Source: Sedimentisphaerales bacterium
Lineage (GTDB): Bacteria > Planctomycetota > Phycisphaerae > Sedimentisphaerales > SM23-30
DNA: 64,000 bases
Direction of reading: 5' to 3'
NCBI GenBank assembly: GCA_028281535.1
Contig: JANQJS010000022.1
Coordinates: 127,004-191,003, forward strand
Position numbers and translations under genes: made by a program. The notes beneath the pieces are model-generated. The model was not told the DNA's origin. It saw nothing but the letters and a program-made list of their open reading frames with translations, and did not search any database. Of this stretch, positions 1-64,000 are shown one piece after another; position 1 is the first letter of the stretch; each line of letters opens with the position of its first letter.

Positions 1-2
1 TG

Positions 3-320
3 GAATCCCCACACGAAATTTACGCAATTCTTATCTGGCGTTACCACATGCAACCTTATGTTTTCAAAGATGTCATAGTCCAAATTTCTGATGACCCGGA
101 CTTTATCACAAATGTTACAACGATTTTCAATAACGACATTGACAATTCAGCAGGTATGGGCATCGGTACAGACATGCACTACATTGAAACATCTGAAGGC
201 AAACTCATCGATGCAAAAGGAGCTAAAGGACAGTATATCCGTTGCTACAGTAATGGTAATTTTGCCAATGACATTAACTACTATATAGAAATTGAAGTTC
301 ACGGAAAACCAGCTGCATAA
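3..320 (+). CDS. C-terminal part of a discoidin/F5-8-type-C-like (galactose-binding-like) domain protein, truncated at window start
   Basis: Frame of the 48..320 ORF is open back to base 3 (ESPHEIYAILIWRYHMQPY...). Pattern 'EIYAILIWRYH..VFKDVIVQISDD..GQYIRCYS..YIEIEVHG' resembles a discoidin beta-sandwich seen in PVC bacteria. Confidence 0.55.
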   Translation, partial: ESPHEIYAILIWRYHMQPYVFKDVIVQISDDPDFITNVTTIFNNDIDNSAGMGIGTDMHYIETSEGKLIDAKGAKGQYIRCYSNGNFANDINYYIEIEVHGKPAA

Positions 321-1905
321 CAAGTATCTGTTCTGGGGACTCGTCATTGTTTGCCTGGCAATTTCCCTATGGCTAAGGGTCTATCAACTGGACCAACGTG
401 TCATGCATGGTGACGAAGCTGTACATGCCATTAAATTTGGATATCTTCTCGAAAACGACTATTATGAATATGATCCAGAAGAATATCACGGCCCAACTTT
501 AAATTATTTAACACTAATCTCAACATGGTTGCAGTCTAAATTTTCACTAGAACATTTAGACGAATTTGACCTTAGAATTATCCCTGCAATTTCTGGATTT
601 TTGTGTCTGCTGATTCTCTGTGGTTTCATGAGATTTTTGGGTAAAACAGTAACATTATTTGCATTGGCCCTATGCACATTATCACCAGCCATGGTGTTCT
701 TCAGTCGGTACTATATCCAAGAAATGCTGCTTGTATTATTTACAATGGCAGCTTTCATTTCTTTCGCATTTTATACTAAACATAAGAATTACTCGTGGGC
801 ATTTCTTTCGGGTGTCTGTATTGGACTTATGCATGCCACTAAAGAAACCTGCATAATCGCTTACGGCGCATTTTTTATCACAGGGCTCTCTCTCTTTTTT
901 CTAAATAAAAACAAGTTAAGCCAAATTGAAAAAACTAGCTCAACAATATTCGCTTGCCATGGGTTGGTCTCAATCATCACAGCTTTATTGATCTCAGCCC
1001 TCTTTTTTTCATCTTTTTTCAGTCATTCAACTGGCGTCATTGATTCTTTTGCCACATTTGAAACATACTTCCTGCGAGCACAAGATGTCAGCATGCATCA
1101 ACAACCATGGTATTATTATTTAGAGATCTTGTTTTTTACTAACATTACCGGATTCGATCTTGTCAATGGCATCACGCATCTGATTCTATTTCTCATTGGT
1201 TTATATGCAAGCCTTACCAATCGAATTCCCAAAAACGCATATCAATTCATTTTTAAAGCAATTTCCATATATACATTGCTTATACTAATAATTTATTCAT
1301 TACTACCCTATAAAACCCCATGGTGCATGCTCAACTTTTATATAGGTATACTAATTATAGCCGCATTAGGGTGCTGGGTGCTTTTTCAGATTAGATCTTT
1401 GATGTTAAAATCACTTTTTCTTTGCCTATCAATCGTTTTTCTTTCGAGTATCGCCTGGCAGTCATGGCAGTATAATTTCCTTTTAAGCAATAATCCTGAC
1501 AACCCCTTTGTTTATGCTCACCCAACCCCGGATGTTTTAACACTCTGTAATAAAGTTGAACAATATGCCAAGGCAGACCCGAAACAAAATAATATTGCCA
1601 TACAGATTATCTGTAAAGATAGCGACTATTGGCCAATGCCCTGGTATCTAAGAACTTTTCCTAATATTGGCTATTGGCCTAAGATTGAATCGTATACGAC
1701 ACCAACCCCTATTGTGATTTTTTCACCGGAATACAAATCAGAAATTATTAATCAATTTTATAATAACCGATCACCGGGAGAAAAAGACCTCTACGTACCT
1801 CTGGTAAATGAAACACTTGAATTGCGTCCAGGCATTGGAATTGATGGTATGATTACGATGGATTTAAAAAACAATTACATTCAATTAAAGTCACTTTCAC
1901 CTTAA
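292..1905 (+). CDS. TIGR03663-family (Agl23-like) GT-C/PMT-type membrane glycosyltransferase
   Basis: Polytopic membrane protein with 'HGDEAVHA', 'YDPEEYHGPTL', 'SRYYIQE', 'YKTPW' and 'YWPMPWYLR' motifs. The exact start is uncertain (TTG overlapping the upstream gene). Confidence 0.75.
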   Translation: MKFTENQLHNKYLFWGLVIVCLAISLWLRVYQLDQRVMHGDEAVHAIKFGYLLENDYYEYDPEEYHGPTLNYLTLISTWLQSKFSLEHLDEFDLRIIPAISGFLCLLILCGFMRFLGKTVTLFALALCTLSPAMVFFSRYYIQEMLLVLFTMAAFISFAFYTKHKNYSWAFLSGVCIGLMHATKETCIIAYGAFFITGLSLFFLNKNKLSQIEKTSSTIFACHGLVSIITALLISALFFSSFFSHSTGVIDSFATFETYFLRAQDVSMHQQPWYYYLEILFFTNITGFDLVNGITHLILFLIGLYASLTNRIPKNAYQFIFKAISIYTLLILIIYSLLPYKTPWCMLNFYIGILIIAALGCWVLFQIRSLMLKSLFLCLSIVFLSSIAWQSWQYNFLLSNNPDNPFVYAHPTPDVLTLCNKVEQYAKADPKQNNIAIQIICKDSDYWPMPWYLRTFPNIGYWPKIESYTTPTPIVIFSPEYKSEIINQFYNNRSPGEKDLYVPLVNETLELRPGIGIDGMITMDLKNNYIQLKSLSP

Positions 1906-2604
1906 TTGATCAATCTCGCTTAACGTGCGTTTAAGACATTGATTCATTTTCAATCGGCTATCAGGATCACATGTCCAGGTAACAGGCAACTCTTTTATTT
2001 GATAGTTTTTAGTTATAGCCATCAATAGAACCTCAATATCAAACATAAACCCATCTACATGGCTATTGGCATATAACTGACGTGCTACATCACCATCATA
2101 TATTTTAAATCCACACTGCGTATCCGTAAAAGGTCGTAATTGAGGAAATTTTCTTTTGATATAACTATTAAATATTTTTGATGTCAGTCGTCGTGAAAGT
2201 TTTTGATTTTTAATGATATTCGATTCTCTGTGCCTTCTCGTGCCATGAACTATATGGCAACCATCTGAATTGATCCAATCAATGGCTTGCAAAGCTTCCT
2301 TCAGGGGAACACAGCTTCCACTATCCACAAACATTACGACCTTACCAGCACTGGCTAAGACACCTTGCCGTACGGCAAAACCTTTTCCTTTATGTGAATC
2401 CTGCTCAAGTATCTTTAATTCATTTGAAGAATCGATTGTTTTTACAATACTAATGGTGTTATCATTGCTACCATCATCAGAGATAATTATTTCTCCAGAC
2501 ATCTTATATTGATCTAAAAAATCATTGACCAATCTAATGTCAGATTCTATTTTTCTGGCTTCATTAAAAACAGGTATAACAATTGATAAATCCATGTTGT
2601 TCAC
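1897..2604 (-). CDS. GT2 glycosyltransferase, dolichyl/polyprenyl-phosphate glucosyl/mannosyltransferase-like
   Basis: 'SIVIPVFNE', 'DDGSND', 'GKGFAVRQG', 'DTQCGFK', 'FMFDIEVL' motifs of the DPG-synthase-like family. Confidence 0.85.
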   Translation of the reverse strand: MNNMDLSIVIPVFNEARKIESDIRLVNDFLDQYKMSGEIIISDDGSNDNTISIVKTIDSSNELKILEQDSHKGKGFAVRQGVLASAGKVVMFVDSGSCVPLKEALQAIDWINSDGCHIVHGTRRHRESNIIKNQKLSRRLTSKIFNSYIKRKFPQLRPFTDTQCGFKIYDGDVARQLYANSHVDGFMFDIEVLLMAITKNYQIKELPVTWTCDPDSRLKMNQCLKRTLSEIDQLR

Positions 2605-2625
2605 AACTAATAAGTAACGACTGGC

Positions 2626-5600
2626 TTATTCATTTCTAATTGAATCTAACAACGGCCCTTTAATCGCCCATCGACTGGCTAAAGCAACCCAGAATAAACC
2701 AGAAAGAAAGATGATCACAAACGTTATAAGAATTGAGATATAAGGTACATCAGTATTATTAGAGACTAAAGAAGGTAATACGGCAACAACCGCTGAAATT
2801 ACACCAAACAGAATGCCCATTACCAGCAAAAACCAATGTTCATATAATACCAGTTTATATAGATCGCTTATCGTATATCCAAAAGCTCGCATAATGCCAA
2901 ATTCACTTCGTCGCTCTAATACATTTCTCATTACCACCACAGCTAAACCAGCACTACCTAACAATAAACCAAAACCTCCGAGTATTTGGAATATCGACAA
3001 ATATGTATTCTCGACAGCATTAAATGCGGTTAATCGTGTGACACTTTTTTGAACATCCATCCCGATATCTTGCAAGTCCCAGGCCAGTTGTTTTTCCAAT
3101 TCACTAAGTTTGTCGAATGGCGCATCGATAAGAAATTGTTGATAGCCACTTGCTGAAGGGAATTTCCTTATAAAATCATCTTCTGAGATAACTAATTGCC
3201 CCTGAAGTATTGAATTTCCAATCATGCCCACAATCAAGATATCAAATGTTCGCCCTTTTTCATCGGTATACTGTAATCGAGCATCAACCGATTTTCCTAA
3301 AGACCACCGAATCGTATTCATATCGCCGATTGCTGGAACAACATTATCGCCATAATCTTGACTTAGTAAATTCCATCCCAATGCAGGATCAGATTTTTCA
3401 GTTGTTTTCAGAAACTTAAATGAATGTCGTTGAGCTAATTGATCAGGGTTAACTCCCATTAATTTTGGCACCTGGGCTCTATTTAAATTCAGGCAACTGG
3501 CATCATCACCTTGCTTCGTTCGCCCCTGAACATAGGATACATTTTGATACATTTCAGTGTTCATACCTGAATCTTCTTGCCGATCAGGGTCGTTTAGATC
3601 ATGAAATAACGGTAGCGCACTCTGTGCATAAAAAGCAAATCCACCTGTTCCACTATTACGTTGAAAAGCCCCTTCAACCAAATCGTGTCGATTGGCCGCA
3701 ACAGCCAATACGATAAAACTACCACAAGCTAACAATATAATCACTGCCATGCTACGTCCTTGCCGCCGGGTGGTATTTCGAATCGAAAACCCTGAAAAAG
3801 TTATTAGTGTCTTTGATGCTTTCGTCAACTGTGCTTTCAAATAGGCTTGACCAAAGCACAAGCAAGCAAGTAACATTATTCCACCAACACCAAAGAACAC
3901 TCCAGCGTTTTTATGGTCGACTTGAAATCCATTCATACCTAGTAAGACCAAAGCGAGCAAAATGCAAATAACCCCGATGATTTTACTTACATAGTTACTT
4001 TTGTTAGTTAGTAATTTCATCGCATCATTATTTCCTATCAGGGATCCAGCCGTCTGCTTAAGTTGTTTTCGCACAACAAGCCATATAGAAAATAAAATAA
4101 TCAATATACTCGATACAATGCCAATTATCATGGATCTTGGTTCCATGTAAAATTGAATCGGAGCTTTGGCGATCGCATCAGACCAAACTGTCGTCAAACC
4201 ATATATTAATCCCTTTGTATAGAACACTCCGATAAAACTTCCTGCAATTGACCCAATAATGCCAAGCATGAAACCTTCCACCAGATAGATATATTTAATC
4301 GTTTTATCCCCCAGCCCGATTGATAGAAAAAGACCAGTTTGTGATTGTCTCTGCTCGATACCTAATGCAAATAACAGAGCAAGAAGTATTACAGAAGAAA
4401 CAATGATAAAGAAACTAAAACCAATAAATAATTGGCCAAAATCCATACCTTGCGTCGTGGCATTAAAAGCCTGGTCTCTAACTGGTTGAAAATGAAACCC
4501 CAAATCTTTTGGTTGAATCTTGGCTAATATTTCTTTTTCCAGTTGTTCTTTTGATATTTGACTGACATCATAGCGAATCGCCGTCATACCACCAAATCGA
4601 TTACCCCATATCTCTTGAGCAGATTCAAAAGAAATAACCGCTTTGGGTGTCCCCCGGTAGTCATCCCAATACACTTCATCTTTATCACGAATATCCTCTA
4701 AGTTAATAGGAATTCCTGGATCCCAGTCACGACAATTTTCACTATCTGAGATTCCAGGAAAATCGGGCATTAATGTTCGATCGGAAAAAACGTCCTGGTC
4801 GTCATAAATTGCAGATACCGTAAATTGTCGTTCTTTTTCGATCAGTTTTCTCATCATATCCATAACGAAATACTTGATAACAATAGGATCGCCAATCGTA
4901 GCTCCTAGATCTTCTGCTAACCATTGACTGATGTGAATTTCGTTATTTTTGATATTTTTATCATGATACAACGTGTTATCGTTCGAATCTACAGAAGCTA
5001 CTATTGAATAAGGCGTTTTCTTATCTTTGTGATTTAAATTATTAACAAAATATGAAAATATGGGCGTTGCACTTGACACTTTCTTTGCCGGTTCAGAAAG
5101 TCCAGGTTCAATAAATATACGTTTACTTCGTAGCTCCAAGCGACTATTCTTCTTGTCCTCTCGAATTTCAATTTTTGCATCATCTAAGGAAAAATGTTTT
5201 CTGAAAACGGCATCATAATCGTTAGGGATGTTTTTTTGCGACTGCCCTATTAAAAGCAAATTCGATCGATCAACTTGCTCGATCTGTTTACCCAGCCAAC
5301 TAAGATTAACAAAGGCATTCATGGGCACGACTTGATTGGCTTGTAAATTAAAGTTAGCTAAATCATCAGGTTTGATAACATCTTGGACGACTAAACGAAT
5401 CGCCAGAATGATTTCCTGATCTTCAGAGAGGGGTGCATCTCGAGGCAAATCATCGGGTTTTTCAATACGCAATAATAACTCATCTCCCTTATTAATCGCT
5501 AAATAATTTGCCAGAGACTGATTAATAACCACATGATTTTCATCTGCTAAAACATATGAAGCTTTTTTATTACTAAATTGCCAAAAAGACTTATCAACAC

Positions 5601-5928
5601 CCAGCACCTGAATATTGTTGGCGCGGAGTGATTGGTTAGGATTTATTCCCACACCACCAATACGTAATACAGAAGCAACATTACTCCCGACATCTTTTGA
5701 TATTTCTTGTGCTAGCGTAGATCGTATAAAACGATTTTCGCTATTCATGATCGTATGAATCCCGCCTAATCGTTCAAGAGCTGATTGCTTCAAACTGAAT
5801 CGAACAGAATCACCGACACTTAAAGCCCCAACGATTATAGCACAACTAACCATCGCACCAGCTAAAACCGCGAGATGGGATCGCCAATAATATTTTAGAT
5901 TATTCAGGATGAGCTGCCACTGCGTCAT
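2626..5928 (-). CDS. Large FtsX/MacB-type ABC transporter permease (duplicated, ~1100 aa)
   Basis: Two MacB-like periplasmic domains each followed by FtsX transmembrane blocks ('EQRQSQTGLFLSIG', 'ERRSEFGIMRAFG'). Start placed at ATG 5928 (MTQWQ), which has AGGAG upstream. Confidence 0.85.
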   Translation of the reverse strand: MTQWQLILNNLKYYWRSHLAVLAGAMVSCAIIVGALSVGDSVRFSLKQSALERLGGIHTIMNSENRFIRSTLAQEISKDVGSNVASVLRIGGVGINPNQSLRANNIQVLGVDKSFWQFSNKKASYVLADENHVVINQSLANYLAINKGDELLLRIEKPDDLPRDAPLSEDQEIILAIRLVVQDVIKPDDLANFNLQANQVVPMNAFVNLSWLGKQIEQVDRSNLLLIGQSQKNIPNDYDAVFRKHFSLDDAKIEIREDKKNSRLELRSKRIFIEPGLSEPAKKVSSATPIFSYFVNNLNHKDKKTPYSIVASVDSNDNTLYHDKNIKNNEIHISQWLAEDLGATIGDPIVIKYFVMDMMRKLIEKERQFTVSAIYDDQDVFSDRTLMPDFPGISDSENCRDWDPGIPINLEDIRDKDEVYWDDYRGTPKAVISFESAQEIWGNRFGGMTAIRYDVSQISKEQLEKEILAKIQPKDLGFHFQPVRDQAFNATTQGMDFGQLFIGFSFFIIVSSVILLALLFALGIEQRQSQTGLFLSIGLGDKTIKYIYLVEGFMLGIIGSIAGSFIGVFYTKGLIYGLTTVWSDAIAKAPIQFYMEPRSMIIGIVSSILIILFSIWLVVRKQLKQTAGSLIGNNDAMKLLTNKSNYVSKIIGVICILLALVLLGMNGFQVDHKNAGVFFGVGGIMLLACLCFGQAYLKAQLTKASKTLITFSGFSIRNTTRRQGRSMAVIILLACGSFIVLAVAANRHDLVEGAFQRNSGTGGFAFYAQSALPLFHDLNDPDRQEDSGMNTEMYQNVSYVQGRTKQGDDASCLNLNRAQVPKLMGVNPDQLAQRHSFKFLKTTEKSDPALGWNLLSQDYGDNVVPAIGDMNTIRWSLGKSVDARLQYTDEKGRTFDILIVGMIGNSILQGQLVISEDDFIRKFPSASGYQQFLIDAPFDKLSELEKQLAWDLQDIGMDVQKSVTRLTAFNAVENTYLSIFQILGGFGLLLGSAGLAVVVMRNVLERRSEFGIMRAFGYTISDLYKLVLYEHWFLLVMGILFGVISAVVAVLPSLVSNNTDVPYISILITFVIIFLSGLFWVALASRWAIKGPLLDSIRNE

Positions 5929-5929
5929 G

Positions 5930-7930
5930 CTACTTCTCCTGATGCAATTGCCCATGTTCCAAACGATAGACTTTGTCTAATTTATGGGCAAGTTCATTTG
6001 AATGAGTTACGATGATCATTGCAATGTGCTGTTCTTTGTTTAATTCCATTAAGAGTTGTATTAAACTTTCAGAGGTTGCTTCGTCTAACGATCCAGTGGG
6101 CTCATCTGCCAAGAGCAATTTTGGCTGATTGATCAATGCTCTAACAAAGGCAACACGTTGTCGTTCTCCCCCCGAAAGCTCACCTGGCCTATGATCCAAT
6201 CGATGCGAAAGTCCCACTCGTTCTAATAATTCATTAGCTCGTTGTTGACATTCTGGACGTGACTGTTGATTGACCAGCGTTGGTAATAACACATTTTCCA
6301 TGACCGTACATTGTGGAAGCAAATGATGCATTTGGAAAACAAAACCGATATCTGAATTTCGAATTGAGGCTTGATTTTTTTGGTCTAACATCCCCATATC
6401 TTGACCATCAAATTGGATCTGACCTGATGTTGGATGATCAAGTGCGCCTAATATATTTAATAACGTACTTTTGCCACTGCCGCTTGGCCCAATAATAGCG
6501 AGACTTTCACCTTTCTGAACCGTCAGATTAACATTAGTCAGGACTTGAGGGTTTTCTCCTGCACCTGGTGCTTCATATTGCTTTGAAATTTGTGACAAGT
6601 GAATTAACGCATTATTATGAGCCATAGTGGAATCCTTATGTGACGAGATAACTTGCTGATAAATCTGTTCTAGCTGTTTTCCCATCGTTTGTAAATCATA
6701 ATATTCTTTAATCGCCTTTTGCCCATTTGTGCTCAGTGTCTCGGCTTTAGATTTATCACTTAATACAGATTTCAAAGCATCATGAAGTGAATCAGTATTA
6801 TTGGTTTCAAAAAGCAAGCCTCCTTTTGTCAATTGAATCATTTCAGGAAAAACACCATTATCAGGTTGTACAATCGGAACACCCTGTGCCATGGCTTCCA
6901 GAGCATATAAACCATACGATTCGCCAGTTGTTTCAGGAACAGATAAAACCGTAATGGAATTAAGGAATGCCTGTCTGGATTCTGTACTAAAATCTACGAT
7001 ATACTCGACATCATTTTCAACGGCAGCCTCTTTCAATCGTTGTTTATACGATTTATTGTAATTGGCGGCTTGCAGAAATCGATCGCCACAGACTTTTAAT
7101 TTCAACGCTTTGAATTGAGGTTCTTTTTTAAGTCTCAAGAAAGCATCTATTAATAAATCAAATCCTTTATAATAGCAGGCCCTTGACAAAAACCCTATGG
7201 TCAAATCATCTTGATTTTTTGATGCGTTTTGATGTTCCATAGTAGGTAAACCTGGACGGATGGTATGAAGCTGGTTTTCTGCTAACTCTAATCGTTGCCG
7301 CATCACATCTGTGTAATAGTGACTGAAAGCGATAAATCCATTTACGCTCCTGGCTTTATTGACTGCAACCTGCCATGTTTGACTTTTATAAGGTTCAGGG
7401 AAAGCATCAAGATAATCATGCTCATCCTGAAGCATGCAAATGACAGGAATATTTAATGCACTTCGAATTTTGGGTGCCAATCCAACCAAGATGGCATTTG
7501 AAATGGTCACGAGATCGGCATCATGATGTTGACTTAGCCAGTCTACTAAACGATTTAATTCTTTTACTTGCTGACCCTGCTCTCCCTTAAGTGTTGACAA
7601 CGCAAGTTGAGCAAGATCTTTGGCACGGGTTCGACTTTCAAAACGGGTAATCCATCGCAACAATTTGGGCGAGTCTAACATTTTATCAACCCAGCGAGGT
7701 GTTTTTCGGAAAAATGAATACTTTTGTTGTAAGTAGGTATTCAAGCCCCCATAAAATATTTCATTCTGTTGTTGATTGATGGCCCCCTCTAACTTTGTTG
7801 GCATATATAATGGCACAATAATGACATCATGCCCCAATTCACGCAATACCTGAACGACATGATTATCACGAACACAATTTTCGCAATAATAATTTTCGAC
7901 ATAACCCGGCATGATATGAATAATACGCAC
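5930..7930 (-). CDS. Fusion of a GT4 (GT-B) glycosyltransferase (aa ~1-430) and a LolD/MacB-type ABC ATPase (aa ~436-666)
   Basis: GT4 motifs 'KGFDLLIDAF' and 'ESYGLYALEAMAQGVP'. ATPase motifs: Walker A GPSGSGKS, signature LSGGERQR, Walker B LLLADEPT, H-loop VTH. One continuous frame. Confidence 0.85.
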   Translation of the reverse strand: MRIIHIMPGYVENYYCENCVRDNHVVQVLRELGHDVIIVPLYMPTKLEGAINQQQNEIFYGGLNTYLQQKYSFFRKTPRWVDKMLDSPKLLRWITRFESRTRAKDLAQLALSTLKGEQGQQVKELNRLVDWLSQHHDADLVTISNAILVGLAPKIRSALNIPVICMLQDEHDYLDAFPEPYKSQTWQVAVNKARSVNGFIAFSHYYTDVMRQRLELAENQLHTIRPGLPTMEHQNASKNQDDLTIGFLSRACYYKGFDLLIDAFLRLKKEPQFKALKLKVCGDRFLQAANYNKSYKQRLKEAAVENDVEYIVDFSTESRQAFLNSITVLSVPETTGESYGLYALEAMAQGVPIVQPDNGVFPEMIQLTKGGLLFETNNTDSLHDALKSVLSDKSKAETLSTNGQKAIKEYYDLQTMGKQLEQIYQQVISSHKDSTMAHNNALIHLSQISKQYEAPGAGENPQVLTNVNLTVQKGESLAIIGPSGSGKSTLLNILGALDHPTSGQIQFDGQDMGMLDQKNQASIRNSDIGFVFQMHHLLPQCTVMENVLLPTLVNQQSRPECQQRANELLERVGLSHRLDHRPGELSGGERQRVAFVRALINQPKLLLADEPTGSLDEATSESLIQLLMELNKEQHIAMIIVTHSNELAHKLDKVYRLEHGQLHQEK

Positions 7931-7950
7931 ATGACCTCCTCTAAGTCATT

Positions 7951-9147
7951 TTAACTTTTTGGGCCAAAGGCATAGATGAACCCATCTTCACTTCCAATGA
8001 TAACCACACCTTGCGAAATGGCTGGCGAGGCTTTGATAGGTTGTCCAATTTCATAGGACCATAATAATTCACCACTAACCAGGTCAAGCATGTATAAACG
8101 ACCATCATCAGACCCAACCACGACTTTATCATCACAAATAATGGGTGAACTATCAATTTTACCACGCGTTTTATATTTCCATAGCTCACTACCGTCCAGT
8201 CGATTCAGGCAATAAACAATTCTGTCACGAGCACCAAACACGACACGTTCTCCATCAATTGCAGGCGAGGCGTAAACATCATGCTTTAATTTAAATGTCC
8301 AGACAATCTCCTGGGATTCGATATTAGCACAAATAAATTCTTTTCCATAGTGACCAATATATAGCAAGTCACCCAAAAAAGCTCCGGACCCAGCTATGTA
8401 ACTTCCTACGTCAATTCGTTGGATGGATTTGCCATCTTTGGCAGAAACGACATGGATAAATGAATCACAACCACCAAATACAATTCTCCCACGAGAGATC
8501 GCAGGTGTACCATTAATAAAATTATCTGTTTGATAGATCCATTTCATCTCACCGGTATCAGATGCGAGACAATGTAATCGGCTATCGTAACTACCAATAA
8601 GTAAATCTTTGGATTTTCCATCCTCATTTAAAATCCAATTGGCTGCTCCAAGAATTTTATCATCCGTTGAATATTTCCAAACAACCGCACCATCATCTTT
8701 ATTAAAGGCATATAAATTTCCATCACTACAACCAACATAGACCTTATCGTCTAACACTAATGGCGTTGATTCAATTTCATCTTCTGTTGTATATAGCCAT
8801 TTCTGCTGGCCTGAAACTAAATCTAACGCAACCACATTTCCATTAATACCACCAACATAAACAACCCCATCTGCTATAACTGCTGATGATAAAACCAAAT
8901 CACCTATTTCGTACTTCCATTTTAACGTAAGCTGCTGATCTAATTTACCATCCGCTTTGCCTAACAAAGATGGATTGCCACGAAACATAGGCCAATCATA
9001 ATACTTTGGTTTTGGTGGTTCGGTAACAACCTGGGCGGCAGGTTCGGTCTTTTCTTGAGTTGCAGGATCTGTTTTCTTATGACAGCCATAAAAAAACAAA
9101 CACAACGTTAACAAAAGAATAGAAATTATGTTAGATTTCTTTATCAA
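7951..9147 (-). CDS. PQQ-like (BamB-like) beta-propeller lipoprotein
   Basis: Lipobox-like 'LFFYGC', 'DWPMFRG' start of the mature domain, repeated 'A(L/F)DxxxGxxxW' blades. Confidence 0.8.
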   Translation of the reverse strand: MIKKSNIISILLLTLCLFFYGCHKKTDPATQEKTEPAAQVVTEPPKPKYYDWPMFRGNPSLLGKADGKLDQQLTLKWKYEIGDLVLSSAVIADGVVYVGGINGNVVALDLVSGQQKWLYTTEDEIESTPLVLDDKVYVGCSDGNLYAFNKDDGAVVWKYSTDDKILGAANWILNEDGKSKDLLIGSYDSRLHCLASDTGEMKWIYQTDNFINGTPAISRGRIVFGGCDSFIHVVSAKDGKSIQRIDVGSYIAGSGAFLGDLLYIGHYGKEFICANIESQEIVWTFKLKHDVYASPAIDGERVVFGARDRIVYCLNRLDGSELWKYKTRGKIDSSPIICDDKVVVGSDDGRLYMLDLVSGELLWSYEIGQPIKASPAISQGVVIIGSEDGFIYAFGPKS

Positions 9148-10429
9148 TTTTAATCCACCTTTTCGCTTTCATTTCGTATCGCGGCAAACTTCCTGACGAA
9201 ACTAATTGAACAGGTATTCTCAATAAAAACGTTTTTTGCAACTTCGCGGCTAACTCATCCACAATCTGTTCAGGTCGATCATGATTCTGATCAATTTCAA
9301 CTGAAATTAGTAGTTCAGACATATTTCTATTCTGCTGAAGCTCAACCTGATATTCAACAATGTCTTTGAACTGTCTGACGACAGATTCAATCGCTGCAGG
9401 ATATAAATTCACACCACGAACAAAAACCATATCATCTGTTCGGCCAATAATTCCACCTTCAAAGCCCATACGATGCGTTTTGCAACCCAAAGATTGATTA
9501 TCAACCAGTTTGACAATATCTCCAGTTCGATAACGAAAAAGAGGTGATCCTAGACGACCTAATGTCGTTAATACTAATTCACCAGTTTCTCCTACTTCTA
9601 CGTTTCTAAGAGATTCTGGTTCAATGACTTCAGCCAAATATTCTGGCTCAATAACTCGTAATACCCCCCTGTTTTCTGGGCACTCGTATGTTACAGGACC
9701 GACTTCTGTCATGCCATGATGATCATAGACCGTTGCCTGCCAAGCAGTCTCAATTTTTTCACGTGTTGCTGGAATGCTTGCCCCTGGTTCTCCAGCAACA
9801 ATTAATTTCTGGATGGACGTTTTACCAGGATCGATCCCTTCCTGTTGAGCCAGTTCAGCTAAACGCAGGGCATATGTAGGCGTGCAACAAAGTACCGTTG
9901 CTTGATGATCTTGGATCAATTTAAGTCGAGCTGAACTAGTAATGCCACCACCAGTCAAACACAAACACCCCATCTGCATTGCAGATTCAAATGCCAGCCA
10001 AAAACCTATAAACGGCCCAAATGAGAATGGAAATAGTATTCGATCTTTATACGACACGCCACTGGCAATATAGACTTCTTTCCAACAATCAACCATCCAT
10101 TGCCAACTTTGTGGCGTATCCAACCATCGCAAGGGTTCCCCCGTTGAACCACTGGTTTGGCAAAAACGACAGTATGCATCTAAATCAAGAAAAGAGGTTG
10201 TACCATAGGGAGGATTCAAAGTCTGATCTTGAATCAAATCCTGCTTGGTTGTAAAAGGCATCTTTGACTTAAACTCATCAAGACTTGCAATTGAAGAATC
10301 AAGCCCGGCTTGCTTGAGTTTATCGGTGTAAAACCCAGGATGTTCCAGACAAAAGCCGATGAGCTCTCTTAGCTTTTTTAACTGTTGAGCTTCAATCGCA
10401 TCTCTTGGGATATCATGGAATGCGGACAT
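9131..10429 (-). CDS. Phenylacetate-CoA ligase (PaaK)-family aryl-CoA ligase
   Basis: 'TSGSTGEP' P-loop, 'HGMTE', 'RYRTGD', 'GRTDDMVFVRGVNLYP', C-terminal 'KAKR'. Confidence 0.85.
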   Translation of the reverse strand: MSAFHDIPRDAIEAQQLKKLRELIGFCLEHPGFYTDKLKQAGLDSSIASLDEFKSKMPFTTKQDLIQDQTLNPPYGTTSFLDLDAYCRFCQTSGSTGEPLRWLDTPQSWQWMVDCWKEVYIASGVSYKDRILFPFSFGPFIGFWLAFESAMQMGCLCLTGGGITSSARLKLIQDHQATVLCCTPTYALRLAELAQQEGIDPGKTSIQKLIVAGEPGASIPATREKIETAWQATVYDHHGMTEVGPVTYECPENRGVLRVIEPEYLAEVIEPESLRNVEVGETGELVLTTLGRLGSPLFRYRTGDIVKLVDNQSLGCKTHRMGFEGGIIGRTDDMVFVRGVNLYPAAIESVVRQFKDIVEYQVELQQNRNMSELLISVEIDQNHDRPEQIVDELAAKLQKTFLLRIPVQLVSSGSLPRYEMKAKRWIKIDKEI

Positions 10430-10435
10430 GTCGGA

Positions 10436-10975
10436 CTATTTTTCCTGTTGAATAGTTGCTTCCACAGCGGGTTTTGCTGGCGGTCCACCAGGGCCTGGTT
10501 TAAATTTACTTACCAGGAATCCTCCTGTTGCCGCCATCATAATCCCTAAAATAAATTGCCATTTTAAACTTCCAAATCCACCTTGAGGAGGATGTAATGC
10601 TAAAGAAACAACGGCATTCACAACAGGTGCACCGGCAAAAATGATACTCATAACTACTGCAGGACTTCCTTTAGCACCAAATGCTAACAACACACCAAAA
10701 GCACCAATCGCACCGACGATTCCAGCCACTAATGACCAGAACATACCACCCCCTGTAAAACCACTCAGGGTTCCATTTTTCATAAGAATAGCTAATGGAG
10801 CAAGAACAGCTGTAATAAAGTAAGCAATTCCAACAAAGAGAAATGCTTTATAGCGACCATCTGGATCCCCCATCTGGACCTGGCCTTTATGAAGAAAAAT
10901 ACCATAAAGCCCCCATGAGGCTACTGTCAACAGTGCAAATACTAACCATAACGGCATGATTGCTCCTTTTTGCAT
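10436..10975 (-). CDS. Small ~5-TM membrane protein, DMT/EamA-like
   Basis: Five glycine-rich hydrophobic segments, N-terminal 'ASWGLYG' typical of DMT-like proteins. Confidence 0.55.
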   Translation of the reverse strand: MQKGAIMPLWLVFALLTVASWGLYGIFLHKGQVQMGDPDGRYKAFLFVGIAYFITAVLAPLAILMKNGTLSGFTGGGMFWSLVAGIVGAIGAFGVLLAFGAKGSPAVVMSIIFAGAPVVNAVVSLALHPPQGGFGSLKWQFILGIMMAATGGFLVSKFKPGPGGPPAKPAVEATIQQEK

Positions 10976-11005
10976 TAATTAATAATCCTTAATGTTAGTT
11001 CATAA

Positions 11006-11437
11006 TTAAGCAACATCAATTTTATCCAAGATGTCATCAGGGATTTGAGCTGCCTTAAATTGGCCGTCGGCCTTATTATACGTGACATAAACTAATGTCA
11101 GCAAGCCTTTTGCTACATCTTTTTGTTCATCTTCATCATTCAATTTTGTAAAATGATATTCACACGAAATGGATTTTGAACGAATCTCTTTGATTTGCAT
11201 GTGGATTTCAAATTCTTCTTCAAATTTTAATGGAGAAAAATAATCACATTCCGCATGCACTCTGGGCCAACCTGCCGATTGCTTGCCATCATCAACATGT
11301 ACGGACAGTCCAATCGATCGAAAGAATTCATGCTCACAACTTTCCATATATTGGAAAAATTTGGAGAAATGAACAATCCCAGCCATATCTGTATCTGCAA
11401 ATTCTACTCGCCGTTTGACGCGATATTCACAGGCCAT
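11006..11437 (-). CDS. Acyl/aryl-CoA thioesterase, 4HBT/YbgC hot-dog family
   Basis: 'VEFADTDMAGIVHFSKF' catalytic motif, 143 aa. Confidence 0.85.
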   Translation of the reverse strand: MACEYRVKRRVEFADTDMAGIVHFSKFFQYMESCEHEFFRSIGLSVHVDDGKQSAGWPRVHAECDYFSPLKFEEEFEIHMQIKEIRSKSISCEYHFTKLNDEDEQKDVAKGLLTLVYVTYNKADGQFKAAQIPDDILDKIDVA

Positions 11438-11465
11438 AGATTGTCTCCATTTTTATGTAAATTCA

Positions 11466-12737
11466 TTACGGTTGACTTGCAGTATTCGATAACGATTTGC
11501 TGATAGGATAAGGTTCTGGCAACTGGGCAAATTCCCCAATCGCTCCAAACAGCTTATCAAAATCCCGATAAACATCACCAATCAGACAATGGGTAACATC
11601 AGATCGTAAATCAGGGTATTTGTCAAATAATTTACGCCAGTTGAAGGTCTCATCATAAAATGAAAATACCAGATTTCTCATGGCACCAATACCGCGACAA
11701 ATCGTCTCGCCATAAGCTTCAAAGTTTTCGCCACGAACATCCTTTTTCTCCAGTGCCATGTGGGCTGCATCTCCAGCCATTTCGCCCCCTTTCAATGCAA
11801 GAAAGACACCCGACGAAAAAACGGGATCTAAAAAGGCAAAGGCATCCCCAGTCAGTATCAAACCATCTGTAGCACAGTACTTAGAGCGGTAAGAAAAATC
11901 GCCCGTCACTTTAAATTCTTCAATTCTTTCACCAGTGCTTAAATGGTCTTTAATCCATACATTTTTTTCAACTTCTCGTTCGAAAATCGCTTGAAGATCT
12001 CGTTGCTCGTCTGAATAAAGATAATTTCGATCAGCAACAATACCTACACTTATAATATCATTAGGAAGTGGTATGTACCAGAACCATCCCTTTTCAGGAA
12101 CATATGCAACCGTTGTTGCACCTTCATCATACCCTTCATCACGTTTGGCTCCTTTAAAATAGGACCAAATAGCGACTTTATCTAAACGTTTATCACGAAT
12201 TCGCCAGTCTTTCTTACAAGCGGTAAAGCCAGTTCGACCACTGGCATCGATTGTAATAGGTGCATGAAATTCGTATTGTCCGCCATGATTATCCGTCGCT
12301 TTTACGCCAGCGATCGCATCATCCTGATTAACAATAAAATCTTCTGCTGTTATTTTCTCAAATATCTGAGCGCCCTTTTCTTCGCTATGACCCAATAGCA
12401 TTGAATCAAATTCGCTACGAACCACTTGCCAAGTCATTGAAGCTTCATGTTCAAAATGCTTAAAGAAATAAAACGGCGCAGAGACTTTCCCGTTCATACT
12501 AACAAATTGAACAGAATATTTCTTAGTAAAACTGGAGGCTTTCATCTTCTCAATAAAGCCGATACGTTCTAAAGGAAAGTAGCAGAAAGGCAATAATGAT
12601 TCACCGATCGAATAACGAGGAAATGGTTGTTTTTCCAAGACAACAACATCTCTGCCATGATCGGCTAAAACACTTGCGGCCATAGCCCCTGCAGGGCCAC
12701 CACCTATAACAACGACATCACTTTGATAAATTTTCAT
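11466..12737 (-). CDS. FAD-dependent oxidoreductase of the flavin-dependent halogenase family
   Basis: GGGPAG, 'PRYSIGESL', conserved-Lys region 'FTKKY', 'IDASGR', WxWxIP ('WFWYIP'), 'GDAFAFLDPVFSSGV'. Start moved to ATG 12737, which has GAGGTG upstream. Confidence 0.75.
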   Translation of the reverse strand: MKIYQSDVVVIGGGPAGAMAASVLADHGRDVVVLEKQPFPRYSIGESLLPFCYFPLERIGFIEKMKASSFTKKYSVQFVSMNGKVSAPFYFFKHFEHEASMTWQVVRSEFDSMLLGHSEEKGAQIFEKITAEDFIVNQDDAIAGVKATDNHGGQYEFHAPITIDASGRTGFTACKKDWRIRDKRLDKVAIWSYFKGAKRDEGYDEGATTVAYVPEKGWFWYIPLPNDIISVGIVADRNYLYSDEQRDLQAIFEREVEKNVWIKDHLSTGERIEEFKVTGDFSYRSKYCATDGLILTGDAFAFLDPVFSSGVFLALKGGEMAGDAAHMALEKKDVRGENFEAYGETICRGIGAMRNLVFSFYDETFNWRKLFDKYPDLRSDVTHCLIGDVYRDFDKLFGAIGEFAQLPEPYPISKSLSNTASQP

Positions 12738-12745
12738 AGCACACC

Positions 12746-13333
12746 TCAATGTTCATCTTGCAAATTTGGTAAAATTTCGATGATTTGTGCCAACGGTTTA
12801 TTATCCATAGGATCTAATAAAACATTCTGCCTGCCATACAACCAAGAGCCTTCAGGCACTTTCAACAATCCACTTATTTCATGAACTGCTTTGATCCTGA
12901 AAAAGGTTTGTGGCTGACTAACAAATGAAATATTAAATTTCCGGAGAATCGCTCCAAGCGGCACTTTACTATCAAGAATATATGCCTGTGCCTCTTCAGT
13001 AAATTTATCTAAAAATATATGTATCGCACCATACTCCGTAACAACATTTGATTTTTCACCTATCAATAATACGGAACGCGTCAATATTTGGTTTTCTATT
13101 TTTTTGTCAAGTAACTGCAATTTCAATTCATCAGAAAAATACTTTTCTAATGTTGATGTCATATCATTATCATGAACCAATAACCCCGCATAGGGTTCTG
13201 GTACATTCTCTGGAACAAGTGCTTCAATGTCCAAAACATCAAAAAGGTGTTTAAAATCGTTTAAAAATTCTAAAACAGTTTCTTTGTTCATATTGCGGTT
13301 ATGTTTAAATGGTATACTAGGCATATCGTACAT
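12746..13333 (-). CDS. Chorismate-pyruvate lyase (UbiC/DUF98)-like protein
   Basis: 'LLVHDNDMTSTLE', 'TRSVLL', 'VPLGAIL', 'YGRQ', 'IIEIL' match the layout of the chorismate-lyase fold. The real start may be ATG 13291. Confidence 0.6.
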   Translation of the reverse strand: MYDMPSIPFKHNRNMNKETVLEFLNDFKHLFDVLDIEALVPENVPEPYAGLLVHDNDMTSTLEKYFSDELKLQLLDKKIENQILTRSVLLIGEKSNVVTEYGAIHIFLDKFTEEAQAYILDSKVPLGAILRKFNISFVSQPQTFFRIKAVHEISGLLKVPEGSWLYGRQNVLLDPMDNKPLAQIIEILPNLQDEH

Positions 13334-14651
13334 TCTTATGCTCGGGCAGGAAAAACGCAGTTAACAACCGATCAACCTGCAATAATCCCAATCGGCTAAA
13401 TTGTATTTCTCCATCCTGAATCGACAGGTAGCCATCCTGCTGATATTGCTCAAATATCTCACCAAAACGCTGGATCAGGTTTTGGCCAAATTTTTTCTCA
13501 AAGTATTCAACCGCAACATGGCCTAATTTACACTGCAATACAAATTCACGTATAAACCGCTCATCATCGGTTGGGGTCAATGCACGATAGACAGGCAATT
13601 CACCTTTCGTCACTCTGGTTAAATAGGTATCTAAATCATGTTCATTTTGAAAATGTGTGCCATTAACATGTGAAAACGAAGCAACACCCAAAGAAACAAG
13701 ATCTGCACCTTCCCAAAGTCGATCACGATATAAAAATTTCACTTTATCAGGATCTTTAACGACCGTGTAAGCACTATTTACAGCATACCCATTCTCTTGA
13801 AATTTATTAAACGCATAATCAACCCAGTCACGCTTGGTTTGCCAATCAGCAACCGGGGCAATATCCTCATGCTTTTCTTTCATTTCCTTGTAGATAGTTG
13901 TATTGTAGGGAATTTCCATCTGATAGACGGTTAAAGCATCCGGCTGCATTTCTAGTGCTTTATCCACACATTCTTTCCAATTTGTTTCTGTTTCACCCAT
14001 CATACCAGCAATTAGATCGATATTGATATGATCGAAACCTAATTTTCTCGCAAAATCATAGGCTTTAAAAACCTCTTTAGAACGATGCGCCCGGCCATTA
14101 TATTCTAAAATCTCATCTTTAAAATTTTCCACCCCTAAACTTAGTCGAGTTACACCAATTTCTTTTATAACTTCCAGCTTACTTTCTGTTAACGTCCCCG
14201 GCTCACACTCAAAAGCGACTTCTTTAGCTTGATCCCAAGGCAAATATTCTTTCAAGCGATCTGTTAAAGATTTCAACTGGGTTGTTGACAGGAACGAAGG
14301 CGTGCCGCCCCCAAAATAGATAAACTCAGGCCTTCGCCCATTTACAAAAGGTTTATCAGCATACATCTTCATTTCATTAACCACGCCATCAAGTGTGGTA
14401 TTGACTTGCGAAGAATTGACGCCTGTATAAACCCTGAAATAACAAAAATGACAGCGTTTACGACAAAATGGAATATGCACATAGAGTCCCAGTGGCGTCT
14501 GTGGATCACCCTGATGCTCTAAGGCTCGCTGAACATCCACAACGTTATCAGGCGACCAGAAAGAAAAAGGAGGATAATTGGATATAAAATAATTTCCTAC
14601 CTGAGTTTTTTCTTGTACAGCCTGGTTATCTGTCTTTGGTATATCAGACAT
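13317..14651 (-). CDS. HemN-like (class C) radical SAM enzyme
   Basis: 'LYVHIPFCRKRCHFC' CxxxCxxC, 'YFGGGTPS', 'RLSLGV', 'NIDLIAG', HemN-like C-terminal domain. Confidence 0.85.
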   Translation of the reverse strand: MSDIPKTDNQAVQEKTQVGNYFISNYPPFSFWSPDNVVDVQRALEHQGDPQTPLGLYVHIPFCRKRCHFCYFRVYTGVNSSQVNTTLDGVVNEMKMYADKPFVNGRRPEFIYFGGGTPSFLSTTQLKSLTDRLKEYLPWDQAKEVAFECEPGTLTESKLEVIKEIGVTRLSLGVENFKDEILEYNGRAHRSKEVFKAYDFARKLGFDHINIDLIAGMMGETETNWKECVDKALEMQPDALTVYQMEIPYNTTIYKEMKEKHEDIAPVADWQTKRDWVDYAFNKFQENGYAVNSAYTVVKDPDKVKFLYRDRLWEGADLVSLGVASFSHVNGTHFQNEHDLDTYLTRVTKGELPVYRALTPTDDERFIREFVLQCKLGHVAVEYFEKKFGQNLIQRFGEIFEQYQQDGYLSIQDGEIQFSRLGLLQVDRLLTAFFLPEHKNVRYA

Positions 14652-15864
14652 TCGTTTTACTCTTTACACTTTTATTTTCTATTGTTTTTTCGTCACAAAA
14701 AGAAAATGCACTTTTATACATTAATTCAAAATCAATTGTTGAAACGTCTATTGGATTATGTGTTCCGGTCCATTGCTTTGAAGCATCTTCTGCTAATACA
14801 GATACATTATCACGTTTGGCACCATATTCTTCCAGACACCTGGGCAACTCACAGATTTCAAGTATGGTCTCAAAAAAGGTAATTAATTTCTCTAAAGCCT
14901 TATCATCAGAATCTGAAGAGCTTGCCAAACCAGCATAGCGAGTCAACGATGCATACTCTTTCAATAATTGCGAATCTTTCGCATTATACTGAATCACTAA
15001 AGGTAGCATTAACCCTACGGCCTGGCCATGAACAACATCATAATGAGCGGTTAGCGGATTTGCCATAGCATGAGCGGCACCTAGCATACTATTCTCGATC
15101 GCAATTCCGGCATATGCAGCACCCAATTGCATCTTAGCTCTTGCCTCCAAGTTATTGGGGTCTTTTAATACTTTTATAAAATGATTGGCTGTTAAACAAA
15201 AGGACTCTCTGGAAAACATACAAGAAAGGTGATTTCTTGTTTTTGTGACCGCAGCCTCCACAGCATGCGTCATCGCATCGATTCCGGTTGAAATCGTCAC
15301 AAGCCTTGGCTGGGTTAATGTTAATTCAGGTTCCAATATAGCAACTTTTGCCGCAGCTTTCAGATCACCACACGCCATTTTTTGATGTGTTTTTTCATCT
15401 GATATTAATGCATACTTCTGGCATTCACTACCTGTACCCGCAGTCGTTGGAATAGCGACTAAAGGAAGCATTGGCTTAGAGGCTTTACCGACCCCCCAAT
15501 AATCTTGCATTTGACCGCCATTGGTATAAATAAAATTACATCCCTTTGCAGCATCTAAACTGCTGCCACCACCTAAACCAATAATTAAATCGATATTCTC
15601 AGATTGTGCTAATTTTACACATTCATCGACAATACCTGTTGTAGGATTTTCTTTCACTTGATCAAAAATGGCATAGGTCAATCCAGCCGTCTTGAGTAAA
15701 TCGGTCACCCGGTCGACATGGCCTGCCTGAACTACGCCCTGATCTGTAACGATAAGGATATGATTGCCGCCAAGCTCCTTACAAATGTCACCCACCTGAA
15801 GGAGACTTCCTTGCCCAAACAAAAGGCGCGTTTTTGGTTGATAATCTATTTGATCGGGTAGCAT
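14644..15864 (-). CDS. Iron-containing (group III) alcohol dehydrogenase
   Basis: 'GGGSSLDAAKG', 'PTTAGTGSE', 'DAMTHAVE', 'HAMA...HG' metal ligands. Confidence 0.9.
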   Translation of the reverse strand: MLPDQIDYQPKTRLLFGQGSLLQVGDICKELGGNHILIVTDQGVVQAGHVDRVTDLLKTAGLTYAIFDQVKENPTTGIVDECVKLAQSENIDLIIGLGGGSSLDAAKGCNFIYTNGGQMQDYWGVGKASKPMLPLVAIPTTAGTGSECQKYALISDEKTHQKMACGDLKAAAKVAILEPELTLTQPRLVTISTGIDAMTHAVEAAVTKTRNHLSCMFSRESFCLTANHFIKVLKDPNNLEARAKMQLGAAYAGIAIENSMLGAAHAMANPLTAHYDVVHGQAVGLMLPLVIQYNAKDSQLLKEYASLTRYAGLASSSDSDDKALEKLITFFETILEICELPRCLEEYGAKRDNVSVLAEDASKQWTGTHNPIDVSTIDFELMYKSAFSFCDEKTIENKSVKSKTNV

Positions 15865-15889
15865 AGGTTTTCCTTGCGTGGATAAGCCG

Positions 15890-17350
15890 TTATGATTGAC
15901 TGCGTTGAATGGAACGACGTCGATATAAAAATTCGAAAAGATTACCTTCGTGGGGCTGATCCCATTCTACATGATTCGTCGGAACAGGCCCAAGATTCAA
16001 TCGGTCTATATGACTACATGATAGTAAATCACGAATAAATTTTTCATCATGCGTAATCGCACTAACAACGAGAGAGTCACCAATTTTATCAAGTACATCA
16101 GATTGAGGCACCTCGGCCACAGTCACAAATGGAAATAGAAATTCTTTATTAAAAAGCGGATGCTCTACTGAATCACAATAGACGATTGTCGGGAGCATCA
16201 AACTGCGTCCATCAACTTCTACGCGACGCTGGCAATCTCGATAATTTGCTGATAACTCTTGAGCACCTGCCGTTTCTAAACCATCATCAATCATGGCATC
16301 AATGTAATCTGCCATTTTAGGATTTGCAAATGCACTCAATGTCGCATTTGGATCATCTTCACTGGTTGCTTTTATATCGGCAAACTTCTTTGCCACCGCT
16401 TCCGATATTTCCTTAGCATATTTTGGCACAACCACAGCGGATGCATTTATACAGCTGCGCCCCCCATTAGCCACGACACTTTCCACAATAATGTCGATAT
16501 ATTTTTCCCAATTTTCAATTTCATCATCACCGATGATCACCTTGCTCCATCCAGGACCATGGACCTGCACACCAGGATTACCTGCATATTTTTCTACCGT
16601 CGATACATCACCAAAAATTAAGGCACGATCACAAATATCCATGATCGTCCCACTGCCTTCATGACTGGTTGGATAGAAAGAAAAAGCTTCAGGAGGAAAT
16701 CCAGCTTTAATAAATGAATGAATAATTCGCAATGGCGTCCATGGCTCTTCACGACCTGGTTTTAAGATCACAGGCACTTTAAGAACCAATGAAGGCATCC
16801 AAAGAGAATTCACCCCCGGCGAATTACTTGGAAGCACAACACCTAACGCTTGGGTGACAGGAAAGAAACTAACATTGACACCACCTTGCTGTCCATAGCC
16901 ATTATCAATAATACTCAAATCCATCCCACGCGTTAAACCAGCAAGGATCTGCTCCATCTCGGTAAAGACCTGATAGATTTTGGCCATATTACGTTTGATC
17001 AAAGCATAAGGCAAACCACTCGTAGCAGAGAGCGAGTCCATATAATCCTGAGGACCTTGAGGCTTGCCACCTTCAAACATTGACACTTCACCATTCATAA
17101 ATATTTCACCGGCTTCTTTACTCATCTTAAGTAAATCCGCCGATGGAATTTCCTGAAGTACCGAATAAGCCTTATGTATTTTTCGAAAATCGCGTCGAAT
17201 CAATCCCGCATTAGCCTGACTGATTTCTACCAGTTTTTCTTCGCTACCCAAACGGGTAATCTCTGTTTTTTCTAAACTGGTATAGGCCTTCCCTTGTCGT
17301 AAGACTGGGATATGTGGCAGTTCAACCTGTACACTTGAGTCTGACATCAC
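15890..17350 (-). CDS. Aldehyde-dehydrogenase-superfamily reductase, GriD/EhpG/LuxC-like
   Basis: 'VLPSNSPGV', 'ILKPG', 'HGPGWSK', catalytic Cys in 'GGRSCINAS', 'EFLFPF', C-terminal 'PHEGNLFEFLY'. Confidence 0.75.
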   Translation of the reverse strand: MMSDSSVQVELPHIPVLRQGKAYTSLEKTEITRLGSEEKLVEISQANAGLIRRDFRKIHKAYSVLQEIPSADLLKMSKEAGEIFMNGEVSMFEGGKPQGPQDYMDSLSATSGLPYALIKRNMAKIYQVFTEMEQILAGLTRGMDLSIIDNGYGQQGGVNVSFFPVTQALGVVLPSNSPGVNSLWMPSLVLKVPVILKPGREEPWTPLRIIHSFIKAGFPPEAFSFYPTSHEGSGTIMDICDRALIFGDVSTVEKYAGNPGVQVHGPGWSKVIIGDDEIENWEKYIDIIVESVVANGGRSCINASAVVVPKYAKEISEAVAKKFADIKATSEDDPNATLSAFANPKMADYIDAMIDDGLETAGAQELSANYRDCQRRVEVDGRSLMLPTIVYCDSVEHPLFNKEFLFPFVTVAEVPQSDVLDKIGDSLVVSAITHDEKFIRDLLSCSHIDRLNLGPVPTNHVEWDQPHEGNLFEFLYRRRSIQRSQS

Positions 17351-17365
17351 TTTGTTCCTTTACGA

Positions 17366-18454
17366 TTAATAGACACCTTCTACGATTTTCTTTTCGCTCG
17401 CACCAAACGGCCGAACATCTCCCACTCCATCCCAGGGATAAAGCCTACAAGGTTTACGTCTGACAGCCTCATCCCGTTCAAGAAATCGAGGCATAAATAG
17501 TTCTTTTGTTAGTGTTGTTAACTCTACACGTCCTATTTCGCCATATTCAACCACATTCTCGGTATGCTTTGGATCAACCACACGGGTAAATGCCCTTGGC
17601 TGAGGTGGATAATAGGAAATAGAGAAATTATCTTCAGGCTCTAAAGGCTTACTACTGGCAAGTCCCATAAGTGTATTACCATAGATAGGCACAAATGAGA
17701 TTTCATTTTCCAAAAGCTCTTCAATCATAAATCGAACATCCTGAGGCGACATCGATGTGCCGGCACAAAAGACCGCTTTGATATCGGTGTCATCTATAAT
17801 AGAAACACGTTCGCATAATGCTTCGAGTAATTTAGGTGTGGTAAAAAGAGCATCAACTTTACGATGCTTTAAAATCGTTTCCGTTTGGTCAATGACATGC
17901 TCCATATAAGCTTTCGCTTGATCGAACTGTTTGCGTTCAATCAGTTTTTTCACCCAACGAGCATCCATATCAATAAAGTAGCAGCTGCACTTGCGTTGAT
18001 GTGCAAGATACTCGATAGATAAACGCAAACGACGTGGACCTGTTGGCCCCATCATCAGCCAGTAACCACCTGGAGGAAATGCTTTGTCGTCAAGCGTCTT
18101 AGCATAATCATAGTAATCTGTTTCGTAGTCTTCCCAACCGATGCGCTGCTTAGGCATCCCGGTGGTTCCACCTGTTTCAAAAACAGTGAAAGGTTTACCT
18201 TCATAGGCCTTAGGCACCCAACGTTCAGGTTGTTCAAAACGCAACCAATCATCTTGAAAATGATCAAATTTCAAAAGATCACTTGCTGATTGAACATCTT
18301 TGAGTGGATCAAAATTAGCCTTGCTGGCCCAATCCAACCAGAAAGGGGTTCCCGTTTCGGGAGAAAAATGCCACTGGATGATTTCACGAACCCTCGCATC
18401 CAGCGCGTCACTCGCTGCCTGTAAGGCAGTTTCTTCAACTAAATCAGTACTCAT
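17366..18454 (-). CDS. Short adenylate-forming (ANL) enzyme, GriC/EhpF-like
   Basis: 'WHFSPETGTPFWL..FDP', P-loop 'ETGGTTGMPK', 'YGNT', 'ERD'. 362 aa, lacking the usual C-terminal lid length. Confidence 0.7.
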   Translation of the reverse strand: MSTDLVEETALQAASDALDARVREIIQWHFSPETGTPFWLDWASKANFDPLKDVQSASDLLKFDHFQDDWLRFEQPERWVPKAYEGKPFTVFETGGTTGMPKQRIGWEDYETDYYDYAKTLDDKAFPPGGYWLMMGPTGPRRLRLSIEYLAHQRKCSCYFIDMDARWVKKLIERKQFDQAKAYMEHVIDQTETILKHRKVDALFTTPKLLEALCERVSIIDDTDIKAVFCAGTSMSPQDVRFMIEELLENEISFVPIYGNTLMGLASSKPLEPEDNFSISYYPPQPRAFTRVVDPKHTENVVEYGEIGRVELTTLTKELFMPRFLERDEAVRRKPCRLYPWDGVGDVRPFGASEKKIVEGVY

Positions 18455-18472
18455 GATTGTCCTTTACTTTGT

Positions 18473-19978
18473 TTATTTTGATGCTGGAAAAAACTTTTTA
18501 ATAACGTCATCCGGCATTGGTTTAGTCATCAACGAAATCACCACCAATGAAATCGCAGACACGGCGAAAATAAAAGTTACTGGCATCATTTCAGCGACTA
18601 AACCTTCACTTTTGCCATAACCACTTCTTTGAAAAAAGTAAAACCAGGCAATGATCGTTAAAATCACACTGCCTATCGCGCCAGCTGTTGTTACACGCTT
18701 CCAATAAACCGAGGCTAACACCAATGGAAACAAACTGGCAAAACCACTAAAACACCATACACCTAAATCAAATACTTTACGAGGTTCTAAGAGCGACAAT
18801 AAATATGTGATCAATACGATAAAAACGATAAACCCACGACCGATCCACACCTTCTGCTGATCACTAAATTTGTCTTCACCATAGGCATGCAGAACAATAT
18901 CATTTGTGAACATACTACCAATGCAAACGAATTGGGAATCAAGTGAAGACATAATGGCTGCTAATATACCAGCGGTAACTAATCCAACTAAATAGGGATT
19001 TGAAACAAGTTTTTTTACCATAACAGCCAAAACGGCATTGGGAGGAGATTTGATCTCCGCACCAACAGCCCAAATACCAATCAATATGCAGGGCACCCAA
19101 ACAATCATAATAAATATAGGATGGGCAATCACCGTTAATCGAAATGTTTTAGCGCTTTTTGCGGTAAGCCAATGCTGGAACAAGTGAGGAAACATGCCTA
19201 CAGATAATGGAACAAAAAAGTAAGTCAAAAACTCTCGTTTATGAATCATACCTTCACGCATCAAGTGCTTTGGCGACACTTCAGCAACTTTTTGAGACGC
19301 TGCTTCCAACCCACCCAATGCTTTTGCAATTAATACAAAAATAATCACACCTGTCGTCATAAAAACCAACGTCTGAAAGGTATTAGCCCATGCTGCTCCA
19401 CGTACACCACCATAAAAAACATAGTATAGTACAACGGAACAAATGACCAAACCAGTTAACCATTTTGGTACAGCACCCGCTGTGTCGGTGAACGTTTCAG
19501 GAAACATACCTTTGGTAACTCCACCAATGACCGAACCAGCGCCCAGTAATCCAATGAGCAAATAAGGAATTACCAATCCAACAAGAATCGGAAAAAGCAA
19601 ATATCCTAGAAAGTTTGATTGAAATCGATCACGGAAATATTGGATCTGAGTAACATAACCGTAACGCTTACCCATCGCCCAAAGTTTGATTCCTACTAAA
19701 AAGAAAATCGCTGAGTGCACCAACCCAGACGACGAAGCCATCAATCCATAAACACCAATGCCCTTCTGGAATGCTTTTCCGGTACTACCAACCAAAGCGA
19801 AAGCCGTCATTGTCGTACCGAACACGCTCATCAATAATAAAAAGGGGCCAATCGATCGACTGGCGACAAAATAATCCTGGCTGGTGCCTCGAAATAAACG
19901 AGAACTCAAAACACCTAAACCAAGCAACAAGCACATATACCCAATGATTACATAAAGTGGTATATAACTGACTTCCAT
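18473..19978 (-). CDS. Sodium:solute symporter (SSS) family transporter
   Basis: 'DYFVASRSIG', 'GGVRGAAW', 'AAIMSSLDSQ', ~13 TM helices. Confidence 0.9.
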   Translation of the reverse strand: MEVSYIPLYVIIGYMCLLLGLGVLSSRLFRGTSQDYFVASRSIGPFLLLMSVFGTTMTAFALVGSTGKAFQKGIGVYGLMASSSGLVHSAIFFLVGIKLWAMGKRYGYVTQIQYFRDRFQSNFLGYLLFPILVGLVIPYLLIGLLGAGSVIGGVTKGMFPETFTDTAGAVPKWLTGLVICSVVLYYVFYGGVRGAAWANTFQTLVFMTTGVIIFVLIAKALGGLEAASQKVAEVSPKHLMREGMIHKREFLTYFFVPLSVGMFPHLFQHWLTAKSAKTFRLTVIAHPIFIMIVWVPCILIGIWAVGAEIKSPPNAVLAVMVKKLVSNPYLVGLVTAGILAAIMSSLDSQFVCIGSMFTNDIVLHAYGEDKFSDQQKVWIGRGFIVFIVLITYLLSLLEPRKVFDLGVWCFSGFASLFPLVLASVYWKRVTTAGAIGSVILTIIAWFYFFQRSGYGKSEGLVAEMMPVTFIFAVSAISLVVISLMTKPMPDDVIKKFFPASK

Positions 19979-20208
19979 TAGCTCTTCTCACTTTCTTCGA
20001 CTTCGTCGGCCCATTTTTCTAATTCATGTGGCCAGGCAAATTTTAGAGCACAAGCCCACAAGCATGCCGCGGCGATCGAGAAAGTGGCGTGATAAGCTAA
20101 TCCTTTCGGCATAAAACCAAATACCAGCCCTGGGTCATCCCAGAGCCAAACATCCTGATGAAGGACGAATAACACAATACAACCTATCCAGATAATTTTT
20201 TTACCCAT
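19978..20208 (-). CDS. DUF3311-like small membrane protein (SSS partner)
   Basis: 76 aa, two TMs, 'LHQDVWLW..VFGFMP'. Translationally coupled to the SSS gene by a TAATG overlap. Confidence 0.75.
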   Translation of the reverse strand: MGKKIIWIGCIVLFVLHQDVWLWDDPGLVFGFMPKGLAYHATFSIAAACLWACALKFAWPHELEKWADEVEESEKS

Positions 20209-20220
20209 GAGGGCGATCCC

Positions 20221-21768
20221 TTACTTCTTCTTATCAGGTTTGCCAATCGCATACAAATGCGTTTGGGTGGTAATATATAAAACATCATTAGCCACAACCG
20301 CACTGGAATAAACCGGTGCTCCCATATCCATCTTTTTGATTTCTTTCATTTTCTTGTCGGCTGCCAAAACAACGATTTCGCCATCTTCATTACCGATGAT
20401 TACTTTACCATCCGCAACTAATGTCGAAGCCCAGATAGAACTTTGTGTATCATAGACCCAATATTTTTTACCCGTTTCAGCATCTACGCAATGAACACGG
20501 CCGGTATAATCAGCCGCAAAAACCAATCCGTTATAAATCGAAACAGTAGAAATGGTTCTTTCAATATCTTTGTATAGCCAAACAGCTCCCGTTTTTGAAA
20601 TATCTCCATCCTTAGTAGCATCGATGCAACTTAAAACTCCAACGCCTTCACCGTGCTCAGGGTCCTGGCCCGTTGCAACATAAATGCGATTTTTGTAAAA
20701 AACAGGCGTTGCGATAATTTCACTGGGTCCTTTACGCTTTGGATACTTAATCTTTTTACCATTCTTCATGAGATACTCTGGTGGATTACAGTTAAATCGC
20801 CAGATTTCTTTGAGGATATCATAGCCATCTTCTTTAACGGGTTTTGGATCAAATCCATAGCAATAGCCATCACCGCCACCAAAGAAAAGCATCTCCTGGC
20901 CATTGACCACACCAAATGCGGGTGAAGACCAATTGCAATGATATAGTCGAGTACTAATACCTGAAGCTTCTTCACCAACAAGTTTACCTGTTTTTGCATC
21001 CAGACAAATTAATGTGGGAGCACGAGGACTTGGGATATTTACGTGAGACCAATCTTGACCATTTGAGGTCGTTACATAAATCTTACCATCGTAAGCTAAA
21101 ATAGAACTACTTGCGATATTGTGCGGAAAAACACCTAACTCTTTACGCATATCGTAGGTCCAAATGATATCAGCATCTTTATCGCCGACTTCAAGTTTTG
21201 GTTTACCTTCACCAACAACATATTGCCCTTCATCTTTAAACGGCCCATCATTACCATTGGCCATCCCTTTAACGTCCATACAAACCACTTCACATCGATT
21301 CGTTACCACATAAACGCGGTCACCTAAAACCGTTGGAGAGCTGCAAATCCCTAGATATTCCCAGTCGCTGACTTTTCCCGCACCAAGCTTAGGAACAATC
21401 AACTGCCATTTGAAGGAACCATCTTTTTCATCAAAACACATGACCACACCTCGGTCGCCTTTATGTTTTGGATCGCGAGGAGATTCATTGTTCGTACCAA
21501 CATAAACCTGGCCATCAGCAACGGTGACATTGCCGTAAGATTGCGAGCCCATTTTGGCGATCCACTTAATATTCTTTGTGGTTTTCATGTCCACTTCTTC
21601 AGTGTCATAATCCATCTCACCCACATTAAAACTATCAACGATTTTTTCCGTCGATGAAGCCATGTTTTTTGAATAGTCACGCCCCCACTGCGGCCAGTCT
21701 TCAGCTTGCAAACTAGCAGTAAAAGCTAACATTATTATTGCGATGATTCGTTGTTTCATAGTATTCAT
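20221..21768 (-). CDS. Secreted PQQ-like beta-propeller protein
   Basis: Signal peptide ending 'SLQA', 'DWPQWG', repeated 'CxDxxxGxxxW' blades. Confidence 0.8.
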   Translation of the reverse strand: MNTMKQRIIAIIMLAFTASLQAEDWPQWGRDYSKNMASSTEKIVDSFNVGEMDYDTEEVDMKTTKNIKWIAKMGSQSYGNVTVADGQVYVGTNNESPRDPKHKGDRGVVMCFDEKDGSFKWQLIVPKLGAGKVSDWEYLGICSSPTVLGDRVYVVTNRCEVVCMDVKGMANGNDGPFKDEGQYVVGEGKPKLEVGDKDADIIWTYDMRKELGVFPHNIASSSILAYDGKIYVTTSNGQDWSHVNIPSPRAPTLICLDAKTGKLVGEEASGISTRLYHCNWSSPAFGVVNGQEMLFFGGGDGYCYGFDPKPVKEDGYDILKEIWRFNCNPPEYLMKNGKKIKYPKRKGPSEIIATPVFYKNRIYVATGQDPEHGEGVGVLSCIDATKDGDISKTGAVWLYKDIERTISTVSIYNGLVFAADYTGRVHCVDAETGKKYWVYDTQSSIWASTLVADGKVIIGNEDGEIVVLAADKKMKEIKKMDMGAPVYSSAVVANDVLYITTQTHLYAIGKPDKKK

Positions 21769-21797
21769 TCCTCTTTATTTTTAGCTTATATGCGGGG

Positions 21798-24083
21798 TTA
21801 CTTACTTTTAGTGACAGAAACATTATCAACAAACACTTTAAATTGACTTTGCGGTGAAAAACCAATCAAGCCTGGCGCCCCCACTTTATGGGCAATCTTA
21901 TGGGGAACTTCAATCGTCCACTCTTTGGGCTCTGGATCACTACGTTTCCATGCCTTGGCACGAACCACACCACTACCATCGTCATTTAAATCAACGCGTG
22001 TCTTAATTCGATACCACACATTTTCACGCCATGAGAAGGGAACAGAGACTTTGATTCGATCATGATTACTGCTGACTTCCAGTTGCTGCCAATTACCAAT
22101 CAAGGCTACAATATAACGCTGATTAATCACACCAACATTTGACATCATACGACGGTTGCCGTCAGTCATGACATCTGCTTCGACGGTATAGCCAGTTGAA
22201 TCCGGATGCCCGATGAATGTCAAAGCACGTTGAAATAAAACACGATCCAGTGTTTTAGCTAAGACCTTGTTACCTTCAAGCTCACGAATTTCCCATTTGA
22301 GCCGTCCACCAATCCAAGATAATGGAGGATAAGAAAATTTTCCGCCATCACTTTTAGCGGTCACATTCAAATCAAATGATTCAAAATCTTCAGAAAATGG
22401 CATTTCGGGAACAACACGTCCGCGAATCACACCCGTTAAATTATCCGCAGTTGCTTTAAACGCTCCTGCAGATGGATCATTACCAGAATCAATGACCAAG
22501 GTTCCTTTATCATTGAAATCACCTTTTAGTTTTGATTTCACTTTAGCTGTCGCAGGAATGAATTTTTCCCAAGAGGCATCATCACTAGCCATAGTATCTG
22601 CAAGGAATCCGTTGCTGTCTAGAACATTGATTTTGAAATCTTGTTTTGTGTTAGGTGTTAAAAGAACTTCATTTGGAACTATTTGTAATCGAGCGGGCTT
22701 ACCAGCTTTATCATATCGTTTTTCTGTGGAACCTTTAACAAGACCAGGGTTATCGCCTGCTTTACCAAAGCAATAAAGTTTTTCAGTTGAATGCACATAG
22801 ACTTTACCATTCCAAGCACTTGGGGAGCCAAGACCATTACCTTCTAATTGAATTTTCGTTAATACCTCAATACCAGTATCACCAGGTTTAACAATATAGA
22901 ACAAGCCGTTTTTCATTGGAATGTAAAGCTTGCCATCAGCGTATAATGGCGAAGCATGCAACTGAGCATTTGACAGTTTTTCTTTCCAGACAACTTTGCC
23001 GCTATTGACATCAATGCAATACAAATCTCCTGTCTGCACAACTTGATATACTTTATCGCCAACCAGGACAGGGGAACTCGTAAACATACACAATGGCAAA
23101 CGCCATAATTCAGAATTAACATCCAATACTTTCTGCTTTTTACCATCTAAATCTTCTGTGCCATTTAAAGACAACGCAATCATACGACCGATCTCAGAGT
23201 TATCTAAATTTTCTCTGCCATGAATAACAATTAACTTATCGTCATGTTTTACGATTGAAGAATTGACGCCACCGTACGAATAATGATATCGCCACAATGG
23301 TTCACCAGTGCGAGCATTGACGCAAACAACATTACCGCAACCCGTTCCAGCATAAAAAACGCGTTTGCCGCCATACCATGCCATGATAGGTGTGGAAAAA
23401 GAACTATCTTTGGGAGCCGTTCCAGGTGTACTACGCCAAACCAACTCACCCGTGATTTTATCAAAAGCATAAAAGCGATCTCGCGCGGGCCCTTCTTTAC
23501 CCCAGTTGGCGGTAATGCCACGAACAATGACTAAATCATCATCGATAATCACCGCACCTGTTCGACCATTGGGAAATGTCAATCGACCAAATTTTTCCAT
23601 CATGGATATGGTCCACAACTGTTTTCCATCTGGATTAAAACAAGCAAATTCACCGCAGGTTGTTGATACGTAAATATTTCCCGTTTCACGATCAACAGTT
23701 GGACTACCGATAGCGTATCGCAGATAAATGATATCACTTAAATAATCGTTGAACCCAAACTCCCAAATCGTTTTACCCGTTTCAGCATCTGCACAAAGTA
23801 AGATCTCTTGAAGATCGGGTCCTTCACCTCGATAGCCCATCGTGTATAATCGACCATTAGCAATCACCGGCGTGCCGCGACCTGAAAGGTCGACCGACCA
23901 TAAGTGATTCTTACCATCAATTTCAACTTCACTGACAAGCCCTGTTTCACGTGAAACACCTGTTTGTTCAGGACCTCGCCAATTAAGCCAGCCATCGATA
24001 CTTGCCAGGGCTGTTTGAGCTGTCAGGGTTAATAGTAAACCAAACGATATAAAAAATGATTTATTCCGCATGATGGGCTTCAC
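21798..24083 (-). CDS. Secreted PQQ-like beta-propeller with Ig-like linker and C-terminal concanavalin-A-like (DUF1080-like) domain
   Basis: Signal peptide, 'WLNWRGP', propeller blades to ~aa 440, then 'RLQIVPNEV', and 'FSEDFE..YTVEADV..WYRIK..VFVDNVSV' beta-sandwich. Confidence 0.75.
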   Translation of the reverse strand: MKPIMRNKSFFISFGLLLTLTAQTALASIDGWLNWRGPEQTGVSRETGLVSEVEIDGKNHLWSVDLSGRGTPVIANGRLYTMGYRGEGPDLQEILLCADAETGKTIWEFGFNDYLSDIIYLRYAIGSPTVDRETGNIYVSTTCGEFACFNPDGKQLWTISMMEKFGRLTFPNGRTGAVIIDDDLVIVRGITANWGKEGPARDRFYAFDKITGELVWRSTPGTAPKDSSFSTPIMAWYGGKRVFYAGTGCGNVVCVNARTGEPLWRYHYSYGGVNSSIVKHDDKLIVIHGRENLDNSEIGRMIALSLNGTEDLDGKKQKVLDVNSELWRLPLCMFTSSPVLVGDKVYQVVQTGDLYCIDVNSGKVVWKEKLSNAQLHASPLYADGKLYIPMKNGLFYIVKPGDTGIEVLTKIQLEGNGLGSPSAWNGKVYVHSTEKLYCFGKAGDNPGLVKGSTEKRYDKAGKPARLQIVPNEVLLTPNTKQDFKINVLDSNGFLADTMASDDASWEKFIPATAKVKSKLKGDFNDKGTLVIDSGNDPSAGAFKATADNLTGVIRGRVVPEMPFSEDFESFDLNVTAKSDGGKFSYPPLSWIGGRLKWEIRELEGNKVLAKTLDRVLFQRALTFIGHPDSTGYTVEADVMTDGNRRMMSNVGVINQRYIVALIGNWQQLEVSSNHDRIKVSVPFSWRENVWYRIKTRVDLNDDGSGVVRAKAWKRSDPEPKEWTIEVPHKIAHKVGAPGLIGFSPQSQFKVFVDNVSVTKSK

Positions 24084-24254
24084 AATAGCATCCTCTCTAT
24101 ATTGATTTATCCTAAATAAATCCCAGTTAAAAACTTGCAGTAGACTATCATAACATTTCCGCTATAATCGCTTGTCGTCATGTCAATATGTCAGTGACGC
24201 ATAATCTTGAAATCAATGAGTTTGTGAAAATATCGACTGTAACTCATTAATAAT

Positions 24255-24283
24255 ATAATATGTATACGTACGTTTTTTGTCAA
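24255..24283 (-). promoter_or_regulatory. Sigma70-type promoter of the large operon with embedded palindromic operator
   Basis: Minus strand TTGACA (24283-24278), 17 nt, TATTAT (24260-24255). Near-palindrome TATGTATACGTA at 24259-24270. Confidence 0.75.
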
Positions 24284-24335
24284 TAGTTTTAATTTTTTTT
24301 TAGTTTTTTTATAATTTCATACGGGAATATGACTT

Positions 24336-24815
24336 ATGAGCAATGATGGCGCTACAGATATCGCAGAACTCTTTATCGAACGACGAATTCCACCCCTATT
24401 ACGGAGAGCTTGGTACAGCTTAAACCAGGAATTTCGCCGCCGTCTAGCCCACTTGCAGATTACCCCAAACCAATTTACCATCCTCAGGTGGCTGATTGAA
24501 AAGGATAACCAAGGCCTAACCCAACGCGAAATTGCATACCTCATGGCCAGCGACCCAAATACAATCACCTCAATCTTGAATCGACTGGAAGATAAAGAAT
24601 ATATCGAACGCACTCCGCATGAATCAGACAAGCGAGCCCATCGGATCCGAGTCAAAGAAGGTGGACGGGAAATCTACAATCAAGCAAAACCCATTGCCAT
24701 GGATCTGCAAGATGAAATCAGCCATTGTATTGCCCCCGACAAAGTGGATGAATTTATAACGCAGTTGTCGACTCTCGCCGACAACTGCAATAAGATTTTA
24801 AATAAAAATAAATAA
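24336..24815 (+). CDS. MarR-family transcriptional regulator
   Basis: 159 aa, 'ITPNQFTIL', 'LTQREIA', 'LNRLEDKEYIER..DKRAHRI' winged helix. Divergent from the operon. Confidence 0.9.
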   Translation: MSNDGATDIAELFIERRIPPLLRRAWYSLNQEFRRRLAHLQITPNQFTILRWLIEKDNQGLTQREIAYLMASDPNTITSILNRLEDKEYIERTPHESDKRAHRIRVKEGGREIYNQAKPIAMDLQDEISHCIAPDKVDEFITQLSTLADNCNKILNKNK

Positions 24816-24867
24816 ACAATTTGTATTTAGAAATGGATATCTTTAAGCACAACAATGCTGAAGAGCA

Positions 24868-26148
24868 TTATTTCTTTTTCATATCAATACAAATCATCTC
24901 TTCTTGGTCTCGCAAAATAAGCATTCCATTACTCAAAGCTAATGGCGCCCAGATTTCTTCTTCCCCATTGAGCACTTTCACCTTTGCGAGTTGTTTGTAT
25001 TTCTCACCAGTGGCTTCAGCTAAAATTAATTCGCCTGTCTCACCTGCTAAGGCAATTACCATATTATCAGCAATGATGAGATTACCTTTGTCCACATCTG
25101 GAGCCTTCTGCGTTTTCCATAACGTATTACCTTTCAAGTCCAGGCATACTAACCCTTCATGCTGGTTCCTGTCCATATTTTCGTTGGTATTAAAATTTGC
25201 AAAGAGTAGATCATTATGCAAAATAGCAGGATGAATTTGTGAGCCCCGCTCCTTGAAACGGAAAATTTCTTTGAATTGGTAGCCCGTTCCTTTTTTAAGA
25301 ACTTCCAACATCACAGAGCCAGAGTCATACCCCCCCGTAATAAATAACTTGTTCTCGCTAATCTTTGTAGGGTATGGAATGGGTATATTATTTTTATACC
25401 CTTCATAATCCCATATCGTTTTGCCTGTATCGGGATCAATAAACAGCACATGACCTTCAATGATATACAAAAACCCTTTCACCCCTGCTATGGTTTGTAA
25501 AGATACAGGCATGTATGATCCATATTTCAGCTCACCAAACGATGGAGTCGTCCAAATGGTTTTACCCGTATTTTTATCAATAGCCGCCAAACCGGCTTTC
25601 TTACCCATTGGGGTTATAATCAACTTATCTTTATAAACGACAGGCGCATGAGAGTAACCCCAGGTGGGTGGCTCTTCAACATCAAACGTTTTCATCATAT
25701 CGATAATTTTAACGAATTTCTTTTTATTACGATCACAAATATAGATCTGACCGAATGGGCCGCTGGCATAGACTCTATCTTTCGTCACAGTTGGCACACA
25801 CCTGGAGCCATTGAAATCGATACGGCCTGGCACTTTATTGACGCACTGCCATTTCAGCTTGCCTGTTTTTAAATCCAGACATTTGAGCATATCTTGCGTA
25901 CCCACTTCACGATCCATAATGAATATTTCATCACCATCGATCGCAGCTCCACCAAAACCCGGCTCAACGTCTATCCGCCATAATATCTTCGGACCACTTT
26001 CTGGAAAACTTCGCACAAGGCCAGTCTCAGGGCTATAACCCGTTCCTTCAGGGCCTTGAAAATGTGGCCAGCTAGCCAACAAAAACGACTGACTCAATAA
26101 CATCATTAATACTACTACACAACTTTTCCGAACCATATCATACTCCAA
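24868..26148 (-). CDS. Secreted PQQ-like beta-propeller protein
   Basis: Signal peptide, 'SWPHFQGP', propeller blades, C-terminal 'WAPLALSNGMLILRD' typical of PVC propellers. Confidence 0.8.
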   Translation of the reverse strand: MEYDMVRKSCVVVLMMLLSQSFLLASWPHFQGPEGTGYSPETGLVRSFPESGPKILWRIDVEPGFGGAAIDGDEIFIMDREVGTQDMLKCLDLKTGKLKWQCVNKVPGRIDFNGSRCVPTVTKDRVYASGPFGQIYICDRNKKKFVKIIDMMKTFDVEEPPTWGYSHAPVVYKDKLIITPMGKKAGLAAIDKNTGKTIWTTPSFGELKYGSYMPVSLQTIAGVKGFLYIIEGHVLFIDPDTGKTIWDYEGYKNNIPIPYPTKISENKLFITGGYDSGSVMLEVLKKGTGYQFKEIFRFKERGSQIHPAILHNDLLFANFNTNENMDRNQHEGLVCLDLKGNTLWKTQKAPDVDKGNLIIADNMVIALAGETGELILAEATGEKYKQLAKVKVLNGEEEIWAPLALSNGMLILRDQEEMICIDMKKK

Positions 26149-26288
26149 ATTTATATTTTATTTTAGATACCAACCCAGACGAGATTATCGTCGGTATTGC
26201 GAGCACATAAATAACCGACTGGTAAAGATGAAACCGTCAAACAACGTTCCATACACACAAGCATCGTGTAATATGCCTTACGAATTCC

Positions 26289-26326
26289 TACACATATATA
26301 ATATGTGTACGTATAGTAATTGTCAA
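26289..26326 (-). promoter_or_regulatory. Sigma70-type promoter plus operator, same architecture as 24255-24283
   Basis: Minus strand TTGACA (26326-26321), 17 nt, TATTAT (26303-26298). ATATGTGTACGTAT near-palindrome plus perfect inverted repeat TACACATAT-ata-ATATGTGTA (26289-26309). Confidence 0.75.
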
Positions 26327-26529
26327 TGGTTCTTGTTTTTTTGGTGATTTTATAATCGCCTATTTTAAAATTACTTGTGGTGACATTCCTCGCCATCGAC
26401 TACATAAACCTGTTTATATTAAGATTAGCCCTTCACCATAACAACGGGCCTAGAATAGCTAAACAAGGACGTTTACTATCACCAGGCCCACTTTTTATTA
26501 CAAACTGATTTACTGACTTCAAATTATAA

Positions 26530-27762
26530 TTATTTACTGATATCTACACAAACAAGAGTACCATCAGCATTCCTAGCAAACAGATGACCATTTGATAACG
26601 TCGGCACAGTCCAACAACGCCCACTCAATAACTTCATGCGAGAAACTTCATTGTAACCTGAAGGACTCGCCTTAACAGATACGAGTTCACCACCATCATT
26701 TAATATGACTAAGGTCCCATCAACCAAGAACAGACTACCAACAGTAAAACCTTTTTGTTGCCATTTAACTTTTCCCGTTTCAAACTCCATGCAAATCAAA
26801 GGAGCATCATCTTCTTCATTACCACTCGTACCATACAAATGCCCTTGCCACAAAACACTGCTGGCAAATTGATTTTTCATGTCCTCTTTGCCCCATATTT
26901 GCTTAGGGCCTCCAGCTCCGATATTCAACAAGGCACATCCACGATCATAGCCAGAAGAGATAAACATTTTATCGCCTTGAATAATTGGATCTGCAGCGTT
27001 TACATTCCAAGCCGTCTTCCATCTGTGACGCCAGAGTTTTTTGCCAGTCTTGGCTTCCACTGCGGAAATATACTTACCACTAAACATCGCAACTTTCTCT
27101 TGCCCATCAAGCGCATAGGGGACAGGACTGGAATAACCCGCCGTTCCATTTTCACCCTTCCATATGAGTTCACCTGACGCTTTATTAAATGCTAATCCCG
27201 TTAACCCTGCATTAACAATCAGCATATCACCATGAATGAGTGGCGAACCTGATAATCCCCACATCGGAATTTTAATGTTATATTCTTTACGTATATTCTT
27301 TTCCCAAACTTTGGAACCATCACTTGTTTTCCAACAAATTAAATCTCCATGCTTGCCTTGTGTATAGACAAGATTACCACCAATCGTTGGCGTTGCATTA
27401 GGTCCCCCTTCATACATATTGGCCTTCAGCTTACTTTTATATTTACTTTCCCAAACCTTTTTACCTGTTTTGATATCTATACAGACCAAGATATCTTCAT
27501 CATCCACATTTCCCATCGTAAAGGCTTTTCCTTGACTAGTGACAATCGAAGAAAATCCCGTCCCAACATGCGTTTTCCATAGTCGCTTAGGTGGATGTTT
27601 TTTCCAATCAAACTGAATATTTGTTTCTTTAGAAATACCATTATGATCTGGCCCTCGCCAATTTGGCCAATCCCCTGCAGAGACAGTAGTTGCTAGAAGG
27701 AATAATAAGGAAACCGCGACGAGGCATTGAATAGACTTTTTAGCGATAGACGTATCGATCAT
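26530..27762 (-). CDS. Secreted PQQ-like beta-propeller protein
   Basis: Signal peptide, 'GDWPNWRGP', blades, C-terminal 'CWTVPTLSNGHLFARN'. Confidence 0.8.
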   Translation of the reverse strand: MIDTSIAKKSIQCLVAVSLLFLLATTVSAGDWPNWRGPDHNGISKETNIQFDWKKHPPKRLWKTHVGTGFSSIVTSQGKAFTMGNVDDEDILVCIDIKTGKKVWESKYKSKLKANMYEGGPNATPTIGGNLVYTQGKHGDLICWKTSDGSKVWEKNIRKEYNIKIPMWGLSGSPLIHGDMLIVNAGLTGLAFNKASGELIWKGENGTAGYSSPVPYALDGQEKVAMFSGKYISAVEAKTGKKLWRHRWKTAWNVNAADPIIQGDKMFISSGYDRGCALLNIGAGGPKQIWGKEDMKNQFASSVLWQGHLYGTSGNEEDDAPLICMEFETGKVKWQQKGFTVGSLFLVDGTLVILNDGGELVSVKASPSGYNEVSRMKLLSGRCWTVPTLSNGHLFARNADGTLVCVDISK

Positions 27763-28051
27763 TTATATCTCCTTTACAAAATAAACTTCAAAATTATCTA
27801 AAGCTGGCATCCAGCCAACTAGCTAGATTTCATGTAGGTAATATAACGTTAAATATATCATCCAACAATGAGAAACACTTAACATCGACAAGATACGTTC
27901 CGAAGAGCACTTTGACCTAAATGTTTGCAATCTATTCAACAGAAACCATTTAGAAAAATCATGATTTACAAATAGCTAAGTAAAAGCTACACAATAACCT
28001 ACATCAATAAATTATACGACTAATGATGATGAGGGTTTGATGAATATCGAC

Positions 28052-29917
28052 TTATTTTTCAAAGTATCCCGGTAGCAATCGAAGTGACTCATCAAACGAA
28101 GAAGCCAAACCACGATTTTCTTGGTAAATATCTAACCTATTTTGGACATCAGATTCATATTTTTTGAATAAATCATTAGATTGCACAATACCTAAAGCCT
28201 TCTGCTGATTTTCGACAGCCACATCATACTTCTCAACAGCCGCATTCAAGACAGCAAGCGATTCATATGCCATTAATTTTTCAGAATCGGTTTGAGCTTG
28301 TTTCAGTGCACTGTCGGCAATATTAAACATCCCTTCAACCCGTTTTTCACTGGTGACTTTTGTATAATTTAATGAGATCGCCCACACCATCATTAATTTA
28401 GTTTTCAGGTGTTGCTTATCCTTATGATAAGCCAGTTGTAAATTTTGAATCATTGCAGACAACTGCTTATTCTCATAATTTTTTCTAGCCTCCAAATACA
28501 ACTCTTCAGACTGGATATCTTTAAACCCAATATTAGGTTGCACATTCAATGCCTTCTCTAAGGTAACAAATAGATAATCTGCTTTGGGAGGAACCCCATC
28601 TAAGACTTGACCGGGCAAGATAATTTTAGGCACCCCCTTTTTACCAATAATCTTATAGATCGCTATGCCATGATTAATATATTGCTTATACTGAGAATCT
28701 GACATCGCTTGATCATAATCATTTCCAAGAAGTTTCTTAACATATTTAGTAACCTGTTGAAATTTAGGAAATGGTTTATTATTTGCCGCATACTTATCAT
28801 ATTTTACAAATTGCTCTGGGGCATGGTTCCAAATTGAAATAGCATATTGTGCTAGATCGCATGCATCTTCATGTTTGGCTGATGTTTTCTTGACTAATGG
28901 ATTACAATCTTGATCTAAAGGAAAAGGAAAAAGTGCAAAAGCGATTTGACCTCGATAACGCCTTTCAATATCTAAAACATATGCATGCATCATTCTGCAT
29001 TTGTAACAGGTGTAATCGAATAGTAAGCCAAGTATATATGTAGAATCAGGTTCACCTAACAAAATAACATCATCTGGTGTAAATCGAATTCGACCACCAT
29101 ACAAATTAATAATCCGCGGCTTCTTAGTCTCCTCTATAGGTTTTACGATGGGTTTATCTTCTGATTTAACTTCGGTTTCATTCAAATGTTTATTGTCCAG
29201 CTCTATAACATTTTCATTGACGGGTTGCTTAACATCAGGATCATCTGGTTTTGTTTCAATAGATTTTTCAGAAGGTGGATTGTTACTCTTTTCATCCGAA
29301 GTTAAATCAATTGACCCGGTAGTTTTATTTTCATCAAATGCAATCTCATTTATATGTTGAACAGGTGGTTTTACTAAAATTTGTCCACCAATAAGAACGG
29401 CAAGGCCGATCACAGCAGGGATCAATGGTTTAATCATAGACACTTTTAGTTGGTCGCCATGATCTCTACGGATTAAATCTGATGCTAACAAAATTAATAG
29501 CAGCAAGACACCGCAACAATGGACGCCCAGACAATAGAGGCAATACCCATCCAACTTCAATGCTTGTAATCCAAGAAACCATAGCCCTGCTCCCACGGCC
29601 AAATAAATCGCCATGGCATACAAACTAAATGCCATCTTCCGCAACTTTAATGAGATGATTGGCCGCATCATTAAGAGTGATATAAATATCAGTCCATAAT
29701 TCACTATGCCAAATGCGCTCACTGGAATATTTATCCATTTGGACCAACGACTCGCAAGAATCTCATCACAGTCAAAACTGGAGGTTTCATCACACCCCGC
29801 TAGTGAGGCGCCTGCCAATGTAGCTAATAATAAATAAATAGAAAGGCCAACAGCGATCAATGTAACAAGGCAAAGAATAACAAAGAGAGGATTCCGGGTT
29901 AATCGGTCCAAAAGCAT
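28052..29917 (-). CDS. VKOR domain fused to a DsbA-like thioredoxin domain and a C-terminal helical (TPR-like) region
   Basis: VKOR loop cysteines 'GCDETSSFDC' and 'YCLYC' CxxC. Thioredoxin 'DYTCYKC' and cis-Pro 'GVP'. Confidence 0.8.
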   Translation of the reverse strand: MLLDRLTRNPLFVILCLVTLIAVGLSIYLLLATLAGASLAGCDETSSFDCDEILASRWSKWINIPVSAFGIVNYGLIFISLLMMRPIISLKLRKMAFSLYAMAIYLAVGAGLWFLGLQALKLDGYCLYCLGVHCCGVLLLLILLASDLIRRDHGDQLKVSMIKPLIPAVIGLAVLIGGQILVKPPVQHINEIAFDENKTTGSIDLTSDEKSNNPPSEKSIETKPDDPDVKQPVNENVIELDNKHLNETEVKSEDKPIVKPIEETKKPRIINLYGGRIRFTPDDVILLGEPDSTYILGLLFDYTCYKCRMMHAYVLDIERRYRGQIAFALFPFPLDQDCNPLVKKTSAKHEDACDLAQYAISIWNHAPEQFVKYDKYAANNKPFPKFQQVTKYVKKLLGNDYDQAMSDSQYKQYINHGIAIYKIIGKKGVPKIILPGQVLDGVPPKADYLFVTLEKALNVQPNIGFKDIQSEELYLEARKNYENKQLSAMIQNLQLAYHKDKQHLKTKLMMVWAISLNYTKVTSEKRVEGMFNIADSALKQAQTDSEKLMAYESLAVLNAAVEKYDVAVENQQKALGIVQSNDLFKKYESDVQNRLDIYQENRGLASSFDESLRLLPGYFEK

Positions 29918-30148
29918 AAAAAGATGTCCTATTTTTAATAAGAATATGATTTAATGATTATTATAACATTTTTGAGTCGTTTTTCAAATACTAAGAAATT
30001 TACAGTACGATTCAATTTCACTCATGAAACTTTACTATAATGTCGTAAAAAAGAGTGGACGATCCATAACAAATTGTTCGCTATATTAAAATCTTTGGAT
30101 ATAATGCAATGGTCAAGGATTTCATAACTCAATTACATTAAAAATCGC

Positions 30149-31411
30149 ATGAAAATAAAACTTAATTATGGTCAAAATGGCTTAGAGGTAGATCTACCAA
30201 GTGACAATGTCACTTTGATCATGAATGAACCTCTCAAGGGCCTCGAAAATGAGCAGGCATCCTTTGTTCAATCGCTGGATTCACCTATCCAGTCCAAACC
30301 GCTCAAAGAATTAATATCCCCCACTGATAAAATTGCGATCGTGATACCAGATATAACACGACCTTTTCCTTTTGAGAAAATTTTGACCTGGCTTTTTGAC
30401 TATCTCAGTGAAATTCCCAGCCAGAATTTTGTCATTATTAATGGCACTGGCACCCATCGAGCCAATACCGACCAGGAATTGATCCAAATGGTTGGAAAAA
30501 AAATATTCAACCAATATCGAATCATCAACCACCTGTGCCAGGATGATTCGACCATGAGTCTGGTTGGCAAAGCCCCCGAAGGCCATGATGTTTATTTTAA
30601 CAGTGACTATGTCAATGCAGACAAGCGACTGGTACTGGGATTTATTGAACCACATATTGTCGCTGGCTTTTCAGGAGGCTACAAAGGTGTTTTTCCAGGT
30701 ATTGCCGATTTAAATTCCATTGGCCAATACCATCGTCCTGTGATTCTTGCTGATCCGAATAGCAAATATGGGGAAATGACTCATAATCCCACACAAAACA
30801 TTTTACAACATAATGGTGCATTAGTTCCTGTGACTTTTTTAATTAACCTAACCCTAAATCATAATAGAGAAATCACTAACTACTTTTGTGGCGATTGTCT
30901 AACAGCTCATTTACAAGGCTGTGATTTTGTCAAAAACCATTGCATGTTTAAATGTGAGCATTCTTTTCCCATTGTCATTACGACGAATAATGGCTACCCG
31001 CTCGATCAAAATCTTTACCAATGTGCTAAAGGGCTTTATGCAGCGAAAATGATTGTTAAGCAAAATGGCCTCATCATCACCGCGGCTCAGTGCAACGATG
31101 GCTTTGGCAACAATACCTTTAAAGAATTGCTTTTTAGCCATGATAGCCCTGAATCATTGATGAAAACACTCTATGAACGCGAAAAAATTGAATGTGGGCA
31201 ATGGGTCGGCCAGCACTTTGGTATTGTCCACGAAAAAGCCAGAGTCGCCCTCTATTCAGACATTGATGCCCAGCAAGCCTCCAAAGCCTATTTTGAGCCA
31301 ATCAGTGATATCGCTCAGCGCGTTCAACAGGAACTTGAACACGTCGGCAAAGATAGCCCTATTGCTGTGCTTCCTGAAGGTTTTATGACCATTCCTTATA
31401 TCGCAAATTAG
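30149..31411 (+). CDS. larA: Nickel-pincer-dependent lactate racemase family protein (LarA homolog)
   Basis: 'PDITRP', 'GTHR', 'EPHIVAGFSGGYK..PG', 'GYPLDQNLYQ..K' motifs. Confidence 0.8.
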   Translation: MKIKLNYGQNGLEVDLPSDNVTLIMNEPLKGLENEQASFVQSLDSPIQSKPLKELISPTDKIAIVIPDITRPFPFEKILTWLFDYLSEIPSQNFVIINGTGTHRANTDQELIQMVGKKIFNQYRIINHLCQDDSTMSLVGKAPEGHDVYFNSDYVNADKRLVLGFIEPHIVAGFSGGYKGVFPGIADLNSIGQYHRPVILADPNSKYGEMTHNPTQNILQHNGALVPVTFLINLTLNHNREITNYFCGDCLTAHLQGCDFVKNHCMFKCEHSFPIVITTNNGYPLDQNLYQCAKGLYAAKMIVKQNGLIITAAQCNDGFGNNTFKELLFSHDSPESLMKTLYEREKIECGQWVGQHFGIVHEKARVALYSDIDAQQASKAYFEPISDIAQRVQQELEHVGKDSPIAVLPEGFMTIPYIAN

Positions 31412-31510
31412 AAATTTTCACTGGATTTTTGCGATAAATCTCCTAATATCAGTCTTGCGAAATGCTTTTATTTCTATGTATGGATGCATGATATTAGGTA
31501 GGAGCCTAGA

Positions 31511-33133
31511 TTGACACGTCACTGTCCCATTCTATTTTTATTGACGATTGTTCTATGCCAACAGCTTGTTCGTGGCCAGGAGAATCACTCAGATTATTTA
31601 ACCAATAAAATCAAACCAACGATAGCAACGGTCATCGCATTAGATTCAAACAATGAGCCCATTAACCGATGTTATGGTTTTTTTATTAACTCACAGGGAT
31701 ATCTGGTCACAAACTACCAGAGCATAAAAAATGCTCATGCATTATCCATCGTCACAAGCAACGGAATTTATCCTACAATCAGCATCTTGAATGACTACAA
31801 AGCCGCCGACATGGCGCTTTTACTCGTCGATATCCCAGAAGAAGAGTGCAATTATCTTGCGATAAACAACGACACCGTCCGCCCAAATACGACCTACTAT
31901 TATTACAACAGTCTGAACAATACATTACAAAAAGGCGTACTGGGAAAAATACATTTACAAGATGACTATGTCAGCAAATTTCATATTTTGCAGACATGGG
32001 ATAAGAATGTTACAGGATTGCCAGTACTTAATATCATCGGTCAGGTGATTGGAGTAATAAACCAAAGTAATGTTGAAACCATCAATCATTCGTATGCTGT
32101 AACAGCTAACCAGATTCCACAAGACATATCTGAGGAAGGCGTTAAAACATTGTATGAATGGAATCTAAATGGGTTCACTCAGATAGCTCCGCCCCCAAAA
32201 CCAGACACGTCATTTGATGACGGGCTTAATGCAGTCATGAGTCAGGATTACAAAAAAGCCATCGAACACTTTGAGCAAGTCGTTCACGACAATAAAGATC
32301 ACGCAGAAGGATGGTACTATCTGGGCTACTGCTACAAACAAATGCTTGAAGTGAATGAATTGATGGAAGCAGGTATGGCAGATAGCTTTTCTATGTTGGC
32401 TCTGGCAAAGCCCAAAAAACGTAAAACTGCGATGGCTCAAACATTTCAACAACACATCTACCAACAGGCAATCATGGCATTAGAAAAGGCGATAGCCCTC
32501 AAGCCAAATTATATTGATGCATTAAAACTCTCGGCTGAAATTTATATCCAAATGGATTTGCCTCAGCAGGCCTATGAAAACTACCAGGATGTACTCTATT
32601 TTGACAAGAAGGATATGCAAGCCCGAAGATTCATCGAGCAAATGGAAGATCGTCCAAAATCAGGCCTTTCACAACCAGCGGTAAACCAGCTTCAATCCAG
32701 CCAGAACTTTCTTGCTATGGGATTATCTGAAAAAGCATTAAAAAACTATGACTCGTTGATTCGAAAAGATTCTAAGAATACCACAGCCATATACAATTAC
32801 GGAGCGATGCATTTCAATATGGGGCGATATCAGTATTCCGTAAAAGCATTCGAGGAACTCTTAAAAATTGATCCGCACCATGTAAAAGCAAATTACTATC
32901 TAGGGCTTTCCTACTATTGTCATGGCGAATTCGGTAAAGCAACCCAAGCATTCAAAAACACCCTGAAACTACAATCAAACCATCATCATGCCAGATATTA
33001 TTTAGGCTTGAGCTACCTCATCCTCAATGATTATCATGCCTCGATTGCGGAGTACAAACAACTCTACAAACTCAATGAAGAACTGGGTATTGAACTATTT
33101 AACTTCATCATCCAATATGAATCAAAAAGTTGA
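31511..33133 (+). CDS. Secreted protein with degenerate trypsin-like (Trypsin_2) domain and TPR repeats
   Basis: Signal peptide, 'GFFINSQGYLVTNY', 'DMALL', 'TGLPVLNIIGQVIGV', followed by multiple TPR motifs ('WYYLGYCY', 'YYLGLSY'). Confidence 0.7.
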   Translation: MTRHCPILFLLTIVLCQQLVRGQENHSDYLTNKIKPTIATVIALDSNNEPINRCYGFFINSQGYLVTNYQSIKNAHALSIVTSNGIYPTISILNDYKAADMALLLVDIPEEECNYLAINNDTVRPNTTYYYYNSLNNTLQKGVLGKIHLQDDYVSKFHILQTWDKNVTGLPVLNIIGQVIGVINQSNVETINHSYAVTANQIPQDISEEGVKTLYEWNLNGFTQIAPPPKPDTSFDDGLNAVMSQDYKKAIEHFEQVVHDNKDHAEGWYYLGYCYKQMLEVNELMEAGMADSFSMLALAKPKKRKTAMAQTFQQHIYQQAIMALEKAIALKPNYIDALKLSAEIYIQMDLPQQAYENYQDVLYFDKKDMQARRFIEQMEDRPKSGLSQPAVNQLQSSQNFLAMGLSEKALKNYDSLIRKDSKNTTAIYNYGAMHFNMGRYQYSVKAFEELLKIDPHHVKANYYLGLSYYCHGEFGKATQAFKNTLKLQSNHHHARYYLGLSYLILNDYHASIAEYKQLYKLNEELGIELFNFIIQYESKS

Positions 33134-33140
33134 CCTGTTC

Positions 33141-33563
33141 TTAATGATCGAATCGAACAGGCTTGCGATTGGATTTGAGTTTACTGCGATGGATTTTATC
33201 ATCTTTACGTTTTTGCTTTGAGGCTTTGGAAGGCTTTGTCGCAATACGAGCTTTTGGCTTAATGAGCGACTTTCTAACCATAAGTTTAAGTCGATTGAGA
33301 ACTTCGTCTCGATTACGAATTTGCTGGCGATGGCGGTCCGATTCAAGAATCAACTTTCCCTCCTGAGTCATTCGTGTACCAGCCAGTACAATCAAACGCT
33401 TTTTAGCAACCGCAGGAATATCGTAGCAACTGATTAAATCAAAGGTTAATTGCGCACGAGTATTGACCTTATTCACATTCTGGCCACCCGGACCACGGGA
33501 TCGAACAAATCGAATCTGAATCAGCGAATCAGGGATAGAAATTTTCTCATTTACGACCAACAT
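33141..33563 (-). CDS. arfB: Alternative ribosome rescue aminoacyl-tRNA hydrolase ArfB
   Basis: 'RSRGPGGQNVNKV' GGQ motif, basic C-terminal tail 'TKPSKASKQKR..K..RSKLK'. Confidence 0.9.
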   Translation of the reverse strand: MLVVNEKISIPDSLIQIRFVRSRGPGGQNVNKVNTRAQLTFDLISCYDIPAVAKKRLIVLAGTRMTQEGKLILESDRHRQQIRNRDEVLNRLKLMVRKSLIKPKARIATKPSKASKQKRKDDKIHRSKLKSNRKPVRFDH

Positions 33564-33669
33564 ACAGGGGTTATAACGGAAAATCTCAAAAAATCAAGCA
33601 TCCTTTACCCCACTCAGCATCAATCAATGGTATGTCACAGCATGCCTGAACTGCAAAACCAATGTATGA

Positions 33670-34482
33670 TTAAGCTACAATGGGTTTGAGCTTTTGTTCG
33701 ATGTAGACGCCATCTTGCATAGTGATGCCATCAGGATCGGGAATCGCGGCGTCGCATTCATCTTCGACGATGATCCAGCCGGAATAATCAGTGTCTGCTA
33801 AAAATTGGGTGATACCAATAAAATCAATAGAACCTTCTCCCATTGCAGCCCACGTACCATCGGTGTTCATGTCTTTGTAATGCACATGATTGATGAGATC
33901 ACGAAATTCTTTCATCATGCCCAAAGGATCCATACCTCCTTTGGCTATATGACCCACATCAGGGATCCAGCCAAGTTCTGGACCCAAACCATTTAAGAGC
34001 ACCCCATAATCTTCTGCTGTGCGAAAAATAGAACTGGCAGGAGAATTGGGATGATAACCACATTTGAGTCCCTGATCTGTTGCACGTTTAGCAATCTCGT
34101 TGGCACAACTGAGCAGGTTATCCTGTTTTTGCTCAAGATGATCTCGACTTTCGCCAGGCATCTGACAGAGAGCCAACATCGTTTCAGGGAATTCTTTTAG
34201 AAACTCAATGGTCTTATCTGCATTGGCTTTTTCCTGTTCGGTTTCTTGAGGATTTAGCCAATCTTCCACCAAACAAACGGCGGCGAATTCAATATCATTA
34301 TTGTTCAGTTCTGCGGCCATGACTTGTGGATCGTAAAGCTCACCCAAAAACTGAACTTCTGGTTCAACGCCCGCAAAGCCAGCTTTATTGGCAATACCCA
34401 TAATGTGAGGTAATTTTCCAATATATTTTTCGCCTGACATTTGCCAGGTATAAGTTTGACAGCCAATTTGAATCTGAGCCAT
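33670..34482 (-). CDS. Sugar phosphate isomerase/epimerase TIM barrel (IolE-like)
   Basis: 'AGFAGVE', 'YHPN', 'DVGH', 'HVHYKD', 'YSGWIIVE'. Confidence 0.8.
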   Translation of the reverse strand: MAQIQIGCQTYTWQMSGEKYIGKLPHIMGIANKAGFAGVEPEVQFLGELYDPQVMAAELNNNDIEFAAVCLVEDWLNPQETEQEKANADKTIEFLKEFPETMLALCQMPGESRDHLEQKQDNLLSCANEIAKRATDQGLKCGYHPNSPASSIFRTAEDYGVLLNGLGPELGWIPDVGHIAKGGMDPLGMMKEFRDLINHVHYKDMNTDGTWAAMGEGSIDFIGITQFLADTDYSGWIIVEDECDAAIPDPDGITMQDGVYIEQKLKPIVA

Positions 34483-34502
34483 GGTTTCCTCCTTATTGCC
34501 GC

Positions 34503-35303
34503 CTAGTGTTTTTGCATAAAGGCGGATGTTTTACTATTAAAGGTCATTAAATCTTCCCAATGATGGGCATGCCCGCAGCCTTCCAGGACCAGCATTTCAG
34601 AACCGGTAATATTATCGTGAAGGTACTGAGAAAAATTAAATGGTGTAAAGATATCCTTATCGCCAATGGTAATCAGCGTGGGTACTTTGATTTCACTCAA
34701 ACGAGCGGTGGTATCATGACCGATGCACGCATCGCATTGAGCAGAAAATGAATGGTCCGGCATCATATCCGCGGCGTTCGCCTGACCTTCTTCCTGGCCT
34801 TCAGCTAAATCATCATAATGTTTTTCATAATGATCCGCGGCAAAGATCCATAACTGAATCAATTTCAGAAAATCACGCATCTCTACTTTGGGACGCACAT
34901 CACGAAAATGATCAAACACAATCTGTGCATATTTATCACACTTAGCCCAGGTACTCACCAACACCAAGCTGCGTACTTTTTCTGGATGATTAAGAGCCAG
35001 CATCTGACCAATTGCTCCGCCCATCGATATACCATTAATATGAGCTTTCTCGATATTCAACGCATCCATCAAACCAGCAACATCATTGGCCATCATTTCA
35101 GTGGTATAAGGACCATCAGGTTTATCGGATTGTCCGGCACCGCGATTATCCATAAGAATACAGCGAAAATGTTTTTCATAGGCTTTGACATGATCTTCCC
35201 AAAGAGAACCATCTGCCCCCAGCCCCATGATTAAAATCAACGGATCGCCCTGCCCTCGCTCTTCATAATGAATTTTTATTCCATTGGCCGTTACATCAGG
35301 CAT
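34503..35303 (-). CDS. Alpha/beta hydrolase (enol-lactonase-like)
   Basis: 'DNRGAGQS', nucleophile elbow GISMGG, 'GDKDIFTP', 'CGHAHH'. Confidence 0.85.
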   Translation of the reverse strand: MPDVTANGIKIHYEERGQGDPLILIMGLGADGSLWEDHVKAYEKHFRCILMDNRGAGQSDKPDGPYTTEMMANDVAGLMDALNIEKAHINGISMGGAIGQMLALNHPEKVRSLVLVSTWAKCDKYAQIVFDHFRDVRPKVEMRDFLKLIQLWIFAADHYEKHYDDLAEGQEEGQANAADMMPDHSFSAQCDACIGHDTTARLSEIKVPTLITIGDKDIFTPFNFSQYLHDNITGSEMLVLEGCGHAHHWEDLMTFNSKTSAFMQKH

Positions 35304-35305
35304 GA

Positions 35306-36211
35306 TTAACCTCCAGCTTTTTCACTTAAAATATTTTTGATAAAAGGCACAGCATGTTTGGCATCTTTATCGGTGGTTGGACAGAAACAAAAATCAACCG
35401 TCCACCATTCGAGCCCTTCAAGATGAGGCTGCAAGGCGGACAAGACTTCTTTGAAATCAATATGACCTGTACCAAACGGTGCATGCGTACTTGTTTCATC
35501 ATCATGTAATGTGCCATCTGAATCAATTAGATGAAAGTGGCCAATTTGACCTTTGAGTAAATCGGCTAATGCAATCACACCGCCATCCAATAATTCTTTA
35601 TCTTTCGTTTGGCGAGCACCTATGACGGCCACCATATAGGCGTGGCTGGTATCAAAGAGTGCAGTAAAATTTGAATGATTGGTTTCATCTATCGCACGCT
35701 TAATTTCACTGGGACTATTGAGCCAAAAACCTGGTTCAAATTCCCAAACGAGTTTTACGCCAGATTTTTGACAAACATCTGCTGCAGCTCTCCAATTATC
35801 TGTTAGCAGCTGCAAACGTTTTTCATATTCATCAGGTGCATGTTTGTCTGGCGGACTAATCGTATCGACTCGCAAAATGGAAATATCCATATTATTGCAA
35901 AACTTCAGGCACTTATCTACTTCAGCTAGAAACTTTGCCTGATCGACTTCAGCTGGCGGCACATCACGAAAATCAGGTGCATAGCCAGAAATACCAAGCC
36001 CGAGATCAGCAATTTCTTTTTTCAATTCATTGCACTTTTCAGGTGTATCATAATCCTCAGGATGAGGGTGCGGCTTAAAGCCATTGATTTCTACGCCATC
36101 ATAACCCGCATCGGCGGTGTATTTAATGAGCTTGGAAAAGGACCAGGGATCGCTTTCGAATGGACCAAACGAAAAGGCCCAGCTTCCCAAAGATATTTTA
36201 GGATCTGCCAT
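35306..36211 (-). CDS. Sugar phosphate isomerase/epimerase TIM barrel
   Basis: 'GYDGVE', 'WEFEP', 'DTSH', 'HFHLID'. Confidence 0.8.
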   Translation of the reverse strand: MADPKISLGSWAFSFGPFESDPWSFSKLIKYTADAGYDGVEINGFKPHPHPEDYDTPEKCNELKKEIADLGLGISGYAPDFRDVPPAEVDQAKFLAEVDKCLKFCNNMDISILRVDTISPPDKHAPDEYEKRLQLLTDNWRAAADVCQKSGVKLVWEFEPGFWLNSPSEIKRAIDETNHSNFTALFDTSHAYMVAVIGARQTKDKELLDGGVIALADLLKGQIGHFHLIDSDGTLHDDETSTHAPFGTGHIDFKEVLSALQPHLEGLEWWTVDFCFCPTTDKDAKHAVPFIKNILSEKAGG

Positions 36212-36244
36212 GAGAGTATTTCCTTTTGTTGAATGAAAAACGGT

Positions 36245-37087
36245 TTAGGAGTTCGCCCACATCTTTTTAATGAAAGCCAATCCTTCAGTTAATACTTCAT
36301 CGGGTGGTGAAGGTTCGCGCCAAACGCTAATTGCTGAGGCAAATTCTGGAATAGCCAGTGAAAAAGCTTCCAACGTCAACCAACCATCATAGCCAATCGA
36401 TTTTATCGCAGAAAAACTTTCCTGCCAATTGACCTGGCCAAGCCCTGGGGTGCCCCGATCGCTTTCACTAATGTGAACATGAGCAATTTCATTCGCACAT
36501 TTTTTTACAGTGTCTGTAATATTTTTTTCTTCAATATGGCTGTGATGCGTATCATACATCATCTTGCAATTGGGATGATCGACCGCTTTGACCAAAGCCT
36601 GAGCATCAGCTGCCGTTGAAAGAAAATAACTTTCAAATCGATTGAGGAATTCAGGAGTTAAAGTGACCCCCACGGTTTGAGCATGCTCTGCCACTTGATT
36701 CAATGTATCTGCACACCATTTTCGCTCATCCGCTGTTGGAGGTGCCCCAGTAAATGAACCGTACGCCGAGTGAATTGGTCCACCTAAAATCTGGCTACCT
36801 AATGTCGCTGTAATATCGACAATGGATTTCAAATGATCGACTGCTGCATTGCGAATAGCCGCATCTGGGCTCACAGGATTGGCTTCTGGTGGCGGTGAAG
36901 TAATACAAGTACAATCGAGTCCAAGTTGCTGAATTTCCTTTGCGATAGGTTCGTAATGCGCCAGATCACCTTGTCCTAAAGGAAATTCAATACCATCATA
37001 TCCAATATCTTTAATTTGTTTCAGCAAACCATAATGGTCTGCTGAAACAAAGTCTGTCCATAATAATAAATTAATACCAATTTTCAT
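36245..37087 (-). CDS. D-psicose/D-tagatose 3-epimerase family protein
   Basis: 'GYDGIE', 'EFLNRFE', 'YDTHH', 'HVHISESDRGTPG', 'YDGWLTLE'. Confidence 0.85.
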   Translation of the reverse strand: MKIGINLLLWTDFVSADHYGLLKQIKDIGYDGIEFPLGQGDLAHYEPIAKEIQQLGLDCTCITSPPPEANPVSPDAAIRNAAVDHLKSIVDITATLGSQILGGPIHSAYGSFTGAPPTADERKWCADTLNQVAEHAQTVGVTLTPEFLNRFESYFLSTAADAQALVKAVDHPNCKMMYDTHHSHIEEKNITDTVKKCANEIAHVHISESDRGTPGLGQVNWQESFSAIKSIGYDGWLTLEAFSLAIPEFASAISVWREPSPPDEVLTEGLAFIKKMWANS

Positions 37088-37104
37088 AAATAAATTCCAC
37101 GGTA

Positions 37105-38688
37105 TTAGTGGCCAGCACTACCGATATCTACCGGCTTATAGCCACCTCGAGATTTAAAGTAAAGAATCATCAAAATATAACCAACCAACATAACAATCGG
37201 GAAGATCGCTACCTGGTATAATGCGTTTTTCTTTGCACCATCCTGAACACCTTTGATAACAGCTTTATCATCATCGCTTGCTGCAGCCAGCTTATCGTTA
37301 TCAATCGGTTGGTATTTACCAAAGACACTTAATTTCTCTTCACCAATCACCTGCGCATGGATGGCTGGGTTTGCCTTGAGTAATTCCTTATCGATGGTTT
37401 TGTCTTGCAAATTACCCAGCAATGGACCACCCACAATTCCAGCTCCAAGCATACCTACACCGGCAATGGCATTCAATGTTAAGGCTCCACCCTTTGGAAA
37501 TTGCTCAGAAACAACCCCCAGCATCGTCGGCCAGAAAAAGGTCTTACCGATACCATAAAGTGTCGCTGCAATAAGAATGGCCATACCTGCTGCTTTTGAC
37601 AAGAAGACCAGGCCGACAGCTGCTAATATACTACAAACAACTAATAAACCTAATGGCGATAACTTATGGACAATGGGACCGGCATAGAACCTCAATACCA
37701 TCATAATGAATGAGGTGTAGACCAATACCCAACCGGCTTGTAGGCCTAGTTTCTTCATTTCAGGTTCCATCAAAGCGGTAATCCAACTATCCACACCTAA
37801 TTCTGTCGTCGCCAGTGGAATCATAATCAATAGCAATAGAATAAACATGGGACGGCCTAAAGATTTTACATACAGCCCATATCCAACAACCAACACAGCT
37901 CCAATAATTATCTGGGCAGTGTTTGACCAAGCAAAGACACGGCCAATTTCTCGTACAACTAAGAAGACAACAATTAAAGCACCAATGGCACCAGCTTCTT
38001 TTAACATATCTAGGTAAGAAACCCCAGCTGCTACACGCTCATTAACAGGAAACTTACATTTTAGCATCATAAGCCCATAAGCAATCGCAGGAATGAAAAT
38101 CAAAGCAACTTTATACTGCCAGTGAACTTCAGCGCCTAAAAAGAGTGCTAAAATACCTGCTAATACCAAACCACCAGGCCAACCGGCATGGAGTATATTG
38201 AGCCATTTTGTTTTGTCTTTGGAAAATAAGGTTGCAACGACAGGGTTAATCACAGCCTCAACCGTTCCATTTCCTAACGCAAAAATAAAGTTTCCGAAAT
38301 AAAGCATCCAGTAGCCTTTACTTTGCCCCGCAGCAACAGCTTCAGCACTCGCCCCTTCAGGTGCAAGTACCATCGGAGCACATATCGTAATAATGGCATA
38401 AGCTATGTGACTAAAAAAAGCAAAAACCATAGCGCGACCATATCCAACTTTATCAATCACCAAGCTGAATAAAATAATACTGATCGCAAACGGCCATAAG
38501 CCAACACCAAAAATCTCACCCTTTTGTGTTTCATTCAAATTAAACTGAATCGCCCACTCATCGATCACCTGTATCCTAACAATAAATCCGAATGCCGTTG
38601 CGATCAGTGAAATAAAACAGGCCCAAAACAAAAATTTATTTTGAGCAGACCCATTGTCAGTTGCCGCTTGATTTGCATCAGTACTCAT
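37105..38688 (-). CDS. MFS transporter (probable sugar)
   Basis: ~12 TMs, 'DKVGYGR', 'GNGTVEAVINP', 'HAGWPGG', 'FFWPTMLG'. Confidence 0.85.
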   Translation of the reverse strand: MSTDANQAATDNGSAQNKFLFWACFISLIATAFGFIVRIQVIDEWAIQFNLNETQKGEIFGVGLWPFAISIILFSLVIDKVGYGRAMVFAFFSHIAYAIITICAPMVLAPEGASAEAVAAGQSKGYWMLYFGNFIFALGNGTVEAVINPVVATLFSKDKTKWLNILHAGWPGGLVLAGILALFLGAEVHWQYKVALIFIPAIAYGLMMLKCKFPVNERVAAGVSYLDMLKEAGAIGALIVVFLVVREIGRVFAWSNTAQIIIGAVLVVGYGLYVKSLGRPMFILLLLIMIPLATTELGVDSWITALMEPEMKKLGLQAGWVLVYTSFIMMVLRFYAGPIVHKLSPLGLLVVCSILAAVGLVFLSKAAGMAILIAATLYGIGKTFFWPTMLGVVSEQFPKGGALTLNAIAGVGMLGAGIVGGPLLGNLQDKTIDKELLKANPAIHAQVIGEEKLSVFGKYQPIDNDKLAAASDDDKAVIKGVQDGAKKNALYQVAIFPIVMLVGYILMILYFKSRGGYKPVDIGSAGH

Positions 38689-38808
38689 AACCTTACTACT
38701 CCTGCATGTTAAAGATATGTAACCAGAATCCCATAATACAATTATGAATTGTGGTCGTAGCTTAACCCTTCTATCAAGCTACCAGTTAACACAATAAAAA
38801 TTTCACAA

Positions 38809-38836
38809 ATTATAGTTGGATTAGCGTTTATGTCAA
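38809..38836 (-). promoter_or_regulatory. Consensus sigma70 promoter for the MFS/epimerase operon
   Basis: Minus strand TTGACA (38836-38831), 16 nt, TATAAT (38814-38809). Confidence 0.7.
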
Positions 38837-38875
38837 GAAATCATATAAAACGATTATCGGGCCTACTTTCTATAC

Positions 38876-41800
38876 TTAATTGTCAGGAATATGATGAATG
38901 GTTAAACAAATTGACTCATTATATTCGGTTCCATCTATTCCTTTCAGGTTCGACAGATCTATTTGCATTTGCTGGACAGGCTGAATCTCTGGAATTTTGA
39001 TAAATAATGTTTTCCGATCATCTTTGAGCAAAACAGATTCCACGTAAACTTGATCATGACCCTCTCGATCAGGGTCGCTGATTTTCATCTCAGGTGAGCC
39101 ATACTCAGGCGTCCGTTGATATTGCCATTGCTCTATGGAATAGCTCTCAATATTTTCAGCCGATTCTTTATCAAGTTCAAAACTAAAAATTAACTCAATC
39201 CCACCAGCGACGACATTGGTCTGCAGCACGTTATAAAATGGTTTTCCGGTGTAACGAACTCGCTGGAGACATCCTTCTTTTTTTGCATTGCCATGATCCC
39301 AACCAGTCAGTCCAACCACATAGACTTGACCATCATATGGATTTTGTCGAACCCGCATAAGTCCTGAATCAAAATCCAATGGCAACTGAATTAATGAAGC
39401 TTGCGTAACTCCTGCAACATCTTGCATCATTAAATAATACATTCGCCTTTGTGTAAATACGGTATGAAGCACATGATGATTCAATGGCCCCCATCTCTCA
39501 TCATCAATCCAGAGCTGGCTGGCACTGGACATATCCCAACTATAAGGAATCCATAGCATCGGTTGTTGATATGACGTTGGCATAGACAAACTTTCAACAT
39601 CTAGCTTACCCCCATCCGGTGCCCAATCGTCACTTTCAGTGCTGTACCAAAAACCATAATAGGCATCTTTTTTCAGAACACTGATTTTAGACGATGGCAC
39701 CCATTGGCCCTGGTTATCTGTAATGAAAATTTTCCCAGGCGCCGACCCCATACCATTAGGCGTTCTCAAACCCGTTGCCCACACAACCCCTTCTTTGCCA
39801 TCAGGTGAAATCCGCATAACTGAGCCAGGCAACTTATAATCAGTATACATCCCTGATTTAGAATAATACAAATACCCTTCTTCATCTGTCACCAAATCGA
39901 AACAATAAGCATGAAAATAAGTCGACACATCTGGATCGGCAAAGAAACTTTCATAAAAATCGGCCTCACCATCTTGATTGTAATCATGTAAACGTACAAT
40001 GCGATCTCGACAGGTAACATAAATTTGATCATTAATCACTTTAAGCCCCATCGGCTCAAACAACCCCGCAGCAAAACGTTTCCACACCACTTTCTCAAGT
40101 TTGTCATCAATACCAGAGACAATCCAGACATCACCACCATAAGTACTCACGGCACATCGACCATCAGAAAAGAAATCCAAGGCACTGGTTCGCATCCATG
40201 CCCCATAGGGGTTTTGCTCGGGTAACTCAATTGTATCAACAACGTAAGGTTGATGACTCTGGCTTACTTGCCCTTTCGTGAAAACAACTTCTGGCCATCT
40301 AAGCGGACCACCTTGAGTCATTGCTTGCAAGCTGGACATACTTTTTATCTGAAGATTATGAAATTGTTCACTAGCATATTTTGCAAAAGTATCCAGAGCA
40401 TTACTGCCCAAGCCAGCTGTTTGATAGAGAAAAATGGATATTCTATTCTTCGTCGCCGGAATATGTAGTAGCAAACGATGCTGATCATCGATTTCCAATG
40501 TTGCACTAGGACGAGCACCAACTAACGCGGCAGTCACAAACTGCTGTATCATACCGGTCGACATATCCAACCCAGCAGATACCACCATATTATTGTAATC
40601 GTATCCATTATTTGCGAGCGCTGAACCATCCTGTACAATCATAGGACCATAATAGTCAGGAGCAACCCCCTCGAGCTTAGCAACACAAAGGGTTAGTGGC
40701 TGATCGCCGGCTTCAATTTCCATACGATGAGAAAGAATGTAATGCCCATCGACTTGAGATACAGAAGGTGTTGCTAATACATTTCTTCCCAGCACATCAT
40801 AATTAAGAATCAATCGATCACTATTTACATGGTAACCATGATAATCCAGCCATTCTTTTTTTAAAGGGGATCTGGGAGGAAGATCTTGTTTAATGTCATC
40901 ATAGGTTTCTGAATAAATCCAATGCCAATGATTCATTCCTTTCAGAATAATACCATCAGGACTTGGCGTCCCCTCGCCTCGCAATTTGTAATGCTGCGTC
41001 TCAAAGAGATTCAAAAAGCCCCCATACCACATATCTGCAATTTCCATACGATGCAGATCATAACAAATAGTAACATCATCATTTAATTTTACAGTTAATG
41101 CGCTGCTGACACGATTTTCCAATTGGCTGGCCAGAGCCAGCCCAAAATCACGCTTAATTTCTCTCTCTTTAATTTGCCCTTTTCTAATATTTACTTTGGG
41201 CAGAGAATCAAGATATTCCTGATCTACTTTCGTATATTGTGAAGGATTAGATTCCTTAAAAAACTCCTCCCGCATAAAATGTATAATATCATACCGCTGA
41301 GAATCATCGAGAAAAAGCTGCGGTGCCATATTGTTGAAACCATCTGTTAAGGTCCGAAATAAACGATATGGATCTGAACCATTTTTTAAGATATCTTTGC
41401 GAAATGTTTTAGCAGCCAGGTTTGTTGCTTTATATCCTGTTACACCATGACAACGAGCACAATTTTTTTGATAAAGCGTATTCCCGCGACGCAAAGATTC
41501 TGCATTCCATCTTGAAATAATTCCAGCATGATCGACTGAATTTAATATGACTTTTTGATCTTCTGGTAAAAATAATTCTTTGACAAATTCGATTCCCTCA
41601 GGATTATTTTCACAAAATGGCTTACTTTGATCAATGGCCTCTTTCACAATCGACTCCATAGATCGAATCGTTTCTATTAGCGCGTATTCCAAATAATAGT
41701 CCAATGGCTCTTGAATTGCCATTAAAGCAAATTCAGCATTTTCCAGTGAAGGCATATCACTCAAAGCAACAATCATTTCAAGACGAACACGCGGATGTGG

Positions 41801-43501
41801 ATCTGTCATCAACAGCCAAAACCACTTTTGAGGTTTAATCATTTGCGGCATCCAGTCTCGCAACACACGCACACCTGCAGCACGGACGTGATAATTCTTC
41901 GCTTTCAAGACTTTATCAAGCAGCCCTTGATTATACGTATGATGCTGCTGAAAAATCCAAAGTGCTTCCAATAAATATTTTTCATACTGGTCATGCTTTT
42001 GATCTAAACGTGATACCCATGCATGCAACGCTTCAATAACCTGATTTGAATTATGACTACGAAGTTCCCGACGTACAAGATAGCGTGTTCGATCTTCATA
42101 AACTTTCAATAACTCCAGAAGAGTTTCGATAGATTGCCCAGCAATATCAGGTTTCTTAAGTAGTGGTTTATGCTTATAAGTGACACGCCAGACACGACCA
42201 TGAGAATGATCCCGACGAGGATCACGCAATGAATATTGCATATGACCAATGATTGGATTATACCAATCCAAAATGTACAATGCCCCATCAGGACCAAACT
42301 TAACATCCACTGGCCGAAAATTCTCATCTGTTGAATACACCAGTGGCTCAAGTTCCTCTGAAGTGTAACCTGATCCTTCTTCAATACGTCGATGTTGTTT
42401 AACCCCATGAAAATCAATAGAATTTGTAATAAGGAAATCCCCTTGAGCTTCGTCTGGAAAATGGCGACTGCTCACAATTTCGCAACCACCTGTTGGACGC
42501 ACATAAGAAGTAAAACTTTCAATGGGTAGATGCTGCCTGGGAAACGGTAAACGACCTGCCATAGGTGCAGCAAAATAATTGGCACCATCAGAAGCATCCG
42601 CAATAAAATTCTGCCCCCACTGATCAAACACATGCCCCCAAGGGTTGTGAAAATGATACGAAATATAGACCTTTAATTTATGACTGATAGGATCATACCG
42701 ATATACCGCACCATCTTTAGCTCGAACATTGCCATAGGGTGTTTCCACTTGAGTACGAAGGAAACGACCTTCCTGCATATAAAGTCCACCACCAGGCCCC
42801 CAGGTAAATGCCGAAATGGCATGATGACTATCCTCAGTACCAAATCCATGCAATAGGTATTCACGCTGATCCGCTTTGTCATCACCATCAGTATCTTTTA
42901 AAAATACAAGATTAGGTTGTTGCGCGACATAAACGCCTCCATCCCCTAATTCAAATCCTGTCGGCAAATGTAAATCATCTGCAAAGACAATATGATGATC
43001 TGCCTGACCATCCAGATTCTTATCTTCCAGAATAACGATCTTGTCTTTAAAAGGCTCACCTGGTTTATTTTGCGGATAGGAGGGCATGGTCGAAACCCAA
43101 AGCCGACCTTGTGCATCAAACGTCATGGCACAAGGATTACCAATGCCCATTTCCTCAGATGCATATAAATTAATTTCGTACCCGTCGGCCAATTTAAAAA
43201 ACGTTAATGCCTCTTTTGGATCATGGGTTAAAGTACTAATGACCAATTCATCATCGGGACCATCGTATTCATCGTCTTCAATATCCTCATCCCTGAATCC
43301 TTCGCCATCATATTCTTGAACATCATCATCTTCTTCGTCTTCGTCGTCATCCCCTTCATCCTCATAATCCATATCATCCTCATGTTCTTGTGCAATCAAC
43401 ATGTAATTTTGCCATACTGCTAATGGATTGAGATTAAAACCAATAAAAAGAAAGGAGAACAAGATCAACCAAACAATAATACGCTTACTCATATAATGCA
43501 T
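38876..43501 (-). CDS. PVC-type heme-binding membrane-associated dehydrogenase-like protein (propeller, HEAT-like helices, cytochrome c, second propeller)
   Basis: N-terminal anchor, 'GRLWV..YP', 'LEDKNLDGQAD', 'DSHH', 'NPWG', 'RPVDVKFGPDGALYILDW', CxxCH (CARCH), second propeller 'GLRTPNG..DNQGQW'. Confidence 0.75.
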   Translation of the reverse strand: MHYMSKRIIVWLILFSFLFIGFNLNPLAVWQNYMLIAQEHEDDMDYEDEGDDDEDEEDDDVQEYDGEGFRDEDIEDDEYDGPDDELVISTLTHDPKEALTFFKLADGYEINLYASEEMGIGNPCAMTFDAQGRLWVSTMPSYPQNKPGEPFKDKIVILEDKNLDGQADHHIVFADDLHLPTGFELGDGGVYVAQQPNLVFLKDTDGDDKADQREYLLHGFGTEDSHHAISAFTWGPGGGLYMQEGRFLRTQVETPYGNVRAKDGAVYRYDPISHKLKVYISYHFHNPWGHVFDQWGQNFIADASDGANYFAAPMAGRLPFPRQHLPIESFTSYVRPTGGCEIVSSRHFPDEAQGDFLITNSIDFHGVKQHRRIEEGSGYTSEELEPLVYSTDENFRPVDVKFGPDGALYILDWYNPIIGHMQYSLRDPRRDHSHGRVWRVTYKHKPLLKKPDIAGQSIETLLELLKVYEDRTRYLVRRELRSHNSNQVIEALHAWVSRLDQKHDQYEKYLLEALWIFQQHHTYNQGLLDKVLKAKNYHVRAAGVRVLRDWMPQMIKPQKWFWLLMTDPHPRVRLEMIVALSDMPSLENAEFALMAIQEPLDYYLEYALIETIRSMESIVKEAIDQSKPFCENNPEGIEFVKELFLPEDQKVILNSVDHAGIISRWNAESLRRGNTLYQKNCARCHGVTGYKATNLAAKTFRKDILKNGSDPYRLFRTLTDGFNNMAPQLFLDDSQRYDIIHFMREEFFKESNPSQYTKVDQEYLDSLPKVNIRKGQIKEREIKRDFGLALASQLENRVSSALTVKLNDDVTICYDLHRMEIADMWYGGFLNLFETQHYKLRGEGTPSPDGIILKGMNHWHWIYSETYDDIKQDLPPRSPLKKEWLDYHGYHVNSDRLILNYDVLGRNVLATPSVSQVDGHYILSHRMEIEAGDQPLTLCVAKLEGVAPDYYGPMIVQDGSALANNGYDYNNMVVSAGLDMSTGMIQQFVTAALVGARPSATLEIDDQHRLLLHIPATKNRISIFLYQTAGLGSNALDTFAKYASEQFHNLQIKSMSSLQAMTQGGPLRWPEVVFTKGQVSQSHQPYVVDTIELPEQNPYGAWMRTSALDFFSDGRCAVSTYGGDVWIVSGIDDKLEKVVWKRFAAGLFEPMGLKVINDQIYVTCRDRIVRLHDYNQDGEADFYESFFADPDVSTYFHAYCFDLVTDEEGYLYYSKSGMYTDYKLPGSVMRISPDGKEGVVWATGLRTPNGMGSAPGKIFITDNQGQWVPSSKISVLKKDAYYGFWYSTESDDWAPDGGKLDVESLSMPTSYQQPMLWIPYSWDMSSASQLWIDDERWGPLNHHVLHTVFTQRRMYYLMMQDVAGVTQASLIQLPLDFDSGLMRVRQNPYDGQVYVVGLTGWDHGNAKKEGCLQRVRYTGKPFYNVLQTNVVAGGIELIFSFELDKESAENIESYSIEQWQYQRTPEYGSPEMKISDPDREGHDQVYVESVLLKDDRKTLFIKIPEIQPVQQMQIDLSNLKGIDGTEYNESICLTIHHIPDN

Positions 43502-43534
43502 CTCATATAGATATAAATCATGTCACAAAGATAT

Positions 43535-44512
43535 TTATTTTCCATTTTTTAATAATTGCCATATTTCTTGATCATAACGAGTGACCATCTGATCATATGC
43601 TTTCATTTCAGATGGAAATGTAATAACGCCATAAGGTTTTTTCCGGCGACCATATATATACTCACCATTAACGGCACGCCAGCGAAGAAAAAAGGTCTCA
43701 TTTTTTTTCAGAATGCGTTGGTAAGATTGTTTTTCTTTAATGACCATTTTGTCAGTCAACGCTACCTTACTACTGCCATGGCCTAATGATTCCATCATCC
43801 ATTGAGCCGCTAAATATGCGCCAGCATCGTTAAGATGAATACCATTTATGGTAGCTTTGTCTCCAGACGACTGTAACATATAATTCTTAGATGGATGATA
43901 AAGATCAATAAACCTAATCTTCATATTCTTTGCTACACGTCGCATTTCTTCTGTGATGTCAAGTAATTGAAGATTATGAAGTTTATTGATAGATGTTTCT
44001 TGGCCTAGGGTTTCATGAAAGATAGGGGATATTAAAACAATCTTTGGTATATTATTATCACTAGATTGTAATATTGTCTTGATCGATTGAAGATACGACG
44101 TCAAGTTTTCCCCAAACATTTTCACATCATACCCTTTAGACAAATCATAAGAATCACTCATACCAAAACAAGCAAAGATAACATCGGGCTGAACCCACTC
44201 CAATTGCTGGTTCCTTGATCCAAAACGAAATGGTCGCAGTTGAGTTCCCAAAGTATCTCCACTCCAACCCATATGCCGAATTGACAAATTTAAGTCTTGG
44301 AATTTTGAACAAAGCATCCATTCAAAATAAGGGGAATACTGCAAACGCTCAGCAAAAGTATTGCCAATAAAGAGTATGCGATCATCTTTCTCAAACAGTG
44401 GTTGTTTACTATCTGCAGAGACTGGACCCCATTGAGTGAAAATAATTAATAAAAATCCAAATACAAGCCTATTTTGAACATGACGTAAATACATCGCAAA
44501 AGAAACCTCCAT
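43535..44512 (-). CDS. SGNH/GDSL-like protein with non-canonical active site
   Basis: 'ILFIGNTFAER', 'MGWSGDT', 'FGMSD', 'NGIHLND' SGNH blocks. Confidence 0.7.
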   Translation of the reverse strand: MEVSFAMYLRHVQNRLVFGFLLIIFTQWGPVSADSKQPLFEKDDRILFIGNTFAERLQYSPYFEWMLCSKFQDLNLSIRHMGWSGDTLGTQLRPFRFGSRNQQLEWVQPDVIFACFGMSDSYDLSKGYDVKMFGENLTSYLQSIKTILQSSDNNIPKIVLISPIFHETLGQETSINKLHNLQLLDITEEMRRVAKNMKIRFIDLYHPSKNYMLQSSGDKATINGIHLNDAGAYLAAQWMMESLGHGSSKVALTDKMVIKEKQSYQRILKKNETFFLRWRAVNGEYIYGRRKKPYGVITFPSEMKAYDQMVTRYDQEIWQLLKNGK

Positions 44513-44570
44513 ACGTTGATGAATCTAATGTCAATGTGGATTTTGGGGTTGGCAAATAGTTCAACAGTGC

Positions 44571-44598
44571 ATTATAGGCACGTTTACAACTTTGTCAA
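44571..44598 (-). promoter_or_regulatory. Consensus sigma70 promoter for the SGNH/dehydrogenase pair
   Basis: Minus strand TTGACA (44598-44593), 16 nt, TATAAT (44576-44571). Confidence 0.7.
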
Positions 44599-44631
44599 TC
44601 ATTAAGAAAAATACATCTACGGATATATTAT

Positions 44632-46089
44632 TTATTCATTGACTGTTGTAACAGGTACGTAAAGTTGTATTTTTGTCCCTTGCCCTATCACGGAATGAAT
44701 CGATATCTTTCCGCCAATATAGGTCAATCTCTCACGAATGTTAAATAGGCCATAACCACTATTGGTATAATCTGATTTAATTGAATCGCTATCAAACCCA
44801 ACACCATAATCTTCAACGGTTAATTTAAGTTGATCATCAACAGTCTGGATCGTCACGTTTACTTTTTTAGATTTTGCATGCTTAACAATGTTAAATAACA
44901 GCTCACGCGTGGACTGAAATAATAACACTGCAACATCATCTTCGAGAACATGTTCTAGGTGCCCATCCTCATAAGTATAATCCAAACCATAGTCCGCTTT
45001 ATTTTTGTTGAGCAACCATTGAATAGCTGCCTCTAAACCCAACTCATAAAGAACAGGAGGGCTAATTTCAAGCGTCAGTGAACGAGTAAATTCTATAGCA
45101 CCATCTAAATGCTCACGTATTTCCTGTAATTTTTCTCGATCAAATGCACGACTATCTTTTTGTAATTCATTAAGTTTGATATTTGCAGAGACCAACAAGG
45201 CCCCCAACTCATCATGCAAACCCGACGCAATATTTCGACGCTGTCGTTCTTCAGCCAATGATAATTCAGAGGTCAACTGACGCAATTTCATTTGCTGCTG
45301 TTTGATTTCATTTTCCGCTTTACTGCGTTCAAATACTTCCAACGTTAAATTTTCAAAGGTACCCTGCAATACAGCCATCATCGAATTTACTTGTTGCTGT
45401 AATACAGATAATTCATCCTGCGAACGAATAGGTGAAATCATAACAGTATAATCGTTCTTTTCGATACGCTCGAGTGCCGTTTTTGTTTTGGCAATTCGAT
45501 TAATCACTAAAAATCTAAAGACATAAATCAGCATAAGCGTTGTTAATAATATAGCCGCCAGGGACCCCAATACAAAAAGTTGAACAATTTGTTGTTTATC
45601 AGTAGCAGCTTGATCCGTATTGACTCGCACATAAATATATTCAACAGGGGTAACACCATCCCATGACAATTTGGGAACCACACTAAGTAGTTGCTTTTCT
45701 TTGGAATCAGCCATTTCAACCATGAATATTTCATTGGAACTATGGCTAAACCACTCAGGATTAATATTATTAAGCTCTTTAATGTGTTTACCTTGATTGG
45801 CAGGATTGAGAGCTGTTAATATATTTAAATTTCTATCTAGTACAAACGCATCAACCAGATCCTGACCAATCAACGTACTGATCATCCTTCGATCTGTTAA
45901 CGCATCACGCTCAAGAATACCGCTGGAAATCAGTTTACCAGGAATTTCAGCATTCACCCGCAACTTAGAGTCAATTTCCTGATGAAACCTTTTGATATAA
46001 AATAAACCGATGCCACATAAAATAGCAATTTCAACCGCAAGAATTGTTGCACTAATTTTAAATGTTAAGCTTGTAAATAATTTTTTCAC
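44632..46089 (-). CDS. Membrane sensor histidine kinase (HAMP, HisKA_3, HATPase)
   Basis: Two TMs, HAMP 'QDELSVL', H-box 'ERQRRNIASGLHDE', 'ELLFNIVKHA', 'DYGVGF', 'GYGLFNIRERL'. Confidence 0.9.
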   Translation of the reverse strand: MKKLFTSLTFKISATILAVEIAILCGIGLFYIKRFHQEIDSKLRVNAEIPGKLISSGILERDALTDRRMISTLIGQDLVDAFVLDRNLNILTALNPANQGKHIKELNNINPEWFSHSSNEIFMVEMADSKEKQLLSVVPKLSWDGVTPVEYIYVRVNTDQAATDKQQIVQLFVLGSLAAILLTTLMLIYVFRFLVINRIAKTKTALERIEKNDYTVMISPIRSQDELSVLQQQVNSMMAVLQGTFENLTLEVFERSKAENEIKQQQMKLRQLTSELSLAEERQRRNIASGLHDELGALLVSANIKLNELQKDSRAFDREKLQEIREHLDGAIEFTRSLTLEISPPVLYELGLEAAIQWLLNKNKADYGLDYTYEDGHLEHVLEDDVAVLLFQSTRELLFNIVKHAKSKKVNVTIQTVDDQLKLTVEDYGVGFDSDSIKSDYTNSGYGLFNIRERLTYIGGKISIHSVIGQGTKIQLYVPVTTVNE

Positions 46090-46105
46090 AATAAGTCCCA
46101 GGATA

Positions 46106-47599
46106 TTAAGGATAAAGCCCGTAAGGCTTCAACCATTCATCTACATAAATCCGCCAATATTTCAACTGATTTTCTCTGCCATATATATTTGTAATGGCCT
46201 CAAATTCTTCCACCATTTTTTCCAGAGCCTCTTCATTGGACAATTCTCCATGCCAAGCCATACTGATCCAATGCTCCATCGCATCCTGATATTCTCCCAC
46301 ATCCAGAATCTGTGTATCAGGGTACCCTTGTGTAGCAGAGTCCAATATAGTATCAATGTATCTTTGTTTTAGATGAGGTTGATTATCACATATTCCACTT
46401 AAATTGTTAGGGTCAAAATGACTTTCCAGCCAAGGGTCTAACCAACCTTGCTTATCACTGATCAAAAAACGCGAAACATCTAGCTGACTAAAATAAACTA
46501 ATACTTTGTAAGCCAACTCTTTATAAGGAGTCGTTTTTCGTACAACTATGGAACGTCCACTTAACAAACTACGACGCTCTATCTCATGTTGATCATTCAA
46601 TCGTCCGGGGATCATTGCAACATCAATTTTTCCTGCTAATGCTGAAGTATCTGGGTTGTTACCAATGCGCCAAGCATCAGGCCAAAAAGGCACCATAAAA
46701 ACCCTTTGCTTGCCCCAAAGCTCATCAAATACGTCATCACCCACAAAATCTTTCGCACCGGGTGGCGATAAATCAGATACCGTTTTCTTTCCATGCTTTA
46801 AAGCTCTCATCGCCAATTCCCGATCAGGAAAAGGCGTTAAATCGTCATAACTAAATAAATGACCACCCATCCCCAAATAACGATCCATAAAAGAACAATA
46901 TGAATAATATGTTGCTAATTCAGCCGTACCGTAAAAGCCTTGATCAGGTCGAGTAAAAAATTCAGCAACATCTAAATATCTCTCCCAGGTTAATTGATCC
47001 ATATCCAGTGCATAGCCATACCGTTGATAAAAAGCGGTTTGTTCTTTTGGGTCATTCGCCAGATCGTAACGATAATTCAATAATTTTATATCGCCATCCA
47101 CGATCGCGCCATAAATGACATTATTATATTGGCCTACAGATTTATACTTCGGCAAAATCTGATCATATTGTAAATCCTTTTCAACTTGCGAGCGACCTCC
47201 AGATGCAACTGTTGATAAATCTAATAAATAAGGCGACAAATCACATAAATGACACGGCGCAGAAATATACAAATCATATTGACTTGATGAACTTACGAGA
47301 TCCAGAAAGATAATTCTAAACTTGTCTTTAAATGGAACAGGGCATATTTCAAGTTGAATCGATAATTTTTTTTCGATATCAGGGACAAAACGCTCGAGTT
47401 TTTTTGGCAACCTGCCATCTTCCAGAAGAAGTCTTAATCTCGGTATAGTCTGACTGTCGTCATCCGATGAAGATCGATTGCTAGATATATCTCGTCTTGG
47501 TAAGTCAGGTGGATCTGATTGTTTTTTTTGAAATAATTTTGCACATATGATTCCCACCACACAGATCATCATTATGAACAATAGATAATTCTTATTCAT
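46106..47599 (-). CDS. Extracellular solute-binding protein (carbohydrate-type cluster)
   Basis: N-terminal membrane anchor, 'DGDIKLLNYRYDL', 'LTWERYLDVAEFFT', C-terminal 'GELSNEEAL'. Confidence 0.75.
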   Translation of the reverse strand: MNKNYLLFIMMICVVGIICAKLFQKKQSDPPDLPRRDISSNRSSSDDDSQTIPRLRLLLEDGRLPKKLERFVPDIEKKLSIQLEICPVPFKDKFRIIFLDLVSSSSQYDLYISAPCHLCDLSPYLLDLSTVASGGRSQVEKDLQYDQILPKYKSVGQYNNVIYGAIVDGDIKLLNYRYDLANDPKEQTAFYQRYGYALDMDQLTWERYLDVAEFFTRPDQGFYGTAELATYYSYCSFMDRYLGMGGHLFSYDDLTPFPDRELAMRALKHGKKTVSDLSPPGAKDFVGDDVFDELWGKQRVFMVPFWPDAWRIGNNPDTSALAGKIDVAMIPGRLNDQHEIERRSLLSGRSIVVRKTTPYKELAYKVLVYFSQLDVSRFLISDKQGWLDPWLESHFDPNNLSGICDNQPHLKQRYIDTILDSATQGYPDTQILDVGEYQDAMEHWISMAWHGELSNEEALEKMVEEFEAITNIYGRENQLKYWRIYVDEWLKPYGLYP

Positions 47600-47636
47600 C
47601 TATTACACCAATCCCATACTATAGCGACAATAAGAA

Positions 47637-49112
47637 TTATGGATATACATTTAAAGGCCGAAGAACATGATCAACAAAGTATCGCCATTCTTTTAATTGC
47701 TGCTCATACCCTCTTTCCTGAATGGTAATATTTAATTCATTAATAATACCATCAACCGCTTCTTCGGCGGTTAGCTCACCTTGCCATGCTTTGCTGGTCC
47801 ATTTTTCAATATCATCATGATAGTCACTAATTCCTGGTATTTGTATTGCTGGATAGCCATGGTCAATAGAGGTCTTGATAACCTCAACATATTTCTGTCG
47901 CAAATATGGTTTTTGCGGACACAAATAATTATATTTTATTTCGTTTAATTGTGACTTACGCCACGGATCCAACCAGCTATTTTTGTTATTGACCAGAAAA
48001 TCAGCTATATCATCCTCAGCAAAAAAGGCCAATACTTTATAAGCAGCAATCTTATGCGAACTATTCTTATTAATCACCAAGGTGCGACAGCCATCGAGAT
48101 TACTACGGAATATATCACCACCATTTTTCATTCCCCTAGGAATTGGGGCGACTGAAATTTGACAATCGAGGTTAGACGTTTTGGGGTTATTCGCAATTCG
48201 CCAGGCATCAGGCCAAAACACCATCATAAAGACGGACTTTTCTATCCATAACTGTTCATAGATATCTTCAACGACAAATGATTTTGCTCCAGGCGGTGAA
48301 TATTTATCAAACGTATCTTTGCCATGCTGCATCGCTTTGATCGCCAGCTCTTTATCAGGAAATGGCGTCATATCTTCATAACTGAACAAATGCCCTCCCA
48401 TACCAAGATACCGATCCATAAAATAAAAATAAGAAAAAAAGGTTGCCAATTCCACTGTTCCATAGAACCCTTGTTCCGGACGCGTAAAAAATTCAGCAAC
48501 ATCCAAATAAGTCTCCCAGGTTAAATGGTCCATTTCAAGAGGATAACCATATCGTTTGAAAAACGCGGCTTTCTCTCTAGGATCATTTGCCAGATCATAT
48601 CGATAATTCAAAAGTTTTACATCGCCATCTATCAACGTTCCATAAATATTACCTCGATATTGCATCCCCCATAAATATGAAGGATGGATATCATCATAAT
48701 TCAGATCGACTTTAACTTGCTCAATCCCACCCGGTGCCACTTCTGCTAAATCCAATAAGTATGGCTGAAAATCTGCGATATAACAAGGCCAAGTCAAATA
48801 GAGATCAAAATCATTGTCCTTTTCCATATCGTTTACCTGGACATACAATTTTTCTTTAAATGGCACGGTATCAATGTGTAGCTCAATATTCAAATCCATC
48901 CGAATTTGTGGCACAAATCGCTCCAGAGTTTGAGAAACACTCCCCTCTTCAACTAACAAACTCAGAAATGTTAACTCTTCCATGGGTTGATATACCCAAT
49001 CATCATCAGCTATATCAGGAATAATGGGAGTTGACCTTGAGCCCCCTTTGTATAATAGCAGAGCGACCACAAGACAACATAATAAAATGATGATCACATT
49101 TGATTTAGACAT
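47637..49112 (-). CDS. Extracellular solute-binding protein, tandem paralog of 46106-47599
   Basis: Shares long near-identical blocks with the neighbour ('LLNYRYDLANDP', 'YLDVAEFFTRP.QGFYGT', 'MDRYLGMGGHLFSY'). Confidence 0.75.
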   Translation of the reverse strand: MSKSNVIIILLCCLVVALLLYKGGSRSTPIIPDIADDDWVYQPMEELTFLSLLVEEGSVSQTLERFVPQIRMDLNIELHIDTVPFKEKLYVQVNDMEKDNDFDLYLTWPCYIADFQPYLLDLAEVAPGGIEQVKVDLNYDDIHPSYLWGMQYRGNIYGTLIDGDVKLLNYRYDLANDPREKAAFFKRYGYPLEMDHLTWETYLDVAEFFTRPEQGFYGTVELATFFSYFYFMDRYLGMGGHLFSYEDMTPFPDKELAIKAMQHGKDTFDKYSPPGAKSFVVEDIYEQLWIEKSVFMMVFWPDAWRIANNPKTSNLDCQISVAPIPRGMKNGGDIFRSNLDGCRTLVINKNSSHKIAAYKVLAFFAEDDIADFLVNNKNSWLDPWRKSQLNEIKYNYLCPQKPYLRQKYVEVIKTSIDHGYPAIQIPGISDYHDDIEKWTSKAWQGELTAEEAVDGIINELNITIQERGYEQQLKEWRYFVDHVLRPLNVYP

Positions 49113-49173
49113 TATTTATTGCCAACAAGAATTCAGAAGACTCAATACCTTCCCAATAGGGTCTTTCGTAATA

Positions 49174-49198
49174 GTTAGCAACAATTGCTGTTGCTAAC
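49174..49198. promoter_or_regulatory. Perfect 10-bp inverted repeat upstream of the SBP-SBP-HK unit (candidate operator)
   Basis: GTTAGCAACA-attgc-TGTTGCTAAC, about 60 bp upstream of ATG 49112. Confidence 0.45.
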
Positions 49199-49425
49199 AA
49201 ACTGTAATTCGAGGGGCTAAAAATACAAAAAGATCAGGAAGCCTTATCGAAAGATACTACACAGCATTACATACACACTTTATATCTTATTTTATCATTT
49301 CGATACAGTCACTTTAATATAATCTAACCCCTTATGATTGTCTATATATATTCAAAGATTTACCCAGAAATTGATACCAAATAACCCTATGATAGGTTTT
49401 CAGTTAGATTCATCATGGAACGAAC

Positions 49426-49453
49426 TTGACATTCATTACCCCTTAAGTAGAAT
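49426..49453 (+). promoter_or_regulatory. Sigma70-type promoter for dprA
   Basis: TTGACA (49426-49431), 16 nt, TAGAAT (49448-49453). Confidence 0.6.
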
Positions 49454-49528
49454 TGTATTTATCTCATGTGTCGAGAAAGTGGGAAAAGATTGTCATGACT
49501 ACTTAACATACATAAATTGTGGTAAAAA

Positions 49529-50707
49529 ATGAATACAACAACGGCCTCAGATCAAGTAAAAGATTGGCTACATTTACACCTCACAGACCAAGTTGGCTCT
49601 ACGACTTTTCAAAAATTAATTGAAGCTTTTGGTGATGCCAAATCAGCTCTCTCAGCCAATGCCGGCCAACTTGCCAACGTTAAAGGCATAGGCCCCAAAA
49701 AAGCAGAGAAAATCGCCATGAGCAGAGATAAGGTCGACGTCGAAAAAGAAATCAACCTCGCCAAAAAACTTGGCATAACAATTATTACAAGAAAATGCGA
49801 ATCTTATCCAGCTGCTCTCAATAAAATTTACGATCCACCATCGGTTATTTATATTAAAGGCAATTTTATCCCTTCAGATAACCTCGCGGTTGCCATCGTT
49901 GGTTCGCGACAATGTAGTCAATATGGCCAAGAACAAGCGTCTCGATTTGCACACATGCTCGCAGCGAGCGGCTTTACAATCGTATCTGGCTTAGCCAGGG
50001 GCATAGACACAGCAGCCCACCGTGGCAGTATTTCAGCAAAAGGAAGAACACTGGCCATACAAGGCTGTGGCCTAGCAACGATTTACCCACCAGAAAATGA
50101 ACCCCTTGCAAAGCAAATTACAAATGGTAATGGTGCCATCATAAGTGAACTCCCTCTCACATTCGAGCCATTATCCAGCATGTTCCCCGGACGAAATAGA
50201 ATCATATCGGGCTTATCAATCGGTACCCTCGTTGTAGAAGCACGCCCTCGAAGCGGTGCACTGATTACAGCTAAAATTGCCATCGAGCAAGATCGGGAAG
50301 TTATGGCCATACCAGGACGTATAGACGCCCCAGCCAGCAAAGGCACGCACCAACTCATCAAAGAAGGTGCACAACTTGTCGAATCCATAGAAGATGTTCT
50401 AGATGCACTTGGACAAATTGGAGACATCCTAAGAACTCATAGCAAGCAGAAAACACAAGAGAAAGAAAAGCAAAAACAGCAATCACTCTTCCAAAAACAA
50501 TCGGCACCAGAAACGATCAAATTAAGTGAATCAGAATCATCTATTATAGAAATAATGGATTTGGATCCTATACACATCGATTCGATTGCAGCCAAAACGG
50601 GAATGAATACAGGAAACGTCAATGCAAATATCACGGTCCTGCAATTAAAAGGATTGGTCAAGCAACTGCCTGGCAGCTACTATCAAAAACGAAAAAAAGA
50701 ATCGTAG
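49529..50707 (+). CDS. dprA: DNA-processing protein DprA
   Basis: 'AIVGSR', 'VSGLARGIDTAAH', 'FPGRNRIISGLS', 'SGALITA', C-terminal winged helix. Confidence 0.95.
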   Translation: MNTTTASDQVKDWLHLHLTDQVGSTTFQKLIEAFGDAKSALSANAGQLANVKGIGPKKAEKIAMSRDKVDVEKEINLAKKLGITIITRKCESYPAALNKIYDPPSVIYIKGNFIPSDNLAVAIVGSRQCSQYGQEQASRFAHMLAASGFTIVSGLARGIDTAAHRGSISAKGRTLAIQGCGLATIYPPENEPLAKQITNGNGAIISELPLTFEPLSSMFPGRNRIISGLSIGTLVVEARPRSGALITAKIAIEQDREVMAIPGRIDAPASKGTHQLIKEGAQLVESIEDVLDALGQIGDILRTHSKQKTQEKEKQKQQSLFQKQSAPETIKLSESESSIIEIMDLDPIHIDSIAAKTGMNTGNVNANITVLQLKGLVKQLPGSYYQKRKKES

Positions 50708-50711
50708 CAGA

Positions 50712-51080
50712 TTAAACCAGTTCTAATTCTGGTTCTGTATACATTTGTTCGGCGCCGTAGAATTCTAATCCGACTTCAATTACGGCACTCTCAACAGATT
50801 GCTTACGATCTATCCGCACAACACGAGCGGTCTTAATGCGAGCAAAACCACCTTTATCTTGTGCCAATGTTTCGGTACGAGGAAAATTGATTTCAATATC
50901 CTGTCCCTCACAAATAGGAGCCTGGAGGGGTAAGGTAATTAACGCCCCATCACTGGACACATTCACGCTACGACCATTAAAAAATCGCGTCGCTTTAGGA
51001 TTCCAGATACTTACTGGCCAGGATACATCAGTTCTAACGGAACTTCGTTGCTCAAATGCACAAACCATAGTCTGCCTCAC
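50712..51080 (-). CDS. Stand-alone PilZ domain protein (probable c-di-GMP receptor)
   Basis: RxxxR ('QRSSVR') and (D/N)xSxxG ('NVSSDG') motifs, 'ARVVR', 'GLEF'. Confidence 0.8.
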   Translation of the reverse strand: MRQTMVCAFEQRSSVRTDVSWPVSIWNPKATRFFNGRSVNVSSDGALITLPLQAPICEGQDIEINFPRTETLAQDKGGFARIKTARVVRIDRKQSVESAVIEVGLEFYGAEQMYTEPELELV

Positions 51081-51298
51081 ATTTTGATTTTATTACAGCA
51101 CCACTACACTGATGCTACTCTCTATAGTATATCGACTTGGCATAAATGTTAATATAGTTAATTTAGGAATAATAGTTAATATTTTTAGTTTTATAAAACT
51201 TGGCGATATTTTGTTGCTTTTTGGCGATAAAGACGTTATTTTCAGCCGTTTATAAGCGGACAAGATCATTTTACCCCCAATGGAAAGAACAAAGCCCC

Positions 51299-53824
51299 AT
51301 GGCAGAAAACGATGTAAGTAGCTACAATTTCACAGATATCGAAAAAAAATGGCAAAACTTCTGGGAAGAAAACAAAACCTTCAAAGCTCCCGACAAGTCC
51401 GATAAGCCCAAGTTTTACGCCCTGGACATGTTCCCCTATCCTTCAGGAGCCGGCCTTCATGTGGGTCACCCGGAAGGCTATACCGCCAGCGACATCGTTT
51501 CCAGATACAAACGCATGCAAGGATTCAACGTACTTCACCCGATGGGATATGATGCCTTTGGCTTACCTGCTGAACAATATGCCATCAAAACGGGAACCCA
51601 CCCAAGTATTACCACCGAAAAAAATATCAGCAACATTCGTCGCCAGATTAAATCACTCGGATTCAGTTACGATTGGGATCGCGAAATCGATACCACCGAT
51701 GAAAAATACTATAAGTGGACGCAATGGATTTTCCTGCACCTCTATAATAGCTATTTTGATCATCAGGCTCAAAAGGCCAAACCTATTGATGAATTGCCCA
51801 TCCCAGATGGACTCGATGAAAAAGAAAAACAACAGTACATCGATGATCACCGCTTGGCCTATGAAGCAGAAGTAGCAGTCAACTGGTGTCCTGAATTAGG
51901 CACTGTACTTGCTAACGAAGAAGTCATCGGCGGCGTCAGCGAACGCGGTGGCCACCCTGTCATTCGCAAACCCATGCGTCAATGGATGCTTCGAATTACC
52001 CACTATGCAGAACGCTTAATTGATGGCCTCAAAGACCTTGACTGGTCAGACAGTATCAAAAAATTACAAATCGACTGGATCGGAAAAAGCATCGGTGCAG
52101 AAGTTGATTTCAAATGTGCGGATCACGACGCCATCATTCGCGTCTTTACCACACGCCCCGACACATTATTTGGTGCCACCTATATGGTGCTATCGCCAGA
52201 ACACCCACTCGTCAAAAAAATCACAACCGAGGATCAAAAAGCAGCCATCACGGCCTATCAGAATGAAGCCTCAAAGAAAAGTGATCTGCAACGTACTGAA
52301 CTCGCTAAAGACAAAACGGGTGTCTTCACAGGCGCATATGCGATCAATCCAGTGAACGACACCAAAATTCCTATCTGGATTAGCGATTACGTATTAATCA
52401 GCTACGGTACCGGTGCAATCATGGCAGTCCCGGCTCATGATGAACGCGATTATGAATTTGCTCAACAATTTGAACTACCAATTATCGAAGTCGTCAAACC
52501 CAAAGGTGAAAAACCTGATGGTTGCTTCTCTGGGAATGGTGTTGCTATTAATTCCGGCGAATTTGATGGCTTAGAAACTCCAGATTTCAAAGAAAAGATC
52601 TCCGCCTGGCTGGAAGAAAAAGGGCTTGGCAAAAAAGCAATCAATTACAAATTACGTGACTGGCTCTTTAGCCGCCAACGTTATTGGGGAGAACCATTCC
52701 CCATATTACACAGAGAAGATGGTACCATCATTGCTGTCGATGCAAAAGACTTGCCAGTGACTTTACCTGAAGTAGAAAGCTATCACCCCAGCGGTACGGG
52801 CGAATCACCCCTGGCAAATATTAGTGATTGGCTCAACGTCGAAATCGATGGCGTTAAATACAAACGTGAAACCAATACCATGCCGCAATGGGCTGGAAGC
52901 TGTTGGTATTATCTTCGCTACATTGACCCTGACAATGAACAGGCTCCTTTCGACAAAGAAAAAGAAAATTATTGGATGCCTGTCGACTTATATATTGGTG
53001 GCGCCGAACATGCCGTATTACACCTACTCTATTCACGCTTTTGGCATAAAGTCCTCTACGATGTCGGCTGGGTAAGTTGCGATGAACCTTATACTAAACT
53101 TGTTAACCAGGGAATGATCCTGGGTAGCGACAATCGTAAGATGAGTAAAAGCTTTGGCAACGTCGTCAATCCAGACGAAGTCATCAAAGACTACGGCTCG
53201 GATTCCATGCGACTGTATGAAATGTTCATGGGGCCGCTTGATGCGACCAAACCCTGGAACATGCAAGGGGTCGAAGGCGTCCACCGATTCCTACAAAAAG
53301 CATGGCGAATGGTCGTCAGCCAGCAGCGAACCCTGCATGAATCAATTACAGATGAACCAGCCAAAGATGACGACCTACGACTACTGCATAAGACAATCAA
53401 GAAAGTCACACATGACATCGAGAACATGGCATTTAATACCGCCATCTCACAAATGATGATCTTTACCAATGCCTTTACGACATTAAAGTCACGCAACAAA
53501 AAAGCCATAGAAGATTTTGTCTTGCTCTTGGCCCCTTTTGCACCTCACATAGCAGAAGAGCTCTGGGAAATCCTGGGCAACAAAGAAACACTCGCCTATG
53601 CCCCATGGCCAAAATATGAAGAAAGCCTAACCCAAGACAGCGAAGTTGAACTGGCCATCCAGGTCAACGGCAAGATCAAAGGAAAGGTTACCTTCCCAGC
53701 AGACGCTGACGAAGAGACCATCCAACAAAAAGCGATGGACGCCATCAAAGACCAACTGGATGGCAAAGAAATCAAAAAAGTCATCGTCGTCAAAGGACGC
53801 CTGGTCAACATCGTCGCCAAGTGA
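51299..53824 (+). CDS. leuS: Leucine--tRNA ligase
   Basis: '[14 protein letters not shown]', 'TTRPDT', '[12 protein letters not shown]', '[13 protein letters not shown]', KMSKS. Start placed at ATG 51299 (MAEND). Confidence 0.97.
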
Positions 53825-54202
53825 CGTCACATTAAGAACACCGCGACCATTGTTACAGGAACCCGCTCTCGTTGCTCGCTGCTTGGAATACGAGACATGT
53901 TTTATGTAGGCCGCCGGCCAAGCCTCTGGCTGGCAAAATCTATGATAAAAACGACCATCATCACACATTATCAAGAACTTAATCATACAAATAGCTGAGT
54001 AGCTACCTCAAGTAAAGCTTGGGAGATGTATAAGAGGGACATTGGGCCCATTTTTCAAATAAATTGCGTGCAATGTCCTCTCTGTATTTCCAATGAATAT
54101 TTTACGCAAGTATTGACATGATTTTACTTATTCTTACCCCCTTGTGTTTGTGGAATATCTGTTATATAATATGTTTATTCGAGATCACTTAAATTGAGAT
54201 AA

Positions 54203-54847
54203 ATGAGAGGAATTATCATGGGATTTTATAGTAAAAAAGTAATGATTGTCTTGGCGTTTTTTTGTTTAGTGCTATCGCAAAAACTTTGTGCAAATTCATC
54301 TTTGATCGCCGGTAGTTCGAATGTCAGTCCACCACCGTTCTGGCTGGATTCTTTCTGGGGTATTACCAGTAGTATTGACCGTGCATTTCCATTTACGTTA
54401 AATACTTCCGGACAATTCAGTTTGGATCATCTTGAGATTGCGGCATATCATTATAACGGTCTGGCAGGATCGACAGCCACCTTCTCCATTGCACAAGACA
54501 ATAATGGTTTGCCGGGAACGATCATTGATACATTTTTCTTCAATAATATCACAACAGATCAACAGGTTGTTTCGACGCTATCAACGAATAACACAATCCT
54601 GGATTCCGTGAATACTTATTGGGTCATTGGAGAGACAACACAAGGGCAAGTCAACTGGAATCTGGGTGATAATACGTTTGGCCCATATGCATTTCGAGTT
54701 AATGATGGTGCGTGGGAATTTCATCAGGATGGAAATGTCAGTGGATTTGCTTTGCATGGCAACCCTATCCCAGAACCAACAGCCATCACACTGATAACCC
54801 TTGGCAGTTTGGGATTGTTACAACGTAAACGATCAAGATCAAAATGA
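54203..54847 (+). CDS. PEP-CTERM-sorted surface protein
   Basis: Signal peptide, C-terminal 'IPEPTAITLITLGSLGLLQRKRSRSK'. The start may be ATG 54218. Confidence 0.8.
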   Translation: MRGIIMGFYSKKVMIVLAFFCLVLSQKLCANSSLIAGSSNVSPPPFWLDSFWGITSSIDRAFPFTLNTSGQFSLDHLEIAAYHYNGLAGSTATFSIAQDNNGLPGTIIDTFFFNNITTDQQVVSTLSTNNTILDSVNTYWVIGETTQGQVNWNLGDNTFGPYAFRVNDGAWEFHQDGNVSGFALHGNPIPEPTAITLITLGSLGLLQRKRSRSK

Positions 54848-54848
54848 A

Positions 54849-55607
54849 TTAAATAAGATTCCTTTTTCTGCGTAACATAGACAGCCCACCCAATACAAGT
54901 AAAGATAAACTTGCAGGTTCAGGTGCTACTAAGACAAGACTTGCTCCAGGAGAAGTTGTTCTTAATTCTTCAACATCAATGATAGTTCCATCTAATAATC
55001 TTCCCGAAAATGTTGATGCTATAATATTTGAATATTCTCCATATTCAACTTGAGTGCCATTGATATTAAAATTACTTCCCGTAATCCTAAGGGTTGAATT
55101 ATCACTTAAGACAATCGAATTCCTAACGTCTCCACCTGTTAATTCGATAACCCCAAAATCCATAGGCGACAAACCACTTACTGAGCCACCAGACATATTC
55201 AATATACTTGAACCACGTGAAGATATAAGACCTAAAAATATTCCTGAGCTCACATTTAAAGTCGCATTATCAGAAGTATGTACGCTTTTGATATCCCCCC
55301 CTGTTATATTGATGGTGCTATTATCATACCCCCAAAAAATACCACTATCGACGTCGCCTCCGGAAACGTTAATGATACTTGTATCTTGAACATAAAGAGA
55401 GTGCTGATCGGGAAAAAATGCATCTTCAATAATATTCAACGTTGTTGGATTTGGTGGACTAGTAGGAGAATCTTGTACGTATAATGTATCATTTTGATAT
55501 GATTCTATCGCATTGATTAAACCATTATTTAAAAACTCAACCGCTTGCAAATGACTATTTAAAATAAAGACTAGTAAAAAACATAGGGAGACGATGGGCC
55601 TTTTCAT
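54849..55607 (-). CDS. PEP-CTERM-sorted protein with short 'S(I/T)INxxGG' beta-helix-like repeats
   Basis: Signal peptide, five or six ~18-aa repeats, C-terminal 'APEPASLSLLVLGGLSMLRRKR'. Confidence 0.8.
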   Translation of the reverse strand: MKRPIVSLCFLLVFILNSHLQAVEFLNNGLINAIESYQNDTLYVQDSPTSPPNPTTLNIIEDAFFPDQHSLYVQDTSIINVSGGDVDSGIFWGYDNSTINITGGDIKSVHTSDNATLNVSSGIFLGLISSRGSSILNMSGGSVSGLSPMDFGVIELTGGDVRNSIVLSDNSTLRITGSNFNINGTQVEYGEYSNIIASTFSGRLLDGTIIDVEELRTTSPGASLVLVAPEPASLSLLVLGGLSMLRRKRNLI

Positions 55608-55866
55608 AAACTTCTCCTATAAATGATTTAATTAAGTACATAAAAAAACCAACTAGACGAGGAGCCTAACTCTCTCTTCTCTCTCTAACGGGAATTTAGT
55701 GATTTATTCCCGTAAAATTATCTCTCAAAGACAAGTATAGCCATATGTCAAGGTGAATCAAGAGGAATTTTATAAAAACAGGACCAACAGGTTACCACAG
55801 AATCAGGAGGACTGAATGATAGATATTATCGAATAACGAATCGCCACATTAGTATTATTTAGGCAA

Positions 55867-56994
55867 TTACCTTAGTGAATTTCTTTTTCTTCTCATAATA
55901 GCAACACCGCCTAAGGCAAGTAAACTCATCGTCATAGGTTCTGGGATTGGGGTCATTAGGAATGCGTGGTGTTGGCCGCCAATGATGCCGGTGCCAACGA
56001 TTTGGCCTGATGCATTCATGTCGGAGGCACTCGTTAGTGTCCAGCCGCTGCCTGCTGGGAGGAAATCGTTTAAGTCTCTCATGCCATTGATGTCATCATA
56101 GATAAAGGCGTGTTGTGTAATCGATCCAGTAATTTCACTTACTCCAAACACATGTCCGCTTTCACTGATGCCATTGGCAAAAGAAACGGAGCCTCCCAGT
56201 GTGCCCAGGTCGATCATGCCATTGGTGTTGTCATACAAAAAGGCACGGAACAGATTGCCAGGGGCTTGACTATTTCCGACGACTTGGCCATTGTTATTGA
56301 TATCTCTTGCTTCAGAATAGGATAATGATCCGCCTAAGTGTCCTAGGTCTGTCATGCCGTTGACACTATCGTATATAAAGGCGTGGCTCGTCGCGTCACC
56401 TGTGGTTGAGCTCCGACCGACGACTTGTCCATTGTCGTTTAGGGCATAACCCAAAGATGTGCTTCCACCTAAGGTGCCAATGTCTACCATGCCATTGACG
56501 CTGTCGTATATAAAGGCATGGGTGGCGCTGTTGCCGGTAATTTGACTATATCCTGCGACTTGGCCGCTGCTATTGATACTATAGGCTTGAGATTCTTCGC
56601 CTCCCAGTGTGCCTATGCTGGTCATGCCATTGACGGAGTCGTATATAAAGGCGTGTATGCGAGTGTCTCTTCTGCCAAATTTAATTTCACTAAAGCCAGC
56701 GACTTGTCCGTTGGCATTGACGCTCCATGCATGAGAAAACATTCCGTCTGTGAGTGTGCCTAGATCAACCATGCCATTAACAGTGTCATATAAAAAGGCA
56801 TGAAAGTCGAAAGGAGCGATGCTTTGGCCAGCAACTTGTCCGTTATCGTTTATGTCGAATGCATTCGAGGTGAACCCGCCTAAGGTTCCCAGGTCTGTGA
56901 TACTATATTCTTGTAACGTTGCCTGGACGAGCGACGTCCATGATAAAAAGACCATGATGGCCAGTAACGTATATGTAATTCGTTGCAATTTCAT
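55867..56994 (-). CDS. PEP-CTERM-sorted HAF-repeat (probable extracellular repeat) protein
   Basis: Six full repeats and one partial repeat of 'INxxGQVxG..HAF(I/L)YD..GMxDLGTL', C-terminal 'IPEPMTMSLLALGGVAIMRRKR'. Start placed at ATG 56994 (MKLQR), giving a signal peptide. Confidence 0.85.
   Translation of the reverse strand: MKLQRITYTLLAIMVFLSWTSLVQATLQEYSITDLGTLGGFTSNAFDINDNGQVAGQSIAPFDFHAFLYDTVNGMVDLGTLTDGMFSHAWSVNANGQVAGFSEIKFGRRDTRIHAFIYDSVNGMTSIGTLGGEESQAYSINSSGQVAGYSQITGNSATHAFIYDSVNGMVDIGTLGGSTSLGYALNDNGQVVGRSSTTGDATSHAFIYDSVNGMTDLGHLGGSLSYSEARDINNNGQVVGNSQAPGNLFRAFLYDNTNGMIDLGTLGGSVSFANGISESGHVFGVSEITGSITQHAFIYDDINGMRDLNDFLPAGSGWTLTSASDMNASGQIVGTGIIGGQHHAFLMTPIPEPMTMSLLALGGVAIMRRKRNSLR
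55960..56900 (-). repeat. Intragenic HAF tandem repeats (~130 bp period)
   Basis: Recurrent DNA motifs 'ataaaggc(g/a)tg' and 'catgccattg' follow the protein repeats. Confidence 0.75.
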
Positions 56995-57073
56995 CTTATT
57001 TGGGTCCTTTATAATTGCGTGTTTGGCTGGGCGTTTACCCCATTGAAGTCGTTTGTCTTTTTTATGAACACAT

Positions 57074-57144
57074 AAAAAAAACGCAGAGAAAGAACAAAGA
57101 TTATGCACCAAAAGGCTCATAACGCTTGTTTCTCTCTCTGCGTT
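57074..57144 (-). terminator. Long hairpin followed by U-tract (intrinsic terminator or attenuator)
   Basis: Minus strand AACGCAGAGAGAGAAACAA...TTGTTCTTTCTCTGCGTT followed by a T run. It lies between the helicase stop and the HAF gene start. Confidence 0.65.
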
Positions 57145-57249
57145 AAATAGCTAAACTCTTTTATGTCAAGGCTTCGCAAAAAATTGCCAACCTTATAATT
57201 CCACTATAGCTTAATAAACAGGAATTGTCCAGTGAATACTCAAGAAGTA

Positions 57250-58728
57250 CTAATCATCACTTAAAGGTCGACGCTTTTTATTGGGACGACGTTTCTTGTG
57301 GGGACGTTTTTTCTTTTTACCACCCGGGCCTTGATCGTTTCTTTTATTTCCTTGCGAGTTGGCTTTCTTTTTACCACCTTGGGAATTGGATCGTTTTTTG
57401 CCACCCCCCTCTGAGTTAGAGCGAGTTGTTGGCCTTTTCTTTTTGGACTGACGTTCGTCAGACCAATTGGAGGTTTCAGCGTTGGACTTGCGGCGTTTTT
57501 TAGCCTTTTCAGACCGAGAGCGTGTTTTGTGATTGGACTCTTTTTCTTCATGGCCACTGTTATCTTCTTTGGTTTTATCGATCTTACGATGATCAAAACC
57601 TAAGTAACGTTTAGGCTTCATCTTTAGCCCTGTGAACTCTTCGATCTTTTTGAGATACTTATGCTCTTCACTTGATACCAGTGTAATGGCATCACCAGTC
57701 TGCATAGCACGTCCTGTTCGGCCAATGCGATGAACATAATCTTCGGCATAGGTCGGCACATCATAATTAATCACATGCGACAACCCTTCCACGTCGATCC
57801 CACGTGCGGCAATATCTGTTGCAACCATGACCTGATACTTACCTTGCTTGAATCCATCAAGCGCCTGCTGACGCTGCGCCTGAGTTCGATTCGAATGGAT
57901 GGCGACGGATTTGATTCCCGCTTTGGAAAGACGCCGACTAATTTTATCAGCACCATAACGCGTACGTGAAAAAATAAGCGTACTATACATTTGTTCTTCT
58001 TTGAGCATGTGCATGAGTAGATCCATCTTAAATTCTCGCTGCATACGATAGATATGCTGTGTCACAGTCTCAATCGGATTGTGTTGTTTACCAATCTGGA
58101 TTTTGATCGGTTTATTTTGTATCCCTTCAGTCAACTTACGAACTGCTTCGGGCATCGTAGCAGAAAAAAGTAGTGTCTGACGTTTTTCAGGTAAAACACT
58201 GACAATCTTTTTCACATCATTAACAAAACCCATATCAAACATACGATCCGCTTCATCAATCACAAAGACTTTCAATCGAGATAGATTAATCGTTTCACGA
58301 TCCATATGATCCATCAAGCGACCCGGCGTTGCGACAACAATATCGACGCCTCGGCGTAATTTGTCAATTTGGCGTTGAATATTCACGCCGCCATAAATAC
58401 TTAATGCCTTCAAATGCAGAAAACGACCATACTCAGCAATCGCCTCTTCAATTTGGACGGCCAGTTCGCGCGTTGGTGTCAGAATTAATGCCTGAACAAA
58501 CCGTTTACGTTTGGATTTCGATTTAGCTTTTTCATCGGTTAAACGATTGAGGATTGGTAAAACAAACGCCGCAGTCTTACCTGTTCCTGTCTGAGCACAA
58601 CCAATAATGTCATGGCCTTGAATGGCATGAGGTATCACTTCAGATTGAATTTCTGTTGGCGCAGTATAACCTGTTGCCAGAATGCCCTGCACTAATTCAT
58701 CTGATAATCCAATTTTCTTAAACGGCAT
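57250..58728 (-). CDS. DEAD-box RNA helicase (RhlE-like) with basic disordered C-terminal tail
   Basis: Q motif 'PTEIQ', 'AQTGTGKT', 'PTRELA', 'TPGRL', DEAD, SAT, 'ARGID', 'HRIGRTGR'. Confidence 0.92.
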   Translation of the reverse strand: MPFKKIGLSDELVQGILATGYTAPTEIQSEVIPHAIQGHDIIGCAQTGTGKTAAFVLPILNRLTDEKAKSKSKRKRFVQALILTPTRELAVQIEEAIAEYGRFLHLKALSIYGGVNIQRQIDKLRRGVDIVVATPGRLMDHMDRETINLSRLKVFVIDEADRMFDMGFVNDVKKIVSVLPEKRQTLLFSATMPEAVRKLTEGIQNKPIKIQIGKQHNPIETVTQHIYRMQREFKMDLLMHMLKEEQMYSTLIFSRTRYGADKISRRLSKAGIKSVAIHSNRTQAQRQQALDGFKQGKYQVMVATDIAARGIDVEGLSHVINYDVPTYAEDYVHRIGRTGRAMQTGDAITLVSSEEHKYLKKIEEFTGLKMKPKRYLGFDHRKIDKTKEDNSGHEEKESNHKTRSRSEKAKKRRKSNAETSNWSDERQSKKKRPTTRSNSEGGGKKRSNSQGGKKKANSQGNKRNDQGPGGKKKKRPHKKRRPNKKRRPLSDD

Positions 58729-58774
58729 TTATTGCTCCGTATCGTTTTTCTATACATCATAGAATGGGGACGGT

Positions 58775-59140
58775 TTATCCCCCGGCTTTTTTGACGGTCC
58801 AACCTTTACTTTGGAGAACCTCTAACAATTTATCACGATGGTCACCTTGAATTTCAATCACACCATCTTTTAGCGTTCCGCCGCTGCCACATTTTTGTTT
58901 GAGCTCAGTCGCTAATTTTTTCAGTTCATCCCCTGCTAACGGAATACCATTAATCAGTGTAACACCTTTGCCTTTTCTCCCCTTAGTTTCCCGCATAATT
59001 CGAACAACGCCATCACCTTTAGGCACACTGCTTTTCTTTTGCTTACAAATGCACTTAGCTTTTGGCTTACCACAATCACCACAAAACCTACCTTGTGAAG
59101 TACAATAAACAAGTCCATCCTGTCGAGCCGCTGTCATCAT
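58775..59140 (-). CDS. yciH: Translation initiation factor SUI1-family protein YciH
   Basis: 'ETKGRKGKGVT', 'LKQKCGSGGT', 'IEIQGDHR', N-terminal Cys cluster. Confidence 0.9.
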   Translation of the reverse strand: MMTAARQDGLVYCTSQGRFCGDCGKPKAKCICKQKKSSVPKGDGVVRIMRETKGRKGKGVTLINGIPLAGDELKKLATELKQKCGSGGTLKDGVIEIQGDHRDKLLEVLQSKGWTVKKAGG

Positions 59141-59610
59141 ATTTGAATCTTTACAACAACCTTGCGGACTTTTTCAGATTGCCCAATGCTTATCCCAGGC
59201 TTATGACCATCGGTCGGACCATAGACCACAAACATCCCAGGTTTTAAGACCAGAGAGCTGACATCACACCTCGTATCAAAAAAAGCCAAGTCTGTTTCTT
59301 CATCATATTCCTGAGTTTCGATCAGATCTTCGCGATCCATCAGAACCACATCATGACGCTCAGCCCCTTCTAGAACCATCTGTACATCAAGATACTTCTC
59401 ATGGCACTCAAAATCCTTCTCCTTGGCATCCGCGGTATCAATGGTCTGAAAGATGGCATGCATCTGCCCACCTTCAAATTCATATTTTCCATCTGGCTGA
59501 TCCAAATCGAAATCGAGTACAAACTGGACTGCCATGTAGATATTATCTTCCGGATCACAGTAAGAGTCGAGATTTTCCACACTATCATAAATCATTGTAA
59601 ATCCTTGCAA
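59137..59610 (-). CDS. YhcH/YjgK/YiaL family protein
   Basis: 'FECHEKYLDVQ', 'YDEETD', 'PTDGHKP', 'VRKVVVKI'. The start is probably the ATG of MIYDS. Confidence 0.85.
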   Translation of the reverse strand: MQGFTMIYDSVENLDSYCDPEDNIYMAVQFVLDFDLDQPDGKYEFEGGQMHAIFQTIDTADAKEKDFECHEKYLDVQMVLEGAERHDVVLMDREDLIETQEYDEETDLAFFDTRCDVSSLVLKPGMFVVYGPTDGHKPGISIGQSEKVRKVVVKIQI

Positions 59611-59921
59611 AATAGTAAGTGCCAGAGCATACAGGATTTACTCACAATCTACAAGGCGCACTTGCTACCTAGAGTGAAAATAAGTCACAATTTCCCCACA
59701 ATTCGCCTCAAAGTCAATAAAAGCAGCCTATTTTAAGCCAAAAAGCATAGAATCATACCCCATTTACCCCGTAAAATGACATCCAACTTGATAATTCTTT
59801 ACCAGATCAAATTTGCTTAAAATTAAGTATGCCAAGGAGATTATTTACTCACAAGCTTTAATCGTTTACATTCTTGGAGTATCAGGCTAGCCATCCTCAC
59901 AACATAAGAGCCATATGTCTA

Positions 59922-60299
59922 TTACTTACGCAATAGTTTATTCAGACACGTTTCACAAAATATAAGTATACTTAGCAAACCAGAAACTAAATTTTGGACT
60001 ATCCCACGGTTCTTTGGTCCATATCCAGTCTTATCATCTGGTTCAGGACATATAATTTCACCAAGCATAATTAACGGCTCAGATGTAGGATCGTCATTTT
60101 TAGTAACCGCAACAGCCACGCACTCTTTCATTTGAGAATGCATGATAAGCTCCTCATCCGTGCTGCAAAAATAAACATTCTTTTTACAACGATGACAAAA
60201 GTGAATAGAGGAATCGTCTGTTTCGGATAACTCATCCCATTGTCGCCGACAGTGAAAAGAAAAACAGAGCTTAACATACTTGGATCTTTCTTCGCTCAT
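59922..60299 (-). CDS. Small cysteine-rich hypothetical protein
   Basis: ATG with upstream AGGA, 'CxxxWDEL..FCxxCxKxVxxC..ECVA' pattern. Confidence 0.55.
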   Translation of the reverse strand: MSEERSKYVKLCFSFHCRRQWDELSETDDSSIHFCHRCKKNVYFCSTDEELIMHSQMKECVAVAVTKNDDPTSEPLIMLGEIICPEPDDKTGYGPKNRGIVQNLVSGLLSILIFCETCLNKLLRK

Positions 60300-60684
60300 A
60301 CATCATTTCCTACTGATCTTTTCTTCATAACGTCTTGTAGTTATAATTAGATTATGCACGTATTTAAACACCATTAAAACATACCCTCAAAACCGAACTC
60401 TGTGCGGAATTTGTAATCTATCAGACCCAATTAGCTCCTCATATAAATCTTAGGTCATCTTTGTCTATAAAGTCAACCAAAGCAGATTATTTCCTCTAAA
60501 CAATCCAGCTATTGTAAGCCAGAATCCCCATACTCATAATCACAGCGATCTTCATAAAAATGATCTATCATCTACTATTCAACGACAAAACTCACTTTCG
60601 ATATTAAATTTACAATCACATCAAGTTTTGTTAGAATTTTTGGAAAGTATACTTTTAAAAATTATATTCAGGATAGAAACAATA

Positions 60685-61710
60685 ATGGAACAAATCATGA
60701 AAGCTGTCGGCTACCAAGAAAGCCTTCCCATTGAAGATGAAAACGCTCTTGAGGATATTGAACTTGAAACCCCAACCGCGCATGGTCACGACCTACTCAT
60801 CGAGGTGAAAGCGATCTCAGTGAATCCGGTCGATACCAAAATTCGTCAACGTGTTAAACCAGAAAATGACCAGTGGCAAATTCTCGGCTGGGATGCTGCC
60901 GGGATCGTCAAATCCGTAGGCAACGAAGTTACATTATTCCAACCTGACGACAAAGTCTGGTATGCTGGAGATCTAACTCGTCCCGGTAGTAATGCAGAAC
61001 TTCAGCTGGTCGATGAACAGATTGTAGGAAAAATGCCCGAAAGTTTATCGTTTGCAGAGGCTGCGGCATTGCCTTTAACATCAATTACCGCCTGGGAAAT
61101 GTTATTCGATCGACTTAAAATTCCTACCGAAATGTCAGCTCCCCCAAAAACAATTCTAGTCATCGGAGCAGCGGGTGGCGTCGGCTCAATTATGGTACAA
61201 CTTCTTCGCTGCTTAACTCAATCCGTGATCATGGGTACCGCATCGCGAAATGAAAGTATCCAATGGCTTAAAGACCTGGGAGCCCATCATGTCATCAATC
61301 ATCGCAATCCTTTAAGCGAAGAATGCAAAAAGATTGGTATCCCTGAAGTGGATATTGTCATTAGTTTAAATAATACGGACGAACATTATGAACAAATTGT
61401 AGAGTGCCTGTCACCCCAAGGCCAATTCGGATTGATCGATGATCCAGCACAACTGGACATCTCGCAACTTAAGCGTAAAAGCATTTCGCTCCATTGGGAA
61501 TTTATGTTTACCCGCTCCATGTTCCAAACACCAGACAAAATTGAACAGCATAATCTCTTAAACGAGATTGCAAACTTAATCGACCAAGGTAAGATTAAAT
61601 CCACCCTCGCTCACCAACTCGGTACCATTAACGCAACAAACTTAAGAAAAGCACACGCTATGCTCGAATCTCAACAAGCTCATGGCAAGATCATTCTGGA
61701 AGGTTTTTAA
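60685..61710 (+). CDS. Zinc-binding alcohol dehydrogenase family (quinone-oxidoreductase-like MDR) protein
   Basis: 'MKAVGY', 'SVNPVDTK', 'LGWDAAG', 'LPLTSITAWE', 'GAAGGVGS', 'WEFMFTRS', 'GKIILEGF'. Confidence 0.88.
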   Translation: MEQIMKAVGYQESLPIEDENALEDIELETPTAHGHDLLIEVKAISVNPVDTKIRQRVKPENDQWQILGWDAAGIVKSVGNEVTLFQPDDKVWYAGDLTRPGSNAELQLVDEQIVGKMPESLSFAEAAALPLTSITAWEMLFDRLKIPTEMSAPPKTILVIGAAGGVGSIMVQLLRCLTQSVIMGTASRNESIQWLKDLGAHHVINHRNPLSEECKKIGIPEVDIVISLNNTDEHYEQIVECLSPQGQFGLIDDPAQLDISQLKRKSISLHWEFMFTRSMFQTPDKIEQHNLLNEIANLIDQGKIKSTLAHQLGTINATNLRKAHAMLESQQAHGKIILEGF

Positions 61711-64000
61711 GCGGTTACTTTTCCACGAACCTTGGCTTGCAAATCACACGTCAAGCTCATGAGCAATGGCACGAGTACCAACGTAAAGAGAGTAGAAACA
61801 AATAAGCCCCCCACTACGACGCTTCCCAACCCGCGGTAAAGCTCTGACCCGGAACCAGGCATCAATACCAAAGGCAGCATCCCCCCAAGCGATGTTAGCA
61901 TACTCATAAAAATCGGACGAACACGACTCTTGACTGATTCGGCAATAGCCCTGCGATGCGGCATTGGCTCTTGCTGATCGCTTCCCTTCATAAAGTTTAA
62001 AGCCTGATGGACAATGAGAATCGCATTATTGACAACAACGCCGATTAAAATTACAAACCCAAGCATCGTCAGAATATCAAGATTCTGTACAGGCATATAG
62101 CGATCAATCACGCTCCAAAGAAAAACGAGTCGCAATGCCAGAAAGCCTCCTAGCGTTGCAAGAGGAACACTAAACATAATAACCAATGGATAAAGAAAAC
62201 TTTGAAAGAGAACACACATCAGTAAATAGACTACGATCAATGCAACAACCAGAGAACTTCCTAAAAACCCAACCAACGTGTTATCACCGAGCAGTGCTCT
62301 CATGACGGCTTGTAGCTTACTGGCAGAACCAGCCATTTGCGTTTGGACCCCCGGCGTAATAACTCCCTGTGTTTTAAAGTCACTGAGAATCTGCTGCACT
62401 TCAACAATAGCCTGCTCAAGGGGCATATTAGGCGGCGGTGTAAATTGCAGAGTTACCGCACGTTGTCGGCTAACTCGATTAATTTGATCCGTTGAGGTCA
62501 CTCTTTGAATTTTAGCCAAAGTCGATAGTGGCACGACTCGTTGAAGCTGAGTTGCAATGGGAACATCACCGAGCTTGGCGATATTATTTTTACCAACCGC
62601 ATCTTTAGAAATTAATTTAAGATCGATCGATTCCCCACCAATTCGATAGTCACCAATGATACTACCGTCCCCACTTGTTTGGACTGCTAAGCCTAATTCG
62701 GCCGTCGTCATCCCTACATTGGCCAGCTGAATTTCGTTGGGAAGAATCAGCAGTTCTGGACCAGGGATATCAAAATTAGGTGGCTCTGGCTGAATGGTCA
62801 TAGGACCATATCGTTGCATGAGTGTGCCATAAACCGCTCCCGCTGCGGCAATGACTTGCTCTTGATCGAGACCAAGAAAATCAATTTTCACTGCAGATCC
62901 TGTCGTACCACCAAGACGAAAAAGCGGAACCTGAAAGGCAAAACTAATAACGCCAGGGGCTATATCAGGTCGAGAGGCATGATTAAAAAGATGCGTAAGA
63001 TCACTAGCTCTTTTGGGATCATCACTAATACCACCCTGAAAAATGATTCCTTCAAATGCAACAATGAAATAATTTTCCAATGGCGCGGGTATTACTGGCT
63101 GACCAGGTCTACCCAACATAAAATCGAACGTTGGTACTTCTTTTAGTTGACTAACCGCATCTTGACGTTCTTTCGAGCCCATAGGAAGTTGCCCAGCTTG
63201 ATAGTAAGGACGAACCGTTGCATCAATACGATGCCCCAACTCAGATTTTTTATCCAGAGAATAACCCGGAGGCGGAATCATCAAACCAAAAGCCAGATTG
63301 CGATTTCCCAATGGAAGATAATCCGCTGGCGGTGCCAACATAGAACTACCGACAAACGACAAAACTGTTAAACCAGCAACAATGATTATACGAAGTAATA
63401 AACTTCCTGAAATTCGATAAATAAAACCACTAAGTCGCTCAGGGAATTTCTTTAAAATACCTAACGACGATAAACGGCTTTTACTTTTTTTAGGAGATTT
63501 CTTTGTAGAATTTTGTTTAAGGAAAATCGCTGATGCGCTGGGAATCACGGTAATTGCCACTAACATGCTAAATGCGACTGCGGCACAAATCGCTAAAGCA
63601 ATATCGCGAAAAAGCTGCCCGGCTTCTTCCTGAATCAAAATAATCGGAATAAATACAGCAATCGTAGTTAATGTAGACGCCAACACCGCTCCCCAAACTT
63701 CACTAGCGCCATCATAAGCCGCTTGGGTCGGTTTCTTTCCCATTTCGATATGGCGAAATATATTTTCTAAAACAACAATAGCGTTATCCACAACCATACC
63801 AACCGCAAAGGCCATCCCAGCCAGACTAATCACATTGACACTTCGCCCCATAGCGACCATGGCAACAATTGCACCCACGATTGAAATCGGAATAACTAAA
63901 GCAATAATACCCACCGTACGAACAGAGCGAAGAAAAAGAATCAGGATCAAAATTGCCAGACTGCCACCAATCCAAATGTTATTTTGAACCAGATCAATGG
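61707..64000 (-). CDS. RND efflux transporter permease (AcrB family), 5' end outside the window
   Basis: 'GMVVDNAIVVLENI', 'ASTLTT', 'GVVVNNAIL', 'RVRPIFM'. Frame is open to the window edge. Confidence 0.9.
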   Translation of the reverse strand, partial: IDLVQNNIWIGGSLAILILILFLRSVRTVGIIALVIPISIVGAIVAMVAMGRSVNVISLAGMAFAVGMVVDNAIVVLENIFRHIEMGKKPTQAAYDGASEVWGAVLASTLTTIAVFIPIILIQEEAGQLFRDIALAICAAVAFSMLVAITVIPSASAIFLKQNSTKKSPKKSKSRLSSLGILKKFPERLSGFIYRISGSLLLRIIIVAGLTVLSFVGSSMLAPPADYLPLGNRNLAFGLMIPPPGYSLDKKSELGHRIDATVRPYYQAGQLPMGSKERQDAVSQLKEVPTFDFMLGRPGQPVIPAPLENYFIVAFEGIIFQGGISDDPKRASDLTHLFNHASRPDIAPGVISFAFQVPLFRLGGTTGSAVKIDFLGLDQEQVIAAAGAVYGTLMQRYGPMTIQPEPPNFDIPGPELLILPNEIQLANVGMTTAELGLAVQTSGDGSIIGDYRIGGESIDLKLISKDAVGKNNIAKLGDVPIATQLQRVVPLSTLAKIQRVTSTDQINRVSRQRAVTLQFTPPPNMPLEQAIVEVQQILSDFKTQGVITPGVQTQMAGSASKLQAVMRALLGDNTLVGFLGSSLVVALIVVYLLMCVLFQSFLYPLVIMFSVPLATLGGFLALRLVFLWSVIDRYMPVQNLDILTMLGFVILIGVVVNNAILIVHQALNFMKGSDQQEPMPHRRAIAESVKSRVRPIFMSMLTSLGGMLPLVLMPGSGSELYRGLGSVVVGGLFVSTLFTLVLVPLLMSLTCDLQAKVRGKVTA

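Follow-up and report, generated by a model that had tools for sequence, protein, structure and literature searches.

EhpF and EhpG, encoded in the D-alanylgriseoluteic acid phenazine cluster of Pantoea agglomerans, reportedly reduce one carboxyl group of phenazine-1,6-dicarboxylate. An acyl-activating enzyme also works with an ALDH-superfamily reductase, through an acyl-Cys intermediate, in the LuxE/LuxC system, and in Pseudoalteromonas the genes of the chorismate-lyase-like Bmp6 and the flavin halogenase Bmp5 are adjacent on one strand. For grixazone biosynthesis in Streptomyces griseus, the passages of PMC10179220 that deal with the pair state that GriC makes the acyl-AMP of 3-amino-4-hydroxybenzoate and that GriD reduces it to the aldehyde. 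The BaaA/BaaB pair of Planctomycetales strain 10988 has been proposed for 3,5-dibromo-p-anisic acid, the corresponding portion of the preprint (10.1101/723874) giving two genes only and no genetic validation.

In the window, i.e. the whole stretch of 64,000 nucleotides that was analysed, we consider it reasonably probable that a two-protein carboxylate reductase and an iron alcohol dehydrogenase (Fe-ADH) are encoded that would reduce an acid, likely of the 4-hydroxybenzoate type, to the aldehyde and then to the alcohol. The original prediction had placed an ANL enzyme, an atypical ALDH and an Fe-ADH at 14644-18454, and the ORF list of the window confirms that exactly three ORFs lie there on the minus strand, with the motifs in their translations; they are transcribed in the order ANL362, ALDH486, FeADH406, with gaps of 15 nt and 25 nt, respectively. 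Its view of the trio as a stand-alone module had to be revised, as the three genes are one portion of a conserved operon of about 22 kb, in a single-strand array of about 17 genes with a divergent MarR gene (Table 1). The cluster is common to many Planctomycetes, Verrucomicrobia and allied bacteria, and literature searches retrieved no description of the operon. A sigma-70-like site (24283-24255, minus strand, 11/12 matches) is directed at the operon, but shuffled sequence contains such sites at least as often.

Table 1. Genes of the array and the divergent regulator gene, in the direction of transcription of the array.
Feature	Coordinates	Strand	Assignment
MarR-family regulator	24336..24815	+	divergent; Pfam MarR E 7.6e-15
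PQQ761	21798..24083	-	exported propeller; first gene of the array
PQQ515	20221..21768	-	exported PQQ-like/BamB-like beta-propeller; Pfam PQQ_2; signal-peptide-like N-terminus
DUF3311 protein	19978..20208	-	small membrane protein, 76 aa; PF11755, 30.3 bits (cut-off 30)
SSF501	18473..19978	-	sodium:solute symporter; Pfam SSF E 8e-39
ANL362	17366..18454	-	EhpF/GriC-type adenylating enzyme without C-terminal ANL subdomain, 362 aa
ALDH486	15890..17350	-	EhpG/GriD-type ALDH-like reductase partner, 486 aa
FeADH406	14644..15864	-	group III iron alcohol dehydrogenase, 406 aa
rSAM444	13317..14651	-	HemN-like radical SAM enzyme; Pfam Radical_SAM
Unk195	12746..13333	-	chorismate-lyase-fold (DUF98/UbiC-like) protein; fold from AF2 model
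Hal427	11466..12749	-	flavin-dependent halogenase
TE143	11006..11437	-	4HBT-family thioesterase; Pfam 4HBT_2 and 4HBT
Eam179	10436..10975	-	small EamA-like membrane protein; weak Pfam EamA match
PaaK432	9131..10429	-	PaaK/FlxY-like aryl-acid CoA ligase; Pfam AMP-binding and AMP-binding_C_2 (C-terminal domain present)
BamB398	7951..9147	-	BamB-like propeller; signal-peptide-like N-terminus, lipobox-looking Cys
GT4-ABC	5930..7930	-	GT4 glycosyltransferase-ABC ATPase fusion
FtsX-type permease	2626..5955	-	1109 aa; predicted exporter with the ATPase

The translation of ANL362 includes WHFSPETGTPFWL and ETGGTTGMPK, and its Pfam AMP-binding match, confined to the N-terminal domain, scores 28.5 bits, slightly below the cut-off of 29.9. 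Residues 19-362 align with residues 21-366 of the 366 of EhpF (PDB 3l2k/3hgu, E 5.6e-46), so the resemblance to GriC/EhpF that had been claimed extends over the full length; AMP-binding_C is absent in the Pfam search, and the terminus coincides with the C-terminus of EhpF. TGGTTGMPK (T94-K102), YGNT (Y258-T261) and ERD (E326-D328), which we take to be the P-loop, the YGxT motif and the Asp of A7 of adenylating enzymes, are invariant in 39 orthologues. Identity is 31-36% to Pantoea EhpF and to Streptomyces entries annotated as 'arylcarboxylate reductase' or 'phenazine biosynthesis protein', the former Streptomyces homologues serving as a proxy for GriC. At least 8000 database relatives exist, and, the window's own protein aside, identity lies at 65-75% among the 120 top-ranked entries listed. 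Two other assignments were rejected: LuxE, presumably PF04443, gave no Pfam match even at E<=10, AMP-binding being the only family returned, and PaaK is incompatible with the absence of the C-terminal domain, with an NCBIfam score of 14.8 bits where the cut-off is 700 and with a branch of length 10 between ANL and a real PaaK domain in our tree, in which the PVC ANL clade has a support of just 84/88. EhpF-like ANLs also occur fused to class III aminotransferases (22 member sequences) or to Zn-ADHs (4 and 10 members), families that include aldehyde-using members. These comparisons support ANL362 as an EhpF/GriC-type ANL without C-domain, predicted to adenylate an aryl acid.

The neighbouring genes bear on what this acid may be. 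Upstream of the trio, the symporter gene is start-coupled to that of the DUF3311 protein, and the nearest NCBIfam models of SSF501, PanF and PutP, were every one matched under the cut-off. PQQ515, found in 48/62 related loci, matched only generic propeller repeats in the PDB, and PQQ761, found in 41/52, has a C-terminal region of 312 aa that belongs to no known family. Downstream, the rSAM444 ORF overlaps the stop of FeADH406 by 8 nt; its product carries CRKRCHFC and GGGTP motifs and falls under the cut-offs of the NCBIfam hemN, HutW and HemW models. A Pfam search with Unk195 returned no match; its AF2 model (pLDDT 88) had AF1396 (DUF98) as top Foldseek match (E 2.4e-8, TM 0.77-0.81), UbiC (1fw9/1g1b) matched too, and Chor_lyase and Rv2949c-like families are among its Atlas neighbours. 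Nine of the ten best PDB matches of Hal427 are named halogenases (8zop at E 8.8e-54, ChlB4, CmlS, PltA, Bmp2-type and RadH among them), with which its GWFWYIPL (WxWxIP) motif and the Lys of FTKKYS line up. PaaK432 falls under the cut-offs of the NCBIfam PaaK and FlxY models, and Eam179 has counterparts of 55-67% identity in 11 related loci. The counterpart of BamB398 lies between the Fe-ADH and radical SAM genes in most related loci. GT4 and ATPase are separate genes in related loci, with GT4 between halogenase and thioesterase, and the FtsX-type permease comes after the ATPase in L016, L030 and L036; permease and ATPase are probably an exporter. That one array combines a chorismate-lyase fold and a halogenase having its hallmark motifs with a 4HBT thioesterase and a PaaK-like ligase points to a substrate of the 4-hydroxybenzoate class.

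The distribution of the genes was analysed in 301 genomes of the phylum, the counts including related, non-independent genomes. The 56 genomes with an ANL362 orthologue are precisely those with an orthologue of the radical SAM enzyme, even where the two genes are megabases apart, and the remaining 245 have neither. Relatives of Unk195 were detected in 41 genomes, all of them among the 56 carriers, and were not found with the Unk195 query in the other 15; since, in addition, the halogenase is missing from 12/39 related loci, an endogenous halogenated hydroxybenzoate cannot be the universal substrate. The 15 carriers in which Unk195 was not found would fit the salvage or uptake of an acid unrelated to 4-hydroxybenzoate, either aliphatic or another aromatic, imported by DUF3311/SSF and reduced by the trio, with the chorismate-lyase and halogenase genes as a separate branch, an alternative that we judge unlikely but that has several observations on its side. 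The symporter gene adjoins that of the ANL upstream here, in 30/69 related loci and in the SSF-ANL-ALDH trio of the haloarchaeon Halalkalicoccus, within 5 kb of which no chorismate-lyase, halogenase or radical SAM gene is annotated, a placement that speaks equally for an imported acid, and many loci, as in many Verrucomicrobia, hold only propellers, in cases the symporter, and the ANL, ALDH and Fe-ADH genes, with no 4-hydroxybenzoate genes nearby. Against it stand the strict association of ANL and radical SAM genes, the fact that 5/5 of these 'minimal' genomes keep elsewhere a radical SAM gene together with a BamB-like gene and a chorismate-lyase-fold gene, and the surroundings of the non-PVC ANLs, 5/6 of which lie amid aromatic-acid, phenazine or polyketide pathway genes, the sixth, that of Halalkalicoccus, having no such annotated neighbours. 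From the operon setting and the shared 56 genomes, the substrate is probably a (halo)hydroxybenzoate. The benzoate that the original prediction had put forward is thus backed by the operon context, while the reductive direction, an aryl substrate and a benzyl alcohol as product are what we infer.

With regard to direction, the residues of ALDH486 are informative. Hydrolysis of the thioester in ALDHs relies on a water molecule that is activated by the ELGG Glu. ALDH486, whose translation contains GGRSCINAS, shares 27% identity with EhpG (E 9e-40) and 26% with a Streptomyces partner (E 8e-39), whereas its best ordinary ALDH in the PDB is found at E 5e-7, and in a tree three ordinary ALDHs encoded in this genome separate from the EhpG-like and PVC proteins (support 100/100), so that its description as an atypical ALDH of the GriD/EhpG type was borne out. 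The catalytic Cys300 is invariant among orthologues, and a Cys is present in 23/23 aligned rows. The general-base Glu is retained in 3/3 ordinary ALDHs of this genome but replaced in 20/20 EhpG-like rows, with His in 15/15 PVC rows (His264 of the HGPGWSK motif in ALDH486); judged from general ALDH enzymology, this loss fits an enzyme that releases no acid. An ordinary oxidising ALDH (PF00171) was rejected on this residue; LuxC, which we assume to be PF05893, was likewise discarded, Aldedh being the only Pfam family returned at E<=10. These data support ALDH486 as the reductive partner of EhpG/GriD type, with a predicted NAD(P)H-dependent formation of aldehyde. FeADH406 is, from its sequence, a complete group III Fe-ADH, with Pfam Fe-ADH (177.4 bits) and ADH_Fe_C (118.3 bits), best PDB matches to methanol DH (8zrl, E 5.7e-63), ZmADH2, DhaT and FucO, and the GIDAMTHAVEA and HAMAN...VVHG sequences, presumably the metal-ligand motifs of Fe-ADHs, lined up with the equivalent motifs of 8zrl.

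It could still be argued that Fe-ADH and ALDH turn an alcohol into an acid that the ANL then activates for further metabolism, given that Fe-ADHs catalyse reversibly, that ALDH486 is well over the Pfam Aldedh cut-off (61.4 versus 23 bits) and that the operon contains a CoA ligase and a thioesterase. We regard this oxidative direction as very improbable, because the Glu for release of the free acid is gone in 20/20 clade members, ANL362 is devoid of the C-terminal domain of the thioester-forming half-reaction, the gene order is ANL, ALDH, ADH, and GriC/GriD, the relative with described biochemistry, is presented as reductive in the part of PMC10179220 devoted to it.

The pairing of the two proteins is indicated both by gene neighbourhood and by modelling. 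An ALDH relative occurs within the fetched DNA, mostly directly downstream of the ANL, in 41 of the 58 related loci whose sequence extends 2.7 kb or more past the ANL on its downstream side; considering the number of ANL relatives, this recurrence takes the trio far beyond chance. The ALDH directly follows the ANL in 5/6 plasmid contexts (Pantoea, Streptomyces, E. coli, Burkholderia and Halalkalicoccus), and where it is not adjacent, an orthologue is found elsewhere in the genome (5/5). In seven related loci, the Fe-ADH comes immediately after the ANL with no ALDH in between. The predicted ANL362-ALDH486 complex scored 0.70 (runs 0.67, 0.71 and 0.70) versus 0.36 for the best control, the score being a model confidence, from alignments built in this analysis, that says nothing on whether Cys300 reaches the adenylate; a value of 0.70 is attained by 116/157 solved complexes and 2/215 mismatched pairs. 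The runs share at least 83% of contacts, with a partner pLDDT of at least 88, and the predicted interface (ANL 236-247/ALDH 25-53) overlaps invariant alignment columns. The model thus supports binding of ANL362 to ALDH486, and it gives the acid-to-aldehyde-to-alcohol reading support in silico. A LuxE/LuxC-like fatty-acid reductase supplying envelope lipids with fatty aldehydes or alcohols, for which the GT4, the ABC/FtsX exporter and the envelope proteins of the operon could speak, as could the resemblance of LuxE and LuxC to ANL362 and ALDH486 in size (362/486 aa) and gene order, is extremely improbable in view of the missing LuxE and LuxC matches, of a closest solved structure and annotated relatives that are of EhpF type and mostly in aromatic pathways, and of an array in which no LuxD-like acyl-transferase or fatty-acid genes were found.

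If the trio is a two-protein carboxylate reductase followed by an alcohol dehydrogenase, the acid, most likely of the 4-hydroxybenzoate type, would be made from chorismate within the operon by Unk195, would probably be halogenated by Hal427 in this genome and perhaps be modified by rSAM444; alternatively, it might be taken up through the DUF3311/SSF symporter. ANL362 would adenylate it, ALDH486 would dock on ANL362 via its divergent N-terminal region, with Cys300 accepting the acyl group as a thioester, and hydride from NAD(P)H would free the aldehyde; this reduction would consume ATP and NAD(P)H and need no phosphopantetheine carrier. FeADH406 would then convert the aldehyde into the primary alcohol. 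The hydroxybenzyl alcohol or aldehyde might be glycosylated by GT4 and exported by ABC/FtsX to the envelope, the presumed site of the exported propellers.

Single-chain carboxylic acid reductases of Nocardia and Mycobacterium (CAR; A-T-R) arrive at the aldehyde from an aryl or alkyl acid by the same overall reaction, which likewise depends on ATP and NAD(P)H. An assignment to CAR was rejected, as Pfam finds neither a PP-binding carrier nor an SDR-type terminal reductase domain in the three proteins; with the thiol provided, in contrast to CAR, by an enzyme Cys of the ALDH fold, a phosphopantetheinyl transferase should be unnecessary. The LuxE/LuxC pair shares with our reading of the trio the activating enzyme and the acyl-Cys reductase, and differs in its Pfam families, undetectable here. 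Unk195/Hal427 resemble Bmp6/Bmp5 and, by description, BaaA/BaaB in being adjacent on one strand, but, unlike BaaA/BaaB, they sit between radical SAM and thioesterase/ligase genes and beside a reductase trio. With GriC/GriD, likened likewise by description (the sections on the pair in PMC10179220), the locus shares the two-protein logic of an AMP-binding and an ALDH-like protein, Streptomyces plasmid 'arylcarboxylate reductase' homologues being 31-35% identical to ANL362; the precursor route differs, a chorismate lyase being likely here versus the aspartate-semialdehyde route there, and no GriH/GriI-type 3,4-AHBA genes are found here. As had been anticipated, the setting lies outside a phenazine or grixazone context, since Pfam and NCBIfam profile searches of the surroundings detected no genes of either kind around the trio. 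EhpF (3l2k, 3hgu, 3hgv) is, like ANL362, without C-terminal domain, and its Pantoea plasmid copies are 30.9% identical to ANL362 by tblastn; EhpG and ALDH486 both keep the Cys and have lost the Glu, with Gln in EhpG and His in the PVC proteins, and the genes of both pairs are adjacent and in identical order. The PVC proteins group in a separate clade, however, the phenazine core genes are absent here, the alcohol-forming-type oxidoreductase of the cluster is an SDR in Pantoea and an Fe-ADH here, and the operon adds exported propellers, a symporter, a radical SAM enzyme and an exporter.

Three adjoining ORFs, separated by intergenic gaps of 15 and 25 nt, encode the adenylating enzyme ANL362, the ALDH-like protein ALDH486 and the Fe-ADH FeADH406, and all the motifs quoted in the original prediction were found in their translations. 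In Pfam searches, FeADH406 gave a clear match to Fe-ADH and ADH_Fe_C, ALDH486 a modest match to Aldedh (61.4 bits) starting only at residue 164, and ANL362 a sub-threshold match to the AMP-binding N-domain (28.5 bits vs. a cut-off of 29.9); none of the NCBIfam models scored on the three proteins reached its cut-off. The view of this trio as a stand-alone module is refuted by the one-strand gene array that surrounds it, which runs from position 24083 down to at least 2626, perhaps 1897, with small gaps or overlaps, and is headed by a divergently oriented MarR gene.

Features of the array and of its surroundings, and gene orders in two plasmids (positions are in the window unless a plasmid is named; order is the order of transcription in the array)
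Feature	Position (nt)	Strand	Order	Remark
Upstream propellers and VKOR-thioredoxin genes	24868-26148, 26530-27762, 28052-29917	-		upstream of MarR
PQQ761 and PQQ515, exported propellers			1
C-terminal region of PQQ761	21801-22736	-		312 aa
DUF3311 protein			2	76 aa
Sodium:solute symporter			3
ANL362	17366-18454	-	4	362 aa
ALDH486	15890-17350	-	4	486 aa, GTG start
FeADH406	14644-15864	-	4	406 aa
HemN-like radical SAM enzyme			5
Unk195			6	195 aa, without Pfam family
Hal427, flavin halogenase			7
4HBT thioesterase			8
Small EamA-like membrane protein			9
PaaK/FlxY-like ligase			10
BamB-like propeller			11	lipobox-like Cys
GT4-ABC ATPase fusion	5930-7930	-	12	single ORF, 666 aa
FtsX permease			13	1109 aa
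L092, Halalkalicoccus jeotgali plasmid 2	3511-7569			sodium:solute symporter, EhpF-like ANL, ALDH
L082, Streptomyces sp. Mut1 plasmid	5938-13020			'arylcarboxylate reductase' gene, then type I polyketide synthase, not ALDH

The structures of Pantoea EhpF (3l2k and 3hgu) match ANL362 with E 5.6e-46, residues 19-362 being aligned on residues 21-366 of 366, so that ANL362 ends exactly at the end of EhpF. The C-terminal ANL subdomain is absent from ANL362 and was detected by Pfam in the PaaK-like ligase that the operon also encodes. A search of the plasmid collection with ANL362 rendered 29 records at 31-36% identity, comprising Pantoea agglomerans ehp clusters, Streptomyces, Burkholderia, an E. 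coli phenazine plasmid and two haloarchaea, with the Streptomyces matches annotated as 'arylcarboxylate reductase' or 'phenazine biosynthesis protein'. The P-loop TGGTTGMPK and the motifs YGNT and ERD are invariant in an alignment of 39 orthologues. In a phylogenetic tree, 15 sequences of Planctomycetes-Verrucomicrobia (PVC) type cluster apart from the EhpF/actinomycete group, with a support (84/88) that is not strong, and the true PaaK N-domain stands far off on a branch of length 10, which agrees with the predicted EhpF-like nature of ANL362. An identity as LuxE or LuxC was rejected, since zero Pfam matches to either family were obtained even at E<=10.

ALDH486 is likewise closer to the partner proteins of such systems than to ordinary ALDHs: Pantoea EhpG matches it with 27% identity (E 9e-40) and an ALDH adjoining a Streptomyces ANL homologue with 26% identity (E 8e-39) over nearly its full length, whereas the top ordinary ALDH in the PDB reached just E 5e-7. 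Clustering with ordinary oxidative ALDHs was not seen, as three ordinary ALDHs encoded in the same genome fall outside the EhpG-like and PVC proteins, a split with a support of 100/100. In ordinary ALDHs the general-base Glu of the ELGG motif activates water for thioester hydrolysis. The catalytic Cys is retained in all 23 aligned rows, while the three ordinary ALDHs have this Glu and all 20 EhpG-like rows lack it, with His in its place in each of the 15 PVC rows and Gln, Arg, Leu or Tyr in the remaining ones. In an ALDH fold, a Cys without this Glu is the sequence pattern expected for an acyl-accepting, acyl-reducing enzyme. FeADH406 resembles NAD-dependent methanol dehydrogenase, ZmADH2, DhaT and FucO (E 5.7e-63 and weaker), and should be catalytically competent given that its Asp/His motifs align with the matching motifs of solved Fe-ADHs, which we take to be their metal-ligand sites.

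Several lines of evidence indicate that the ANL and the ALDH function jointly. In a set of 80 related loci from public genomes, considering in each case those with enough flanking DNA, an ALDH relative was found in 41 of 58, mostly immediately downstream of the ANL gene, and an Fe-ADH lay within the fetched DNA in 39 of 54. Where the ALDH gene was not adjacent, an orthologue (42-54% identity) was found elsewhere in the genome in five out of five cases. The ALDH gene also directly follows that of the ANL in five of the six plasmid contexts opened, the sixth (L082) having a type I polyketide synthase in its place; certain EhpF-like ANLs may thus pass the acyl group to acceptors other than an ALDH. 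In seven related loci, among them L011, L013, L014, L052, L057 and L074, the Fe-ADH gene comes directly after the ANL gene with no intervening ALDH, and the one genome of these that was tested (that of L013) carries a more divergent ALDH orthologue (43%) at another place. Structure prediction of the ANL-ALDH complex, run on custom alignments, gave a score of 0.70 (0.67, 0.71 and 0.70 in individual runs; best control 0.36), a mark that 116 of 157 solved complexes and 2 of 215 mismatched pairs attain. Contacts agreed between runs to at least 83%, partner pLDDT was at least 88, and the predicted interface (ANL residues 211, 215, 236-239, 241-242, 246-247 and 276-277; ALDH residues 25-27, 45, 47, 49-50 and 52-53) overlaps invariant or near-invariant alignment columns of both proteins. 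The model supports binding of the two proteins but is no proof of it, and it does not itself place the Cys at the adenylate; the PDB sequence searches yielded no such complex, EhpF chains being all that they returned.

The database proteins P0132, P0133 and P0135 combine an EhpF-like ANL domain, by C-terminal fusion, with a class III aminotransferase (22 member sequences, Streptomyces fradiae) or with a Zn-ADH (4 and 10 member sequences). These fused families likely use an aldehyde product, which points to versions of this logic that lead from acid to amine or from acid to alcohol. On the other hand, the ENA proteins P0121-P0131, with an ANL-ALDH(-FeADH) arrangement, were discounted as evidence of fusion on account of patchy matches and missing stretches; this group also contains implausible symporter-ANL and propeller-ANL fusions, and its members probably reflect frameshifts in gene calls on error-prone assemblies. 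An insert of 430-1100 bp separates the ANL and ALDH genes in 10 of 38 loci (L002, L050, L046, L080 and six others). A conserved gene for a small subunit was rejected at this position, as the ORFs of the inserts are unrelated save for two similar pairs, and the inserts look like selfish or incidental DNA in what is otherwise a tight junction.

Among the other products of the array, Unk195 is predicted to adopt the chorismate-lyase/UTRA fold (pLDDT 88), with AF1396 (DUF98) as top structural match (E 2.4e-8, TM 0.77-0.81), E. coli UbiC also being matched, and with the Chor_lyase and Rv2949c-like families as its neighbours in the atlas. Flavin halogenases of solved structure match Hal427 (8zop at E 8.8e-54, ChlB4, CmlS, PltA and others), and its hallmark WxWxIP motif and Lys align with theirs. 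The 312-residue C-terminal region of PQQ761 had neither a Pfam family nor a PDB match in profile searches, and is matched in 41 related loci, at 44-59% identity in 38 of them and at 30-34% in three; by eye, it resembles an Ig-like stretch with a jelly-roll or lectin-like domain after it. The propellers were also considered as PQQ enzymes, a reading that was rejected because the PDB profile search gave generic propeller and BamB repeats only. Just upstream of MarR lie the genes of two more exported PQQ-like propellers and of a 621-aa VKOR-thioredoxin fusion; a few related loci also have PQQ410-like genes in an upstream position. An Rfam search for riboswitches in positions 1-30000 rendered no matches. 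Among the sequencing runs listed, the single one that contains the stretch is of DNA, maybe from the source sample, and none is of RNA.

Gene order is mostly preserved among related loci. The GT4 (ca. 430 aa, between halogenase and thioesterase) and the ATPase (ca. 240 aa) are encoded separately in related loci, and the single ORF of the window could be a genuine fusion that followed a rearrangement or else an artefact of assembly. The BamB-like gene, which elsewhere lies between the Fe-ADH and radical SAM genes, has moved in the window to a place after the PaaK-like gene. Many Verrucomicrobia loci consist only of propellers, in some cases the symporter, ANL, ALDH and Fe-ADH, with unrelated flanks. 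In five out of five genomes with such minimal loci, a radical SAM orthologue of 57-60% identity is encoded at another place; in the four whose surroundings were fetched (G301, G302, G304 and G305) it lies beside BamB-like and chorismate-lyase-fold genes, with halogenase and GT4 variable.

At least 8000 entries of the protein database belong to the ANL family. Aside from the window's own protein, the best 120 relatives listed share 65-75% identity with ANL362 and belong to MAGs with a Verrucomicrobiota or Planctomycetota label; over these and the 80 related loci, identity is 60-75%. In one-genome-per-species data, 258 stretches, and thus at least 258 species, encode an ANL relative, and the best 80 of them belong to Verrucomicrobiota, Planctomycetota, Kiritimatiellia and Omnitrophota, with a few MAGs otherwise labelled. 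Within a sample of 301 genomes of the window's phylum, including the window's own, ANL orthologues (at least 49% identity) and radical SAM orthologues (E<=1e-90) occur in the very same 56 genomes, in several complete ones megabases apart. Relatives of Unk195 were found in 41 genomes, every one among those 56, and PQQ515-like proteins in 64, including all 56; as related genomes do not count independently, the statistical weight of the co-occurrence is lower than these numbers suggest. Nine further genomes (G032, G087, G132, G151, G169, G186, G219, G235 and G266) have only a weak ANL relative (31-35% identity) and lack the radical SAM orthologue; judging from sequence, this family, f37, is a second, distant EhpF-like subfamily. 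The sample includes six further genomes of the window's order, and the ANL was found in none of them; sequences of differently labelled phyla interleave in the trees, one Kiritimatiellia and one Phycisphaerales sequence, for instance, being sisters at 100/99. It follows that the cluster is accessory and probably mobile among these phyla; a core housekeeping cluster of the PVC group was rejected, given that ANL orthologues occur in just 56 of 301 sampled genomes and in none of those six. In the haloarchaeal plasmid of L092, an SDR and an IclR regulator are encoded near the symporter, ANL and ALDH genes, an order that implies a symporter-reductase link older and wider than the PVC operon.

According to the mechanism that we favour, which keeps the acid-to-aldehyde-to-alcohol sequence of the original prediction, ANL362 and ALDH486 would act as a split carboxylate reductase on an acid of 4-hydroxybenzoate type, FeADH406 would reduce the aldehyde to the alcohol, and the alcohol might then be glycosylated by the GT4 and exported by ABC/FtsX, both guesses from gene content. 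What the analysis shows is homology, retention of the Cys with loss of the Glu, conserved pairing of the two genes, a docking model in support, and the genomic coupling of the trio to chorismate-lyase-fold, halogenase, thioesterase and ligase genes; the reductive direction, the substrate, the tailoring order and the fate of the alcohol are inferred. The main caveat is that many carriers do without the halogenase, and perhaps also without the lyase, and that the symporter, when present, always adjoins the ANL; import of the acid, though less likely in our view, is therefore a serious alternative. Less probable still is that the small hydroxybenzyl-type product of the operon is no secondary metabolite but a dedicated periplasmic cofactor or covalent handle for the three to five exported PQQ-like propellers encoded alongside, with ABC/FtsX exporting it, DUF3311/SSF recovering the spent acid and the trio recycling this to the alcohol; if so, the operon would do for bacteria without PQQ or mycofactocin biosynthesis what those pathways do elsewhere.

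To our knowledge, two-protein carboxylate reductases come from very few pathways, with only GriC/GriD assayed. The clade described here adds at least 8000 database sequences, from at least 258 species, of highly conserved candidates for such enzymes. If the inferred function is true, these would require no phosphopantetheinylation and would be attractive, and easily tested, for acid-to-aldehyde or acid-to-alcohol biocatalysis. Moreover, the analysis flags an orphan pathway that 56 of the 301 genomes sampled from one phylum possess and that recurs in other phyla; it ties chorismate-derived, sometimes halogenated aromatic chemistry to exported propellers. The identity of its product would explain the use of the cluster by widespread environmental bacteria, and might uncover a common source of halogenated phenolics in nature.

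No description of the operon or the clade was found in the literature searched, which covers few subscription journals. In a planctomycete, adjacent chorismate-lyase-like and halogenase genes (BaaA/BaaB) have been proposed, without genetic proof, for 3,5-dibromo-p-anisic acid (preprint 10.1101/723874), a proposal also mentioned in PMC12078418. The nearest known systems are EhpF/EhpG and the Streptomyces griseus pair GriC/GriD. GriC is stated to form an acyl-AMP that GriD reduces (PMC10179220), and EhpF-O to convert phenazine-1,6-dicarboxylate into the final antibiotic (PMC3175449). The window's clade differs from both pairs in being a sequence group of its own with an invariant His, in its Fe-ADH partner and, above all, in its distinct operon.
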